Origin: Phyllosticta citribraziliensis
Lineage: Eukaryota
Length of the DNA: 64,000 nt
Assembly: GCF_038025025.1 (NCBI RefSeq)
Contig: NW_027117344.1
Coordinates: 992,001-1,056,000, forward strand
Direction of reading: 5' to 3'
Within the stretch, counting starts at the first letter, position 1. Each line of letters starts with the position of its first letter. Below, piece by piece: positions 1 through 64,000 of the stretch. The notes under the pieces are model-generated. The model was given only the letters and a program-made list of their open reading frames with translations, did no database searches and had not been told where the DNA came from. A program made the position numbers and the translations under genes.

Positions 1-3000
1 GGTTGCTGGCCAGCTGCATGAATCTGATTCAAGACAGCCTCGGCGGCTTCCATGTTCACGGGCTCCAGAGTAGCGTGGGTGTCGACAAGAAGCTTGTATG
101 TGTGCGCAGTAGGCTCAATTCCCTTGGAGCGCATTCGCTCATAGTAGTTGAGCACCTTGCTGCGATCGCGCTTGGTTGCGAGGAAAAATTGCATCATGCT
201 GTGGTACGGGGCGGGTCGAGGCTTGTAGTTTGGCATGCTCTCCATCTCTTCGAAGAGCTCCTCCGCAAACCTCTCGTCACTCACTCGGCACAGAGCGTTG
301 ACAACAGTACCGTAAGTGACGCTGGTGGGCCTGATACCAAGGTTGCGCATCTCCTGGAAGAAAAAGAGGCAGTCGTCGATCCTTCGCGCCTTACCAAGCT
401 TTCCGATCAACGCATTGTACAAGAAGGACGATGGCTCAACTCCCTCGGACTTGGCACGATGGAAAATCTTCACAGCCTCAGATGCCTCGTCGAAGGTCTT
501 GGTCGACTCCTTGAGCGTGGTGATGTACAATCCAAAAGTGTTTGCCGATGGAGCCGCTCCCATGTCTAGCAGCTCTTGGTGGAACCGTTCGGCCATGTGT
601 CGGTCGCCGGTTTGAAGACAAGCTGCAACCATGGCATCGAGAATCGTGATCCAGCCGTGCTTGACGATGCGGTGTTGCGGCTGGAAGGGTACATCCTGTC
701 TTGCAGCATTGAGGACTTCTTGAGCGACACGCATGCGTCCATCCTTGGCCGCAGCGGCAATCAGCTTGGAGTAAGTAAAATAGCGGGGATGTCTGCCAAC
801 GCGGCGCATGTTCTTGAACTTCACCAACGCTTCGTTGAGGCGAGACGCTGATCGGCCGGCGGGCTTGTCCAGAAGATCCGTAATGGCGACAGATCCCTTA
901 TTGTCAGTGTTCGCAGCGTAGGGGTCGTAGTTGTCCTCGTAGGCAGACATTGGCGTCATTGGAGCAGGGGCGTAGCTCGGGAAGACAGCCGGCTGGAACA
1001 TCATGGTCGGGTAGCGGTACGTCTGCCAGCGTTGAGCCAAATCGGGACGCTCAAGCTTCAGGAGAACCTTTTCGACCAAGTGGGTGTACTTGTCAAGAGG
1101 GATACCGTAGGACATCAAGACCTCGAGAATGTGAGAGAAACGGGCTTGGTTCGCAACATCGGGCGCCGAGGTACGAAGAATCATACCAGCCTGAACTTGC
1201 ATCAAAAGTTGTAAGTCTTCCCATCCGAGTTGCGCCACACCTTCAGGACCAATGCCAGCGAGCAGGTGAGTTGCCACCGATGGGACAAGACCACCATTCT
1301 CGACCATGGTCCAGAGCAGGTCCATACTTGGCTTGGCAGCAACGGCGATGCCCCTCTTGATCATGAAGTGGCCCATAACCTCGATAGATTCGTCAATCTG
1401 TTCCACAATCTCCGTGCTCGCCGGGCTGGATCCACTGAAGGAGTCGCGGATCCGCGCAAACATCGCACGGCTCTGTGAGATGCCACGCTCGGCAAGTCCG
1501 CTTCCAATGAGAGCTACTGCGTACATGGTGGCAGGCTCGATAAGCGATGGCGTCGCGGGTGCTGTCTCGACGATTTCCCAAAACTGCTGAGCGGCCTCTG
1601 TGTTCCCGTTGCGAACATGCATGGCAACCATGGCAATTGCGGGGATCGTCGTATCTGTGGACTGTGGAATGCTTTCCCATGCTTCGGTTGCAATGTCGGT
1701 CTTGTTCTGATCCGCAGCTCTGACGCAAATAGCAGCCATGGCAATTATCCGTGCGGTTTTGCTCAGCTCGCCGCGGGCATGGGCGACTGCGACTTCGAAG
1801 GAGCCATTGTTCAGCCAAACGGGGATGAAGGCCTTCAGGCCCACGAGGTCACGGAGAGAAGTAAACCGCTCGGGCGTCGCAAGAGATTCTTGGAGCTTCG
1901 AGAGGAACTTGCGGCCCCCCTCCTCACGACCACAGATGATATAGGCCTTGATGACTGCGGCGTATACATCGTCATCTTTGCGGACAAGTTGGTTGTGGCC
2001 TTCGTCATTTGCAATCGCGAGAGCTTTGTACTCGTCGTAGCACTCGACCGAAGACCGCAGATCCCCGGAAGTAGCAAAGGCTTGAATCATGGGGGCGAAC
2101 ATCTCCGCCCGGGGAGGGACGTTGTGGGCTTCCATGTGGGTGTAGATTCTGACCATGTCCTCGACTTTGCCCATCTCAGCACATGCAGTGATGAGCTTCC
2201 TGTACGTGGTTTCCGAGAATACGGAGTCGGCTCGAACAGTTGAGGCCGTGTCGAACAGCTTGACCGCAACGTTCAGGGAGTCGTCCTCGAGCAAAATGGC
2301 GAAATCCGTTTCGTCGGATCGAAGCAGGAATTTCCCGTCTTCTTCCATACCGCCGAACCTTGTGCGCTTTTCTTCCAGGACCTTCTTCGACGACATGACC
2401 TCCAAAGATCGGACGGAAAGCAACTCGATCAAGGTGGCGTAGGTCGTCGCATCAGGTAGAACTCGGCGGCGCAACATGTCAGAGTACACGTCGAGAGCCT
2501 TGGGCACGACCTGGTGCCTGTGACGAGGCAAGTGGATGGCCGATACGAGAAGAGCATTGTATGCAGTCGCGGTGGGCTTGACGCCAGCGACCAGCATGCT
2601 CTCGAAAACGGCGGGGATTTCGGCATAGTGGTGGTTGTCTGCAAGCTTCTCCAGTTGGGCGGCGTAGGCTTCGGACTCGATGATCGACGACGGTGTTTGG
2701 CTGCTGGGAGCCGAAGACTTGGTCGAGGACGCCTTCAGCGAAGAAGTCGAGGGTGTGGCTGGAGACTTTGACCGAGATTCTTCGGCATTTACCTCTTCAG
2801 AAGCAGTTTGTGCCAAGTGATCCCCAGACTCGTTTTTCCGGCGCTCGATTTCGTTGTTGATGGCTTCGTCGATCTGGGCGAGTGCGTCGGCTTCGGCTTT
2901 GCCATTGACGACCTGCTTGAAGTCGTCGACGGCATTGGCGCTGTAGGATCTGTCCAGACCGCCGTGATTTGCGTTGGCATCGGCGTCGGCGTCTTGGGCA

Positions 3001-3371
3001 ATTTTGGAAGAGTCGTCAGCCTCGACGACGCCCTCGGGAGTAGAGCCTTGAGGCTTCCATTCGATTCGCTTGGCGAATTGGAACTGCTGCCAATCCCGAT
3101 TTTCCAACTTTTGATGCTTGTTCCAGGCCTCGAAGTAGGCAGCTAAGCCAGAATCATGGTGATCTGGATGTGCCGACTTGGCAGATGAGGTGCCGACAGA
3201 GTGGGCATTCTGGGCCTGGTGGGACTGGAGCTTGGAGAAGCGGCCGGAGACGTGACCAAAGTTTTGGGAGGCGTAGGAGGATTGAGAGGCGGCTACGACG
3301 GACTGAGCGTAACCGTGGGTAAAAGTTTTGGCGAGGCTAAGGCTTCGAAGGTTGAGGGTCTTGAAGACCAT
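1..3371 (-). CDS. Mitochondrial pentatricopeptide-repeat (PPR) protein, >1120 aa, 3' end beyond the left edge (possibly Ppr5/Rpm2-like)
   Basis: ATG at 3371 reads MVFKTLNLRSLSLAKTFTHGYAQSVV...; the same frame at the left edge gives a PPR-type helix (TYKLLVDTHATLEPVNMEAAEAVL). Absent from the ORF track because its stop is outside the window. Ortholog assignment is from recall and unverified. Confidence 0.8.
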   Translation of the reverse strand, partial: MVFKTLNLRSLSLAKTFTHGYAQSVVAASQSSYASQNFGHVSGRFSKLQSHQAQNAHSVGTSSAKSAHPDHHDSGLAAYFEAWNKHQKLENRDWQQFQFAKRIEWKPQGSTPEGVVEADDSSKIAQDADADANANHGGLDRSYSANAVDDFKQVVNGKAEADALAQIDEAINNEIERRKNESGDHLAQTASEEVNAEESRSKSPATPSTSSLKASSTKSSAPSSQTPSSIIESEAYAAQLEKLADNHHYAEIPAVFESMLVAGVKPTATAYNALLVSAIHLPRHRHQVVPKALDVYSDMLRRRVLPDATTYATLIELLSVRSLEVMSSKKVLEEKRTRFGGMEEDGKFLLRSDETDFAILLEDDSLNVAVKLFDTASTVRADSVFSETTYRKLITACAEMGKVEDMVRIYTHMEAHNVPPRAEMFAPMIQAFATSGDLRSSVECYDEYKALAIANDEGHNQLVRKDDDVYAAVIKAYIICGREEGGRKFLSKLQESLATPERFTSLRDLVGLKAFIPVWLNNGSFEVAVAHARGELSKTARIIAMAAICVRAADQNKTDIATEAWESIPQSTDTTIPAIAMVAMHVRNGNTEAAQQFWEIVETAPATPSLIEPATMYAVALIGSGLAERGISQSRAMFARIRDSFSGSSPASTEIVEQIDESIEVMGHFMIKRGIAVAAKPSMDLLWTMVENGGLVPSVATHLLAGIGPEGVAQLGWEDLQLLMQVQAGMILRTSAPDVANQARFSHILEVLMSYGIPLDKYTHLVEKVLLKLERPDLAQRWQTYRYPTMMFQPAVFPSYAPAPMTPMSAYEDNYDPYAANTDNKGSVAITDLLDKPAGRSASRLNEALVKFKNMRRVGRHPRYFTYSKLIAAAAKDGRMRVAQEVLNAARQDVPFQPQHRIVKHGWITILDAMVAACLQTGDRHMAERFHQELLDMGAAPSANTFGLYITTLKESTKTFDEASEAVKIFHRAKSEGVEPSSFLYNALIGKLGKARRIDDCLFFFQEMRNLGIRPTSVTYGTVVNALCRVSDERFAEELFEEMESMPNYKPRPAPYHSMMQFFLATKRDRSKVLNYYERMRSKGIEPTAHTYKLLVDTHATLEPVNMEAAEAVLNQIHAAGQQ

Positions 3372-4353
3372 TTAGAAAGGTGAGGAACCCTTCAGCTCCA
3401 AAGGGTAAGCCTAGCAGGTGAGATTGTCAGCGATTGGATGCCTTTGGGGGCGCGGGTCATTGGGAGGGCGAACCTTGAGATTTAGGGGAGGAAAAGATGC
3501 AGGTTCATTTGGCGCCCACGAGCCGCCAAACAAACGCGCGTGTCAGAGGGGGGATCAAAGAGGTAGTGGCGAGAAGAAAAACGCGACGGATGAAAAAGCC
3601 CAAGCTTCGCGACAGGAACCGGGCCAAGCGAGGGTCTAACACAGGGTAGAGGGTAGAAGAGACACTGGAATGGCGCTTGAACAGACAAGCGGAAGAGAAG
3701 CAGCAATTGGGGTCGAGTAAGAGGGGGAGTTGAGGTCGAGGGTGGAGGAGGGGGAGGCTGAGGGAGGGAGAAAAAGAGAGAGAGTGAGGGTGACTGGTGA
3801 CGGCAACGATGGAAACTAAACCAAACGGATCCTCGCGCGCTGCGGGCGATCACGGAGGCGGAGGACTGGAAGGGAAGGGAAGAGAAGGAGGCCGTCAGGT
3901 CGGCAGCTTCGGCACCGCCCCAGCCAAGCCCAGCCCCAGTCACGCCCCAGGCAGAAACAACACCTACCGACCGCTCTCCACGTGACCGATTGCAACCCAC
4001 CGGCAGCCCACCCAGCGCCCGGACCGGGAGGCACCCACCGGCACCTCACCGCACCGCAGTCGGGGACCGGGACGAGACTACAGTACCAAGGCAGACTGGA
4101 CTCGACGCAACACAACGCACCCGGACGCCATCGCAATTGACAGAGGCTCCCTCGAAAAAAGCCGCAGCCCAGTTCGGATCAATCGACCATCTTTCCTTCT
4201 CCCGTCATTGACTCATCACTTTCTCTCCTCTGCCCTTCCCTATCCTACCCTAGGTGCCGTCCTCCGAATCGCCCCGTCAGCTGCACCTCCCTGAAACCCC
4301 TTCTGCTGCAATACCGTCCGTCCCTTTCATCGTAACCGACGATCCTCCCACCC

Positions 4354-5844
4354 ATGGCCTCGGTCGCCATCTCTGCGCCTGGCAAAGTCTTGCTTGCCGG
4401 CGGCTACCTCGTGCTCGACCGAGACTACACTGGTCTGGTCTTTGGCCTCAGCGCCCGCATCCACGTTGCCGTGCGCCCGCTGCCCACCGGCTCTGGCGTC
4501 AGCCTCTCCGAAATCATTGTCAAGTCGCCGCAGTTCGTGGGCGCCACCTGGGACTACGGCTACCGTTTAGCCGAAGATGGTGGCGGCATCCAGGTGACGC
4601 AGCTCAGAGCGTAAGTGAACATGAACATGCCCCCTGCGCTCCTTCCTTTGCTGCTTCTCCTCGTCAGGCATGCATGCCCGTAGACCAATCCGTGCCATCC
4701 ATCTCGTCATGCTGGTCTCGCAACTCATTCCAACCCCTGGTGTAGGAGCGCAACAGAAGCCCTCCACCGGAACCCCTTCGTCGAGACAGCCCTGAGCTAT
4801 GCTCTCACTTACGTCTCAGCCCTAAGCTCCCACCGCATCAACCCGGCCTCCATCACCATCTTGGCCGACAATGACTACTACTCTTCAAATCCAACCTACA
4901 CCCAATCTCCCGGTGACCGCTTTAGAAACTTCAACCTGCCTCTGTGGGATGCCCACAAGACGGGCTTGGGCTCGTCGGCCGCCCTGGTCACAGCCTTTAC
5001 GGCCGCCGTGCTCTCTCACTACCTCCCGTCCTCCGTCTTCTCGCTCGACTCGCCCTCGGCCAGGTCTCGCCTGCACAACCTTGCCCAAGCCGCCCATTGC
5101 GCTGCCCAGGGCAAGGTTGGCTCTGGCTTCGACGTCGCCTCGGCCGTCTTTGGCTCCTGTCTCTACAAGAGATTCTCGCCCTCTCTGCTGTCGTCTCTCG
5201 GAGAACCAGGTTCGGATGGCTTCGCCGACTCGCTCAAAGCCCTGGTCGACGAGACGGACCCCGCGAAAAAGTGGGACACGGGCGTGACCAAATCGGCCGT
5301 GTCTGTGCCCAAAGGCATCCGTCTCGTCATGTGTGATGTTGACTGCGGGTCCAAAACGCCGGGCATGGTCAAGCAAGTCCTCGCGTGGCGCCAGGAAACC
5401 CCCGAGGAGGCGGGCAAGCTGTGGGACAACCTCCAGCAAGCTAACGAGAGTCTTGCCGCCGAACTGGTTCGGCTCAGCGAGACCAACAGTCGTGATTACA
5501 CCGGCCTGCAAGCGAGCATTGACGGCATCCGCGCACTGATTCGCCAAATGTCCCAACTCTCGGGCGTGCCCATTGAGCCCCCAGAGCAGACGGAGCTGCT
5601 CGATGCTTGCTCCAAAGTGCCCGGGGTAATTGGTGGCGTGGTTCCGGGAGCAGGAGGCTTCGACGCGGTCGCTCTGCTGGTCGAGGATCAAGCAGAGACG
5701 ATTGCAAGCCTGGAGAAAGTGCTGTCGGGTTGGAAGTTTGGCGACGACGGTTCGGTTGGCCGGGTGAGCATGCTCGGAGTGCGAGAAGAAATGGAGGGAG
5801 TGAGGGAGGAGAAGGATTCGATATACAGCATTTGGTTGCAGTAA
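4354..5844 (+). CDS. ERG8: Phosphomevalonate kinase
   Basis: Exons 4354-4610 and 4746-5844 (GTAAGT...TAG intron). Motifs SAPGKVLLAGGYLVL, NPFVETAL, KTGLGSSAA, AQGKVGSGFD, VPGAGGFDA. Confidence 0.95.
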
Positions 5845-6551
5845 AAACTAAAAGAGATGAATGCTAGGTCAAGTTAATAGACGTTGCCCAGATGCGGTTC
5901 GATTGCGCGCGTCCCCACGGTTGCGCGGAAGATCGGCAGCTGTCGCAGTGGGCTGGGGCGCGGGCGGGACGCCTGGGGGGAGAAGGGATTGGAGGAATGG
6001 TGGAGGAACACAATAGACGTTTTGGAGTTTTTGAAGGAGCGCGGCACCATAAACAACAAAGTCAAGGGAAAGAGAGTACATGTACCTACCTAGCGTGGCG
6101 CCGTCTGGTGAAGCAACAAGTCTCGTCTCGCACCCTGCCCCGACGACGGGCCCGTCGCCAACGTCGCCAAGCGCGGCGACTGCAGGGCAGGGCACCTTAA
6201 TCAATTCACCAGTGCATCCATCATCTCTCCCGAACCAAGCCATCATCTACCTTTTTCTTGCTGCTCGCTCGCTCGCTCGCTGTGACGTCTTCTCGTCTGA
6301 TGAGGCCAACCTAGCATCTCGATCCTGCCTCAGGTCCACTCCCACTCCCGTCTGTCTGCGTCAGGTCAGGTCAGCAGCGCTTTCGTCCATCGTTATCACT
6401 TGCGGCACCACCCCCGACCGCCCTCTTCCCTGCCGCTTGTCACCAGTCCAGTCCTACCCCCGGTGCCAGTCAGTGCCTGTGCCAGTGCCTGTGCCAGTGC
6501 CAGTCCAAGTCCCAGCCCCAGTCGCCCCCCCCCCCCCCCGCCCCCAAAGCC

Positions 6552-7392
6552 ATGGCCGCTGCTCCTCCACCAGCTCTCGACAGAGCCTCATCTTCCTCTC
6601 CCGACGCACCACCCCCGTCCCAACCGCAATACGCGCATGCCGCCGCCGCCGACGACAATCTCTCCAAAGAACCCTCCACCTCTGTCGAGATGAGCAACCT
6701 GGCCTCGACGTCGTCGCCGCATCAAAATGCCCACGATACGGACCCCTCATTATCGCCGCCTCCACCACCCCCTCCTCCGCCTGCAGACGATCTCGACAAA
6801 TCCGCCCAACCTGAGTCGTCATCTGCTGCCTCTGCTCCTGCCCTCGGCGTCGTCCGCTCAGAGACCGAGGCAATTGGCCCGGCCTCAGACACGCCGGCCG
6901 CGAAGCCAGACACCACCGCCGGGCCCGTTGTCGTCATTACATTGCTGCTCACGAGTGGCGCACGTCATCCCTACAAGATTGACGAAAAGTACCTGCGCAA
7001 GCGCAACGTCACGCCCGACAAGATGGACCCCTTCAACATCAGCGTCTATACTCTGAAAGAACTGATATGGCGGGACTGGCGCGAGGGTAAGCCTGCCAAG
7101 AGGCCTCCAAGACTGCGCGCGCAATCGTCTGTGCTAACCGTATTCCTTCACAGAGTGGGAGCCCCGTCCGACGTCACCCAGTTCGATACGTCTGATATCT
7201 TTCGGCCGCATGCTCGACGACAAGCAACACCTCAAGGACTGTCGCTTTCAGACCGAGTCGCCCAACGTCGTGCACATGACGGTCAAGCCCCAAGAGGCAG
7301 TCGACGAAGAGGACGCCAAGACGGCCAAAGCTGGCGGGCGAACAGACGACGACGGAGAGCCGACGGCCCGGTGCCGTTGTGCCATTTTGTAG
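6552..7392 (+). CDS. Membrane-anchored ubiquitin-fold protein (UBL3/MUB-like) with C-terminal CaaX
   Basis: Exons 6552-7086 and 7154-7392 (GTAAGC...GCTAAC...CAG). Spliced product ISVYTLKELIWRDWREEWEPRPTSPSSIRLISFGRMLDD...VVHMTVKP, ending CRCAIL. N-terminus is low-complexity. Confidence 0.85.
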
Positions 7393-7867
7393 CGCTGTAT
7401 TATTGCATGCGAGCGCTCATTTGAGTTGAGGTGCCTCGAACCACGGCTCTTCTTGCAAATACCCCGACGTGAAGAGTATCTTTTTGGAGCGTCACATGGC
7501 AGAGGGTCAAGACGAGAGACATGAGGAGCATCGCGGGAAAAAGTAAATAGTTGGAACGGACTTGGGACGCTGGCCTCCTTGCTTGCTTGCTCCCCCCAAC
7601 TGGTCTGGAGGTTGGCGTATGGTACAGTGGTTGCGGGCACACACGGCGTTGGGTTGACCATAATCACTTCCTTTTTTAATCTTTGTACTCGACTTTCACC
7701 ATCGCAGCAAGGCATTTGTCCGCCAGATAGATTCCGGCGGCTTGTTACAAGCCTCAAGATAGTTCTTCTTCGACCGTACATGATCCAGCACCAAGGAAAT
7801 GTGCGTCTCTTCCCTGACCATGACCATGCCCTTCTACGCCGCTTCTTCAAAGAGGAGTGATTTCGCT

Positions 7868-8502
7868 CTACCAGTTCATCTTCATGCGCGTCTCCATCTC
7901 GGTGTGGAAATCGGGAACCGGGCCAAGTTCGTTGCCTGGCGTTTGACGTCAGTATCATGAAAATGCCACAACGGAGCTCCTCGGGCATGACTTGGACTCA
8001 CCCTTGAACACATCCTCCCAGTCAATCTCAGCGTCCCTGCCAGTCAGTATGTCGCTGTGTAGGCCGCTGGCGCCGCCCAGCTGCGCAGGCCTCCACTCGC
8101 CGGCCCTGACGACCTTGAGCTCCATGCCGCGGCGAATGGGCTCCGCCATGCCAAAGTTGCGCCGGAGGCCCTCCATCTTCAGAGCGTCCTGCGTGGCACG
8201 CCACTTGGCCAGGCGGGCTTCGAGCGGGTGCGAGGACTGCAGCTCGGGTTCGGCCGCGATAGACGACGACGACGACGACGACGAGGGGGCGGCTACTGTT
8301 GCAACGGCCGATGGTGCCGTCAGGCCCATGTGCGAGCGCAGCGTGTCGTGCACGCCCGGGGCGGATGGCGCGCCCAGGGCGGCGGGCGTCGTCGAGGGCT
8401 TGCTGGGTGTAGGCGTGATGCGGAGCGACTGTCGGCGGCGAAGAAGGCACGTTAGCGGTGCGGTGCTGCGAGATTATGGGCCCACGGACGAAGCAGTACC
8501 AT
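7868..8502 (-). CDS. UMP1: Proteasome maturation factor UMP1
   Basis: Exons 8502-8500 (ATG only), 8428-8002, 7935-7868. MSLRITP...GAPSAPGVHDTLR...HPLEARL...FGMAEPIRRGME...DILTGRDAEIDWEDVF...DFHTEMETRMKMNW*. Confidence 0.92.
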
Positions 8503-9159
8503 TTTGATTTCGATGTGGAGATGGAAGATGAGGGTCGAGAAAGTGGGTGGATGGCGAGGAGAGATGTGGGCGCGTTTGGTGTTGGTTGTGAGTTGGCGGT
8601 TGTGGTGATGATGGTGAGGCTCTGCTCTGCGGGAGCTGCAGCTTCCCAAGAGCTGCTGCCCGGAGGCGCCACCAGCCCGGCTGCCCAGGCTACCAACCAC
8701 ACGCGTGCACCTCTGCAACCCCGTCAAGCCATGGACGGCTCGACCCAATTTTCATGTGCTTCTTGGGCACAGCATCCGCCCGAATGCTTGAGGCCCCCTC
8801 TGCCGTACAAACAGCTGCAACATTGCTTTCGGCTAGTTAAGTGTACAAACAGCCTCCATCCGCAAACTCCCTGTGATGGGCAGCGAAAGAGAAATGACTG
8901 TTGTTATATTGAATTTCCCCTACGCTTACTACACAGGAACTGATGTTCAAGCGACGGACGTGCTAGTGATTAACACTCAAAAGACTTATGTTCCTTGTCA
9001 GGTTAGGCAACTAACTTTTTGAACCTCGACCTCGGTTCAACCGGACGCTTTCAACGGCCGACACGCCCCAGATAGTCCAAGCCTCCGCTCAGCAGTCAAC
9101 GTTTTTAAAGAGAGGTCGCGCACTCTGGAACTGGGTAGTTCGAGAAATCTTCGTCCACC

Positions 9160-9642
9160 ATGTCTCTCACAACGCTACTCGAAAATGGCAACCTTTCAAT
9201 TGCCGCCATACCAGCCTACTATTTGCTTGCCCAAGCCCCTCATGCCGCCGCCTTGATCTACACCACCAACGGCAAAGTCAGCAAATGGGAAAACGTCAAT
9301 CCCAAGGGAGAAGCAACCAAGACCGCAATCAACAAGAAAATCGGCCCACAGAGATACGCCGTCTACGAGCGCCTCAAGGCAGCGCACGCAAATTGCATGG
9401 AAAACATGCCTCTCTTCATTGCCGCCATCGTCTTTGGCAACATGGCCGGCCTCCACAAGGTCGAAGGCTCCGGTGGCCTCAATTGGTTTGCCGGGAGCTT
9501 CCTGCTGGCCCGCGCGGGCTACAACATTGTCTATGCCCTGAACGCAACTCAAGGCCAGTCCTACCTCAGGACCTTGTTCTGGCTTCTCAGCGTGGGCCAG
9601 TGCTTCCGCGTCCTCTTCACTGCTGCCTCCATTCTCGTTTGA
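9160..9642 (+). CDS. MAPEG-family membrane protein
   Basis: Intronless 160-aa hydrophobic ORF with RLKAAHANCMENMPLF, LARAGYNIVY and YLRTLFW. Confidence 0.85.
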   Translation: MSLTTLLENGNLSIAAIPAYYLLAQAPHAAALIYTTNGKVSKWENVNPKGEATKTAINKKIGPQRYAVYERLKAAHANCMENMPLFIAAIVFGNMAGLHKVEGSGGLNWFAGSFLLARAGYNIVYALNATQGQSYLRTLFWLLSVGQCFRVLFTAASILV

Positions 9643-10005
9643 GCGTTTGCGATCCCTAGGCGCATTCTTCAACTCCCGCCTGAGTAATGTGATCCGGAGC
9701 TACGAATGGATTCCGCTTTTGTTCCTGCAATGGACGGCTTTGATGTAGTTAGCTGGAAGACAAGCTAGAAGCCTTTGGGTTGCCATGCTTCTTGGCAATC
9801 AACTGTAGCTCTATCTTCCTCGGATTCAAACACATCTTGTCTGCCATGACTTCTCAATCATATGCCTGAAGATGTGTTTCGGACGTTTCTCTTGTTGGTG
9901 CAAGTCTGTCATCCAGAGGACCCTTTCAGGACGTTGACCAAATGATCCACCATGAAAGGCCTCGTTCATAGCCCGTTCGTTGCCAGGAGCTTGCATCGTG
10001 CCGGT

Positions 10006-11323
10006 TTATCTTCCACGGCCACGGCCGCGTCCACGACCTCCGCCACGACCGCGGCCCCTGAAGCCCCCTCTTTTTGCTCCTGCGCCCCTGGGAATGCTTT
10101 CGTAGAGCTTTTGGTGCCCAAAACCAGCATCGGCAACGCGGATATAGCTGACGATGCCTTGATCAACCACGGCAATAATGACATTGCGGTAACCATGCTT
10201 GACTTTTTGGTACACATGGCCTTGGTTTGGAGGCGGTTGATATGGGGTGCACGCCAAAAGGTCGTTGAGCTGATGGACTGCAGGCACAGCGGTTTCTCGG
10301 GCATTAATCACGCTGACTCGGAAATCGGGAGGTCCAGGGTTAGATTTCTTCCAGCCAGGAGATGGTTTGTAAACCAGGTATGCAATGTGAAAGGGATCGA
10401 CACTGCTCTCCCTGGGGGAAAACTCGGCCGCTGCAGTGGGGTCATGAAATGGGATGACGTCGAGAAGACGGTAAACATCACCTGCTCCGCATGAGTAAAA
10501 AACGTGTGGTTCTTCGTTAGGAATAACTTACCAATATTCCTGTAGAGTCCGGGGGAAACCAATGGGCCGAGCGGGGACTTCGTGCTGGATGTTGCTCCAA
10601 ATATACGCCTCCAAAGTGAACCAAAAAGGCCGAGTGTGGAAGATTGCTGGACTTCCCCACCCCTGTTCAAGACCTTTGTCCCATCCCAGCTTTCCGCGCG
10701 GGTGACGATGTACCCTGACCTCTTCAAGCCAGCGTAAACGACGTATCTTTCCATGGTCAGGTTGCCACCGATAGCTTCTTCCATCCCGAGACATGTCGCG
10801 TAAGCGCCCTGCAAGCTCATGGGTAGACCTTCGGCTTCATCTTCTGCTGCAGGCCATCTCACATCAAGGGAGCCTCGCTCGAGCAAATAGAGCATTTCTT
10901 CTGGGAACAGGGCCATTTTGCCATCGACGTATTTTCCGACAGTGCGGAAAGCTTGGCCCTTGATGCTGTCTACGTATGCCATGTTCGAGACCGGATCGTA
11001 GGTTGCCAGGACGTGGTTCTTGGGATTGTGGATGCGGGTGGTGGATATAGCGGCGTGCATGGCGAGACGCGAGGCTTCGAGCGCTGATGCTTGCAACGAC
11101 GTCGAGTGAGGCTCAAAATCCTTCTCGCCGCGCTTTGGCAGTCCAGAGGTACCATTTTCGGTGATGCTGCAGCAGGTAAGAGAGAAGCATACGGTGGCGG
11201 CTTGGATTCAACTTACGACAAGCTGCTCAGAAATCGGAAATCTTGCGTCTCGTCACTGAGATCGATTTGCTCTGCATTCTGGTTGGATATTTGAGGAACG
11301 TCCTCTTCATCAATGTCAGACAT
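10006..11323 (-). CDS. SEN54: tRNA-splicing endonuclease subunit Sen54
   Basis: Exons 11323-11217, 11166-10532, 10481-10006. DLSDETQDFRFL, LPKRGEKDFEP, LFPEEMLYLLERGSL, YVVYAGLKRSGYIV, VIIAVVDQGIVSY, and an RG-rich tail. Confidence 0.9.
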
Positions 11324-11617
11324 GGTGGTGAAGCCCAGAATAAGTCGTTGTTCAGCGAATTGAATGGTCGAGGCGGAGAAATTCCCATTGGGCTGGGTCG
11401 GCGGACGGCGGAAAAGGGCCGGTGGGTTACGATGCCCGCCGGTCCCACGGTGCCCCGCATCCAACACCACAGCACCGCATGATCTCGACACAACTTCACC
11501 ACGTAATGGCAACACCGACTTGGGCACTCGTTTCAATCTCAACTCTAGATTATTCCTTCGAATCACCTCACACACGAGGCCAAGTCTATCCCTGCACTAA
11601 TCTGTCCACATTGTTCT

Positions 11618-13166
11618 TCAAGAATCCTGAGAGGCTAGCCCATGCTCACGCTCTACCTTTCGATCTCCAAGACCAAAACCGATCTGCCGGATGACTAGCC
11701 AGGCTGGAAACAACGAGATTCCCCAGAGCCCAAAGTTCAGATAAACTCCAGCAACCTGCCCAAAGATGTCGATGCTATCCAGACCATACTACGCGAACCA
11801 ACATATTAGCCAAGGATCATCTCTCAATGGCGAGAAGTTGACTTACACTGACGGCTTGGGCTGCGGATTCGGTTGCTCGGAGCAGACCAGCAATCCGAAT
11901 GACCTCTGCCTCGTCTTTCGCAATGTTGCCAACGATAAAGTAACTACACAAGGCCGTTAGCATGACTCGACATGGAAATCCCGCTCCCTACTTACAGAAA
12001 CATGTAGTTGAGCTGGAATCCAATAATGACAAAAAGGAACAGAGCGAATCCTCTCCCGAAACCCGGATCGACCCAGTCGTAGCTGGGCTGTGTTCTATGG
12101 AACTCAGTGACAAGTACTGTCGCCCAAATCCACCAGGCCCCTTGGAGCCCGAGGATGACGAAAAAAGACCAGCGCGCCCGTTTGTGGAGGCTGATCTTTG
12201 TGCGATCAAGAAACGCCCCAAGGATGTTTCCAGCGGTCAACGCAACAATTCCGGAGAGAAATGATCCCAGAGCCCGCGCTCGTACGCTGAACCACTGCGA
12301 CTGGTAGGTGAAGATGACTGCCTCGGAGTAGACCGCCTGGCAAATGAGTGGGATGATGAGGAGAAAGTTCTTGCTGGTAAAGAGTTTCCAAGTGGCCTTG
12401 AATTCCTGAATACCGCCCTCCGTGATCTTGAGGTGCACCTTAACGCCATCTTTTCGCTGGACCTGGTTCGGTTTGTTGAGCAAAAGTCCAGCCAAGGGAG
12501 CGCAGGCTTGTAAGGCCACAAATACGAGAAACACCGTATACGACACCTTGCCCGCTTTGTTGTGTTTCGCATTGATACCCAAATTGATGGCGCCTCCCAA
12601 GATTTGTCCACCGAGACGAAAACTGAGCCACAGGCCTAGGAAGCGACCTTGATTATACGGCTCCGGGTACGCCAGCGCGACTGCTGCTTCAGACATCCAG
12701 AAAATTCCGGCAGAGAGACCGCAAAGTGCCGCCCCAACCAGGACGAACCACTCGTTGCCGTAGCGATTGTTCGTGTAGAGGCCGGCAGCGTAGGGGGAGT
12801 ATCCTATCGTGCCTATTATAAGGGTCCACTTGATGCCAATGGCTCGGACAATGATACTGGAGAAAATGCACGAGAGGACCATAAGGCAAAACGTGAGGGC
12901 GTTGGCGGTGTTGACCAGGTAAGGCTTCTCTGCACCACCTGCGCCAAGCGAATTCATAGCTCCCCAGATTCCTGGCGCGAGCAGGTTGCAAGTTCCAAGT
13001 ATGATGGCATTGTACAGCGTCGAGCGGTACCATTTGGCTACATCTTGGTAAGCCGCTTGATAGTATAATGGATGACTTTTGCCTGGAACTCACGCTTGAC
13101 AATTTTTCTGTCTGGTTGAAGAATTTCGACATCTGTCGGCTGCACATTCTCCTTGACATCTGCCAT
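11618..13166 (-). CDS. UNC-93-like (DUF895-type) MFS membrane transporter
   Basis: Exons 13166-13094, 13037-11996, 11943-11847, 11788-11618, all with GT-AG introns. WYRSTLYNAIILGTCNLLAPGIWGAMNSLGAGG, FSVRARALGSF, many TM segments. Confidence 0.88.
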
Positions 13167-14094
13167 GTTGCTTCTGCGACAAGACTTGCGAGAAACCAGG
13201 GCTGGTGGATTGTTTCTTGGTCGAATGCACCTGTTCAAAGTGACTGCACTGGGAAACGCGGCAATCTTTGACAGCGAACGTGAAGGGACTCGCTCAAATA
13301 CAATTCTTTGGCAACCAAACGGGAACCCGGCTGGGTCATCGAAGCTAGAAATGACGAACAATCGTTATCGGCACGTTTGCTGGATGTCTGGATCGCAGAG
13401 GAAAGTAACGACCCGCCGCACTCGCTCAAACATCCTGATTTAGCTCCAGGCCAGCGGTCAATCGCCTTGTGCGGTCCCCTAATCCTGGCAATGCGGAGAG
13501 GTGGAGTCTTTGCCTGCGGTTGAACTTACTCGAAGGGGTTGCGTGCTCGCACGACATTCGACGGCGTTGTGGCGCCAACGGGCCGCGCCTTGCGGGCCAT
13601 GGAGTGAATTACTTCGATGACCACCTCCCCATCTGTCTTCCGATATCTTTTATGCCACTGCGCGTGGGACCTCTCTCGTGGCGTAGATATCTACACGACA
13701 GAGCCAATATTGCCCACAGCAGTCTGGCAGGCAATTTGGTGCGTTGGGGAACGTTGGGGAATCTCGAAAGGGAATCGCGAAAGCAATGAAGTATTTTCAA
13801 AACCAGGACACAGCTAGATATGAATCAGTTAACCTTTGCTTCCCTGGACGGGATCGGCTTCGCAAGCTTATCTCACCACAAGATCTTTTCGAGATACTGT
13901 TGGACCATTTTCTGAGAATGGAGCGAGTTTCTAGCAAATCAGACATACGGCAATTGTATCTGGTATAGGAAGAGGGGCAAAATGGGTTTCGAACGAGACT
14001 ATGTCCTCCAGAAGGGCTGGAATTGGTGGGTTTCCGGAGAAATCTCGGCTTGAGGCCCGTCGTCTCAAATTGCGGACTTCGGTTCTCTATGACC

Positions 14095-17000
14095 CTAAAT
14101 CAAGCTTTCGTACTTCTCCATGCCAAACGTTCCCCCTTGCCCAGAGGTCTTATTCTGTTGTTGGCCGCCAAGATTCATTCCTGTGGATGTCCCACTAGGA
14201 GACTGCGCAGTCGAAGCGATAGGAGGCGGTGCGATGCTGAAATTAGAGTAGGGTGATTGGTTCTTTGGCATTGTGTTTCCAAAATGGCCCATCCCGCCAA
14301 AAGCGGAGCCAGTAGGGGGATTGGCCGGCCGAGCGGCAGCAGACCAATCAATCGATGCGGCATTACCCCGCAAAGAAGAATTGGAAGGGGGGTTTGTAGC
14401 TCCTGTGTTTGTCTGCGGCCTGGTTGGATTGAGTGTGCCTGTGCCAACAAATCCAGAGGTATTCTGAGACGGGCGGCTCGGTTGAAGCGGCAAAGAGAAC
14501 GTCAGGTTTGGAGTATGGCCAGTCGCAGGTCCTGCTGCTGATGATTGAGGCGATACAAAGTTATTGAGAGAATTGGCTGAGGTCATGGCCGGTGTGCTGC
14601 TCGTCGGTTGCGGTCTGAGAGTTCCCATTCCCATGTGTGGCGATGGGGTCAAGGCTTGATGCTGCGGCGGGGGAGTGCTCCATGAGAATCTTGGGCCATC
14701 AGATTGGCTTTGCAGGTTTTGCGTTCGCGGGTTTGCCGATTGTGCAAAGCCCGCAGAAAGCGGCGGACTCGTTGTACGTGAACTTGTACCCCATCCACCA
14801 TCCAACGCGTCCATGGGTCCTCCCCCCGTTGATCCCCTGCCGGTGACAAGACTCTCAAAATCGTCGTCGCCGCCGTTTTGACTACCACCGAAGCCGTTTG
14901 AAATTCCAGGCCCGCTTCCGAAAGACATAAAATCATTGGCGGTCGCGCTACCAGAGGCGGCGTTGCTTGTGGAAAGCTCTTGGAGCTTCCGCGTATGCTC
15001 ATGCTCTATACGAGTCGACAATTGTTTTATCAGTGTCATGAATGCTTGAAATTGTTGGAGATTGAGAAGTGGGCCGAGAGAAAAGTTCCAAAGAATCGGC
15101 AGGACGTCCATTGCAAGGAATTCGGAATCAGCAATCTTCCCGACCTCTTGGAAAACCTCGAGAGCAGCCATCTGCACTGTATTAGTGGACACATCATCAT
15201 GAAACAGGTCCAAACGAAATCTTACCATAACGGCAGGCTCTTTCGTCTTGATCGCTTTTAGCAACGGCACGACCTTCTCCTGAATCGTGTATTTGTCAAG
15301 CACAGCAGGGTTCTGCTTCTGAGTTGACTTGTCCACGGTCATTCCCTCGAGAGAGTCGCCATCCTCTCCACCTGTTCCTCCACCACAGAGAGTTCTGAAG
15401 GCCTGGAGACCCCGGATCTTGATCCCCATGCTCGTGGTCTTGGCGAAAACATTGGCAACGACTGGGAAGAATTCGTTTTTAATTGTCGAGAAATCCAAGA
15501 CGTAGATGATTACCGGCAATGTGCGCAGTGCAGCATCGACGATTGAGTGAGTCGGTGACTCGAGAGCGAGCTGTATAAGTGGCAATACGTCTTTGTCGTG
15601 GTTAGTACGACACAGGCAACGTTCAGGTCTGCACTTACCATCCTTAAACTCCTTTCCATTGCAACTCTCAGATATGAGACGCATTTGGTCCAGAATTATC
15701 ATAAGGCCAGCTTCTTTGGCAGTATCGCGCTCAGCTTGCACCGGTTTGCCCCCCGTGGTAGAGAGAAATACTTGGCGCAATTTAGGGAGAACCCTCTCTG
15801 AGAAAGCGCGCCGACCTGAAGGCATCGTCGTGATGATTTTGAACACGTTCTGCAGCACCAGAGAGAGGAGTTCCCTGTCCTTCATCTCCTCTAGTAACGC
15901 AGGGAGTACTTTCTTTTCTAGGACAGACTTTGGAAATTGGTTCAAGACTCTAGGGAGTCCTCGCATGAACTGCGACTTCTCGGCCGCTGTCTTGGCTGGT
16001 AGGGAGTCCAGAAAGCGAATTGTGGATACTAGGATATTGTCAAAGTACTGGGCTTGCTGGAACTCCCGAGCGTTCAATCTTTGCGCTGGTCGTCTGGTGA
16101 TAAGACGCGGGAGGACGCTGGAGGCAAGATCGCGGGGCAAAGGATTTTTGCACAAAAAATTGTTGTTCTGAGTGGGTATGGAAGAGGAAGAGGCAAACAG
16201 TCGCTTGTAGGTTGACGCGCTCTGATTTGTTTCCAGCGGACTCTGGTGGGGAGAGTTGTAGAGAGCGATGATAAGTAGGCCGAGGGAGAACATATCTGCA
16301 GCCGTGGTGATGTTGTTATCCATGACAAAGTCTGGGGACGCAAAGTCCAGGCTGATTTGCACCGAGAGCGGCAATCTAGGGTCGTAATTCAAAATCTCTG
16401 AGAGAGATATAGGTGTCACAGAAGTCGCTTTTGTGGAATTTTCGGGTGGACTGCAAAAGCCCAGGCCTGAAATCTTCCAGTCGGACTAATCGACACAATC
16501 AGTACATGATGGTGTATGAGACTTGGAAAGACGGAAACCATACTTTGGCATTTATAAAGATGGCATCTGGTGTCAGGTTGCCGTGAACGAGGCCGGCGCT
16601 CTCATGCAGAAACTCCAAGCCTTTTCCGATTTGGAGGAGCCCCTTTTGGATTTCCAGTTCGTCAATCTCCACCTCGCGACGACGCCGGCTGCCATCTTCT
16701 TCTACCACATATCGGCTGCTTCTGCCACCTGGACCGCCGGATCGTTCCTGGTCATCTTTTTCTTGAAGAAGTCCCGCAAGTGACGCGGTCACTGGTTCAG
16801 TCGCGAATATGAGCCCTCCAGTCCGGGTTTCCTCGACAGGTTCGGCAAGTTCCAGGACACTTGGGTGCCTGAGACGAGCCAAACAACTGACTTCTTTTTT
16901 CAAACGCTCCACCACCTCCTCGTGCGCTCTCTTCAGGGACCCCGCAGTGGACCTCGGGCCAAAGCCACCGCCGTTTGGTTCCAGAGACTTTTTCTCAAAC

Positions 17001-17155
17001 ACAAAGACCGAGACGGCCTTTCCCGTGCTCTTCTTTTTTGCATCGAATATCTTCCAGGGCCCTGACGTTGAGCAGGGGTTTGATGCGATGCTGTAGTTGG
17101 CGCCGATGTTCGAGGTCAAAGACTTGACGGCGGAGGAGAAGAACTGGGCCGCCAT
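14095..17155 (-). CDS. SCY1: SCY1-like protein kinase (pseudokinase plus HEAT repeats)
   Basis: Exons 17155-16544, 16485-15639, 15590-15226, 15171-14095. LARLRHPSVL, GLEFLHESAGLVHGNLTPDAIFINAKSDWKISGLGF, LDFASPD, C-terminal GMEKYESLI. Confidence 0.92.
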
Positions 17156-17588
17156 GGCGAGGGTTCAGCCTGCGGCGCGCAAGCAGCGACGAGGGGAGAG
17201 AGCGGTTGGGGAGCTTCAAGCGACAGGGCGGCGGCGGACAAGTAAGGGCCGAGCAGCAGTCAGCATTGCGGCATGCCAAAGTCAAGGAACCAAGACAGGA
17301 AGAACTTGGTGCACGTCGACGATAGCGAAGGAGAGGCGGGCGGAACAGCGGACGAGTGGAGCGACGGGGTGAGGTGGGTGCGAACGTTAGAGGCACAAAC
17401 ATACATCTGGCAGAGTGGACGGGCATGGATCAGCCCCCAGGGTTCGCGTCGATCGGCTCCGACATTGATTGGGTCTCCGGCCGCCCAGTCATACCGCGCT
17501 GCTTGGAATTTACATCTCTCCAGACTCCCACCCTCCCCGTCTCCATTGTTGCTCCCCACCAGGCCCGACTCGAGGCCGCACACCCGCA

Positions 17589-18961
17589 ATGCTTCAACAG
17601 CGATCATCCGCGCTGCTCGCCGGCCTCAGGGCTCTCCCCCTCCGCACAACTCGTCCTGCGTCGCTGTCTTTGACTGCTCAGCGATGTCGGAGGGCCTACA
17701 GCAGCACCCACGCCGACGAGGCCTCGGCCTCCAAACTGGCACGGATCGACCCTTCCAAGCTGTCAATCACCAAGACTGCGACTCCCAAGGACCTTCTGCC
17801 TTCGGAGGAACTGGTCTTTGGTCGCACTTTTACTGGTATCTCAATCGCGGCGCGAGAACTACGTGATATCAGACCACGCCAAGCTCACTTATACACGCAG
17901 ACCACATGCTCTCGCTCGAATGGACAGCCTCCGAGGGTTGGTTGGCTCCTCGGATAACTCCATACCAGAATCTCTCCCTAGACCCCGCGACCTGTGTCTT
18001 CCACTACGCCTTCGAAGCCTTTGAAGGCATGAAGGCCTACAAGGATAAGGATGGCCGCGTCCGCCTCTTCCGCCCGGAGAAGAACATGGCTCGTCTCAAC
18101 AAGTCGGCCGCTCGCATTGCGTTGCCCACCTTTGACGGCGAAGCCTTCACGAACCTCATTGCGCAGTTCTGCCAACTCGAAGATCGCTTCATCCCATCTG
18201 CCCGTGGCTACTCTCTATACGTACGACCGACGATAATCGGTACGCAGCGCACATTGGGTGTCGGTCCTCCCGGTTCAGCACTTCTGTATGTCATTGCGTC
18301 TCCTGTCGGGCCGTATTACCCCACAGGCTTCAAGGCAGTATCTTTGGAGGCGACCGACTATGCTGTGCGCGCGTGGCCTGGGGGTGTCGGCGATAAGAAG
18401 CTCGGCGCCAACTATGCTCCATGCATTGTACCTCAAATGCAAGCTGCTTCGCGTGGCTTCCACCAAAATCTGTGGCTCTTCGGTGAGGAGGAATACGTGA
18501 CAGAGGTGGGGACCATGAACCTTTTCGCCGCCATCAAGAACAAGGAGACCGGGCAAAACGAACTCTTGACCGCACCGCTTGATGGCACGATCCTCGAGGG
18601 AGTAACCCGTGACTCAATCCTGGCCCTGGCCCGGGAGAGATTGACGGCCGAAGGTTGGAAAATCACTGAGCGCAAGTTCACCATGAAGGAGCTTGCAGAC
18701 GCAGCAGATGAGGGTAGGATGCTCGAGGTCTTTGGCGCTGGTACAGCAGCCATTGTCAGTCCTGTGAGGAAGATTAGCTGGAGGAATCGGTTGGTGGACT
18801 GTGGGTTGATGGAGGGCGAGGAAGCGGGTCCCATTGCCAAGCGGATGTTGGACTGGATGATGGCAATCCAGTACGGAGATGAAAAACATCCTTGGAGGTA
18901 AGTTTGCACGTCGTGAAACACGGAAAACGCTAACGCAAACTCTCACAGCTACAAAATCTAG
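17589..18961 (+). CDS. BAT1: Branched-chain amino acid aminotransferase, mitochondrial precursor
   Basis: Exons 17589-17835, 17901-18897, 18949-18961. Arg-rich presequence; ELVFGRTFTDHML, FEGMKAY, DKKLGANYAP (PLP lysine), EVGTMN, ILEGVTRDS, EVFGAGTAA. Confidence 0.95.
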
Positions 18962-19865
18962 TGTCAAGTTAACTGACGCTGCTACCACCGAGACTGGTTC
19001 GAAAACACGTCGCGCCCTATAACTGTGCGGCTTGCATTCCTCGGCCATTTCACGGTGGACTTTTGTAGTTTCAGTTTCGGATAGCTTGCATTTGGCGAAC
19101 GTGTTCTGGTCAAGCCGGGCGTGCGAAGCTTTAGAGTGGATGTTAGATGGGCGGCTGGGAATGCTTGAGCGTAAGCGCGTCAAACACTTGGTTATGTCGG
19201 CGCTCCAACCGAGTACAAGTCGGGTGGATTTGAAACAAATGGAGATTACGTTTGAGCCCTGTGGAGGTGTCACGTTGTGTTACACTGCCAATGCGAGGCT
19301 AATACTAACGTTGCGCCTACGCGAGCAGCATTACGTTGTAGTAGCTTGCAGAAAATTGATCAGGGTGCAACATGGCAAAAGAGGGCGTATGACACCAACG
19401 CAGTGACGGGAGCCGTCCCAGGCCCTCGCTCGCGACCATGAGTACAGGCACTTTCGGGGCTCAGAGCTGCAAGAAAATCGCTGGAGAAGTGAAAGGCGGA
19501 GGCTTCGTATTTGGAATTTCGGCATATGGAAGACTGCGAAAGCGCGCTTCTGACGGGAACGGATCGGCGGAAAGGACGGCGAATTCAAAAGGCAAGGTTC
19601 GTGACGTCCCGGCTCGTTCTAGTCAGACCGCTGTTGATTTCCTTGTCCTATGTGCATACTGCTGGGTATCCACGCCCTCCTCGAGACTGAGCACAATTGA
19701 CGCATCCATTTCCGCATGACGTCGAAGCCATTGCCTGTCGTAACGTTTTTTTAGGCCACCTTAGTTTTTGGTAAGGTACATCTTTGACCCCCTCCGCAAC
19801 CGATTCAATGGCCCGCCGGGAAATGCATGAGAGAGGAAACCCCGAGACACCGCGACCGTTCACGC

Positions 19866-20481
19866 TTAAGCCTAGGATGTTCCGTCAGTTGTTGGGCTTT
19901 CGTGAGCTGCTAGTCCTCCTACCTTGACAGCGTAAACCCTCTGGGGGAAGTGGGTCTGCTTCTTCTTCTGCTTCTCGGTGACGAGGGAGACCTCGTGCTT
20001 GGTTAACCGCCTGCGCAGAGCGCGAGTCTGCTTGCGGCGGAGGTCAAGAGGCAGGTACTTCTTGCCCTTGTAGAAAAGGCGCAGCTGCTGGCGCTGGCTG
20101 GAGTTGATGACGGTGAGGACGCGGGCGATCGACTTGCGGACGTCGTGGCTGCAAAAAAGACCCCGTCAGCGCTTCAGGCTCACCACAGGACTATATGGAT
20201 TGTTGTTCTTGGGGTCGATCGGCTGGAAATGGCGTTCGTGCGGAGCGGCGCTTGGAGGGGGTGTGCCATACATCTTGGACAGCTTGGAAGCAGAACCGCC
20301 GGCGATCTTCTGGGTGCGGAGACCGACGAGCTCGGTCTTCAGCTCATCGAGCTGCTTCTTGAGGTCGTCCTTGCTCTTTCCGATGAGCTGGCTAGCCTTG
20401 ACCTTTCCGGACGACTGCAAAAGCCGCGTTAGCCACCCATTCTCACGGAAATTCGATCGGGATCGCGGAGTCGCTCACCAT
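19866..20481 (-). CDS. RPL35: 60S ribosomal protein L35 (uL29)
   Basis: Exons 20481-20479, 20414-20272, 20148-19923, 19871-19866. [11 protein letters not shown]...[17 protein letters not shown]...[24 protein letters not shown]...[10 protein letters not shown]. Confidence 0.95.
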
Positions 20482-20784
20482 GGTGGCGAGATTGAGTCGG
20501 TTCGATGTGTCGTCGTCGTGGGGAGGGTGGTCGTCGTCGGGTCGTCGCGACAAAGCAGATGTTCCAGAGACTTTTCGACAGATGGTGGGCGCCGCCTCGC
20601 TTAGAAAAACGCCAAGGACGGAAACCCCAGCGGCCCTGTCACGTGCAGACACCGGCCGCATCCCGCCCTAGCGATGAGCGAATGCCTGGCCATGATCCCA
20701 AACTGAGCAGGCAGTTTACCTCACCACCGCTCCTCTGTTGCGAGCACCTCACCACCGCGAATTCCGACCTCCGTTTCTCTAGCC

Positions 20785-21578
20785 ATGGCCTCGACAGGCG
20801 GTGGTTGGGCGCAGCTGCGCCAGCAAGCCCGTTCTTTGGAGTCGCAGGTGCCCACTCCAGTCTCCACCGCGCGCGTGGCTACCAGCTAACCTGGACAAGA
20901 CAGAGTCGTTGTTCCATACATACTCGCAGTTCGCATCCATGACGAACATACCTCCCAAGCCCACCGAAGAAGAACTGCGGGCAGAATCACAGATTCGCGA
21001 GCTCCTCGACAAGGTATTTCACTGCTGTTCAGCCCATTCGTTAATCTCTCGTGCGCATTGCTCAGCTGCCGCAGCGCGAGACCACAATCGGACAGCTGAC
21101 CCGTCTCCTCGACTCCTCCGCCGACTTGACATCGTCTGCCTTGAAGCAAAACAACCTGGCCAGGCACCGCGAGGTGCTTTCCGACCATCGCAGGGAGCTC
21201 TCCCGCCTCAAATCCGCCGTGGGAACTGCCCGCGATCGCGCGAACCTCCTCTCAGATGTGCGCTCCGACATCGATGCCTACCGAGCATCCAACCCCGAGC
21301 AAGCAGAAGCCGACTACATGCTGGACGAACGTAGGCGTATCGACAACTCCCACAACGTGACCGACAGTGTCCTGAGCCAGGCTTATGCCATCAACGAGAA
21401 CTTCGGGCTCCAAAGGGAGACGCTGGCGAACATCAACCGCCGCATCACGAGCGCAGCGAGCCAAGTGCCTGGAATCAATACTTTGATCAGCCGCATTGGC
21501 GCAAAGAGAAGAAGAGATGGCGTCATTTTGGGAAGCTTCGTTGCGTTTTGCTTTCTCATGTTGCTGTGGTTCTCGTAG
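20785..21578 (+). CDS. GOS1: Golgi SNARE Gos1 (GOSR1)
   Basis: Exons 20785-20847, 20900-21013, 21075-21578. WAQLRQQARSLESQTESLFHTYSQF...LARHREVL...KRRRDGVILGSFVAFCFLMLLWFS (C-terminal TM). Confidence 0.9.
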
Positions 21579-21779
21579 CAGTTTTCCCGTACAAGGTCAG
21601 GAAAGGCTCGCCGATTGCGGGTATGTAAAGCGGCGTTGCGGACGGTCACTTCGCCTGGGACATGGCTTGGCGTTTGGGTATATTCATTTTCTGGCCGATA
21701 CCTCTTCGATTCTACTTGCCTACATTCGTTTCCAGGCCACCTTTGGTCCCGGCCTGGGTCAAGGATTCCAGGGTTTCCT

Positions 21780-22819
21780 CTACGCTGCTTGTGCTTTGGG
21801 ATTGGTCTTTGCGCTCCCTGCCGTTTCACTGATGAGAGTTTTGAGACCCTTGTTCAAGAAGTGCTTTTCCTCTTCTTGCGCGTCTCCACTGCCAGCCCAT
21901 CGAATTCTGCAGGCCCCGTCCACTAGAAACACATAGCCCACCTTGGCGTTCATGATTCCCACGTTTTCGCGGATTTCGTCTGTAATGCCCTTTCGAACGA
22001 AGAAGTACTTGTCCCAGTCCTCTTGGGCACGTTCGTTCCGCAGCCGTCCCTTGAATAGGGACAAGATGAAATATTTAAGCCGATTGGTTTCAATGTTCAC
22101 CTCGACTGGCTGTGCAATTCCCCTGCTTCCTTGCAGTATTCTGCATAAATCTGGGTTTTGTTTCTCGGATGTCCATGTCTGGACCTGCTTCAAGGCCCAG
22201 TCTGAGCTGTAGACGCTAACGAGGGAGATGCGATTGAGAAGAACGAGCGTTGTATCGGCGGGCTTGCTCAAATCGGCCAGGGTCGTGCCGACAAAGTTGG
22301 GAAAGAAGAGTGCGCGATCGGCTCGGAATACACGTGGATTGGCCAGAAAGGACTTGCCGCGCTCGTACTGGACGTTTGTGAAGTCGCGAAAGTAGGGCTT
22401 GCTGACGGCCTTGGTTCTATGCGCAAAGACATCAGCTCCGTTCATCAGCCAAATTTGTCCCAAAGAGTGATGTACAGCTCCTTTCGCCTTTGAAGATGGT
22501 TGCCCCAATCGACAAAATCATCGCGTCTCTCCTTCAACGACCGCGTGTCCTCTCCGGAGTTTTTGCCGGGCAGAGGCGGTCGGTGGAAGCCAATTGGCCT
22601 TCCTAATGTTTCCAAGCTGAAGCCGTCGTTTTTTGTGGGCGCCTTGTAGCTTGCAGGACTTTGGCCGACCGGCGCAGGCGAGGATTTGGCTGGTGTTTGA
22701 GGTGACGGTGCGGCAAGAAGGCGGGCAGATGTGCGAATTGCGCGGTGTTGGCATAGACGGCAGAGCTTGAAAGCGTCGGCTCGACGAGGAAACAGAGAGG
22801 ATATTCGCGTAGGACGCAT
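21780..22819 (-). CDS. ATP10: Mitochondrial ATPase assembly factor Atp10
   Basis: Exons 22819-22476 and 22416-21780. LGRPIGFHRPPLPGKNSG, YFRDF, FRADRALFFPNFVGTTL, VGYVFLVDGACRIRWAGSGDA. Confidence 0.92.
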
Positions 22820-23301
22820 GGTTGGCGGCTTTCGGAATCTGCGTCGTGTGCGGACAAGTCGCGTTCTAGCCGTCACGTCAAACCAAGATGAGGGGGGAGT
22901 GTCTGGTGTTGGTTAACTACCGGTACTGAAGCTTGACGGGCGTGGGGCAACAAGAGCCAAGGAAGCCGCGCCCGGGGATCTGATTTTTGGTGTGGTCTGT
23001 GCACATATACGCTTACCTCCTGGGTGCTCCCCGGCCTCCGTTCCGCAGCATCCTTCCTTGACTGTCCTTGTGCTTGGTTTGAAGGCTAAATCCACTTCTC
23101 CTTCATCTTCTCCATTTCTTTCAGCAAAACTATTTCTTCACAGTCACAAGCAGCAATTTTCGGCGCAAAATATCAACAAATAAGACACATTAATCATTAC
23201 TCAAGGATGCAAAGCATTCTGCGCCGCCCATGCACCATGTTCCATCCCAACAGCTGTTCATGACCACGCCGATTGCTTTCGTCTGTCCCTTCGTTTATTT
23301 T

Positions 23302-23767
23302 TTACAATCCGCAGTTGCTGGCGGCCACCTCAGCATATGCTACGTCAATGCGACCCAGAGCTGCCGCTTGGTTGTTGGTCAAGTCGTTCATGGCAGCCTG
23401 AGCGACGTTGAACCCAGCGCCGGCGTGGTCGATGGCAAGCACGTTGATCGTCTTGCCGTTGTAGGTCAAAGAGTAGCACTTGCCGCACTGCGAGTCGAGC
23501 TGTCAGTCCTGAATGTCTGTTGTCATGTGTTTGCAGGGTACTCACGTTGGCAGAGCCCCATCCGGCAATAAATTCTGAGCCGCCAATGTAGGGGAACTTG
23601 GGGAGCGATCCTTGGGTGGTGAAGCCCTTGGTGAGGAGGCCGTTGGCACCGTCCGAGCAAGAGACGACGGACAGAGAGCGGGTCGAGTCGTCGTAGCTGG
23701 GGTCGTAGGAAAGGGTGATGGCCGAGGCCATGGAAGCAAAAGAGGCAATGGCGGCGAAGAACTTCAT
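23302..23767 (-). CDS. Cerato-platanin (SnodProt1/Sm1/Epl1-like) secreted protein
   Basis: Exons 23767-23546 and 23487-23302. Signal peptide, [43 protein letters not shown], ending CGL* (4 Cys). Confidence 0.95.
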
Positions 23768-25344
23768 TTTGAAAGAGGCTTGGGGGCTTCGGTGCTTCGT
23801 AACAACGTAGAGACTGTTAAAGATTGGAGATGTAAAATGTCGACGTGGATAAGACTGGTGGATTGGGATGTTGATGGAGAGGGAAGACGACGATCAATGG
23901 CCGTACTTATACCTGGATAGTCCACGGTCCAGAGGAGACTGGAGGTCCTGTCCTCGCCTTTGGATCCCACGGCGTTGAGCAGCTCGTGACATGGAGGGCG
24001 TATCCCTGCCACGAGCTGTGTCCTGCTCAGCCCAGTTCCCTTCGAAGAGGAAGTTGCCAAGGGTAGGCAGTAATGCAAATGGTCATGGCTTCAATCGACT
24101 AAGCTGCGCGATGATACCATGGAGCGTTGAGAGACATCCAGACGTGGCAGTGAGCACCGGTCAGCCCGTCGCTCGTGGCATACGAAGTAGGAAAGCTATG
24201 GTCCGTTTCTGCTCTGCGTGCCCTCCCGATGTAGCATCGAGATCCCACGTCCGCAGCGACGGTTTTTCTTCAGCTGCTGACCTGACAGCCGCAATGTTTG
24301 CGCTAAGACGGGTCCCATAAGTACATGGCAGAGCACGCATGCTCAGCAGCGCAGCGCCCGTCAGCTCGACTTTGGTGTACAGAAAGTAGGTACAGTAAGT
24401 ACATGTACGTGGAATGGGTCTTGGTCGTGCACTGCGGGCCTCCTATCCGTCCGGATTCCGGCTCGGACTCCATCTCTTTCAGGCCGGTAAGGCTGGCACA
24501 CTGGGCCGGGCGGTGCCAAAGGCAGACGAGCAGTCCATCTGATTCTGAGCCGGCTCCGTCGAGGTGCCGCGGGAAAGCGGTGCGGCCGATACGAGAGACA
24601 CCAGTCGGACGAGGAAGCGATCATCGGCGGCGCACCACTTTCCCCACGTCTTGGCTGCGTCGGGGTGGTCGAATCGAACAAATTGTGGTGTTGAGGGTTG
24701 AGGGGAGCGGTGACGGACGTGACAGCAGATCGTGTTCGCAGCGCAAAAATAGAAGTCAGAGTCCCACCTCCACCGTGGGCTACGGATCCGGACCACCAAC
24801 AATACGAGGAGGCGAGCAACACGACCCTTTTTCCACCTCGTTCGGCCTTCGCTTAGAGCCATACAGTTGGCTGGCCTTGTCCGCCTGCCACCTCCTCACC
24901 ATCGATTCGGCTCAATTTCAACAGCAGCCTCGTGTTCCGTCCGTCGTCGCGCACCCGGTATGCGCTCGTCGTCACGTCACGTCAGCGTTGAACCATGGAA
25001 AGACTTGTCATTCTACATTCAAATATATCTCCATCTGCTGGAATCGTCCTTCGAACCCTCGTGCTTCAGCCTTGGAATTTCGCTGGGCAGAGCCTTCATC
25101 CACCGCCGCCACGAGGCAGTTTGACTGTCCTCATCAAAGCGCAACCTGCCAACCCGGAACTCTACATGCAGTAGTCCATCAGAGTCAACCAAGCATTGAC
25201 CTTCTTGGCCCGAGGATCCAAGCGGTTCATATGCCAAGTTCGCATCATCCTGCTTTCTCGCAACTTCTGGTGCATGAAAGCTCTCCTCAGCGTTTCCGAG
25301 ATTGTCCTTTTCGACTTTCTTTTGTCACTCTTCGATGCCGTTTG

Positions 25345-26751
25345 TCAAGCTATCCAGAGAGAAAATGGAGTTAGGCATTCCCCCTGCTCCAGCGCGCATG
25401 CTGTTGTCGATTGCAGCAAGCCAAAGCAAGAAGACCATCGTCGGGATTCGGTTTTTCCTAGGCCTCCGGGCTTGTTTGACGACAGGCATTGCTTATGGGA
25501 CTGCATGACTGAACAGAACAGTGTCTCTCTGGGCGGTCCGATGGCCCCATGGCATTCGCTGCGCACTTTTCCAGATTCCACGACGGGCCCAATCATCTCT
25601 TTTGCGGGAGAGATCCGGTGGTAGTTGTCCATTTCTACCGGGACCGAGTGGTGACTGCAGGCCGTTCCACACACGTGCTAGGTAGTGTGAGATTTGAGCT
25701 TCAGGCATCTTTGTGCAATCTTCCTCGTCATTGAAGTTGGCTGACCTTCCGCTTCGAAGTCGTTTCTGCTAACAGGCTGGCCATCTGCTGAAAATCCGGG
25801 TTCTGGTGAGGCATCTGTAAGAGAATCGGATCTGCTTTGTCGCGGCGAGTGATAGCTACCATCACCCAGCAGCTCCTTTTTGGCCGTACTCCCGTCTTAG
25901 ATTTCCATTCCCATGGGCAGTGCCTGGCTTTGGCTTGCGTCCGTCCTGTGTGCTTCGGCCCCGATGCCACGCGAGGTTTTCCTATGTCTTGGCTGGTTCT
26001 CTCCATAATCTGAGGCTTTGTCTAGCGCCGCTTGCAAGTCGAAGAAAAAGTCGACCTTGTTCGCGCCCATCTCGTCAAGTTTATTCTGGGCCGCAGAATC
26101 CCAAGTCAGATCCACAGGCGGATGAGAGTCTTCCCAGACAGGGTGTGCCCTTCCGGTAACTCCACGGTGGCGGTCGACTCCTTCGACATGCTCAATATAT
26201 TTTACATGGTCTGTGGTAAGAGCGATGCCTATGGTGTGATCCCAGTCCACTTCTTCGCCCAGGTCTGAAGTCGCTTCGGCGCCATATGATTGGCCATTGT
26301 CATGTCCTTGCACGATGGGTGATCCGACTTCCGCAGTAGTGAGTGCGTTGGTGGAGGAGTGGCCGTGGTTCTGGGCAACGTCTGTTTGGGGTTTTCTATG
26401 CTTCTGCTCCGCCTGCGAGTCCAGTTGATCGAAAGTCTCGATTGTCGAAGTCCAGATACCATGTGTTGCGGGTGAGATGTCTCCCTTGAGTGGTGCTAGT
26501 CCATGTCGCGGCGGGGCCCCTGAGGCAGCAGTGGTGTATGGCAGGGACTGGACAGGTCTGATTGGTTTACTTTGTTTGCGGAGGCTTCCGTTGCGAAAGA
26601 ATGTCTTGATCGTATCTCCCATTCTGAACGTGATTTTGCGCTTTCTGCCCTGATGGTTGATCGCTGCAAGACATTGACCAGCCTGGGCCTGACCTTGTTA
26701 TACTGCGGCGTATTGAAGTTGGTGCGTTTGAAGCCTTTCTCTTCCCATCAT
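25345..26751 (-). pseudogene. Probable stop-interrupted hypothetical gene at the edge of the RIP block
   Basis: ORF 26622-25897 (241 aa) is in frame with an upstream ATG at 26751 and with ORF 25674-25345. The frame is broken only by TAA (26700), TAA (25899) and TAG (25680). No recognisable domain. Confidence 0.45.
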
Positions 26752-27185
26752 GGGGTGCACGCTAGCAAGGTCTAGATCGTGCAGGGTCCAACTAGAGGGA
26801 CTGCGGTGTAAACAACGCCATCTACGCTAGAAACGCCACTTTAGGCTATCTCTCTTAGTAACTTTACTTTTAGGTCTTAGATAGAAGTAGATCCTAATAT
26901 TTATCTCTATTTATTTATTTATTTAGTTTAACATCCCTCTTAAGTCTAAGACTATAAGAGATAAGGATAGCTATTCTAGTAGTTATATATAGCTTATATA
27001 TTATATATCCTATTAGGCTCTAACTATATTAGGAGTATATATATATTACTAGTCTTTCTTAGGGATTTTTTTAGTAGTTATAATTAGACATTTTAGGCCT
27101 AGGCCTTATAGGAAAATTACTAAACTAGTAATATAAGTAGAAATAAGTAAGAACTAATAGAGTATAGGTTTATAAAGGAAAAGTT

Positions 27186-27520
27186 TACTATAACTTATAA
27201 GATTCTTATTTTATAGGTTAGGGCTAAAGGTAAACTACTAGAGAATATATATATATATCTTAATTAAATATAATATATTAAAAGAATAAAATATAAAAGA
27301 TACTTACTTCCTATCTATTTCCTAGTCTTACCTTTATACCTTTCTATCTCTAGACCTTTATATAAGGGTTAATAGTTATTATTAGGTTAATTATAAAGGT
27401 AAGGTATTAATAGGTTATTATAATATATTAGCCTAAGGCTATAGTAGCTAGTAGCCTATAACTATATAATACTAGGTTTATCTATACTAGTATTAGTACT
27501 TATATAGATATATAAATACC
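27186..27520 (-). repeat. Family-A LTR (variant), directly abutting the next LTR
   Basis: Aligns with 27521-27911, 37887-38365 and 45744-46134; lacks about 44 bp of the internal subrepeat region and its last ~10 bp merge with the next LTR. Confidence 0.8.
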
Positions 27521-27911
27521 TATTATAACTTATAAAGTACTTATTTATAGGTTAGGGCTAAAGGTAAACTACTAGAGAATATATATATATCTTAATTAAA
27601 TATAATAAGTTAAAAGAATAAAATATAAAAGATACTTACTTCCTATCTATTTCCTAGCCTCCCCTTTATACCTTTCTATCTTTTAACCTTTATATAAGGA
27701 TTATTAGTTGTTATTAGGTTATTTCTAAAGGTAAGGTATTAATAGGTTATTATATAGTATCTATCTAAGGCTATAGTAGCTAGTAGTAGCCTAAGATATA
27801 GATAGTATTTAGCCTAAGGCTATAGTAGCTAGTAGCTTATAACTATATAATACTAGGTTTATTTATACTAGTCTTAGTACTTATATAGGTATATAAATAC
27901 CTATTATAATA
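27521..27911 (-). repeat. 3' LTR of element A1 (391 bp)
   Basis: Termini tattataac...ttataata (RIP-converted TG...CA inverted ends); followed by a C29 tract, i.e. a polypurine tract on the minus strand. Confidence 0.85.
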
Positions 27912-27916
27912 TATAC

Positions 27917-27948
<32 letters not shown>

Positions 27949-28119
27949 GAGAAGCTAGAATTATAAGAATTAGTAGCTATAGGTACTTATATAGGTATAG
28001 ACTTATAATATATAGTAGTAGTAATTTAGTAATTTAGGAATTCTATATAGTTATAAAGTATAATTATTAGTCTAGCTTTATTACTATACTATCTTTCTCT
28101 ATTACTATCTTCTATTACT

Positions 28120-28880
28120 ATATAACCTATAGAAGGTTACTATCTACCTTAGCTATATCTAGAGCTCCCTACTAAAGTATATTATTATCCTACCTAATTT
28201 AGCTATAATCTAGTAAACTAATAGTTATATAAAGGCTTAAAGGAGCTATACTCTACTAAGAGTAATAAAGAAGTACTAGTAGATTATTAGCTAGTTACTT
28301 ATTAGCCAGTTACTTATTAGGACTCCTTACTATTATATAATACTTATTATACTATTCTACTATTATATAGTATTACTTATTACCTATTATAGTTACTACT
28401 TACTTAGAGAGCTATTCTTACTAGTAGTATCTATTAGGACTATTATATAGAGTAGTATTATAGTAAGTAAGCCTTTTATCTTAAGAATTATTACTAATTA
28501 TTATTTAGATTCTATAGGACCACCTTATATCTAGGTAGCTTTATATATTTAGGTTTTACTACTTTATTACCTAATCTTACTAACTAATATAGTTATAGAG
28601 GGATAAAATACTAGGGTTACTTATATATATTATAAAGCAGTAAATTAGTACTAAGTAAGGTGAGTTAATTAGCTAATAATTAATAACTATAAGGTAGAGT
28701 AGTAGAGAGGATATAGAGCTATAGCTAATTTAACCTATAGCTTACTTAGGTATATATACTACTATATAACTAAGGTTTAGCTATCCCTATACCTTAGTAT
28801 CCTTATAGACCTTATACCTACTCTACTATCTATCTACTATTAATTTATCTTATTACCCCCCTCCCCTTTAGGTCCTTAAC
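28120..28880 (+). pseudogene. Shorter homolog of the antisense accessory gene in A1
   Basis: Homologous to A2 38549-39030 with an intron at the equivalent site (28463-28508), then diverges; no DUF3716-like part seen. End position is approximate. Confidence 0.5.
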
Positions 28881-31800
28881 CTAAGGACTAGCTATTAGGT
28901 AGGTATAGTCCCTTTTTATTATTTATTTAATACTAATCTAGGATAGTCTTAGCTACTCTATTAAATAAGCTATTATTAGTATCCTACTAAGTTATATTAG
29001 GTAGATATCCTATTTAATAAACCTAAAACTATAGTATACCCCCCCTTTACTTATTTATCTAGGTATCTAGGACCTCCTATATATACTACTCCTCTTTACT
29101 CTTATTATTTAGCTCTAGTAGTAGGGGTAGCTCTTATTACCTAGATAGTAACCTAATATTATATTAATATAATTATTCTATATTAAATTAGTTTATAATA
29201 TAAGAACCTTATAGTAAGTCTAATATTACCTAGTTACCTCTTATAGAGTCTACTTAATATAGCCCTAGATTAGGCTATCTAAGCTTCTAGGGGTATCTAG
29301 TATCTATATACTTTACTTTAATAAAGATAAGGTTATTCTCTTAAATATTATAAGTATATTAGTATTTATTAGCTTAGTATATTTATCTCTCCTTTATAAG
29401 TATAAGTACTAATTAAGTCTTTAACTAGATATCCTCTATTAGTTTTACCTATTCTATAGCTAATACCTTAGCTCTTAATTTTAACTTTAGTCTTACTTTA
29501 CTATAATTAAAGTTTATATATAGTTTAAAGCTATAATATATAAAGAAGGGGGATATACCTATAGAGGTATTAACTAATATATTAGTTATAAGTTTAGTAA
29601 TTAGGAGCTATATATCCTAGTTATCTTATTACTAGTTAATAAAGCTATATAAATACTTTTTAAGCTCTTAGTTAGCTTATTTAGTTTATCTATCTAACTA
29701 TAGGTAATAGGGAGTTATTAGCTTAGCTATTATCTTTAGTTACTATAATACCTCTCTCTATAAGTTAGTAATAAACTATAGGCTATAGTCTAAGATAATA
29801 GTCCTTAATAGGCTATAGAGGCTAAAGACCTACTTAATTATTATTTTAGCTATTTAAGCTACTTCTATCCTACTATCTTCTATATTATACTTAATATAGT
29901 ATTTAGATTTACTAGATTAGTTATATACTATAAGGATAGTATTATAACCCTACTTAGTCTTCTTAAGTCTAGTTATAAAGTCTATAGTAAGGTCCTCCTA
30001 TAGGTACTCTCCTACTAGTAATAGCTATAGTAGGCTATTTATCTTATTATACTTCTAGCTATAGCTATAAAGTATATAGTTCTTTATAAATTAGGTAATT
30101 AGTTCCCTTATCTTTAAGAAATAATACTAGCTTAATACTATAGGGTATATTCTAGCTATACCTAGATATCCTATTACTAGCTACTTATAGATATACCTAA
30201 GTAAGTAGATATATAGATTATCCTTCTCTAGGATATATAACCTATTAGCTATATATAGTAAGCTATTATAGAGTATATATACTTTATACTCTCTTACTTA
30301 CTTATAAAGAGAGTCTATCTTTAGTATTAGCTTATAGTTATACTATTTAATTACTTTAATAATATCCTCTAGGTCTATTAGATATTTACTTTAGGTATCT
30401 AGTTAACTAGTAACCCCTTTAGGGTCCTTTATCTAGGTATTACTATTATCTTTCTTTCTATTAGTTATTAGGTTTACTATACTAGTAGAAGATAAAGTAA
30501 GTAGGGAAGGAGTATTATAATCTATCTCTCTTAAGCTTAACCTATTAATTAAGGTCTACTCTTCCTATTTATAGTTATTATTATTATTATTTATAAATTA
30601 TATTAGGAGAGGGGGGAATATAGAGCTAATAAGTAGTATTAGCTACTTATTCTCTAGCTTTACCTTAGTATATTCTAGGTTATCTTTAATAATATTATCC
30701 TTATACTCCTTTAGAGGGGTATAGAAGGGAGTATACTTATTATTAGATTTATTTATAATAGAATTAGCCTAGTCCTCTTTTAAGAGCTTTAGGTCCTACT
30801 ATTTATAGGACTTATCTAATCTTTTAGGGGGAAGTAGTACTTAATACTAGTACTAGTTATAATTATTATTCTTAGTTACTTAGTCTTATATTTAGTAGGT
30901 AAGAGTATTAGCTTTACTATTTACTTTTCTAGGTTAGTAGATAATTTTAAAATAGTATCTTACTAGTTCTTTATTCTATTAAATCTAATACCTTTAGAGC
31001 TTCTTAGTTATTATAAACTATTATAGTATCTAGTAATTAGTATATATAGTAAATAGTCCTAGATCTACTAACTTTAACTCTAGCTCCTAGGCTTTAAGTA
31101 CTATAATAATAGCTAATAATTCTTTATTATAGATTATATAATTTATTTTAACTAGAGTTATAGTATAGGAGAAAAATACTACTAGGTATATCTATTTATT
31201 AATCTTCTAAGAGAGAACCCTACTAATATTAATATTAGATATATTAGTTTCTATAATAGTCTTAAGCTTTAGGTTAAAGTAGTATAATATAGGTATACTT
31301 ATTATAGTATCCTTAAGAGCCTTAAATACCTACTACTATTCTAGTCCCTATATAAATAGGATATCCTTTCCTATTAGTTATATTACTAGCTTAGCTTTAC
31401 TACTAAATCTATAGATAAAATACCTATAAAAGTTTATAAATCCTAAGAATAATTAGATATTATATATAGAGTAAGGGGCTTACTAACCTATAATTACTTT
31501 AATCTTTATAGGGTCTATTCTTAGTCCCTTAGTAGTAATAATTACTCCTAAAAACTTTATTTCTTATATATAGAAATTATACTTATTAATATCTACTTAT
31601 AAGCCCTAGTCTTAGAGATATTTTAATACTTTATAGATTTACTAGTAGTATTAACTAAGTATCTTACTATAGATAAGTAAATTATCTAGGTATACTATAT
31701 AAAACTTATTTAGAAACTCTATAAGGTATTAGTTAATAAGGTACTATTAGACTATAGGTCTATTAGTAATACTAAAGGGTATTACCTTATAATAATAGGT

Positions 31801-32466
31801 ACTAAATTTTATTTAGAATATTATAAGATTATATAAGTCTTTATCTACTAGGATATAATTAAAAGCCTACCTAATATCTACTTTAGTTAACTATTTAGCT
31901 CCCCTAATAAGAGTAATAGTCTTATTAATTAATAGGATAGTATATCTATCCTTCTTTATTATACTATTAAGATATTAGTAGTCTATATAGAACTATATAC
32001 TACCTCTAGGCTTATAAACTAGTAGAATAGAAAATAAGATAGGGGAGTAGCTCTTTTTAATAAAATCCTTAGCCTTATTCTCTTAAATATACTACTTTAC
32101 CTTACCTACTATTACTTTAGATATATATAATAGCCTACTATATCTAGTACTAGTAGTATTACTACTTAATTTAATTTTAAAGTCTAGTCTAGGGTAGGAA
32201 GAGGGAAGTTTATATAATAGTATTACCTAGGCTATCCCTATAAATAGGCTTAATAGCTAAGACTGCTTAGATATATAGATAATTTCCCTAAGTACCTAAT
32301 TCTCTTATATAATCCTTAAATAGTTAAGTAATTACTTAGAGAGAAATTAGCCTCTAGGTAGATATTACTATATACTAGGGCCTAGTCCCCTTAATATAAT
32401 AAATATATATTATTATATAAGTATCTAAGGTAGGATTATAGTTAGTAGAGGTTATATAACCCCTAG

Positions 32467-33062
32467 TATGGCACTGCTAGCCAGCATAGTTTTTATAGCT
32501 TTTAATAGTTACTTTTAGCGATTATTATTCTTATTCTCAGCTGCGGTTTTAGCTCAGATATAAGTAGAAGATTAGGCTGGTAAGAAAATAAGACTATAGG
32601 CAGCTCTAGAATACTAGGAAGATATAGTTCTATATAGTTTAGTAGTAATAATAATAGCTAATAAAAGTATAAGTAAACTTAGTACCTTTAGTAGTAATAG
32701 GAGGTTTTATATTATTAGTATTTTAGTAGTAGATTAGCTGGTTATATACCCCCTTTTATAGCTACTTATTAAGAGGTACTACTTATATAAATAAAGTCTT
32801 TTAGTACTTAGTTAAACTATTATCTACTAAATACTTAGTTATTTATTTATTTATACTTATTATTTATACCTAAGTCTTATACTACTTAGATAATGAAGCG
32901 ATAGCTAGATAGTAGCTTATTTTAGTTAGTTTAGTAGTTATTTTATTCCTATTTTATAGAGCCTACTTATTTACTACTAGTTACTATCTCTTATACCTCT
33001 CCTAGTACTAGTATTCTAGCTAGCTAAGTAAGTATATTAGTAAGTAGCTAGTCCTACCTATA
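32467..33062 (+). repeat. 5' LTR of element B (596 bp)
   Basis: Colinear with 57530-58125, differing mostly by transitions. Confidence 0.9.
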
Positions 33063-33341
33063 TTTTATAGTATAGCTTCTATAGATTAGGAGCTTACTAT
33101 TACCTAATTATATAAATATATAATAGTAGTAGAAATTAGGTAAGTAAAAGGCTTTAGGATATTACTAATAAGTACTATTAATTTTACCCTCCCCTATCTA
33201 GCCTATTATTATATATTTACCGTACTAGTTATTACTATTTTATTAGTATTTATTTACTTATTTATCTTAGGTACTATTTTATAGATACTATATAAGCTAT
33301 AAGATTAATACTTATAATTTTATAGTAGGTTAGTATATACT

Positions 33342-36300
33342 TATCGCAGTCCACAGATAGTTAGGGATGCCTTAGGTAAGCAAGGCAGGTACTAGCTAGT
33401 AGGCTTAGTAGTATAAGTAAGTAGATAAGAATAAGTAGGGCCCTAGGGTTAAGATAGAAATAATAATAATATAATCCTTACTTAAGAAAAGATATCCTAA
33501 CTAAACTTATAATATCTTTTAGTAGCTAAAAGTACTATAATACTTCCTTTTATTATAGTATCCTCTCTATATCTAGGACCTTTATTACTACTAATATATA
33601 AATACTATAAGTCTACTTCTACTAAAACCTAGGAAGATCCCCTTAAAATAGCTAATAATATATTTCTATATAATACCTAGTAAGGATCTCCTTTCTTATA
33701 TAACCTAGTACTAGTATTATTATAGTAGGACCCTTATTTCTACTATACTTACCTCTTCCTTTAATACTTAGTACTAGTATAAGGAACTACCTATAATATA
33801 GTCCCTAAATAATAAGTTTACTATATTAGTTTTAGAAGAGGATATACTATCTATTTAATAATTTAAGGCCTTCCTCTATTATAGTAAATATAAATAATAG
33901 CTTAAATAAATTACTCTAGTAATAAGGACTTATATTAACCTTATTATAGAAATATTTAAACCCCTAGGTAGTATAGGAGTATCTACTTAATAAATTATAG
34001 CCTCTTAAAGGTACCTTAATTATCTAGTATACTAGGACTCTATAAGAGGTATAAACTAGGCTACTTTTTAGTAAGTCTTAGAATAAGTTAATACTATTTA
34101 TACTAAACTATTCCTAGAGAATTACCTAGTAGTTATAGAATAGGAGTATATAGAAGAGGCTCTAATTAAGGGTATAAGGACTATAATACTAAGTATACTA
34201 ACCTCTACTAATATAGTAGGTTTACTACTAAACCTAGTCCTAATTATACTATATAAGGAGGTAGGCTAATATAATATAAGTATAGGCTTAAGGGTATCTT
34301 AGTCTTTATATAATCTATTCTAGTACCTTTCTCTAATTATATTAGAATATCCTACTATACTAGAGGTATTAGTTCTAGGTATAGTCCTTAAAGTACCTTC
34401 TTAGCTATAAGTTAAGATAGTACCCTAATTACCTTTAGGGCCTACTATAATTACCCTAGAAGTTATACTAAAGTTAATTTAGAAACTATTAAGACCTACT
34501 CCTTCTACTAGTAGCTATACTATACCTAAATAGGGAAAGGGCTAATTAGTTACCTACTTAATAGATCTACCCTCTTTTTAGGTATAAATACCTATTACCT
34601 TATTTTATAGATAACCTTAATTAAAATCTCTATACTATATATTAATTTATTTATAACCTATACTATCTATAGACCCTTAATAACCTATTTTACTAATACC
34701 TATACTAACTTAAAGATACTTATCTTCTTTATATTACTCTACTTCTATATATACCTATTAATAACTCTAGTTATAGATATATATAATTATAAGGCTATAC
34801 TAGCCCTAAGATAAGTAGATAATACCTCTTTAGACTTTCTAATTAAAATCTTTTAAAGGAAAGTAGCTAGTTACCTATACTAGTAGCCTACTTATAGATA
34901 ATAAGCTAGAATATAATCTATAGAGTCCCTATTCTTTTATAGATAATAATTTTAAAGACTAGTATATTCTACTAAACTTTAGTAAAGGTACTAGCTATAT
35001 TTATAAAGACTAGTTTAGATAACCTCCCTTCTTACCTAGCTATAAGCTTCCTTATAGCTATTCTTACTAGCCTTTTAAATAATTATCTAATATTTTCTAG
35101 AGTAGTATAGGCCTAGATTTTATTTAGATCTTTAGCTAATATCTATATAGTAGTCTTCCTTTCTCCTACTAATAGCTACTAGGAAACTAGAATCCTTCCC
35201 TAAGGTATATATACTATAACTAGCTACCCCTATATAATATAATATTACTATATATATATAACTAGTATAGTACTATAAACTAGATTAAAGAGATCTAGTA
35301 GCCTATTATAACTTTAGAATCTTTAGGAGTAAAGCTAGATAAGCTCTAAGATATATTCTCTAAATAATAGAAAGTATAGATAGTAAACCTTACTATAATA
35401 AATAAAGGGGTTAATAAGTAACTTAAGAAGCTTAATATATACTTATCTATACTTAAGATAAGTATACCTTAAGATAAAGGTAAGGTACTACTAAGATTAC
35501 TATAACTATAGAAAGGGGACTATTTCTTCTATAAAAACTAGAAATAGAGATACTAGGAAAGGTATACCTAATATAAGATAGAGGAGCTACTTCTATTAAA
35601 TTCCCCTTCCCTTAAGGATAGGGATAAAGAGGATAAATAGTCTATTACCTTTTAATTTATTCCCCTATAGGGTATAGGAGATAATAATAAGCCTATCCTC
35701 TATAATAATAGGTACCCTCTACTACTTAGCTTATTAAGTAATAATAGATCTAAAGTTCTATAACCTCTATTAACTCTAGCTATTTTACTATAAAGATAGA
35801 GGACTAAACCTATATTATTATCTTAATAGATAGGCCTTATACTACTAAGATAAGAATAGTAAGATCTAGTATATAATACTTATAGGATAGTATAGACTTA
35901 TTAGTAGGGAAGGCTATAATAAGTATATTAATAGGAAGAAGCCTAGTAACCTTAATATTAATAAGATATACCCCTAGGTAATAGGAGGCCTTACTATTTA
36001 TAGTTATAATAGACTACTTTTCTCTATATATAAAGATATCCTAGTTCCTAAGGGTATAAAGTAGTACCTTTATAAGTAAGAAATATAGGATAGAGAAGGC
36101 TATTATACTTTTATAATAAATTATATAATAAGAGGTAATATACTATTAGTAGAGCTCTATATATTTACTACTACTCTTATAAAAAATAGGAATAAGTAGT
36201 CTATAGGTACTAGGTTCTATACTCCTAAAGTAGGAGTAGGTTAGTACTAATATAATAATCCTAATAATAATAATAAGATAGAACTTATAGAGATACTTTA

Positions 36301-37473
36301 AGGTATACCCCCTCTTAATAAGAATATAATATTATAGGATATAAAATCTAAAGGCCTAGATAAGCTTATTTTATAGGTTTACCTAGACTACCCTAACTAT
36401 ACTATATTTATAGTAGATACTAATAATACCCTACTTATAACTTAGGATAAGCTACTTTTAGGTAAACCTAATAATAATAGTAAGTATATTAGATCTAATA
36501 CTAGTATAAAAGACCCCTTAATCCCTAAGGATAGTCCTATTAACTAAGATAATATTATTAATCTAGGTAAAGCTACTTCTCTAGAGTACTTAGTAAACTA
36601 TATAGTATATTAATACCTTAACTTAGGTAAAGTAGGCTCTCTCTACTAATATATAGACCTAATAGCTATACTCTTTATAATAGAATCTTACTAAGCTATA
36701 TACCTTATTATTAGAGGAATTATCTCTAATAAGTTTATTACTCCTATAGTAGTTAATAACCTTACTTTCTATATAGGATTAAACTACCTAATCTAATATA
36801 TTAGGGAGGACCCTCTAGAATATATATAGGTTATTAGACTACTTACTCTATAACTACTTATATTATATATATTATAGGATATAGATAGCCTAGAGTAATA
36901 ATTCCTAGGTACTAATATTAGGTTTACTAAATAGTTTATAGGCTATATTCCCTTAGGATACCTTTATCCTAATTTCTATATAGATATAGGTATTACTATA
37001 TATTATATACCTATACTAGGAGAAGATAAAAGTAGTTATAGTACTAATATATAGAAAAACCTCCTTATCTAGTTATTAGCCCTACCTTATAATAATAATA
37101 TAATAGGTAGTAAGGACTAGTTTAATATAGATAAAGATAGAGATACTAGTAATTAAATATATCCTAGTATAGATCTATTTCTTTCTTTTTAATTACTTCT
37201 TTTTTCTTTCCTTATTTATCCTAGAAGGGGGATATTTCTTAATAGGTAGAGGAGGATAGTAAATTCTAAGTTAAGGATAACTCCTTTTTTTAGCTACTAC
37301 TATTATAGTTTATAGATAGTTAGGGATACCTTAGGTAAGTAAGGTAGGTATTAGCTAGTAGGCTTAGTAGTATAAGTAAGTAGATAAGAATAAGTAGGGC
37401 CCTAGGGCTAAGATAGAAATAATAATAATATAATCCTTACTTAAGAAAAGACGTCCTAACTAAACTTATAATA
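33342..37473 (+). mobile_element. LTR element C, 4132 bp, internally deleted / non-autonomous, inserted in the B leader
   Basis: 173-bp LTRs at 33342-33514 and 37301-37473; 5-bp TSD ATACT at 33337-33341 and 37474-37478. No RT, RNase H or integrase motifs found inside. Confidence 0.88.
35690..37156 (+). pseudogene. RIP-mutated 3' ORF remnant of family C (~490 codons, unknown function)
   Basis: One continuous protein-like frame with no retroelement enzyme motifs; homologous to 61095-62563 on the minus strand in C'. Confidence 0.5.
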
Positions 37474-38155
37474 ATACTCTATAGAATAATAATACTATAC
37501 TATTTAACTTAGGTTAGTTATATTTTTATTAAGTATAATATTATTCTAGGTATTTCTATCTATAAAGTATAGGGGACAAGCCTAGATAGTTAATTCTATA
37601 GTTTTTATATAGTTATATTATAGATATTAGATTATTAAGGCCTATTAAGTATCTAGAACTATTCTATTATATTATAAGGTTAGTAGTTTATATAATAAGT
37701 TATAAAGGTAGATTTAGATATAATTATATAATAAATTTAATAGCCTACCTATAAGAACTATAAGTTCTTCTAGTAGATTAGGAAGAAATAGATAAGGAGG
37801 AAGAGGTATATTAGGAGGAGATAAAGGGAAAGAATAATAATCTAGTTCTTATAGTAGTAGGTACTCTCTTAGGGGCTAATAGTAGGTATTATAACTTATA
37901 GAGTTCTTATTATATAGGTAAGGGCTAAAGGTGAACTGCTAGAGAATATATATATATCTTAATTAAATATAATAAGTTAAAAGAATAAAATATAAAAGAT
38001 ACTTACTACCTATCTATTTCCTAGCTTTCCCTTTATACTATTCTACCTCTTATCCTTTATATAAGGGTCCTTAGTTATTATCAGGTAAGTTATAAAGGTA
38101 AGGTATTAATAGGCTATTATACTATTTCTACCTAGGGCTATAGTAGCTAGTAGTT

Positions 38156-38265
38156 ACCTAAGGTATAGCTAGCTTTTACCTAAGGTATAGCTAGCTTTTA
38201 CCTAAGGTATAGCTAGCTTTTATCTAAGGTATAGCTAGCTTTTACCTAAGGTATAGCTAGCTTTT
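38156..38265 (+). repeat. Five tandem copies of a 22-bp unit (acctaaggtatagctagctttt) inside the A2 left LTR
   Basis: Five contiguous units, the fourth with one C>T; the right LTR has one unit, which accounts for the 88-bp LTR length difference (479 vs 391). Confidence 0.93.
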
Positions 38266-38548
38266 ATCTAAGGCTATAGTAGCTAGTACCTTATAACTAT
38301 ATAATACTAGGTTTATCTATACTAGTCTTAGTACTTATATAGGCGCGTAAATACCTATTATAATATGCCCCCCCTAAAGAGAAGCTAAAATTATAGGAAT
38401 TAGCAGCTATAGGCACTTATATAGGCACAGACTTATAATATATAATAGTAGTAATTTAGTAATTTAAGTATTCTATATAGGTTAAAGTATAATTATTAGT
38501 CTAGCTTTATTACTACTCTATCTTTCTCTATTACTATTTTCTATTACT

Positions 38549-40036
38549 ATATAACCTGTAGAAGGTTACTATCTACCTTAACTATATCTAGAGCTCCCTA
38601 CTAAAGTATATTATTATCTAGTTAAATTTAGCCATAATCTAGTAAACTAATTATTATATAAAGGCTTAAAGGAGTTATACTCTACTAAGAGTAATAAAGA
38701 AGGTCCTATGCCTGCTGCGCCTGCTATATATTATAGTCTAGTTTATTAGGATTTACTACTATTATATAAGACTTATCTAGTTAAGTCATTATTACGCGGC
38801 ATTATTTATAATCTATTATAGTTACTACTTACTTAGAGAGCTGTCCTAGCTAGTAGTATCTATTAGGACTATTATATAGAGTCCTAAGGTAAGTAAATCT
38901 ATCTCTTTAAAGATTATTACTAATTATCTAGGTTGCTAAGTAGCTTTATATATCTAGGTTTTACTACTTTATTACCCTATCCTACTAACTAATATAATTA
39001 TAGAGGAAAATACCTAGGTTACTTATATAAATATGTAGTTAGGCTAGGCTTTACTTATTTAGCTAGGAATAGCTCTAGGCCTGTTACTTTACTAGTGCTA
39101 TCCTATAGTAGTAGGTTCTATATAATTAGTATTATTAGTTATTATATAAGGTTTATTATTATTAGCTGCCTAGCCTGCTACTAACTAGTCCACTATACTA
39201 TATTATTATTACTTTACTATTATATAGCCTATCTTAGAGGAAGAAGATAAGGAGCCTATTTATATATACTATTATTATAATCCTATAGCTTATTAGGTTC
39301 TAGTAGCTAAGTACTTAGTACCTATTAGTTTATATAATAGTAGTAATAGTAAGATCTATATTATAGTATTACTAGTTAGTTCTAATAAGGCGCCTATTAA
39401 GTAGGACTTTAAGTTAATACTTTATATTCCTTATAAGAATATAGAGAGTATTATATAAGTAAGTTTACCTTATTAATACTAGGAATTCTTAACTAACTAA
39501 CTATATAGGCTTATCTAGATAGTTCTAAAGTATAAGAGTATACTAAGTATATCTTAGCCCTAGGTAATAGTATACCTTACTTATATATTATAGTTTCTAC
39601 TTATTACTTTAACTACTTATTAGTTAAAACCTATACTAGCTTATTTAATACTTTTCTTATCTAGTATACTAGAATTAATGACCCTATTAGCTATACTAAG
39701 TATTATAATAATACTAATACTTATATATTTATTAGTTATTACTACCTATCTAGTTTCTTATAGGGCTACTATACTAACTACCTTTAGAGTATAGGTAACC
39801 TTAACTATACTATTAGTAACTTAAAGGGTATAAAGCTACCTGCCTATTATAAGAGGTATAAAGATAAAATTTATATAGGAGAGTACTTAGGCTTATATAA
39901 CTAAGCTATATCTAAGGATTAAACTAATTAGGCTTTAGTTAAGTAGGACCTCTTACCTAATAAGCTAGAGGATCTAGAAGAGACTATTTTATATAATAAT
40001 AGTTATAATAAGAAGAAAGGAAAGGGAAAGAAGTAA
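38549..40036 (+). pseudogene. RIP-mutated antisense accessory gene of A2, two introns, C-terminal DUF3716-like Cys cluster
   Basis: Introns 38889-38931 and 39459-39508 (GTAAGT...CTAAY...TAG); splicing joins the protein-like frames. Exon 3 de-RIPs to NAFLIQ..G....C..C.......F.GC...GF.QG.CANCLW......C and ends KKKGKGKK*. The start (ATA read as ATG at 38549) is inferred. Confidence 0.7.
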
Positions 40037-43000
40037 AGGGTAGAAAGTAAGAATAGGGATAGTAGGGAATAAGTAGTAAAAAGGAGAGACTAGAGAGTAG
40101 AAGTTAAGGTTAATAGTATTTATATAAAGGTAGATAGTAAACTAATTAGTCTACTTTCTATATTATTATAATATTTACTTTAGGCCTAAGTAACTTATTT
40201 TATTATTATTTTCTATTTCTATTTATAGTTCTTTTTAAAGGAAGGTAGTCTTCTATTTTTCTAGGTTTTTTAGTAGCCCTACTATAGCTAGGTATAAAGA
40301 GTAAAACTCTTTAATTTTCTATAATATACTACTAAAAGAACTTATATTATACTACTAATTATTTTAGTTATATCTAGTCTATTTAACTTAGTATTAAAGC
40401 TTTCTATATAAGACTTAGCTAGCTTAAATATAGTCTACTTCCTACTTAGACTTATCTTAAATAATTTTAGGTTCTAGTTTAGTATATTTATAACCTAGAA
40501 GCTATTCTATTTTAGCTTTATAGAGTCTATTAGTATAGAAAAGGTTAACTATCTTTATATATAAGAGAAGATTAAGGATATAGGAGGATCCTTCTATTTC
40601 TATAATCTTAAAAGGTCTAGTATTAGAGAAGTCTAATTTAAGGTTTAACTAATTAGTAGACTATCCTATTTTCTTAATATAGATATAATCCTTAACTATA
40701 AAGTCTAGTATATAATAGTATTTATTAGCTTATTAATATATATACTCTTAGGATTTAAGAATTAGGTTCTTTATAAATTTAAAAGCTTCTTATCTTCTTT
40801 TTTATAGTATTTATACTACTATATAAGCTATCTTCTCTAGTTACTAGGGGGTCTTAGTTTATTATTACTAGTTATAATATATTTAAGGGGAATATCCTAA
40901 TTTAATCTTAAAAGGTAAAAGTCTAGTAGCTTTATAAGGAAGTATTACTTATATAAGGTCTATTAAAGGTAGAAGATTAGATTAATTATTTTAGAAGTAA
41001 CTAATAAAAGGTCTTAACCTTTATATAAGGTACTAGTTAATAATCTTAGTAATACTATTAGTTTAAGAGTAATAGGATAAGTTAAAATACTATTTAATAC
41101 TAGTTAGCTTATATAGTTTATTTATAAAAGCTAAGATAAACTAAGGGCCTTAGTTAAAAAGGATAGACTTAGGATTCCTATAAATATAGTAGATATATTT
41201 ATAAAAGAGCCTAGAGACTCCTTTAGTATTAATCTTCTTTATATAAGGTAAACTAAAGGTTCTTTAACTTAATTAGTCTATAATAACTAGGATTATATTA
41301 TAGCCCTTTTAATCTTTAGGTATCTCCTTAAAATCTATAGCTAAGTATTACTAAGGTTAAATAGGTATCTCTAGGGGTTATAGAAGGCCTAGTTCTTTAT
41401 TATAGAACTCTTTTATTTAGTAGTAGATATAGTATCCTTATCTATAAATATTAATTATATAATTTATAGCTAGCTAGTAGTAATATTACTTAAGGAGTTT
41501 TTATATCTTTATAATACTAGGATAAGTAGTTATATAGGTAGTATATAAAGTATCTAGTATTCTTATATAGAGGTTATTATAATCTAGTATAAAGAGGGTA
41601 CTATATTATAATAAAAGACTATTCTTTAGTTCCTAACTATTTCTTTATTTAATATCTTCTAATAGAGCTTTTTATTTTTAGGGTTCTAATTTAGAATCCT
41701 CTCTATTTATATAGAAGAGTTTATTTAAAAATAATACTAGAGGAGGAAGGTCTTATTCTAAAATAGAAAGAGGAATAATAGTCTTTAATAGGATAAGATA
41801 TATTTCTTATATAGCCCTTATTTTTTCTTTCTAAGTCTTTAGGTCTTTTTATTTTTAAGTAAGGTAATTAATAATAATATTTTCCTTTTCTAAATAATAG
41901 GAGAATTATATATAGAACTCTATAAAGAACTTAGACTATCTAGCTTATTATTAATTAAGTTATTATTTAGTAGAGTAGTACTCTAATACTTAGTAGTCTA
42001 TAATTATAAGGAAGGGTTTTTTAAGGCTAATAAATATTAGCCTCTATTCTTCTAGTCTATTTTTAATAGCTAGTAGTTCTTTATTAGATATACTATAATA
42101 AAGTTCTATATTAGCTATTACCTTAGAGTAGAATACTACTAGTTTCTAATTATATAAAGGTTATTAGAGCTATATTAAAATACTAGTAGTAACTCTATTA
42201 CTTATATTAGTCTCTATATAAGTATTAAGAGTAGGGTTATAATTAGTAAAGAGTATATTACTATATATTAGCTTCTTAAGTTATTAAATTACCTCTTCTT
42301 CTAGAGGTCCTAGTTATTACTATTTTATCTTAGAGTATAGTTTCTCTAAGGGCTAGCTAATTTATCTATAGTTAGGGAGAAATTATTAGTAGAAATTATA
42401 GAAACCTAGGAAGGATTAAAGAGCTTTAAGGGTTTTAGGTATTAGCTAGTTTTATATAGGTTCTACTTTAGCTAGATCTATTTAAATACCTTCTATAGAT
42501 ATAATATATCTAAGGAACTTTATATAAGTAACTAAAAACTTACTCTTCTTTAGATCTATTTATAGTCCTACCTTTTATAGTCTTACTAGTACTTTCTTTA
42601 CTTATTCTTTATATTTTATAGGGTCCTTAGAGATAATAAGTATATTATTTATAAAAGCTATAATAAAATTATCTAAATACTTAAAGAGAACCTAGTTAAT
42701 AAAATATTAGAAGGCTACTAGTCTATTATTTAATTTAAAGGGTAGAGTATAGTATTTAAATAAACTATACCTTATATAGAAAGTAATTTTATCTTTAGAA
42801 TCTTTAATAAAATAAATATAGTAGAAAGCTTATTAAATATCTAGCTTTATATAAATCTTACCCTTTCTAATATACTAAAGTAACTTAGTAATAAGAGGAA
42901 GGGGGTATAAATCCTTAGTAGTTTATTTATTAAGTTATTAGTAGTCTATATAAAATCTCTATCCTTTACTAGGCTTTTTTACTACTAGAATAGGAGAAGT

Positions 43001-46000
43001 AAAGGTAGTAAAGCTTTTAATAATAAAGCCCTTTTAAATATTCTTAATAATATACTCTTTTATAGCCTTAAGCTACTCTAGAGATATTTTATAGAAAGGA
43101 CTAGGGGGAAGCTCTAGTAAAATCTTATATATAAGAGATATTTTATAATTAACTCCTATATAATAAGGTAGTAGCTTATTAGACTCTATTTTAGAGAATA
43201 TATCTTAGAAATCCTTATAAGTAGTAGGTAGCTTAGAAGCTAGTAGTTCCTTAGTTTCTTTATCTTTAATAGCTTATTAAACTTATATAAGGTTAATAGT
43301 ATAGATCTCTATTAGTATAACTTATATTTTATATATAGAAAGCTTAAAGATATCTTAAGTTTAAAATTTAATTCCCTTAATAACCTATACTAAGAGAAGA
43401 AGATATTTATTAAAGTTTTTATCTCTATAATCTATATCTACTTAGTATTCTTTCTATAGTATATTACTTTATATAGAGACTTTTAGTAGATATAAAAGAT
43501 ATTAAAAGGATTAGTTAACTAGTAGCTATCTTTAGACTAGTTTATATTATTTATAGTCTAGAAGAATATTATACTAGTTAAAAAACTATTACCTAAGAAT
43601 TATATTATTCTAGCTAATATTATAAATAAAAGTATATATAGAAACTATTTAATCCTAGAAATAAAGTTATAAATAAAAGTAGAAATTAACTTTCTTATTT
43701 ATATATTAGTTAAATCTAGTAATATTAAGCCTATTACCTATTATTTTCTTTTTTATAGTACCTATAGACTAGAGAGTTAATAGTAGCTTAGAATAGATAA
43801 AACTTATACTACTAGTATTAGTATTAGCTAGGGTATAAACTTCTAAGGTATAGCTATTAGATATAATTAAGGTTTATATAATAAAGGGTATATCTCTAAT
43901 AAAGTAACTAAGATTTATATAAGAACCCTTAATATATACTACTTTAAGTTTAGACCTAAGGTAGGAGACTTTACCTAGGCCTTATTATTTTCTAATAATA
44001 ACTATTCTTTATTATTTATATAAATATCCTTAGTACTCTCTTCTTCTATTAACTCTATTACCTTTATCTCTAGTTATAGGTATTATCTCTATAAATAGCT
44101 AAACTAGCTATAGTAATTATATAGTCTAATCTCTATATAGACTTCTACTTTACCCTTATAGGTTATATTATATAAGGAAGCCCTTAAGAAAGATTATACC
44201 TAAGTATATCTAAAAGATAAAGTACTTATACTATCTAAGGTAGTAGTCTTTACTCTTTCTTATTATCTCTTCTTAGCTTATTCCTTATATAAGGTAAGTA
44301 TTAGTTTTCTATAGTTAGAGTAGTAGTTATTAAGACTTTAAGTAATAGGATAGGCTTATTAGAGGTACTTATAAAAATTAATATTCTTATCTTACTCTAT
44401 AGTAACTATATAAGTTTAGAGGAGTAGATCTATTATATTATAAAAGTCTTCTTTCTATTATTCTTAAAGAAGATCTATATCTAAGGCTAATTATATAAAG
44501 TTTAATTAAAATTTTTAAAGGTCTATAAGAATATAATATATAAGTAAGTATAACTACTTCTTTATATCCTTATACTTATATAGACTCTAGAGGAGATTAT
44601 CTAAGAATTTAAAGATATCCTTATCTAGAGTAACTTTATTAGCCTTTATATAAGAAGTAAGAAATAGAGTTAAGTATTATAAGACTTCTCTACTAATATA
44701 AGAGATAATATATTCTATAATATTCTATTTAGTCTCCTCTACTATACCTTTAATAAAATAGTTATAGTTTTATTTAATTTTATTTTAAATAAGGAGTATT
44801 TAGTATTTATATAAGGGGTCTTCTCTATTAATAAGAAGAGGAGGATTAGAAACCTTTCTATTTTAGTATTTCTTATTTAAAGAAGAAGTAGAGGTCTTAG
44901 TAGTAGTTTCCCTTATATAGATAGAAGGAGGTCTAAGAGTCCTTTATACTCTACTAGTAGAAGGATTTTATAAGAGGGTAATAGGTCTTAGGTTCTAGCC
45001 TAATAAAGAGGGCCTAATATATCCTTTCTTTAAGGCTTCTCTTAGGCTATTAGTATAGTTTAAGAGTATTTATTTAAGAGCCTAGTTTTACCTTTTTATA
45101 TAATTTAATTACTACTATACTTAAGGCTTATTTAAGGATATAATCTTAGATTTAAATTAATTAATATTTAAGTATAGTACCTTTATAAATACCTCTATAA
45201 CTAGAGCTTATATTATATAAGTTAGTCCTAGGTCTTAAGTATATTCTCTTATCTCTACTACTATAACTATATAGAAGTTATAAAGAAGAATAGGAGGAGC
45301 TCTTCTTTTATTATTATTTAATAGAGGTCTAGGGTTATATAAATCTTTAGTTCCTCTATATAAATTTTATTAGGTAGATTAACTAGTACTAATACCTTTA
45401 GTAGTACTAGATATATTAGCTTTATTCTTAGTTATATTATCTTTATAGTCTTCTACTTAGAATATCCCTTAAGTAGGTTATAGATAGGATACCTTCTAGA
45501 TATTTATATACTACCCTATAGCCTTAACTAAAGACTTCTATAATTAATATATACTTAATACTCCTTAGTCCTTAGATAATACTAATATACCTAATAAAGA
45601 TAACTTAGGTTTACTAGGGAAAAGTAATAAGTAGTCTTATATAAGACTATAGCTATATATAATATTACTTAGGTTAAATATTATAATACCTTTATAGGTA
45701 AAGAAGTAGAATAGAGCTAAAATTTAGAATAATCTTTTATATCTATTATAACTTATAGAGTTCTTATTATATAGGTAAGGGCTAAAGGTAAACTACTAGA
45801 GAATATATATATATCTTAATTAAATATAATAAGTTAAAAGAATAAAATATAAAAGATACTTACTACCTATCTATTTCCTAGCTTTCCCTTTATACTATTC
45901 TACCTCTTATCCTTTATATAAGGGTCCTTAGTTATTATTAGGTAAGTTATAAAGGTAAGGTATTAATAGGCTATTATACTATTTCTACCTAGGGCTATAG

Positions 46001-49000
46001 TAGCTAGTAGTTACCTAAGATATAGCTAGCTTTTACCTAAGGCTATAGTAGCTAGTACCTTATAACTATATAATACCAGGTTTATCTATACTGGTCTTAG
46101 TGCTTATATAGGCGCGTGAACGCCTATTATAATAGTAGGGGCCTATAATTACTTAAGAAGGACTATCTATAGTACCCCTATTACTAGTAATTAGTACTTA
46201 AACTCCCTTATAAGGTATAGTACTAGCTATAGGTTTATTTAGACCTTTTACTAGGCTAGGTATACCTCCTATAATTATACTACTATTAGGGATAGATAGT
46301 AATAAAATAATATAGCTAAGCTAAGCTAATTAGCTAATACTAGATACTATAGAAATAACTCTCCCCTAGTCTAGTAGGTAGTTATTAATACTAATAGAAG
46401 CTAACTAATACTATATAAGAATAGCCTCTCTAATATATATAATCCTAATAAGCTAGATACTAGTACTAAAGTAAAGGCTATAGTTTAGGGGAGATAATAT
46501 ATTATTATTCCTAGAGATATATAAATACTTCTATACTATAGCTAGGAGTCTTTTAGAAGAGTTTATACTAAAGCTAGTTTAGTATTATAAAACCCTAATT
46601 AGCCTAGAAATCTATTATATTATTAAGTTCTAGACTAGAGACTAGGAAGGTCTAAAAGTCTAGATACTAGTATAATATAAGAATTAAGATACTAGTATAA
46701 TTAGTAGGAACTAGAGCTATATTAAGAACTTAGTTAAGAGATATAAGGACCTCTATTACCCCTCTAAGGTAGATAAGTTCTTTAGACTTTATAAGATACT
46801 TAGTAATAAGGTAGTAGAAGAAGGATATATTAATAAAAGCCTATAAAAGATATAGTTCCTTAATACCCTATATATAGATATATAAACTAGGTTCTTATAA
46901 AAGGGGTATTTAGCCTATAGAGCTAGGAATATTTAGTATCTCTAGTTATATATTAAGGCCTAGCTAGAATATAAATAGTATATAGTATTATACTCTATAG
47001 ACTTACTAGAGGTTATAAATATAGTTATATACTATATTAAGGGGCTAGACTATATTATAGACCCTATACTAGTAAAGAGAGGATACCTCCTAAGGTCTCC
47101 TCTACTACTTATAGTATTATCCTCTAATAGCTCTTCCTTTATAACTATAGCCTTAAATAGATAGTTAACCTCTAAGACTAGGACCCCTTTAGTAAAGAGT
47201 AATAATACTATAGTTAGAGACCTAATAGATAAGCTAGCTAAGATATATATTAAATTAATCTAGGAGGCTACTAATTATATCTATAAATAGCTAGTAGATA
47301 GTAAGAAGTATAGGTATATTATAAATAATAGGGACCTATATATAAGGGTTATCTAGTTATTATTTCCCTATAATAGCTCTATTAGGATAGGCTAGCTAGC
47401 TAGATAGTATATACTACTACTAGGATAATATACTCTATAAGTAGGTCCTAGTCTTTTACTAGTAAGGCTATTACTACCTAGGATAGCTCCTATAGGCTAA
47501 CCTTAATATAACCCTAACTCTTATAACTAGGTAGGACCTACTAGTTTAAATATAAACTAAAGTATAGGAATAGGAGAATACTAGAGTTATAATAAGATAG
47601 GCTATATAGTTAGGAGTTATCCTATTTTATTACTATTTATATATACTAGCCTTATATCTATTAGTTAAAATAGATATATCTAGGACTTTAATAGCTAGCT
47701 AATATTAACTTATAAGTAGAATAAATAGCTAGATATTAAGAAGTACTTATAATATTAGGGGTAGATAAATAATAATAATTTACTAAAAATACTACTAGTA
47801 CTAGAATAATAAGTAACTCCTTACTAGGCTAGGGGAGAGTTATTATCTTAATCTATAATAAATAAAGAACTATAAGGATATTAGCCCCTACTATAAATTA
47901 ATACTAGATATAATATACCTTTAGACTATAGCTAATATAACTAAGATTAATATAACTAGGACTAAATCTAGTATACTTAGATTAACTATACTTAGGCTAA
48001 TATAGAGGATAGCTAGCCTTATTTCTATTAGATTTACTATTATAATAAAGGGATAATATATAGTATATACTATTTTAAGGCTAAAGTACCTCCTAGAAAT
48101 ATAATTTTTATAAACCTAATAAAGATTATAAAATATATAAGGAAGCTAAAGAAGCTAGCTAGGAGAAGAGGAGCTAAAATCTTATAAGTAGTAGTTAATA
48201 AAATAGCTATTAATAAATAAGTTAGGAATATAGCTAAGTAGGTAATAATTAATAAGACTAGGAATATATCTAATAAGGATATTCTAGGTATAACCCTACT
48301 AGTAAATATACCTTAATAGCTAAGATAACTAGCTATTACTAGTCTACTAGATAGTAATATTAAAGAACCTACTATCTCTAGTAAAGAGCCTACTTAGGAG
48401 CCTAATATAGATAAACCTTAGAGGTAATAGTAGAAGATACTAATAAGGATATATCTAATATTAAAGAAATCCTATAAAATAAGTAAAGTATTATACTTAA
48501 GGGATTAGAGAGTAATAAGCTAGAGCTACTTAGTAAAGGGGCCCCTCCTAAGTAGTACTAGGTTAAAACTATTATATTTAGAGACCTATTCTATTATAAA
48601 TAGTATAAACTAGGCCTAAATAGCTAGAGATATAGAGATATCTTTAGTAAGGAGATTATTAGATATATAAAAGGAATCCTTAGCCTATATAATAATATAT
48701 AGAAGTTATTTTATACTCCTATTAGTACTAAGATTATAGAAGAGGTCTAAGAAATACTTTATAATAACCTATAGGTATTAAATAAATACCTATATATAAT
48801 AGAAGACCTATAGAAGCTAATATATACTATATATATAGAACTAGTTAATAATATTAAAGGGTACTAGTTTAACTCCTCTAATAAGCCTATAGAATTTAAC
48901 TTCTCCTAGTATTACCTATTTAAGTAAGAGGATTATTTCCTAGATAGGATCTTTATATATTTAAATATACTAACTAATATATTAGTTACTAAGGGTAAAA

Positions 49001-52000
49001 CTATCTCTAGAGTTTTTAACTATATATATATAAGCCTAGCTTATACTATAAAGTATATACCTATTTAGAGCTTTATTTTATATAGGCCTAATAGTAAGCC
49101 TCTTTAGGATAGTAAGCCTATAGACCTATTAATATATAAGATATACTTTAGTATTAAAATACTAGAAGGTTAGGAGGATTCTATAACTACTAGAGGAGAC
49201 TATAAGCTAAAGCTAATAACCTATAAAGAGGTTATAATACTAGCTAAATAATAGGGCCTTATTATCTACTAGGTCTTATTACCCTTTATCCTAGTATCCT
49301 TTAGTAGCTATATAGTATAAGTACTAGTAGATATAGGAGTAAATATAAATAGTATTTCTAAGGCCCTTATAGCTAAACTTAGTATCCTAGTATAGGATAT
49401 ACTACCTAATAGTTTTAATATAACTATAGGATTTATAAATAGTTTAAAGTATAAAATTAAATAATAGATCCTAAGTTTAGCTATTTAAATAGGAGATTAG
49501 TCCTAAAGTACTTATTTCCTAGTATATAACTAAACTACTATCCCTATTATATTAGGAATACCCTAGATTATCATAGTAGGTAGTAAATTTAAAACTATAC
49601 CTATTAGAATAGTTAAGCTAAGGTTTACCTACCCTATTAACCCTTACTACTATATAGAAATTATTACCTACTAGGCATTCCTATTTATTAAAGGTATTAA
49701 AGATACTATATACTATATTAGTCCTATTAGAATCTAAAGTAGTAATAGTATATAAGTAGCTAGGCTAGGAAACTAGCTAGTATAATAATTTAGGGGCTAA
49801 TTAGTATATAATTACTATACTAACTAGTAGGAGGCCTATTTAATTAAAATAAATAAAATACTAAAAATACTAATTTAGTATTAGATAATATATTTTTAAC
49901 TATATATATAATAGGAGAATAGAGTATTATTTATTATAGGGTATCTTAGTATAGTATATTCCCTAATTATCTTAATTCTACTAGATAATAAAACCTATAC
50001 TAGTATATAGTATATAAATAAAAAGGTATAAAAATAGAGCCTATAGATAATTTAATACTATAGAAGGAGTTATTAATTATAATTAAGTAATAGAAAATAG
50101 AAGAAACTATAATTATTAAGTAGACTACTATACTAGTAAGGGATCTCTAGGGCTAGGGATAATTTACCTACTTATTTTATTTAAGAATTACTATCTTTTA
50201 ACTAGGTATATACCTTATATAGGAAAGGCTAGCTAGCCTTATTACTAGAGATAACCTCTAGCTAAGAGAGTAAGAACTAATACTAGAAATACTATATAAT
50301 AAAGAGGGTATAATCTTATTTAACCTTTTAGAAATAGGATAAGTTAAGCTAATAGTAATATATAGGTTCTCTATTAGGATAATACTATATAAGGCCTAGA
50401 GAATTAGAGTATTATATATTTTATAAGCTAAAATATAGTATATATTTAACTTACTTACTACCTAGTAAGATATAGGGATTAGTAAATACTACTCTAGTTA
50501 ATATTATAATCCCTAGATAGTCTTACCTAAGAAGAATAGTATATATAGGTAGATTAATAACTTATAAATACTAAATAATATTACTATTTAAGATGCTAGT
50601 ATACTAGGACTAATAGATAACTATATAGAGTACTAGGGAGGCCTTATAATATATACCCTTATAGACCTATACTCTAGTTTTAATTAGTTTATAGTTACTA
50701 AAAAGTATTAGGATCTTACTAGATTTATTACTCCTTAGGGATACTAGTATAACTATATATATTTCTAAGGTATAACTAATTTTCTAGGATAAGTAGTTTA
50801 TAGCCTAAGATATATACTAGATAACTAATAAGATAAGGCTAACCTTTTTATAGATAATATTATAGGAGGCTAATAAAGGAGCTAATATAATAATATAGAA
50901 AGTATAGTAGTAGGAGTTAGGTAATTTATACTTAAGTATATCTAAGATATTAATAATATACTATAGAACCTAGAACTAGCTAGACTTATAATCTTAGGAG
51001 AGAAGTCCTTCTTTAGTATACTAGAAGTAGAAGTTATTAGGTTTAGATATAGAGAATTTAGATACCTACCTACTAAGTCTAAAGTAGATAAAATTAATAA
51101 CTAGGATATTTTTTAAGACCTTAAATTATTAAGGGGCTTCTTAGGAGTAACTACCTATTTTTACTACTAGGTTAAGGAGTACTTATATAAGGTAGTACTA
51201 CTATATACTTTAATAAGGAAGAATATACTATTTACTTAGGAAAATAAGTATAATAAGGCTATAGCTAAAATTAAGGAAGCTATTATAATAGTACCTACCT
51301 TAGTATCTATTATATATAGAGAGGAATCTACTAGAGATATTATTATAGCTATAGATAGTAGTAGTATAGGATAGGGAGTAGTTTTAATATAAGAGAAGGA
51401 TAGTACTAGGTATCTAGTAAGGTATAAGAGTAGTATTTAATCTAGAATAGAATTATTTTATAACTCTAGGAAGCTAGAATACTAAGTACTAGTATATATA
51501 ATTACTAGATTTAAACTATAGCTATTTAGATAGTACTTCCTTATTAAAATAGACTATTATATCCTATAAGATTACCTAAATAGTAGGACTAAATCTATAA
51601 TAGGTAGAGTCCTTAAGTAGTAGCTTAGCTAGCTATCTATATAGGATTTTAAGATATTATATATTACTAGGATAAAGAATAGGGTAGTAGATATACTATT
51701 AAAAAGGCTAAATTTTAAGGAGTTAAATAAGGAAGACCTATAGAAATAGATAGAGAAGATAGAAGATAAGATTAATAAATTATTATTATCCCTATAACTA
51801 AATATATATATAGTTAATTCTATAGACCTCTTACTAGCTATCTACTAGACTAGGGGAGAGTTAATATTAGCTAATTAAATACTAGTACTAGGCCCCTCTA
51901 GCCTACTAGGAGAGGTTATTCTATATAGAGTACTATATAAGGAGTACTCCTAAGAATTTAAGGACCTAGCTAAATTTATTATCTATAGCCTACTCCTACC

Positions 52001-53979
52001 TAAAGTTATATAATTAGAGGCCTAGAAGTAGTAATAGAAGGCCTATAGATACTAGGTCTATAACTAGTACCTATTTTAATAATTATTAAAGAATATACTA
52101 CTAAAATAAGTAATAGATAATCCTATAGCTTAAAAATAAATAGTATAATAGCTATATAATAAGTTTAGCTATTATACTAAAGAAGGAATATTTAGAAAAG
52201 TCTTAAATTAGTACTTTTAAGAAGGACTATAGACTAAGTATAAGTAAAAATACTAAGACTATTAGACCTATATATTTTATAGTTTATTATATAATAAGGA
52301 GGCCCTCTACCTATCCCTTAAAATACTAGTCCTAGGTAATAAGTAGTATATAGATATTATCTATATACCTAGAGGTTTCTATATTAATATATAAGAAGTA
52401 GTTTCTAGCTAGATTAAAGGATAGATCCTATATTTATTAAAAGCTACCCTAGTAGCTAACTTCTTATATAAAGAGTTAATTTATTACTATAGTACCTTTT
52501 AATATCTTATTATAGATAGAGGTAGTAAGAACCTAAGCTATACTAAACTTATTATAGAACTATACTATATATCTAAGGTTAATATTTTAGTATACTACCT
52601 AGAGTTAAATAGTATAGTTAAGAGAGGGTATAGGTAAATTAATAATATACTAGCTAAGCTATCTACTAGTAGTACTAAGCCTTAAAGGCTATACTTTTAT
52701 AGTATCTTATAGGCTAATAGGACTATAATTTATAGAATAACTAAAATAACTCCTATAGAGGTCTTATATAGGAGGGACTATATACTCCCTATTAAGATAA
52801 AGATACCTATATAGTAGCTTATACTATAATAAGATATAAAAAGTACTAGAGACCTATTAGCCTTATAAGTAAAGTAGATTAACTTATATAATAAGAAGCT
52901 CTAAAAGATTATATTATAAGTATATTACTTATAGGAGTAGAATAAGGAATAGTTTAATAGCTACTATCTATAAGTTAGAGAAGTAATAGATAAGGGATTT
53001 AATAAAGGGGATTAGGTACTACTCTACTATACTAAGCTTAAGGATAAATATAATATAAAGCTTTACTTCTTCTAGAAAGGGCTATTTAAGATTTATAAGG
53101 CTAATAGGGAAACTAGTACTTACTAGCTTAAAGAACTTAGTAGAGAGAAGGTAGTAAATCTAGTTATAAGAGATAGGCTTAAGAAGTTTACTAATAAGGA
53201 TAAGAACCTAGCTAAGATAGTCTACTAGTAGGTTAATCTATTATTAAAAACTAGTAAGAGCTAGTAGAACTAACTATTATACCTATTATACCTATTAAAT
53301 AGACCCTAGCCTAAAACTAGGATTATATACCTTAAGACCCTAAAGGGTATATTTATCCTATAATATTCTAAGTAAGTATTAGACTAGTATAAGGCTATTA
53401 ATAATAGCTAGGATAATAAGGATAAAAACCTAGATAAATTAAATAAGTAGGATATCTAGATCTTTAGAGTTTTAGTATTTTAAGGTAAAGTTTATATATT
53501 TAAGAGAGGTAGTAGTATTAAGAGAGTTTAAATTAATAAGGGTATAATAAGTTTAGTACTAATAGGCTAATAGTAATATTTACTAATTATAGTTTAGTAT
53601 ACTACTAATAACTCCCCCTTAGGACTAGGGGATAGTTATTAGGCTAATTAGGAGCTATAAAATAACCCTATACTATACCTATAAGCTTATATATCCCTAA
53701 AAATCTTTAGGACCCTAATAACTAAACTATTAGGTCCTAAGCTAAAAATATTTCTTTATTAATACTATAAGTAGGAATGGAGTTTTAGTATTATTATTAG
53801 GTATACTAAGTTAATAAGGATATAGTATATAATTATAAGCTAGCCCTTATATTAGAACTACTCCCTACTAAGTATTTTACTCTTAAGTAGTCATTTCTCT
53901 TCCTTATAGTAAGATATCTTAGAATTTTCCTAATTAGGTCTAGTATAGGTAGTACTCTTACTAAAGAATTACTACTTAA

Positions 53980-56900
53980 CTATTATAACTACTACCCCTA
54001 TAATAATTCCCCCCTACTATTATAATAGAGGATATACTTATTAACCCTACTATAGATATTACTACTACTAAAGATACTAATAATACTATTATCTTAGCTA
54101 ATTATAATATTATCTATCTTTATAAAGCTTCTATTACTAATATTATCTAATATACCTATAAGGCTAATCCTTATAGGGCTATAAAGGAGCTTATTTATTA
54201 CTATTATATTCCTAGTACTATTACTTAGAAAGACTAGGAAACTATACTAGACTATATTAGTACCTACCTATCTAGTAAAGATTACCTAGATAAGTACTAT
54301 AATTTTATTTACTAGCTATATAACTTCTATAAATTATAGTAGGAGGGCCTAGTTAGGCTAGGTATAATTATTAATAATATTATTAACTAGGGTACCTTAT
54401 TCTAAGATTTTAAGAGCTATAGTTATAATATAGCCTAAGACTTCTAGATCTTTAAGAGGGACTATAATTTATTAAAGGAGGACTAGTAGTATAAAGATAA
54501 ATATTACTAGGATATATAAAATATAATTAATAGTAACTTTAACTTTACTAAGCTTAATCTAGATAAGAATAGTAAAACTAGTATATATAATATTAAAGTA
54601 GGCTTATAAAAATATATTAGTAGCTTTATAAAGATTATAGGTCCTTAGAGGGGTATTATCTATATAGATTTTCTTAAGAAAGAGCTAGCTAAGATTATAC
54701 TACTAGAGCTAGCTATTAAGAATAGAGGCTATAAGGCTCTACTACTAAAGTTAGCTTCTTAGACTATATTAGGTAAGCTAATCTACTATATTAATTAATA
54801 TATTACTATTATAAAGCTATCTTATAACCCTAAAGTTATAGGTACTTAGCTAGTCTATAATAAGTATAGAATATCTTATCTTTACCTAGACCTTATAATA
54901 TAATAAGGGTCTTTATAGTAAGGATACCTATATTATATAGCTATTATTACCTTAGAGCTTATAGAGATACTACTAGAATAGGCTATATACTATAATTCTC
55001 TAATAAATACCCCTATAGAAATAGATACTAGCTAGTTTACTACCTTATTTAGAGAGTACTTAGGTAAGGAAGATTTTATTAGGGTAGTAACTATAGGCCC
55101 TAATAAGGATATAGATAAAGCTTTCTATTACTCTACTTATAAATTAGGAGTAATATTTAGTAAGTCTACTAGTATATTATCTATATAACTAAGTACTAGT
55201 ATAGTAACTCTCCCCTAGGCTAGTAATAAGTTATCTACTACCTAAGCTAATAGTAATATTAACCTAGTACTTTTTATAAATAATTTAGCTATTAGTTTTA
55301 CTAGTCCTAGTAATAATTTAGTAGATATTCTTAATATATCTAGGCTATCTAATAATATTATAAATATAGCCCTAAGCTATAACTTCCCTAGTAATAATAT
55401 CTAGAATACTTTAAAGTAATAGAGGTCCCCTCCTTAGGAGGAAGAGCCTAGTAAATACTACTATCTTAATATCCCTCCTATTACCCCTAATATATACTAG
55501 TAAATTATACTAACTATTAAAAGTTTAGTCTATAGAAGTAATAATAATAATACTATTCTCCTAATAAATAAGGATAATAAGGAAGAGGTCTATAGTAATA
55601 AAGAGGTAGACTTAGACCTAGAGGTTATTATTATATCTCTAACTAATAGTACTAAGAAGATTTATATAGCTAAGTACTATATCTATACTAGAACTAATAG
55701 CTAGATCTTATCTACTAAATTTTATAAGAAATTTCCTACTAAGGCTATCCCTATTTCTAAGGAGTCCTAGTAAAAGAAGCTTTATAAGCTTAATAAGGCT
55801 AAAGACTAGTATAACCTAAATAACTATTATAACTCTTATATCTATAGGATTAGTAAATACTTAGATCTTTAAACTAAGTAGGGAATAGATAACCTTATTT
55901 ACCTCTACTTAGAATATATTTAGTATAACTATAAGAGATTATCTAATATCCTATCCTATAAGGATAGGTATTATTAGTTTATACTATCCTTCTACCTAGT
56001 TTACCCTACTAATACTATAGGCCTATATATATTTAGCTATAACTATAATACCTAGTTTAAGGCTATTATAGCTATAGTTTAGAATATAATCCCTACCCTT
56101 AATAAGAGTCTTACTACTCTATTTAGTATAGGCTATAGCTAGTATCTAGACCTTACTAATACTCTACTTAATAAGTTTAAGGCTACTAATAATTTAGTTA
56201 CTAATAGCTCTCTCTTTAGCTTCCTAGATAGTATATACTCTAGAATTAATAAGGAGTTTAGCTACTACCTCTAGTACTAGTAGGAGATTAATACTTACTA
56301 AAACCTAGGCTAGAACTATATAATATTCTACTTACTAGTATAGTAGCTTATTTATTAGTACCTAGTATACTAGCTCTTATATATCTTACTTAGGCCTAAT
56401 TATACTTACCAGCTCTATATAATACTATACTATATAAAGGATTAGAAAAAGGGTAACTATACTAAGTTCTACTACTTTAATATTAACTTAAATAACTATA
56501 CTAATACTAATAGGGGTATTAATATAATTTAGGGTACTATCTCCCTTAATAGTAAGACTAATATAGACTATATAATTTTAATAGAGGGCTTTATACCTTA
56601 TTTTAAGGATTATAGGAATAGTACTATTACTAAGAAGGTATATAACCCTATAAATATAACTAGTATTACTAATATTAAGAAGGGTCCTATTCTTAACTAC
56701 CTTATTAAGTTTACTAAAGATAGAGGCCTAAGCTAGTCTAATAATAAGATAGTAGCCTATAGTACTAGGATTTCCTACTTAATAATACTATATAGAGCTA
56801 AGGGCCTAGTAAAGGGTATATATAAGATAATCTTCCTATAGTACTATAAAGTTAACTAGGACTATAATTACCTAGAAATTAATAAGAAAGGTACTTAGGT

Positions 56901-57429
56901 AGAGCTAGTAATATACTATAAGAACTAGGTCCCTCTTAAAGTTATACCTATTAGTTTCCTATATATATATAGCTATTACCCCTATAAGTTTCTAGTATTA
57001 GTAGAGATAGTTAGTATTAATCTAATTAGTAATACTTTAGTCTACTCTTATTACTAGGACTCCCTATTAGTTATAAAGGAAGTTAAGAAGGTTATAAATA
57101 TAGCTAGTAATCCTAAGGTACTAGCTAGCTATTTCTATAATATAGAGCTAGATATAATTAATACTTATAATAAGCTATTCCTAGTCTTTATTAAAGAGGA
57201 GAAGTATACCTTTAATAAGAAGTCCTACTTCTACTATAAGGATAATAATATTACTAGGCCTACTCCTAATAAGCCTCTACTAACTAATAAGGATATTATT
57301 AAAGCTATAGGTATCTAGTACTATAATAAGTATAGTAAGGATAAGAACTAGGATAATATCTTACCTACTAGCCCTATTTATAGGAGTATATATAACCTAG
57401 GTAAGTAGTATACTAATTAGCTACTCTAA
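53980..57429 (+). pseudogene. RIP-mutated extra ORF of element B (~1150 codons) with a putative C-terminal 2OG-Fe(II) dioxygenase domain
   Basis: A single frame (codon starts at 1 mod 3) gives protein-like codons from ~54028 to ~57429, with stops of TAA/TAG type. De-RIP motifs FRHFDIN (56467-56487), MIQGxISLD (56524-56550), PHG (56788-56796), RKTIFPWY (56821-56844). Ends are approximate. Confidence 0.7.
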
Positions 57430-57529
57430 CCTAGCCTCCTATAGACTATAGCTTATTCTCTCTCTTACCTTTTATCCTTATTTCTTCTTACTTACTAGGG
57501 GATAGTAAAATAAGGAGTACCCCCCTATA

Positions 57530-58125
57530 TATAGTACTACTAGCTAGTATAGTTTTTATAGCTTTTAATAGTTACTTTTAGTAATTATAGTTCTTATTCT
57601 TAGCTATAGTTTTAGCTTAGATATAAGTAGAAGATTAGGCTAGTAAGAAAATAAGACTATAGGTAGCTCTAGAATACTAGGAAGGTATAGTTCTATATAG
57701 TTTAGTAGTAATAATAATAGCTAATAAAAGTATAAGTAAATTTAGTATCTTTAGTAGTAATAGGAGGTTTTATACTATTAGTATTTTTAGTAGTAGATTA
57801 GCTAGTTATATACCCCCTTTTATAGCTACTTATTAAGAGGCACTACTTATATATATAAAGTCTTTTATACTTAGTTAAACTATTATCTACTAAATACTTA
57901 GTTATTTATTTATTTATACTTATTATTTATACCTAAATCTTATACTACTTAGATAATAAAGCAACGGCTAGATAGTGGCTTATTTTAATTAGTTTAGTAG
58001 TTATTTTATTCCTACCCTATAGAGCCTACTTATTTACTACTAGTTACTATCTCTTATACCTCTTCTAGCGCTAGCATCTTGGCCGGCTAAGTAAGTATAT
58101 TAGTAAGTAGCTAGTCCCGCCTATA
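57530..58125 (+). repeat. 3' LTR of element B (596 bp)
   Basis: Colinear with 32467-33062. Confidence 0.9.
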
Positions 58126-60777
58126 CTATAGGTATAGATATTAGAAGGATCTTTAGATCTAAAAATAATAGGATTATCCTTCTTAAAATCTAAGATAGGC
58201 TCCTATTTATATAACTAAGGTATCCCTAATATAATATTATAGCCTAGGATCCTTATTATATTAAATTTAATATATTCTTAGTATTATTATTTATATTCTA
58301 GGGCTATATTGTTCATTTCATATTAGACCTTTCTATTTTTAGTATTTACTATAGTTCTATCTATAGTATAAAGCTTATAAGGATTTTCTTTTAACCTCAT
58401 TAATAGTTTATACTTATTATAGAATCTAGAGTCTATAAAGACTCCTTAGGCTCTAGTATCTATTAAAGCTTAGGCTTTAATTCCTTTAATTTTAATTATT
58501 ACTACTAAGTTCTTATAGTAGTCTTTCTTCTTATCTTTATTAAATAAAGTAGAAGAGAGGGACTTAATATTATCTAAAATAGTTTTAGATTATATTAAGG
58601 TCTTAGTAGTCCTTATAGCTAAGACCTTCTAGAGTTTTTTGCCTATTTAGGTATTAATTTATTTATATTTTTATCCTAGGAATTATTAGTATCTATGGCC
58701 CTTAGTAAGTGGTTATTATTATTTTTATAGCTAGATTTAAAGCTAGACTTATAGCTAGTTTTAGGCTTATATTAATTATTAGGCCTATAGCTTTTATATC
58801 TATTAGAAGTGCCCCTAGATTTATTATTACCTCTAGAGTAGTTAGATTTTCCTCTATAGGCTTTAGATAAATCTATAGGATCCCCCTAGGAACTAGAATT
58901 ACCCTTAGAATAATAAGAGCTAGTATTCTACTCCTAATACTACTAATAGCTCCTACTATTAATCCTTATAACTATATCTATAAGAGATGCTAAGATTTTA
59001 TATAGATCTTATCTAGCTAGCTTATCTTTAATCTTATCCTTTAATCTAAGTTTATATTAGTATATTAATACTGGTTTATTCTATTCTAATTTAGTATAAT
59101 ATTATTAGAATAGTATTATATAGTTAGTAGCTCCTTTATATTATTATAGAGCAGTTAGGTATTATTCTACCTCTTTAGTTTTATTATAGATACTAAATAT
59201 CTCTCTAATAGATTTAGTATATTATTAGTAATTATTAAAAATATTAGTAGTTATTTCTTAATATTCCTAAAGTTCCTTTTCTTAGAAATCTCTTTTATAA
59301 GGTTTAAACTAATTAAATATAGTACCTCTTAGAAAACTAGAGGTATAGATTACTTTATCTACCTTATCCCTAAATTATAACTTATAGAATTAGAAGTAAT
59401 TAGCTACTTAAGCTAAGTAGGGCTCTAGCTTAACCCTATCCCTATAGAAGTTATTAGATTTAGAGACCTTTATATTAGATCTCCTATACTCTATAGGAGT
59501 ATCTATAGTATTAGATAATATAATACCCTATATTAATACTAAAGGCAGTATATTATTAGGATTATTACCTAGAGTAGCCTAGGCTAACCTTTAATTAAGC
59601 TTATTAATCTCTATCTACTAATTTATAGTAGATTATTAATATTTATTAAAGGTAGCCTATATATTAGCTTCTAGGTTTCTAATATATTCTCCTAATTTAT
59701 AGTTTATAGGAGTATCCTCTATATTATATAAAAAAGATACTTATATATTTTTCCTATATAAAGTTCTATAATAATAGGATATAAGTCTTTTTAATAATAG
59801 ACTAGAGAGTTAGAGCTCTCTAGGAGTAGTAAAGCTATAATAGTATACTTTAGGTAATCCTAATTAGGTAATTACTAAGGCTACTTAGTACTTAACTAAT
59901 AGTTCTAGGTATCTAGATATAGTACTTAATAAGTAATAATAAATAATAACCCCTAAAGATAGTTATATATACCTAGCCTAATCCTTTATTATATAGGACT
60001 TATATATACCTAGATAATAAAATACTAAGGTAGAGTATAGTAGGTAGAGCTATATAACCTAATATCTAGTCTATTAGCTTAAATAATAGAGAGGTACTTC
60101 CCTATTAAATAAGAGGTATAAGGAAGGGGAGTAGACCCTTATAATATATACTACTATAACTAAATAACCTTAGACTATTTTCTAAAGGCTACGTAATAGA
60201 TAATAATATAGACTAAATTATTATATACTTAGTTATAAGAAATATATAGAGGTAGAATAATAATCCTTAATAAAGAATTAATAAATAAAATTACTACTAA
60301 AGAGAAAGCTATTCTAGAGGGCTAGGAGGCCTCTTTATATACCTTTCTAGTTAGTACTAAGCTAATCTACTAGCTAGCTATTAGTAAGACTTATTTATTA
60401 GTTATAAGTTACCTCTAACTCTTAACTATAACTCTTACTATTAAAGTTCTTCTAGACTAATTTATTTAGATCTAGATTATAGACTATAATACTACTATAT
60501 CCTTATTCTAAGGAGTGGTCTTAAAGTCTAAAATATAAAGGAGATAATATAAACCTTAACTAGGTTAAGTACCCTAGATTTACTAGAGGTATTAACTTTT
60601 CCTTCTCCTTTTTACTTTCTATTTTAGAAGGAACTAACTATACTATTTTTCCCTAACTAGGACTATTCTTTAGTCCTTATATAGCTCTTCCTATCCTAAT
60701 ATTAATAACTAACTTTTAACTATTAATTCTCTTAGAATAAACCTTTACTTTAATTTATAAGAAGGGATATCCTCCTT
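58126..60777 (-). mobile_element. Element A1, 5' part (protease, gag); 5' LTR displaced beyond the window
   Basis: De-RIP protease ALIDTGAQGVFID at ~58435-58470 and gag GDPMDLSK at ~58865-58890. Same strand and correct domain order to continue the RT fragment ending at 32466. Confidence 0.75.
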
Positions 60778-63700
60778 TATTACAAGTTTAGTTAGGACGT
60801 CTTTTCTTAAGTAAGGATTATATTATTATTATTTCTATCTTAGCCCTAGGGCCCTACTTATTCTTATCTACTTACTTATACTACTAAGCCTACTAGCTAG
60901 TACCTACCTTACTTACCTAAGGTATCCCTAACTATTTATAGACTATAATAGTAGTAGCTAAAAAAAGGAGTTATCTTTAACTTAGAATTTACTATCCTTC
61001 TCTACCTATTAAGAAATATCCCCCTTTTAGGATAAGTAAGAAAAGAAAAGGAAGTAATTAGAAAGAAAGAAATAGATCTATACTAGGATATATTTAATTA
61101 TTAGTATCCCTATCTTTATCTATATTAGACTAGTCTTTACTACCTATTATATTATTATTATAAGGCAGGGCTAATAACTAGATAAGGAGGTTTTTCTATA
61201 TATTAGTACTATAACTACTTTTATCTTCTCCTAGTATAGGTATATAATATATAGTAATACCTATATCTATATAGAAATTAGGGTAAAGGTATCCTAAGGG
61301 AATATAGCCTATAAATTATTTAGTAAACCTAATATTAGTACCTAGGAATTATTACTCTAGACTATCTATATCCTATAATATATATAATATAAGTAGTTAT
61401 AGGGTAAGTAGTCTAGTAACCTATATATATTCTAGAGGGTCCTCCCTAATATATTAGATTAGGTAGTTTAATCCTATATAAAAAGTAAGATTATTAACTA
61501 GTATAAGAGTAATAAACTTATTAGGGATAATTCCTCTAATAATAAGGTATATAGCTTAGTAAGGATCTATTATAAGGAGTATAGCTATTAGGTCTATATA
61601 TTAGTAGAGAGAGCCTACTTTAACTAAGTTAAGATATTAATATACTATATAGTTTACTAAATACTCTAGAGAAGTAGCTTTACCTAGACTAGTAATATTA
61701 CCTTAATTAGTAGGACTATTCTTAGGGATTAAGGGGTCTTTTATACTAGTATTAGATCTAATATACTTACTATTATTATTAGGTTTATCTAAAAGTAGCT
61801 TATCCTAAGTTATAAGTAGGGTATTATTAATATCTACTATAAATATAGTATAGTTAGGATAGTCTAGGTAAACCTATAGAGTAAGCTTATCTAGGCCTTT
61901 AGATTTTATATCTAATAATATTATATTCTTATTAGGAGGGGGTATATCTTAAAGTATCTTTATAAGCTCTACCTTATTATTATTAATAGGATTATTATAT
62001 TAGTACTAACCTACTCCTACTTTAGGAGTATAGAACCTAGTACCTATAGATTACTTATTCCTATTTTTTATAAGGGTAGTAGTAAATATATAGAGCTCTA
62101 CTAGTAGTATATTATCTCTTATTATATAGTCTATTATAAGAGTATAATAGCCTTCTCTATCCTATATTTCTTACTTATAAAGGTACTACTTTATACCCTT
62201 AGGGACTAGGATATCTTTATATATAGAGAAAAGTAGTCTATTATAATTATAGATAGTAAGGCCTCCTATTACCTAGGGGTATATCTTATTAATATTAGAG
62301 TTACTAGGCTTCTTTCTATTAATATACTTATTATAGCCTTCCCTACTAATAAGTCTATACTATTCTATAAGTATTATATACTAGATCTTACTATCCTTAT
62401 CTTAGTAGTATAAGGCCTATTTATTAAGGTAATAATATAGGTTTAGTCCTCTATCTTTATAATAAAATAGCTAGAGTTAGTAGAGGTTATAGAACTTTAG
62501 ATCTATTATTACTTAATAAGCTAAGTAGTAGAGGGTACCTATTATTATAGAGGATAGGCTTATATTAGGTAGGGGAAGATATTAATCTTTAATAAATATA
62601 CCTAAAATATAGTTAATAATAGAAAAGTTACTAGTATCTATTAAGAATATAGTATCTTAGTCCTATTTATACTCTATAAAAGTCTTAGGATTATAGAATA
62701 AATAGTATATACTTTCCTTTAAGAATAATTAGTCTTCTATTTTACCTTAGGGACTAACTACTACTAGTTTATCTAGTATAATATTAGGCGCGCCCCTTAG
62801 TTTCTTTAATTATATAGTAATATTTAATATACTAATAGTCTTCTCTATTTTCTTTATCTTCTATAGTATAATTAGTCTCTTAGGTTCTACCCTTTCTTTT
62901 CTCTACCTTAGTATTAGGGTATCTAGGAATTCCTTTTCTAAATCTATATTATTATTAGGAACTTAGGGTATATATTAAATTATAGTTATAATAATCTTAT
63001 TAGTATTATAGGAAATATTAATAAGTTAGTAAGTTTACTTTCTAATAGCTAAATTCTAGGCCTAGAGGTCTATATTAATAATATCTACTATTTTATAGCT
63101 TACCTTAATCTATAGAGTTACTCTAATTATACTAAAATTATAAGGAGTCTATATTAAACTATAATTATAAGGAGCTAGTATTCCTATATTAAGAAGGCTT
63201 ATAACTAGATTAAGGGTAAGACTAGGTTAAGGTATAGTTTCTAATAAAAAGATAGGTATCTACTATCTCTTATTCTTAATATCCTCCTCTAATTCTTTAG
63301 TAGTAAAGTACTTATACTTATTACTATAATTAGTATTATACTCTCTTATATATATTTCTAGTATACTACTATTATTATTACCTTAGTAGAAGCTATAGGT
63401 TTAATATTCTAAGCCTTTAGCCCCTAATATACTATATCCTTATATAGTTATAGAGGTAGAAGGTAGTATATTTATTATTAGTATATCTACTATTAGTATT
63501 ATAGTACTAATATATAGGATAGTCTTAAAGGGGTCTACTATCTCTTTATTATTAGTAACTTAGTTTAGTATATCCTATTATAAATACTTACTAGTATTAG
63601 GAGAGAAGTAGTTATTCTATACTTCTAGCCTAGGGATAGTATTATTTTACTTAAGGGTAGGTATACTATTACTAGTAGTAGGGGTATTATTTAGTATTAT

Positions 63701-64000
63701 ATCTACTAGTAGGACTATACCTATATTAGGTACTATATTATAATTATTATATAAAAGGTTCTACTATTCTTATAGGTTAGTAATATTTATTAAGGTAGTA
63801 CTAGTAAGTCTATTCCTATTATAGTTTAAAGGCTAACTATATTAGTCTCTTAGGTAGTTTATATATTTATATTATAGATAAGGTTATATAGTAAGGTTAG
63901 TATAGGGTTATAAGTTAATATCCTATAGGGCCTAGTATTAATTAGGTATATATACTATAGCTAATACTAGTTACCCTACTAATATATAGCCCTCTTCTTA
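60778..64000 (-). mobile_element. Second C-family element (C'), inverted, 3' end; continues beyond the window
   Basis: 173-bp LTR at 60778-60950 is the reverse complement of 37301-37473; 60951-62563 matches C 37300-35688; beyond 62564 the sequence is absent from C. Confidence 0.85.

What the first reader, a model, noticed from the sequence alone, without database searches (positions are those of the whole stretch)
38549..40036. Antisense, intron-containing DUF3716-like gene inside chromovirus A2
Seen: between the PPT and the pol end, on the strand opposite gag-pol, are two canonical fungal introns (43 nt, 38889-38931; 50 nt, 39459-39508). Neither length is a multiple of 3, yet removing them joins the protein-like frames exactly (GPMPAAPA, then EEEDKEP, then INDPIS). 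Inference: exon 3 codons GGC TAC TAT ACT AAC TAC CTT TAG (39764-39787) de-RIP to G-x-C-A-N-C-L-W, preceded by AFLIQxxG and CxxC. That is the pattern I recall for fungal DUF3716 (PF12511); a basic KKKGKGKK tail follows. Established: introns persist through retrotransposition only when antisense to the genomic RNA. This looks like a stably carried accessory gene, possibly a Zn-binding nuclear regulator, transcribed from the 3' LTR side.
Basis: partly seen in the sequence, partly recalled or inferred. Interest (0 to 1): 0.8.

Follow-up and report, generated by a model that had tools for sequence, protein, structure and literature searches.

The report
Backward zinc-finger gene in fungal retrotransposon
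A heavily mutated fungal retrotransposon carries an extra intron-containing gene on its opposite strand, probably encoding a zinc-binding DNA regulator; such backward genes are known, but this kind of protein in them may not be.

Summary
The observation largely holds. A complete, RIP-ruined Ty3/Gypsy element (37887-46134, GTAGG target duplication, pol on minus) has 1.9 kb between pol and the PPT, against 250 nt or less in 38 of 42 relatives with a called PPT. On the plus strand lie two canonical introns. Exon 3 is clearly coding, exon 2 moderately, exon 1 and the start codon are unresolved. The region is multicopy in three runs from three studies, and less-mutated contigs read G-R-C-A-N at the predicted motif, so the cysteine reading is partly observed. 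DUF3716 membership is not shown: the mutated read-through hits nothing, and no intact copy or seed could be obtained. No spliced RNA was seen. Two un-RIPed relatives (L023, L004) carry non-homologous antisense genes with six-cysteine clusters at the same place; L023's splices to an open 205-aa frame. Best reading: a family-wide accessory gene for a nuclear zinc-cluster protein that regulates the element in trans (function inferred). Precedents: Botrytis Boty brtn, plant antisense ORFs, DUF3716 cargo in Zymoseptoria REP9. New variant of a known kind; interest 0.5.

The parts
37882..37886 (.). Target-site duplication GTAGG, left copy
   Evidence: the same 5 bases lie at 46135-46139
37887..38365 (-). 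3' LTR of element A2 (479 nt; four more 22-nt repeats than the 5' LTR)
38368..38376 (-). Polypurine tract (G run on the element strand)
   Evidence: same shape as PPTs of relatives
38558..38888 (+). Exon 1 (start uncertain: 38558 reads ATA in other copies and may be a RIPed ATG; an intact in-frame ATG at 38708 is absent from A1). Frame weakly supported
38889..38931 (+). Intron 1, 43 nt, phase 1; 46-nt homologue in A1 at 28463-28508
38932..39458 (+). Exon 2, low-complexity region and acidic patch (EEEDKEP); 15 stops in 175 codons, 11 of them TAG; frame moderately supported
   Evidence: conflict
39459..39508 (+). Intron 2, 50 nt, phase 0
39509..40036 (+). Exon 3, clearly coding on the plus strand; the TAA at 40034-40036 may itself be a RIP product
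39692..39808 (+). Inferred six-cysteine cluster, spacing C-x2-C-x11-C-x10-C-x2-C-x8-C; the fourth Cys is seen as TGC in less-mutated contigs, the other five are Tyr codons read as RIP products
40010..40033 (+). Basic tail KKKGKGKK, possible nuclear localisation signal (inference)
40229..43351 (-). pol: RT, RNase H, integrase and C-terminal region of a chromovirus-type Ty3/Gypsy element
45744..46134 (-). 5' LTR of element A2 (391 nt)
46135..46139 (.). Target-site duplication GTAGG, right copy
27777..28630 (+). Element A1: shares the LTR end, PPT, exon 1, intron 1 and the start of exon 2 with A2 (80%), but has a different pol (57%) and no exon 3 cluster

Best explanation
A2 is a dead copy of a multicopy fungal chromovirus family that carries a third gene on the opposite strand between the PPT and the pol end. 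Shown: position, two introns, a coding exon 3, family-wide presence, one cysteine of the motif. Inferred: RNA polymerase II transcribes it from a promoter at or just inside the 3' LTR; because the introns are antisense to the genomic RNA they are not spliced from it and are copied at each transposition; the spliced message encodes a 410-460 aa nuclear protein with a disordered N-terminal half, a six-cysteine zinc cluster of DUF3716/Zn2Cys6-like type and a basic tail. Most likely job: a DNA-binding trans-regulator of the element's own LTR or chromatin. My odds: real spliced gene 0.85; zinc cluster 0.8; DUF3716 member 0.6; trans-regulator of the element 0.4. In this copy RIP has destroyed it.
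For: Exon 3 frame by codon model and as one of the most stop-poor stretches of the AT-rich block. Less-mutated contigs read G-R-C-A-N and R-A-F, differing from the window only by six RIP-direction transitions each. 28, 28 and 26 of 30 bins covered in X1, X5, X6. The three A1/A2 gaps inside the gene are 3, 21 and 3 nt; the one internal 1-nt gap is upstream at about 38482. L023 has an intact three-intron antisense gene with a six-Cys cluster, open for 205 aa after splicing; L004 has an ATG-started antisense six-Cys exon. Both fall near an Atlas cluster in which 28% of 123 members carry PF12511 (scores 0.78, 0.77: leads only). A DUF3716 protein's Neurospora orthologue NCU05718 binds double-stranded TTAGGG directly (PMC4650311 and PMC10776026, passages).
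Against: No Pfam, phmmer or word-search hit for the read-through exons. No intron-skipping joint in four runs; the two X8 pieces that span introns keep them, and X8 is only guessed to be RNA. Exon 1 frame and start unresolved, exon 2 frame disputed by the purine/pyrimidine model. The stretch upstream of the gene is as conserved between A1 and A2 as the exons (3 transversions in 181 against 3 in 144), so there is no selection signal. Six-Cys spacing alone is common in RIPed DNA (39 hits, null mean 18.6); the fuller pattern (1 hit, 0 of 200 nulls) was fitted after seeing this sequence. A1 transposed with only the 5' part of the gene, and most relatives lack any such gene, so it is not needed for transposition in cis. 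L023 and L004 products have no PF12511 hit.
Confidence: 0.6

Rival explanations
1. The gene is real but is cargo that acts on the host (development, sporulation, telomeric chromatin), not on the element; it was captured from a host or transposon DUF3716-type gene and rides along.
For: REP9-1, a DUF3716 gene on a DNA transposon, lowers asexual reproduction in Zymoseptoria tritici (PMC8232023, passages and section 2.4). PSC58 and NCU05718 are host genes. Patchy presence: L023 has such a gene, its sister L022 does not.
Against: Family-wide presence in three runs and recurrence of the same domain type at the same place in separate lineages fit a benefit to the element, though they do not exclude a host effect.
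Confidence: 0.2
2. What matters is the antisense RNA, which pairs with the genomic RNA and tunes silencing; the protein is secondary.
For: Proposed for antisense ORFs in PMC7264820 (parts 1-2 read). In L004 the antisense unit runs into the pol end.
Against: A coding exon 3, frame-keeping gaps and a retained cysteine motif are not needed for an RNA effect.
Confidence: 0.08
3. The 1.9 kb is the remnant of a DNA transposon (REP9/IS3EU-like, with a DUF3716 gene) that inserted into an ancestor of the family and was amplified passively.
For: DUF3716 genes are known transposon cargo. Insertion would explain the patchy distribution.
Against: No inverted repeat of 60 nt or more bounds the region (shorter ones were not sought), no transposase remnant was detected, and the gene points inward from the LTR in A2, L023 and L004 alike.
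Confidence: 0.07
4. The introns and motif are chance products of RIP, which turns GCA into GTA, CAG and TGG into TAG, and floods frames with Tyr codons.
For: Seven other strict intron-like signals in the AT-rich block, 39 six-Cys-compatible spacings, no database hit.
Against: Less-mutated contigs read C-A-N where predicted; exon 3 beats all other frames by over 20 bits; intron 1 is conserved in A1.
Confidence: 0.05

Closest known systems
Botrytis cinerea Boty/BcGypsy1 with the antisense gene brtn (Zhao et al. 2011; seen only as cited in PMC7264820, PMC8365987, PMC4227169)
   Same: Fungal chromodomain-bearing Gypsy element with an antisense gene between pol and the 3' LTR, also in Sclerotinia.
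   Different: No domain is given for brtn in the passages read; homology to this gene was not testable. I recall that brtn transcripts are spliced, which would make the intron feature already known; the paper is not held.
Plant antisense ORFs between pol and 3' LTR (aORF-3R: Grande gene23, RIRE2, Retand, PvRetro13; PMC7264820)
   Same: Position, orientation, presence in most copies; Grande's product is nuclear and has its own promoter; a regulatory role is proposed.
   Different: Plant hosts; no zinc cluster is described in that review.
DUF3716 (PF12511) proteins: Zymoseptoria REP9-1/REP9-2, Fusarium PSC58, Neurospora NCU05718
   Same: Recalled motif G-x-C-A-N-C-x-W with an upstream CxxC and FxxC; transposon cargo in REP9; DNA binding by NCU05718.
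   Different: REP9 is a class II element; membership of this gene is not shown by HMM.
Gal4-type Zn2Cys6 cluster (PF00172)
   Same: Two CxxC pairs each followed by one further Cys (spacing recalled).
   Different: First loop is 11 residues here (10-11 in L023 and L004), not the fixed 6; no PF00172 hit.
Antisense and accessory regulators of complex retroviruses (HTLV antisense gene; Tat, Rev), as cited in PMC7264820
   Same: Extra 3' gene, antisense promoter at the 3' LTR, nuclear regulator.
   Different: Analogy only; no sequence relationship is claimed.

Membership tests
Ty3/Gypsy LTR retrotransposon | RT, RNase H, then integrase in pol | tested here: met
   RVT_1 and RT_RNaseH over cut-off; profile of 42 relatives matches positions 240-1279 of 1304 at E 4e-218
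Ty3/Gypsy LTR retrotransposon | Two LTRs, 5-bp target duplication, PPT | tested here: met
Chromovirus | Chromodomain at the integrase C-terminus | tested here: inconclusive
   No Chromo hit on the RIPed frame; many close relatives carry PF00385 and the profile match covers that region
Antisense ORF between pol and 3' LTR (aORF-3R, brtn type) | Coding sequence antisense to gag-pol between pol and PPT | tested here: met
   exon 3 plus-strand frame 8.4 bits against -13.4 next
Antisense ORF between pol and 3' LTR (aORF-3R, brtn type) | Present in many copies of the family | tested here: met
   430, 148 and 122 short contigs in three runs; none spans the stretch, so linkage to pol in each copy is not shown
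Antisense ORF between pol and 3' LTR (aORF-3R, brtn type) | Own antisense transcript | not testable with these tools
   No run on record as RNA holds the stretch; contigs give no strand
Spliceosomal introns | GT-AG ends, branch point, fungal length | tested here: met
Spliceosomal introns | Removal seen in RNA | tested here: inconclusive
   No skipping joint; X8 pieces retain both introns but X8 may be DNA or genomic-sense RNA
DUF3716 (PF12511) | HMM score over the 22-bit cut-off | tested here: inconclusive
   No hit on the read-through, in which the Cys and Trp codons are mutated; no intact copy or seed obtained
DUF3716 (PF12511) | G-x-C-A-N-C-x-W motif with upstream CxxC and FxxC (recalled, from no call) | tested here: inconclusive
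   G-R-C-A-N seen in 2 contigs; the other cysteines and the Trp are only RIP-compatible
Zn2Cys6 (PF00172) | C-x2-C-x6-C first half (recalled) | tested here: not met
   Inferred loop of 11 residues
Zn2Cys6 (PF00172) | Binuclear cluster fold | tested here: inconclusive
   Only the L004/L023 cluster was modelled; pLDDT 62.7, best Z 2.5

The most novel reading that the evidence does not exclude
Ascomycete chromoviruses have repeatedly and independently recruited spliced antisense genes for six-cysteine zinc-cluster DNA-binding proteins (A2 family, L023, L004) into the slot between pol and the PPT. These act as element-encoded trans-regulators, a fungal parallel to the accessory regulators of complex retroviruses, and the many orphan DUF3716-type genes in fungal annotations are largely mobile-element cargo.
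Probability: 0.3. Interest if true: 0.8.

Novelty: new variant of a known kind. Interest (0 to 1): 0.5.

Why it matters
Antisense ORFs in LTR retrotransposons are frequent but have no known function, and the review read (PMC7264820) found no clear database similarity for them. A recognisable zinc-cluster domain gives a testable function: DNA binding at the LTR or at host targets. The intact relative L023 offers a working copy for that test. It would also link DUF3716, already tied to sporulation (REP9-1) and telomere-repeat binding (NCU05718), to a second class of mobile element. Six literature searches listed no paper whose title or abstract start places DUF3716 or a zinc cluster in a fungal LTR element, one more listed nothing, and the single PF12511 paper was seen only as a listing. 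Most subscription papers, including the brtn paper, are outside the library.

Tried and rejected
No whole genome is held. Pol search of viral contigs: one search used a wrong frame and is void; one search found 0 relatives among 23 stretches. Exon 3 read-through: 0 hits among 1.84 billion representatives and 0 of 65 word candidates. L004/L023 cluster alignment: 0 of 13 candidates. Hunts for a DUF3716 seed: 0 of 5 and 0 of 71 prokaryote genomes over cut-off; 9 motif matches in viral contigs, none with the upstream cysteine pattern on inspection. No RNA holder listed. Structure model and fold searches gave no support either way. The bacterial promoter scan is not applicable. The RT-RNase H tree was the quick version; A1 and A2 joined as long branches, so their placement is not used. 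No sequence similarity between the 3' regions of A2, A1, L023, L004 and L018 and other loci, apart from one 55-nt AT-rich match. Supplements of PMC8365987 held as text had no brtn detail; its figure supplement and those of PMC8232023 were not seen and may bear on novelty.

Full report
Setting. The window is fungal: gene-rich DNA at about 55% GC up to 26.8 kb, then an AT-rich block at about 25% GC in which CpA and TpG are almost absent, the mark of heavy repeat-induced point mutation (RIP). No genome is held. Element A2 runs from 37887 to 46134, with LTRs of 479 and 391 nt and a GTAGG duplication on both sides. Its pol is on the minus strand: RT and RNase H pass Pfam cut-offs, 93 proteins match at E up to 1e-20 among 7997 candidates scored, and a profile of 42 of them covers 40229-43351. 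The closest by RIP-compatible residues are L001 and P0004 at only 0.69, so no intact copy of this family was retrieved.

The observation. RIP can create such signals, so I measured the background: 10 strict matches in 37.2 kb on two strands, 3 of them these introns and the A1 homologue, against a Markov mean of 5.9. A codon model trained on the RIPed pol frames of A1 and A2 found the right frame of six in 86 of 90 held-out 525-nt windows. Exon 1 is unresolved. A purine/pyrimidine model agrees on exon 3 and on the second half of exon 2 but prefers another frame for 38932-39230; it cannot tell strands apart and found pol's frame in only 17 of 33 windows. An alternative with a shifted donor and a third intron is possible but needs more assumptions.

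Other copies. Four of the eight listed runs were laid. X1, X5 and X6, from three studies, cover 28, 28 and 26 of 30 bins with 430, 148 and 122 short contigs; none spans the stretch. Two X1 contigs continue after 39766 as CGC TGC GCC AAC T, so the motif reads G-R-C-A-N in a less-mutated copy; all six differences from the window are transitions in the RIP direction. This is the one cysteine seen directly. The other five and the Trp are inferred from TAT, TAC and TAG codons, giving C-x2-C-x11-C-x10-C-x2-C-x8-C. None of the 40 differences shown (of 186) falls on a GT or AG. Of 12 gaps shown (of 33), two pairs in exons cancel, one 3-nt insertion is in intron 1, and single-base gaps at 38617, 38780 and 39931 have no partner shown. 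No joint skips an intron, and the X8 pieces retain both; X8 is only guessed to be RNA. The product would be 461 or 411 aa.

Neighbour A1. A1 shares the LTR, PPT, exon 1, intron 1 and the start of exon 2 (80%) but has a pol only 57% identical and no exon 3 cluster. Intron 1 is 46 nt there, with the same phase, and the three gaps within the gene are 3, 21 and 3 nt, while the one internal 1-nt gap lies upstream. Against this, the upstream stretch is as conserved as the exons, so the shared block is probably a recent exchange and gives no selection signal.

Relatives. Of 80 metagenome loci (the best of 568), 55 include the pol end: 38 have the PPT within 250 nt, 4 have a long gap (L004, L018, L023, L078) and 13 were not called. 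L023 has an intact antisense gene with three introns and a six-Cys cluster that splices to an open 205-aa frame with one of two acceptors tried; its sister L022 has no such region. L004 has an ATG-started antisense six-Cys exon; L018 has a 563-aa sense frame. These regions show no similarity to each other or to A2, and the label is not clustered on the quick tree (63 of 500 shuffles as low). Neither L023 nor L004 hits PF12511. The Atlas places both near a cluster with 28% PF12511 at 0.78 and 0.77, below its 0.9 guide, so these are leads.

DUF3716. The label rests on a recalled motif. The mutated read-through matches nothing, which is expected when the cysteines are lost, and no seed could be fetched. 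A pattern with the recalled anchors hits only 39692 and 0 of 200 null sequences, but I fitted its gaps after seeing this sequence. Membership is therefore untested on an intact sequence; I put it at 0.6.

How it most likely works. Shown: architecture, coding exon 3, family-wide presence. Inferred: a promoter at or inside the 3' LTR drives an antisense message; its introns survive because the genomic RNA reads the other strand; the protein has a disordered N-terminal half, a zinc cluster and a basic tail, as DNA-binding regulators do. NCU05718 binds double-stranded TTAGGG directly (PMC4650311, passages) and is the orthologue of the DUF3716 protein PSC58 (PMC10776026, one passage). I favour regulation of the element in trans (0.4) over a host-directed cargo role like REP9-1 (PMC8232023, passages and section 2.4), an RNA-only role, or a passive transposon remnant.

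Against what is known. Antisense genes between pol and the 3' LTR are described in plants and in Botrytis Boty (PMC7264820, first two of three parts; PMC8365987 and PMC4227169, passages). The brtn paper is not held; I recall that its transcripts are spliced. DUF3716 is known transposon cargo in a class II element. What I did not find in print (mostly listings only) is a zinc-cluster or DUF3716 product in this slot, or its recurrence in separate chromovirus lineages. Verdict: a real gene, dead in this copy, a new variant of a known kind; interest 0.5.

Noticed in passing
L023:4503-5285 (minus): Intact, un-RIPed antisense gene between pol and PPT: three introns, six-Cys cluster, probable coiled coil and two basic patches; open 205-aa frame after splicing. 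Its sister element L022 lacks the region.
   Followed up: partly
L004:4281-4546 (minus): Antisense ATG-started exon with a six-Cys cluster, then a probable intron, running into the end of pol.
   Followed up: partly
L018:6825-8513 (plus): 563-aa sense frame between pol and PPT, with no significant Pfam match; L018 sits in the same branch as P0004 and L001.
   Followed up: partly
L048:11056-11748, also L053, L060, L061: Sense frame after pol with a WCCH motif (PF03716, 27.9 bits in L048) in one Gypsy subclade.
   Followed up: no
window 27186-28900: A1 shares LTR and about 700 nt of 3' region with A2 but has a different pol: looks like an exchange of LTR and 3' module between two families. A partial LTR copy lies in tandem at 27186-27534, and the PPT is expanded to a run of about 29 C.
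   Followed up: partly
window 38144-38291: 22-nt tandem repeat in the 3' LTR, six copies against two in the 5' LTR; possible factor-binding sites.
   Followed up: no
window 38702-38811: 110-nt block that partly escaped RIP and differs from A1 by 24 transversions at equal length; lowest depth in the laid runs, so probably subfamily-specific.
   Followed up: partly
window 35687-37474 and 60777-62563: Two inverted copies (96%) of another repeat, with an intron-like signal at 36846 and 61404 and a stop-poor frame; not identified.
   Followed up: no
L081-L088: Eight contigs with Gypsy pol inside prokaryote genome assemblies, up to 432 kb long; probably mis-binned eukaryotic DNA.
   Followed up: no
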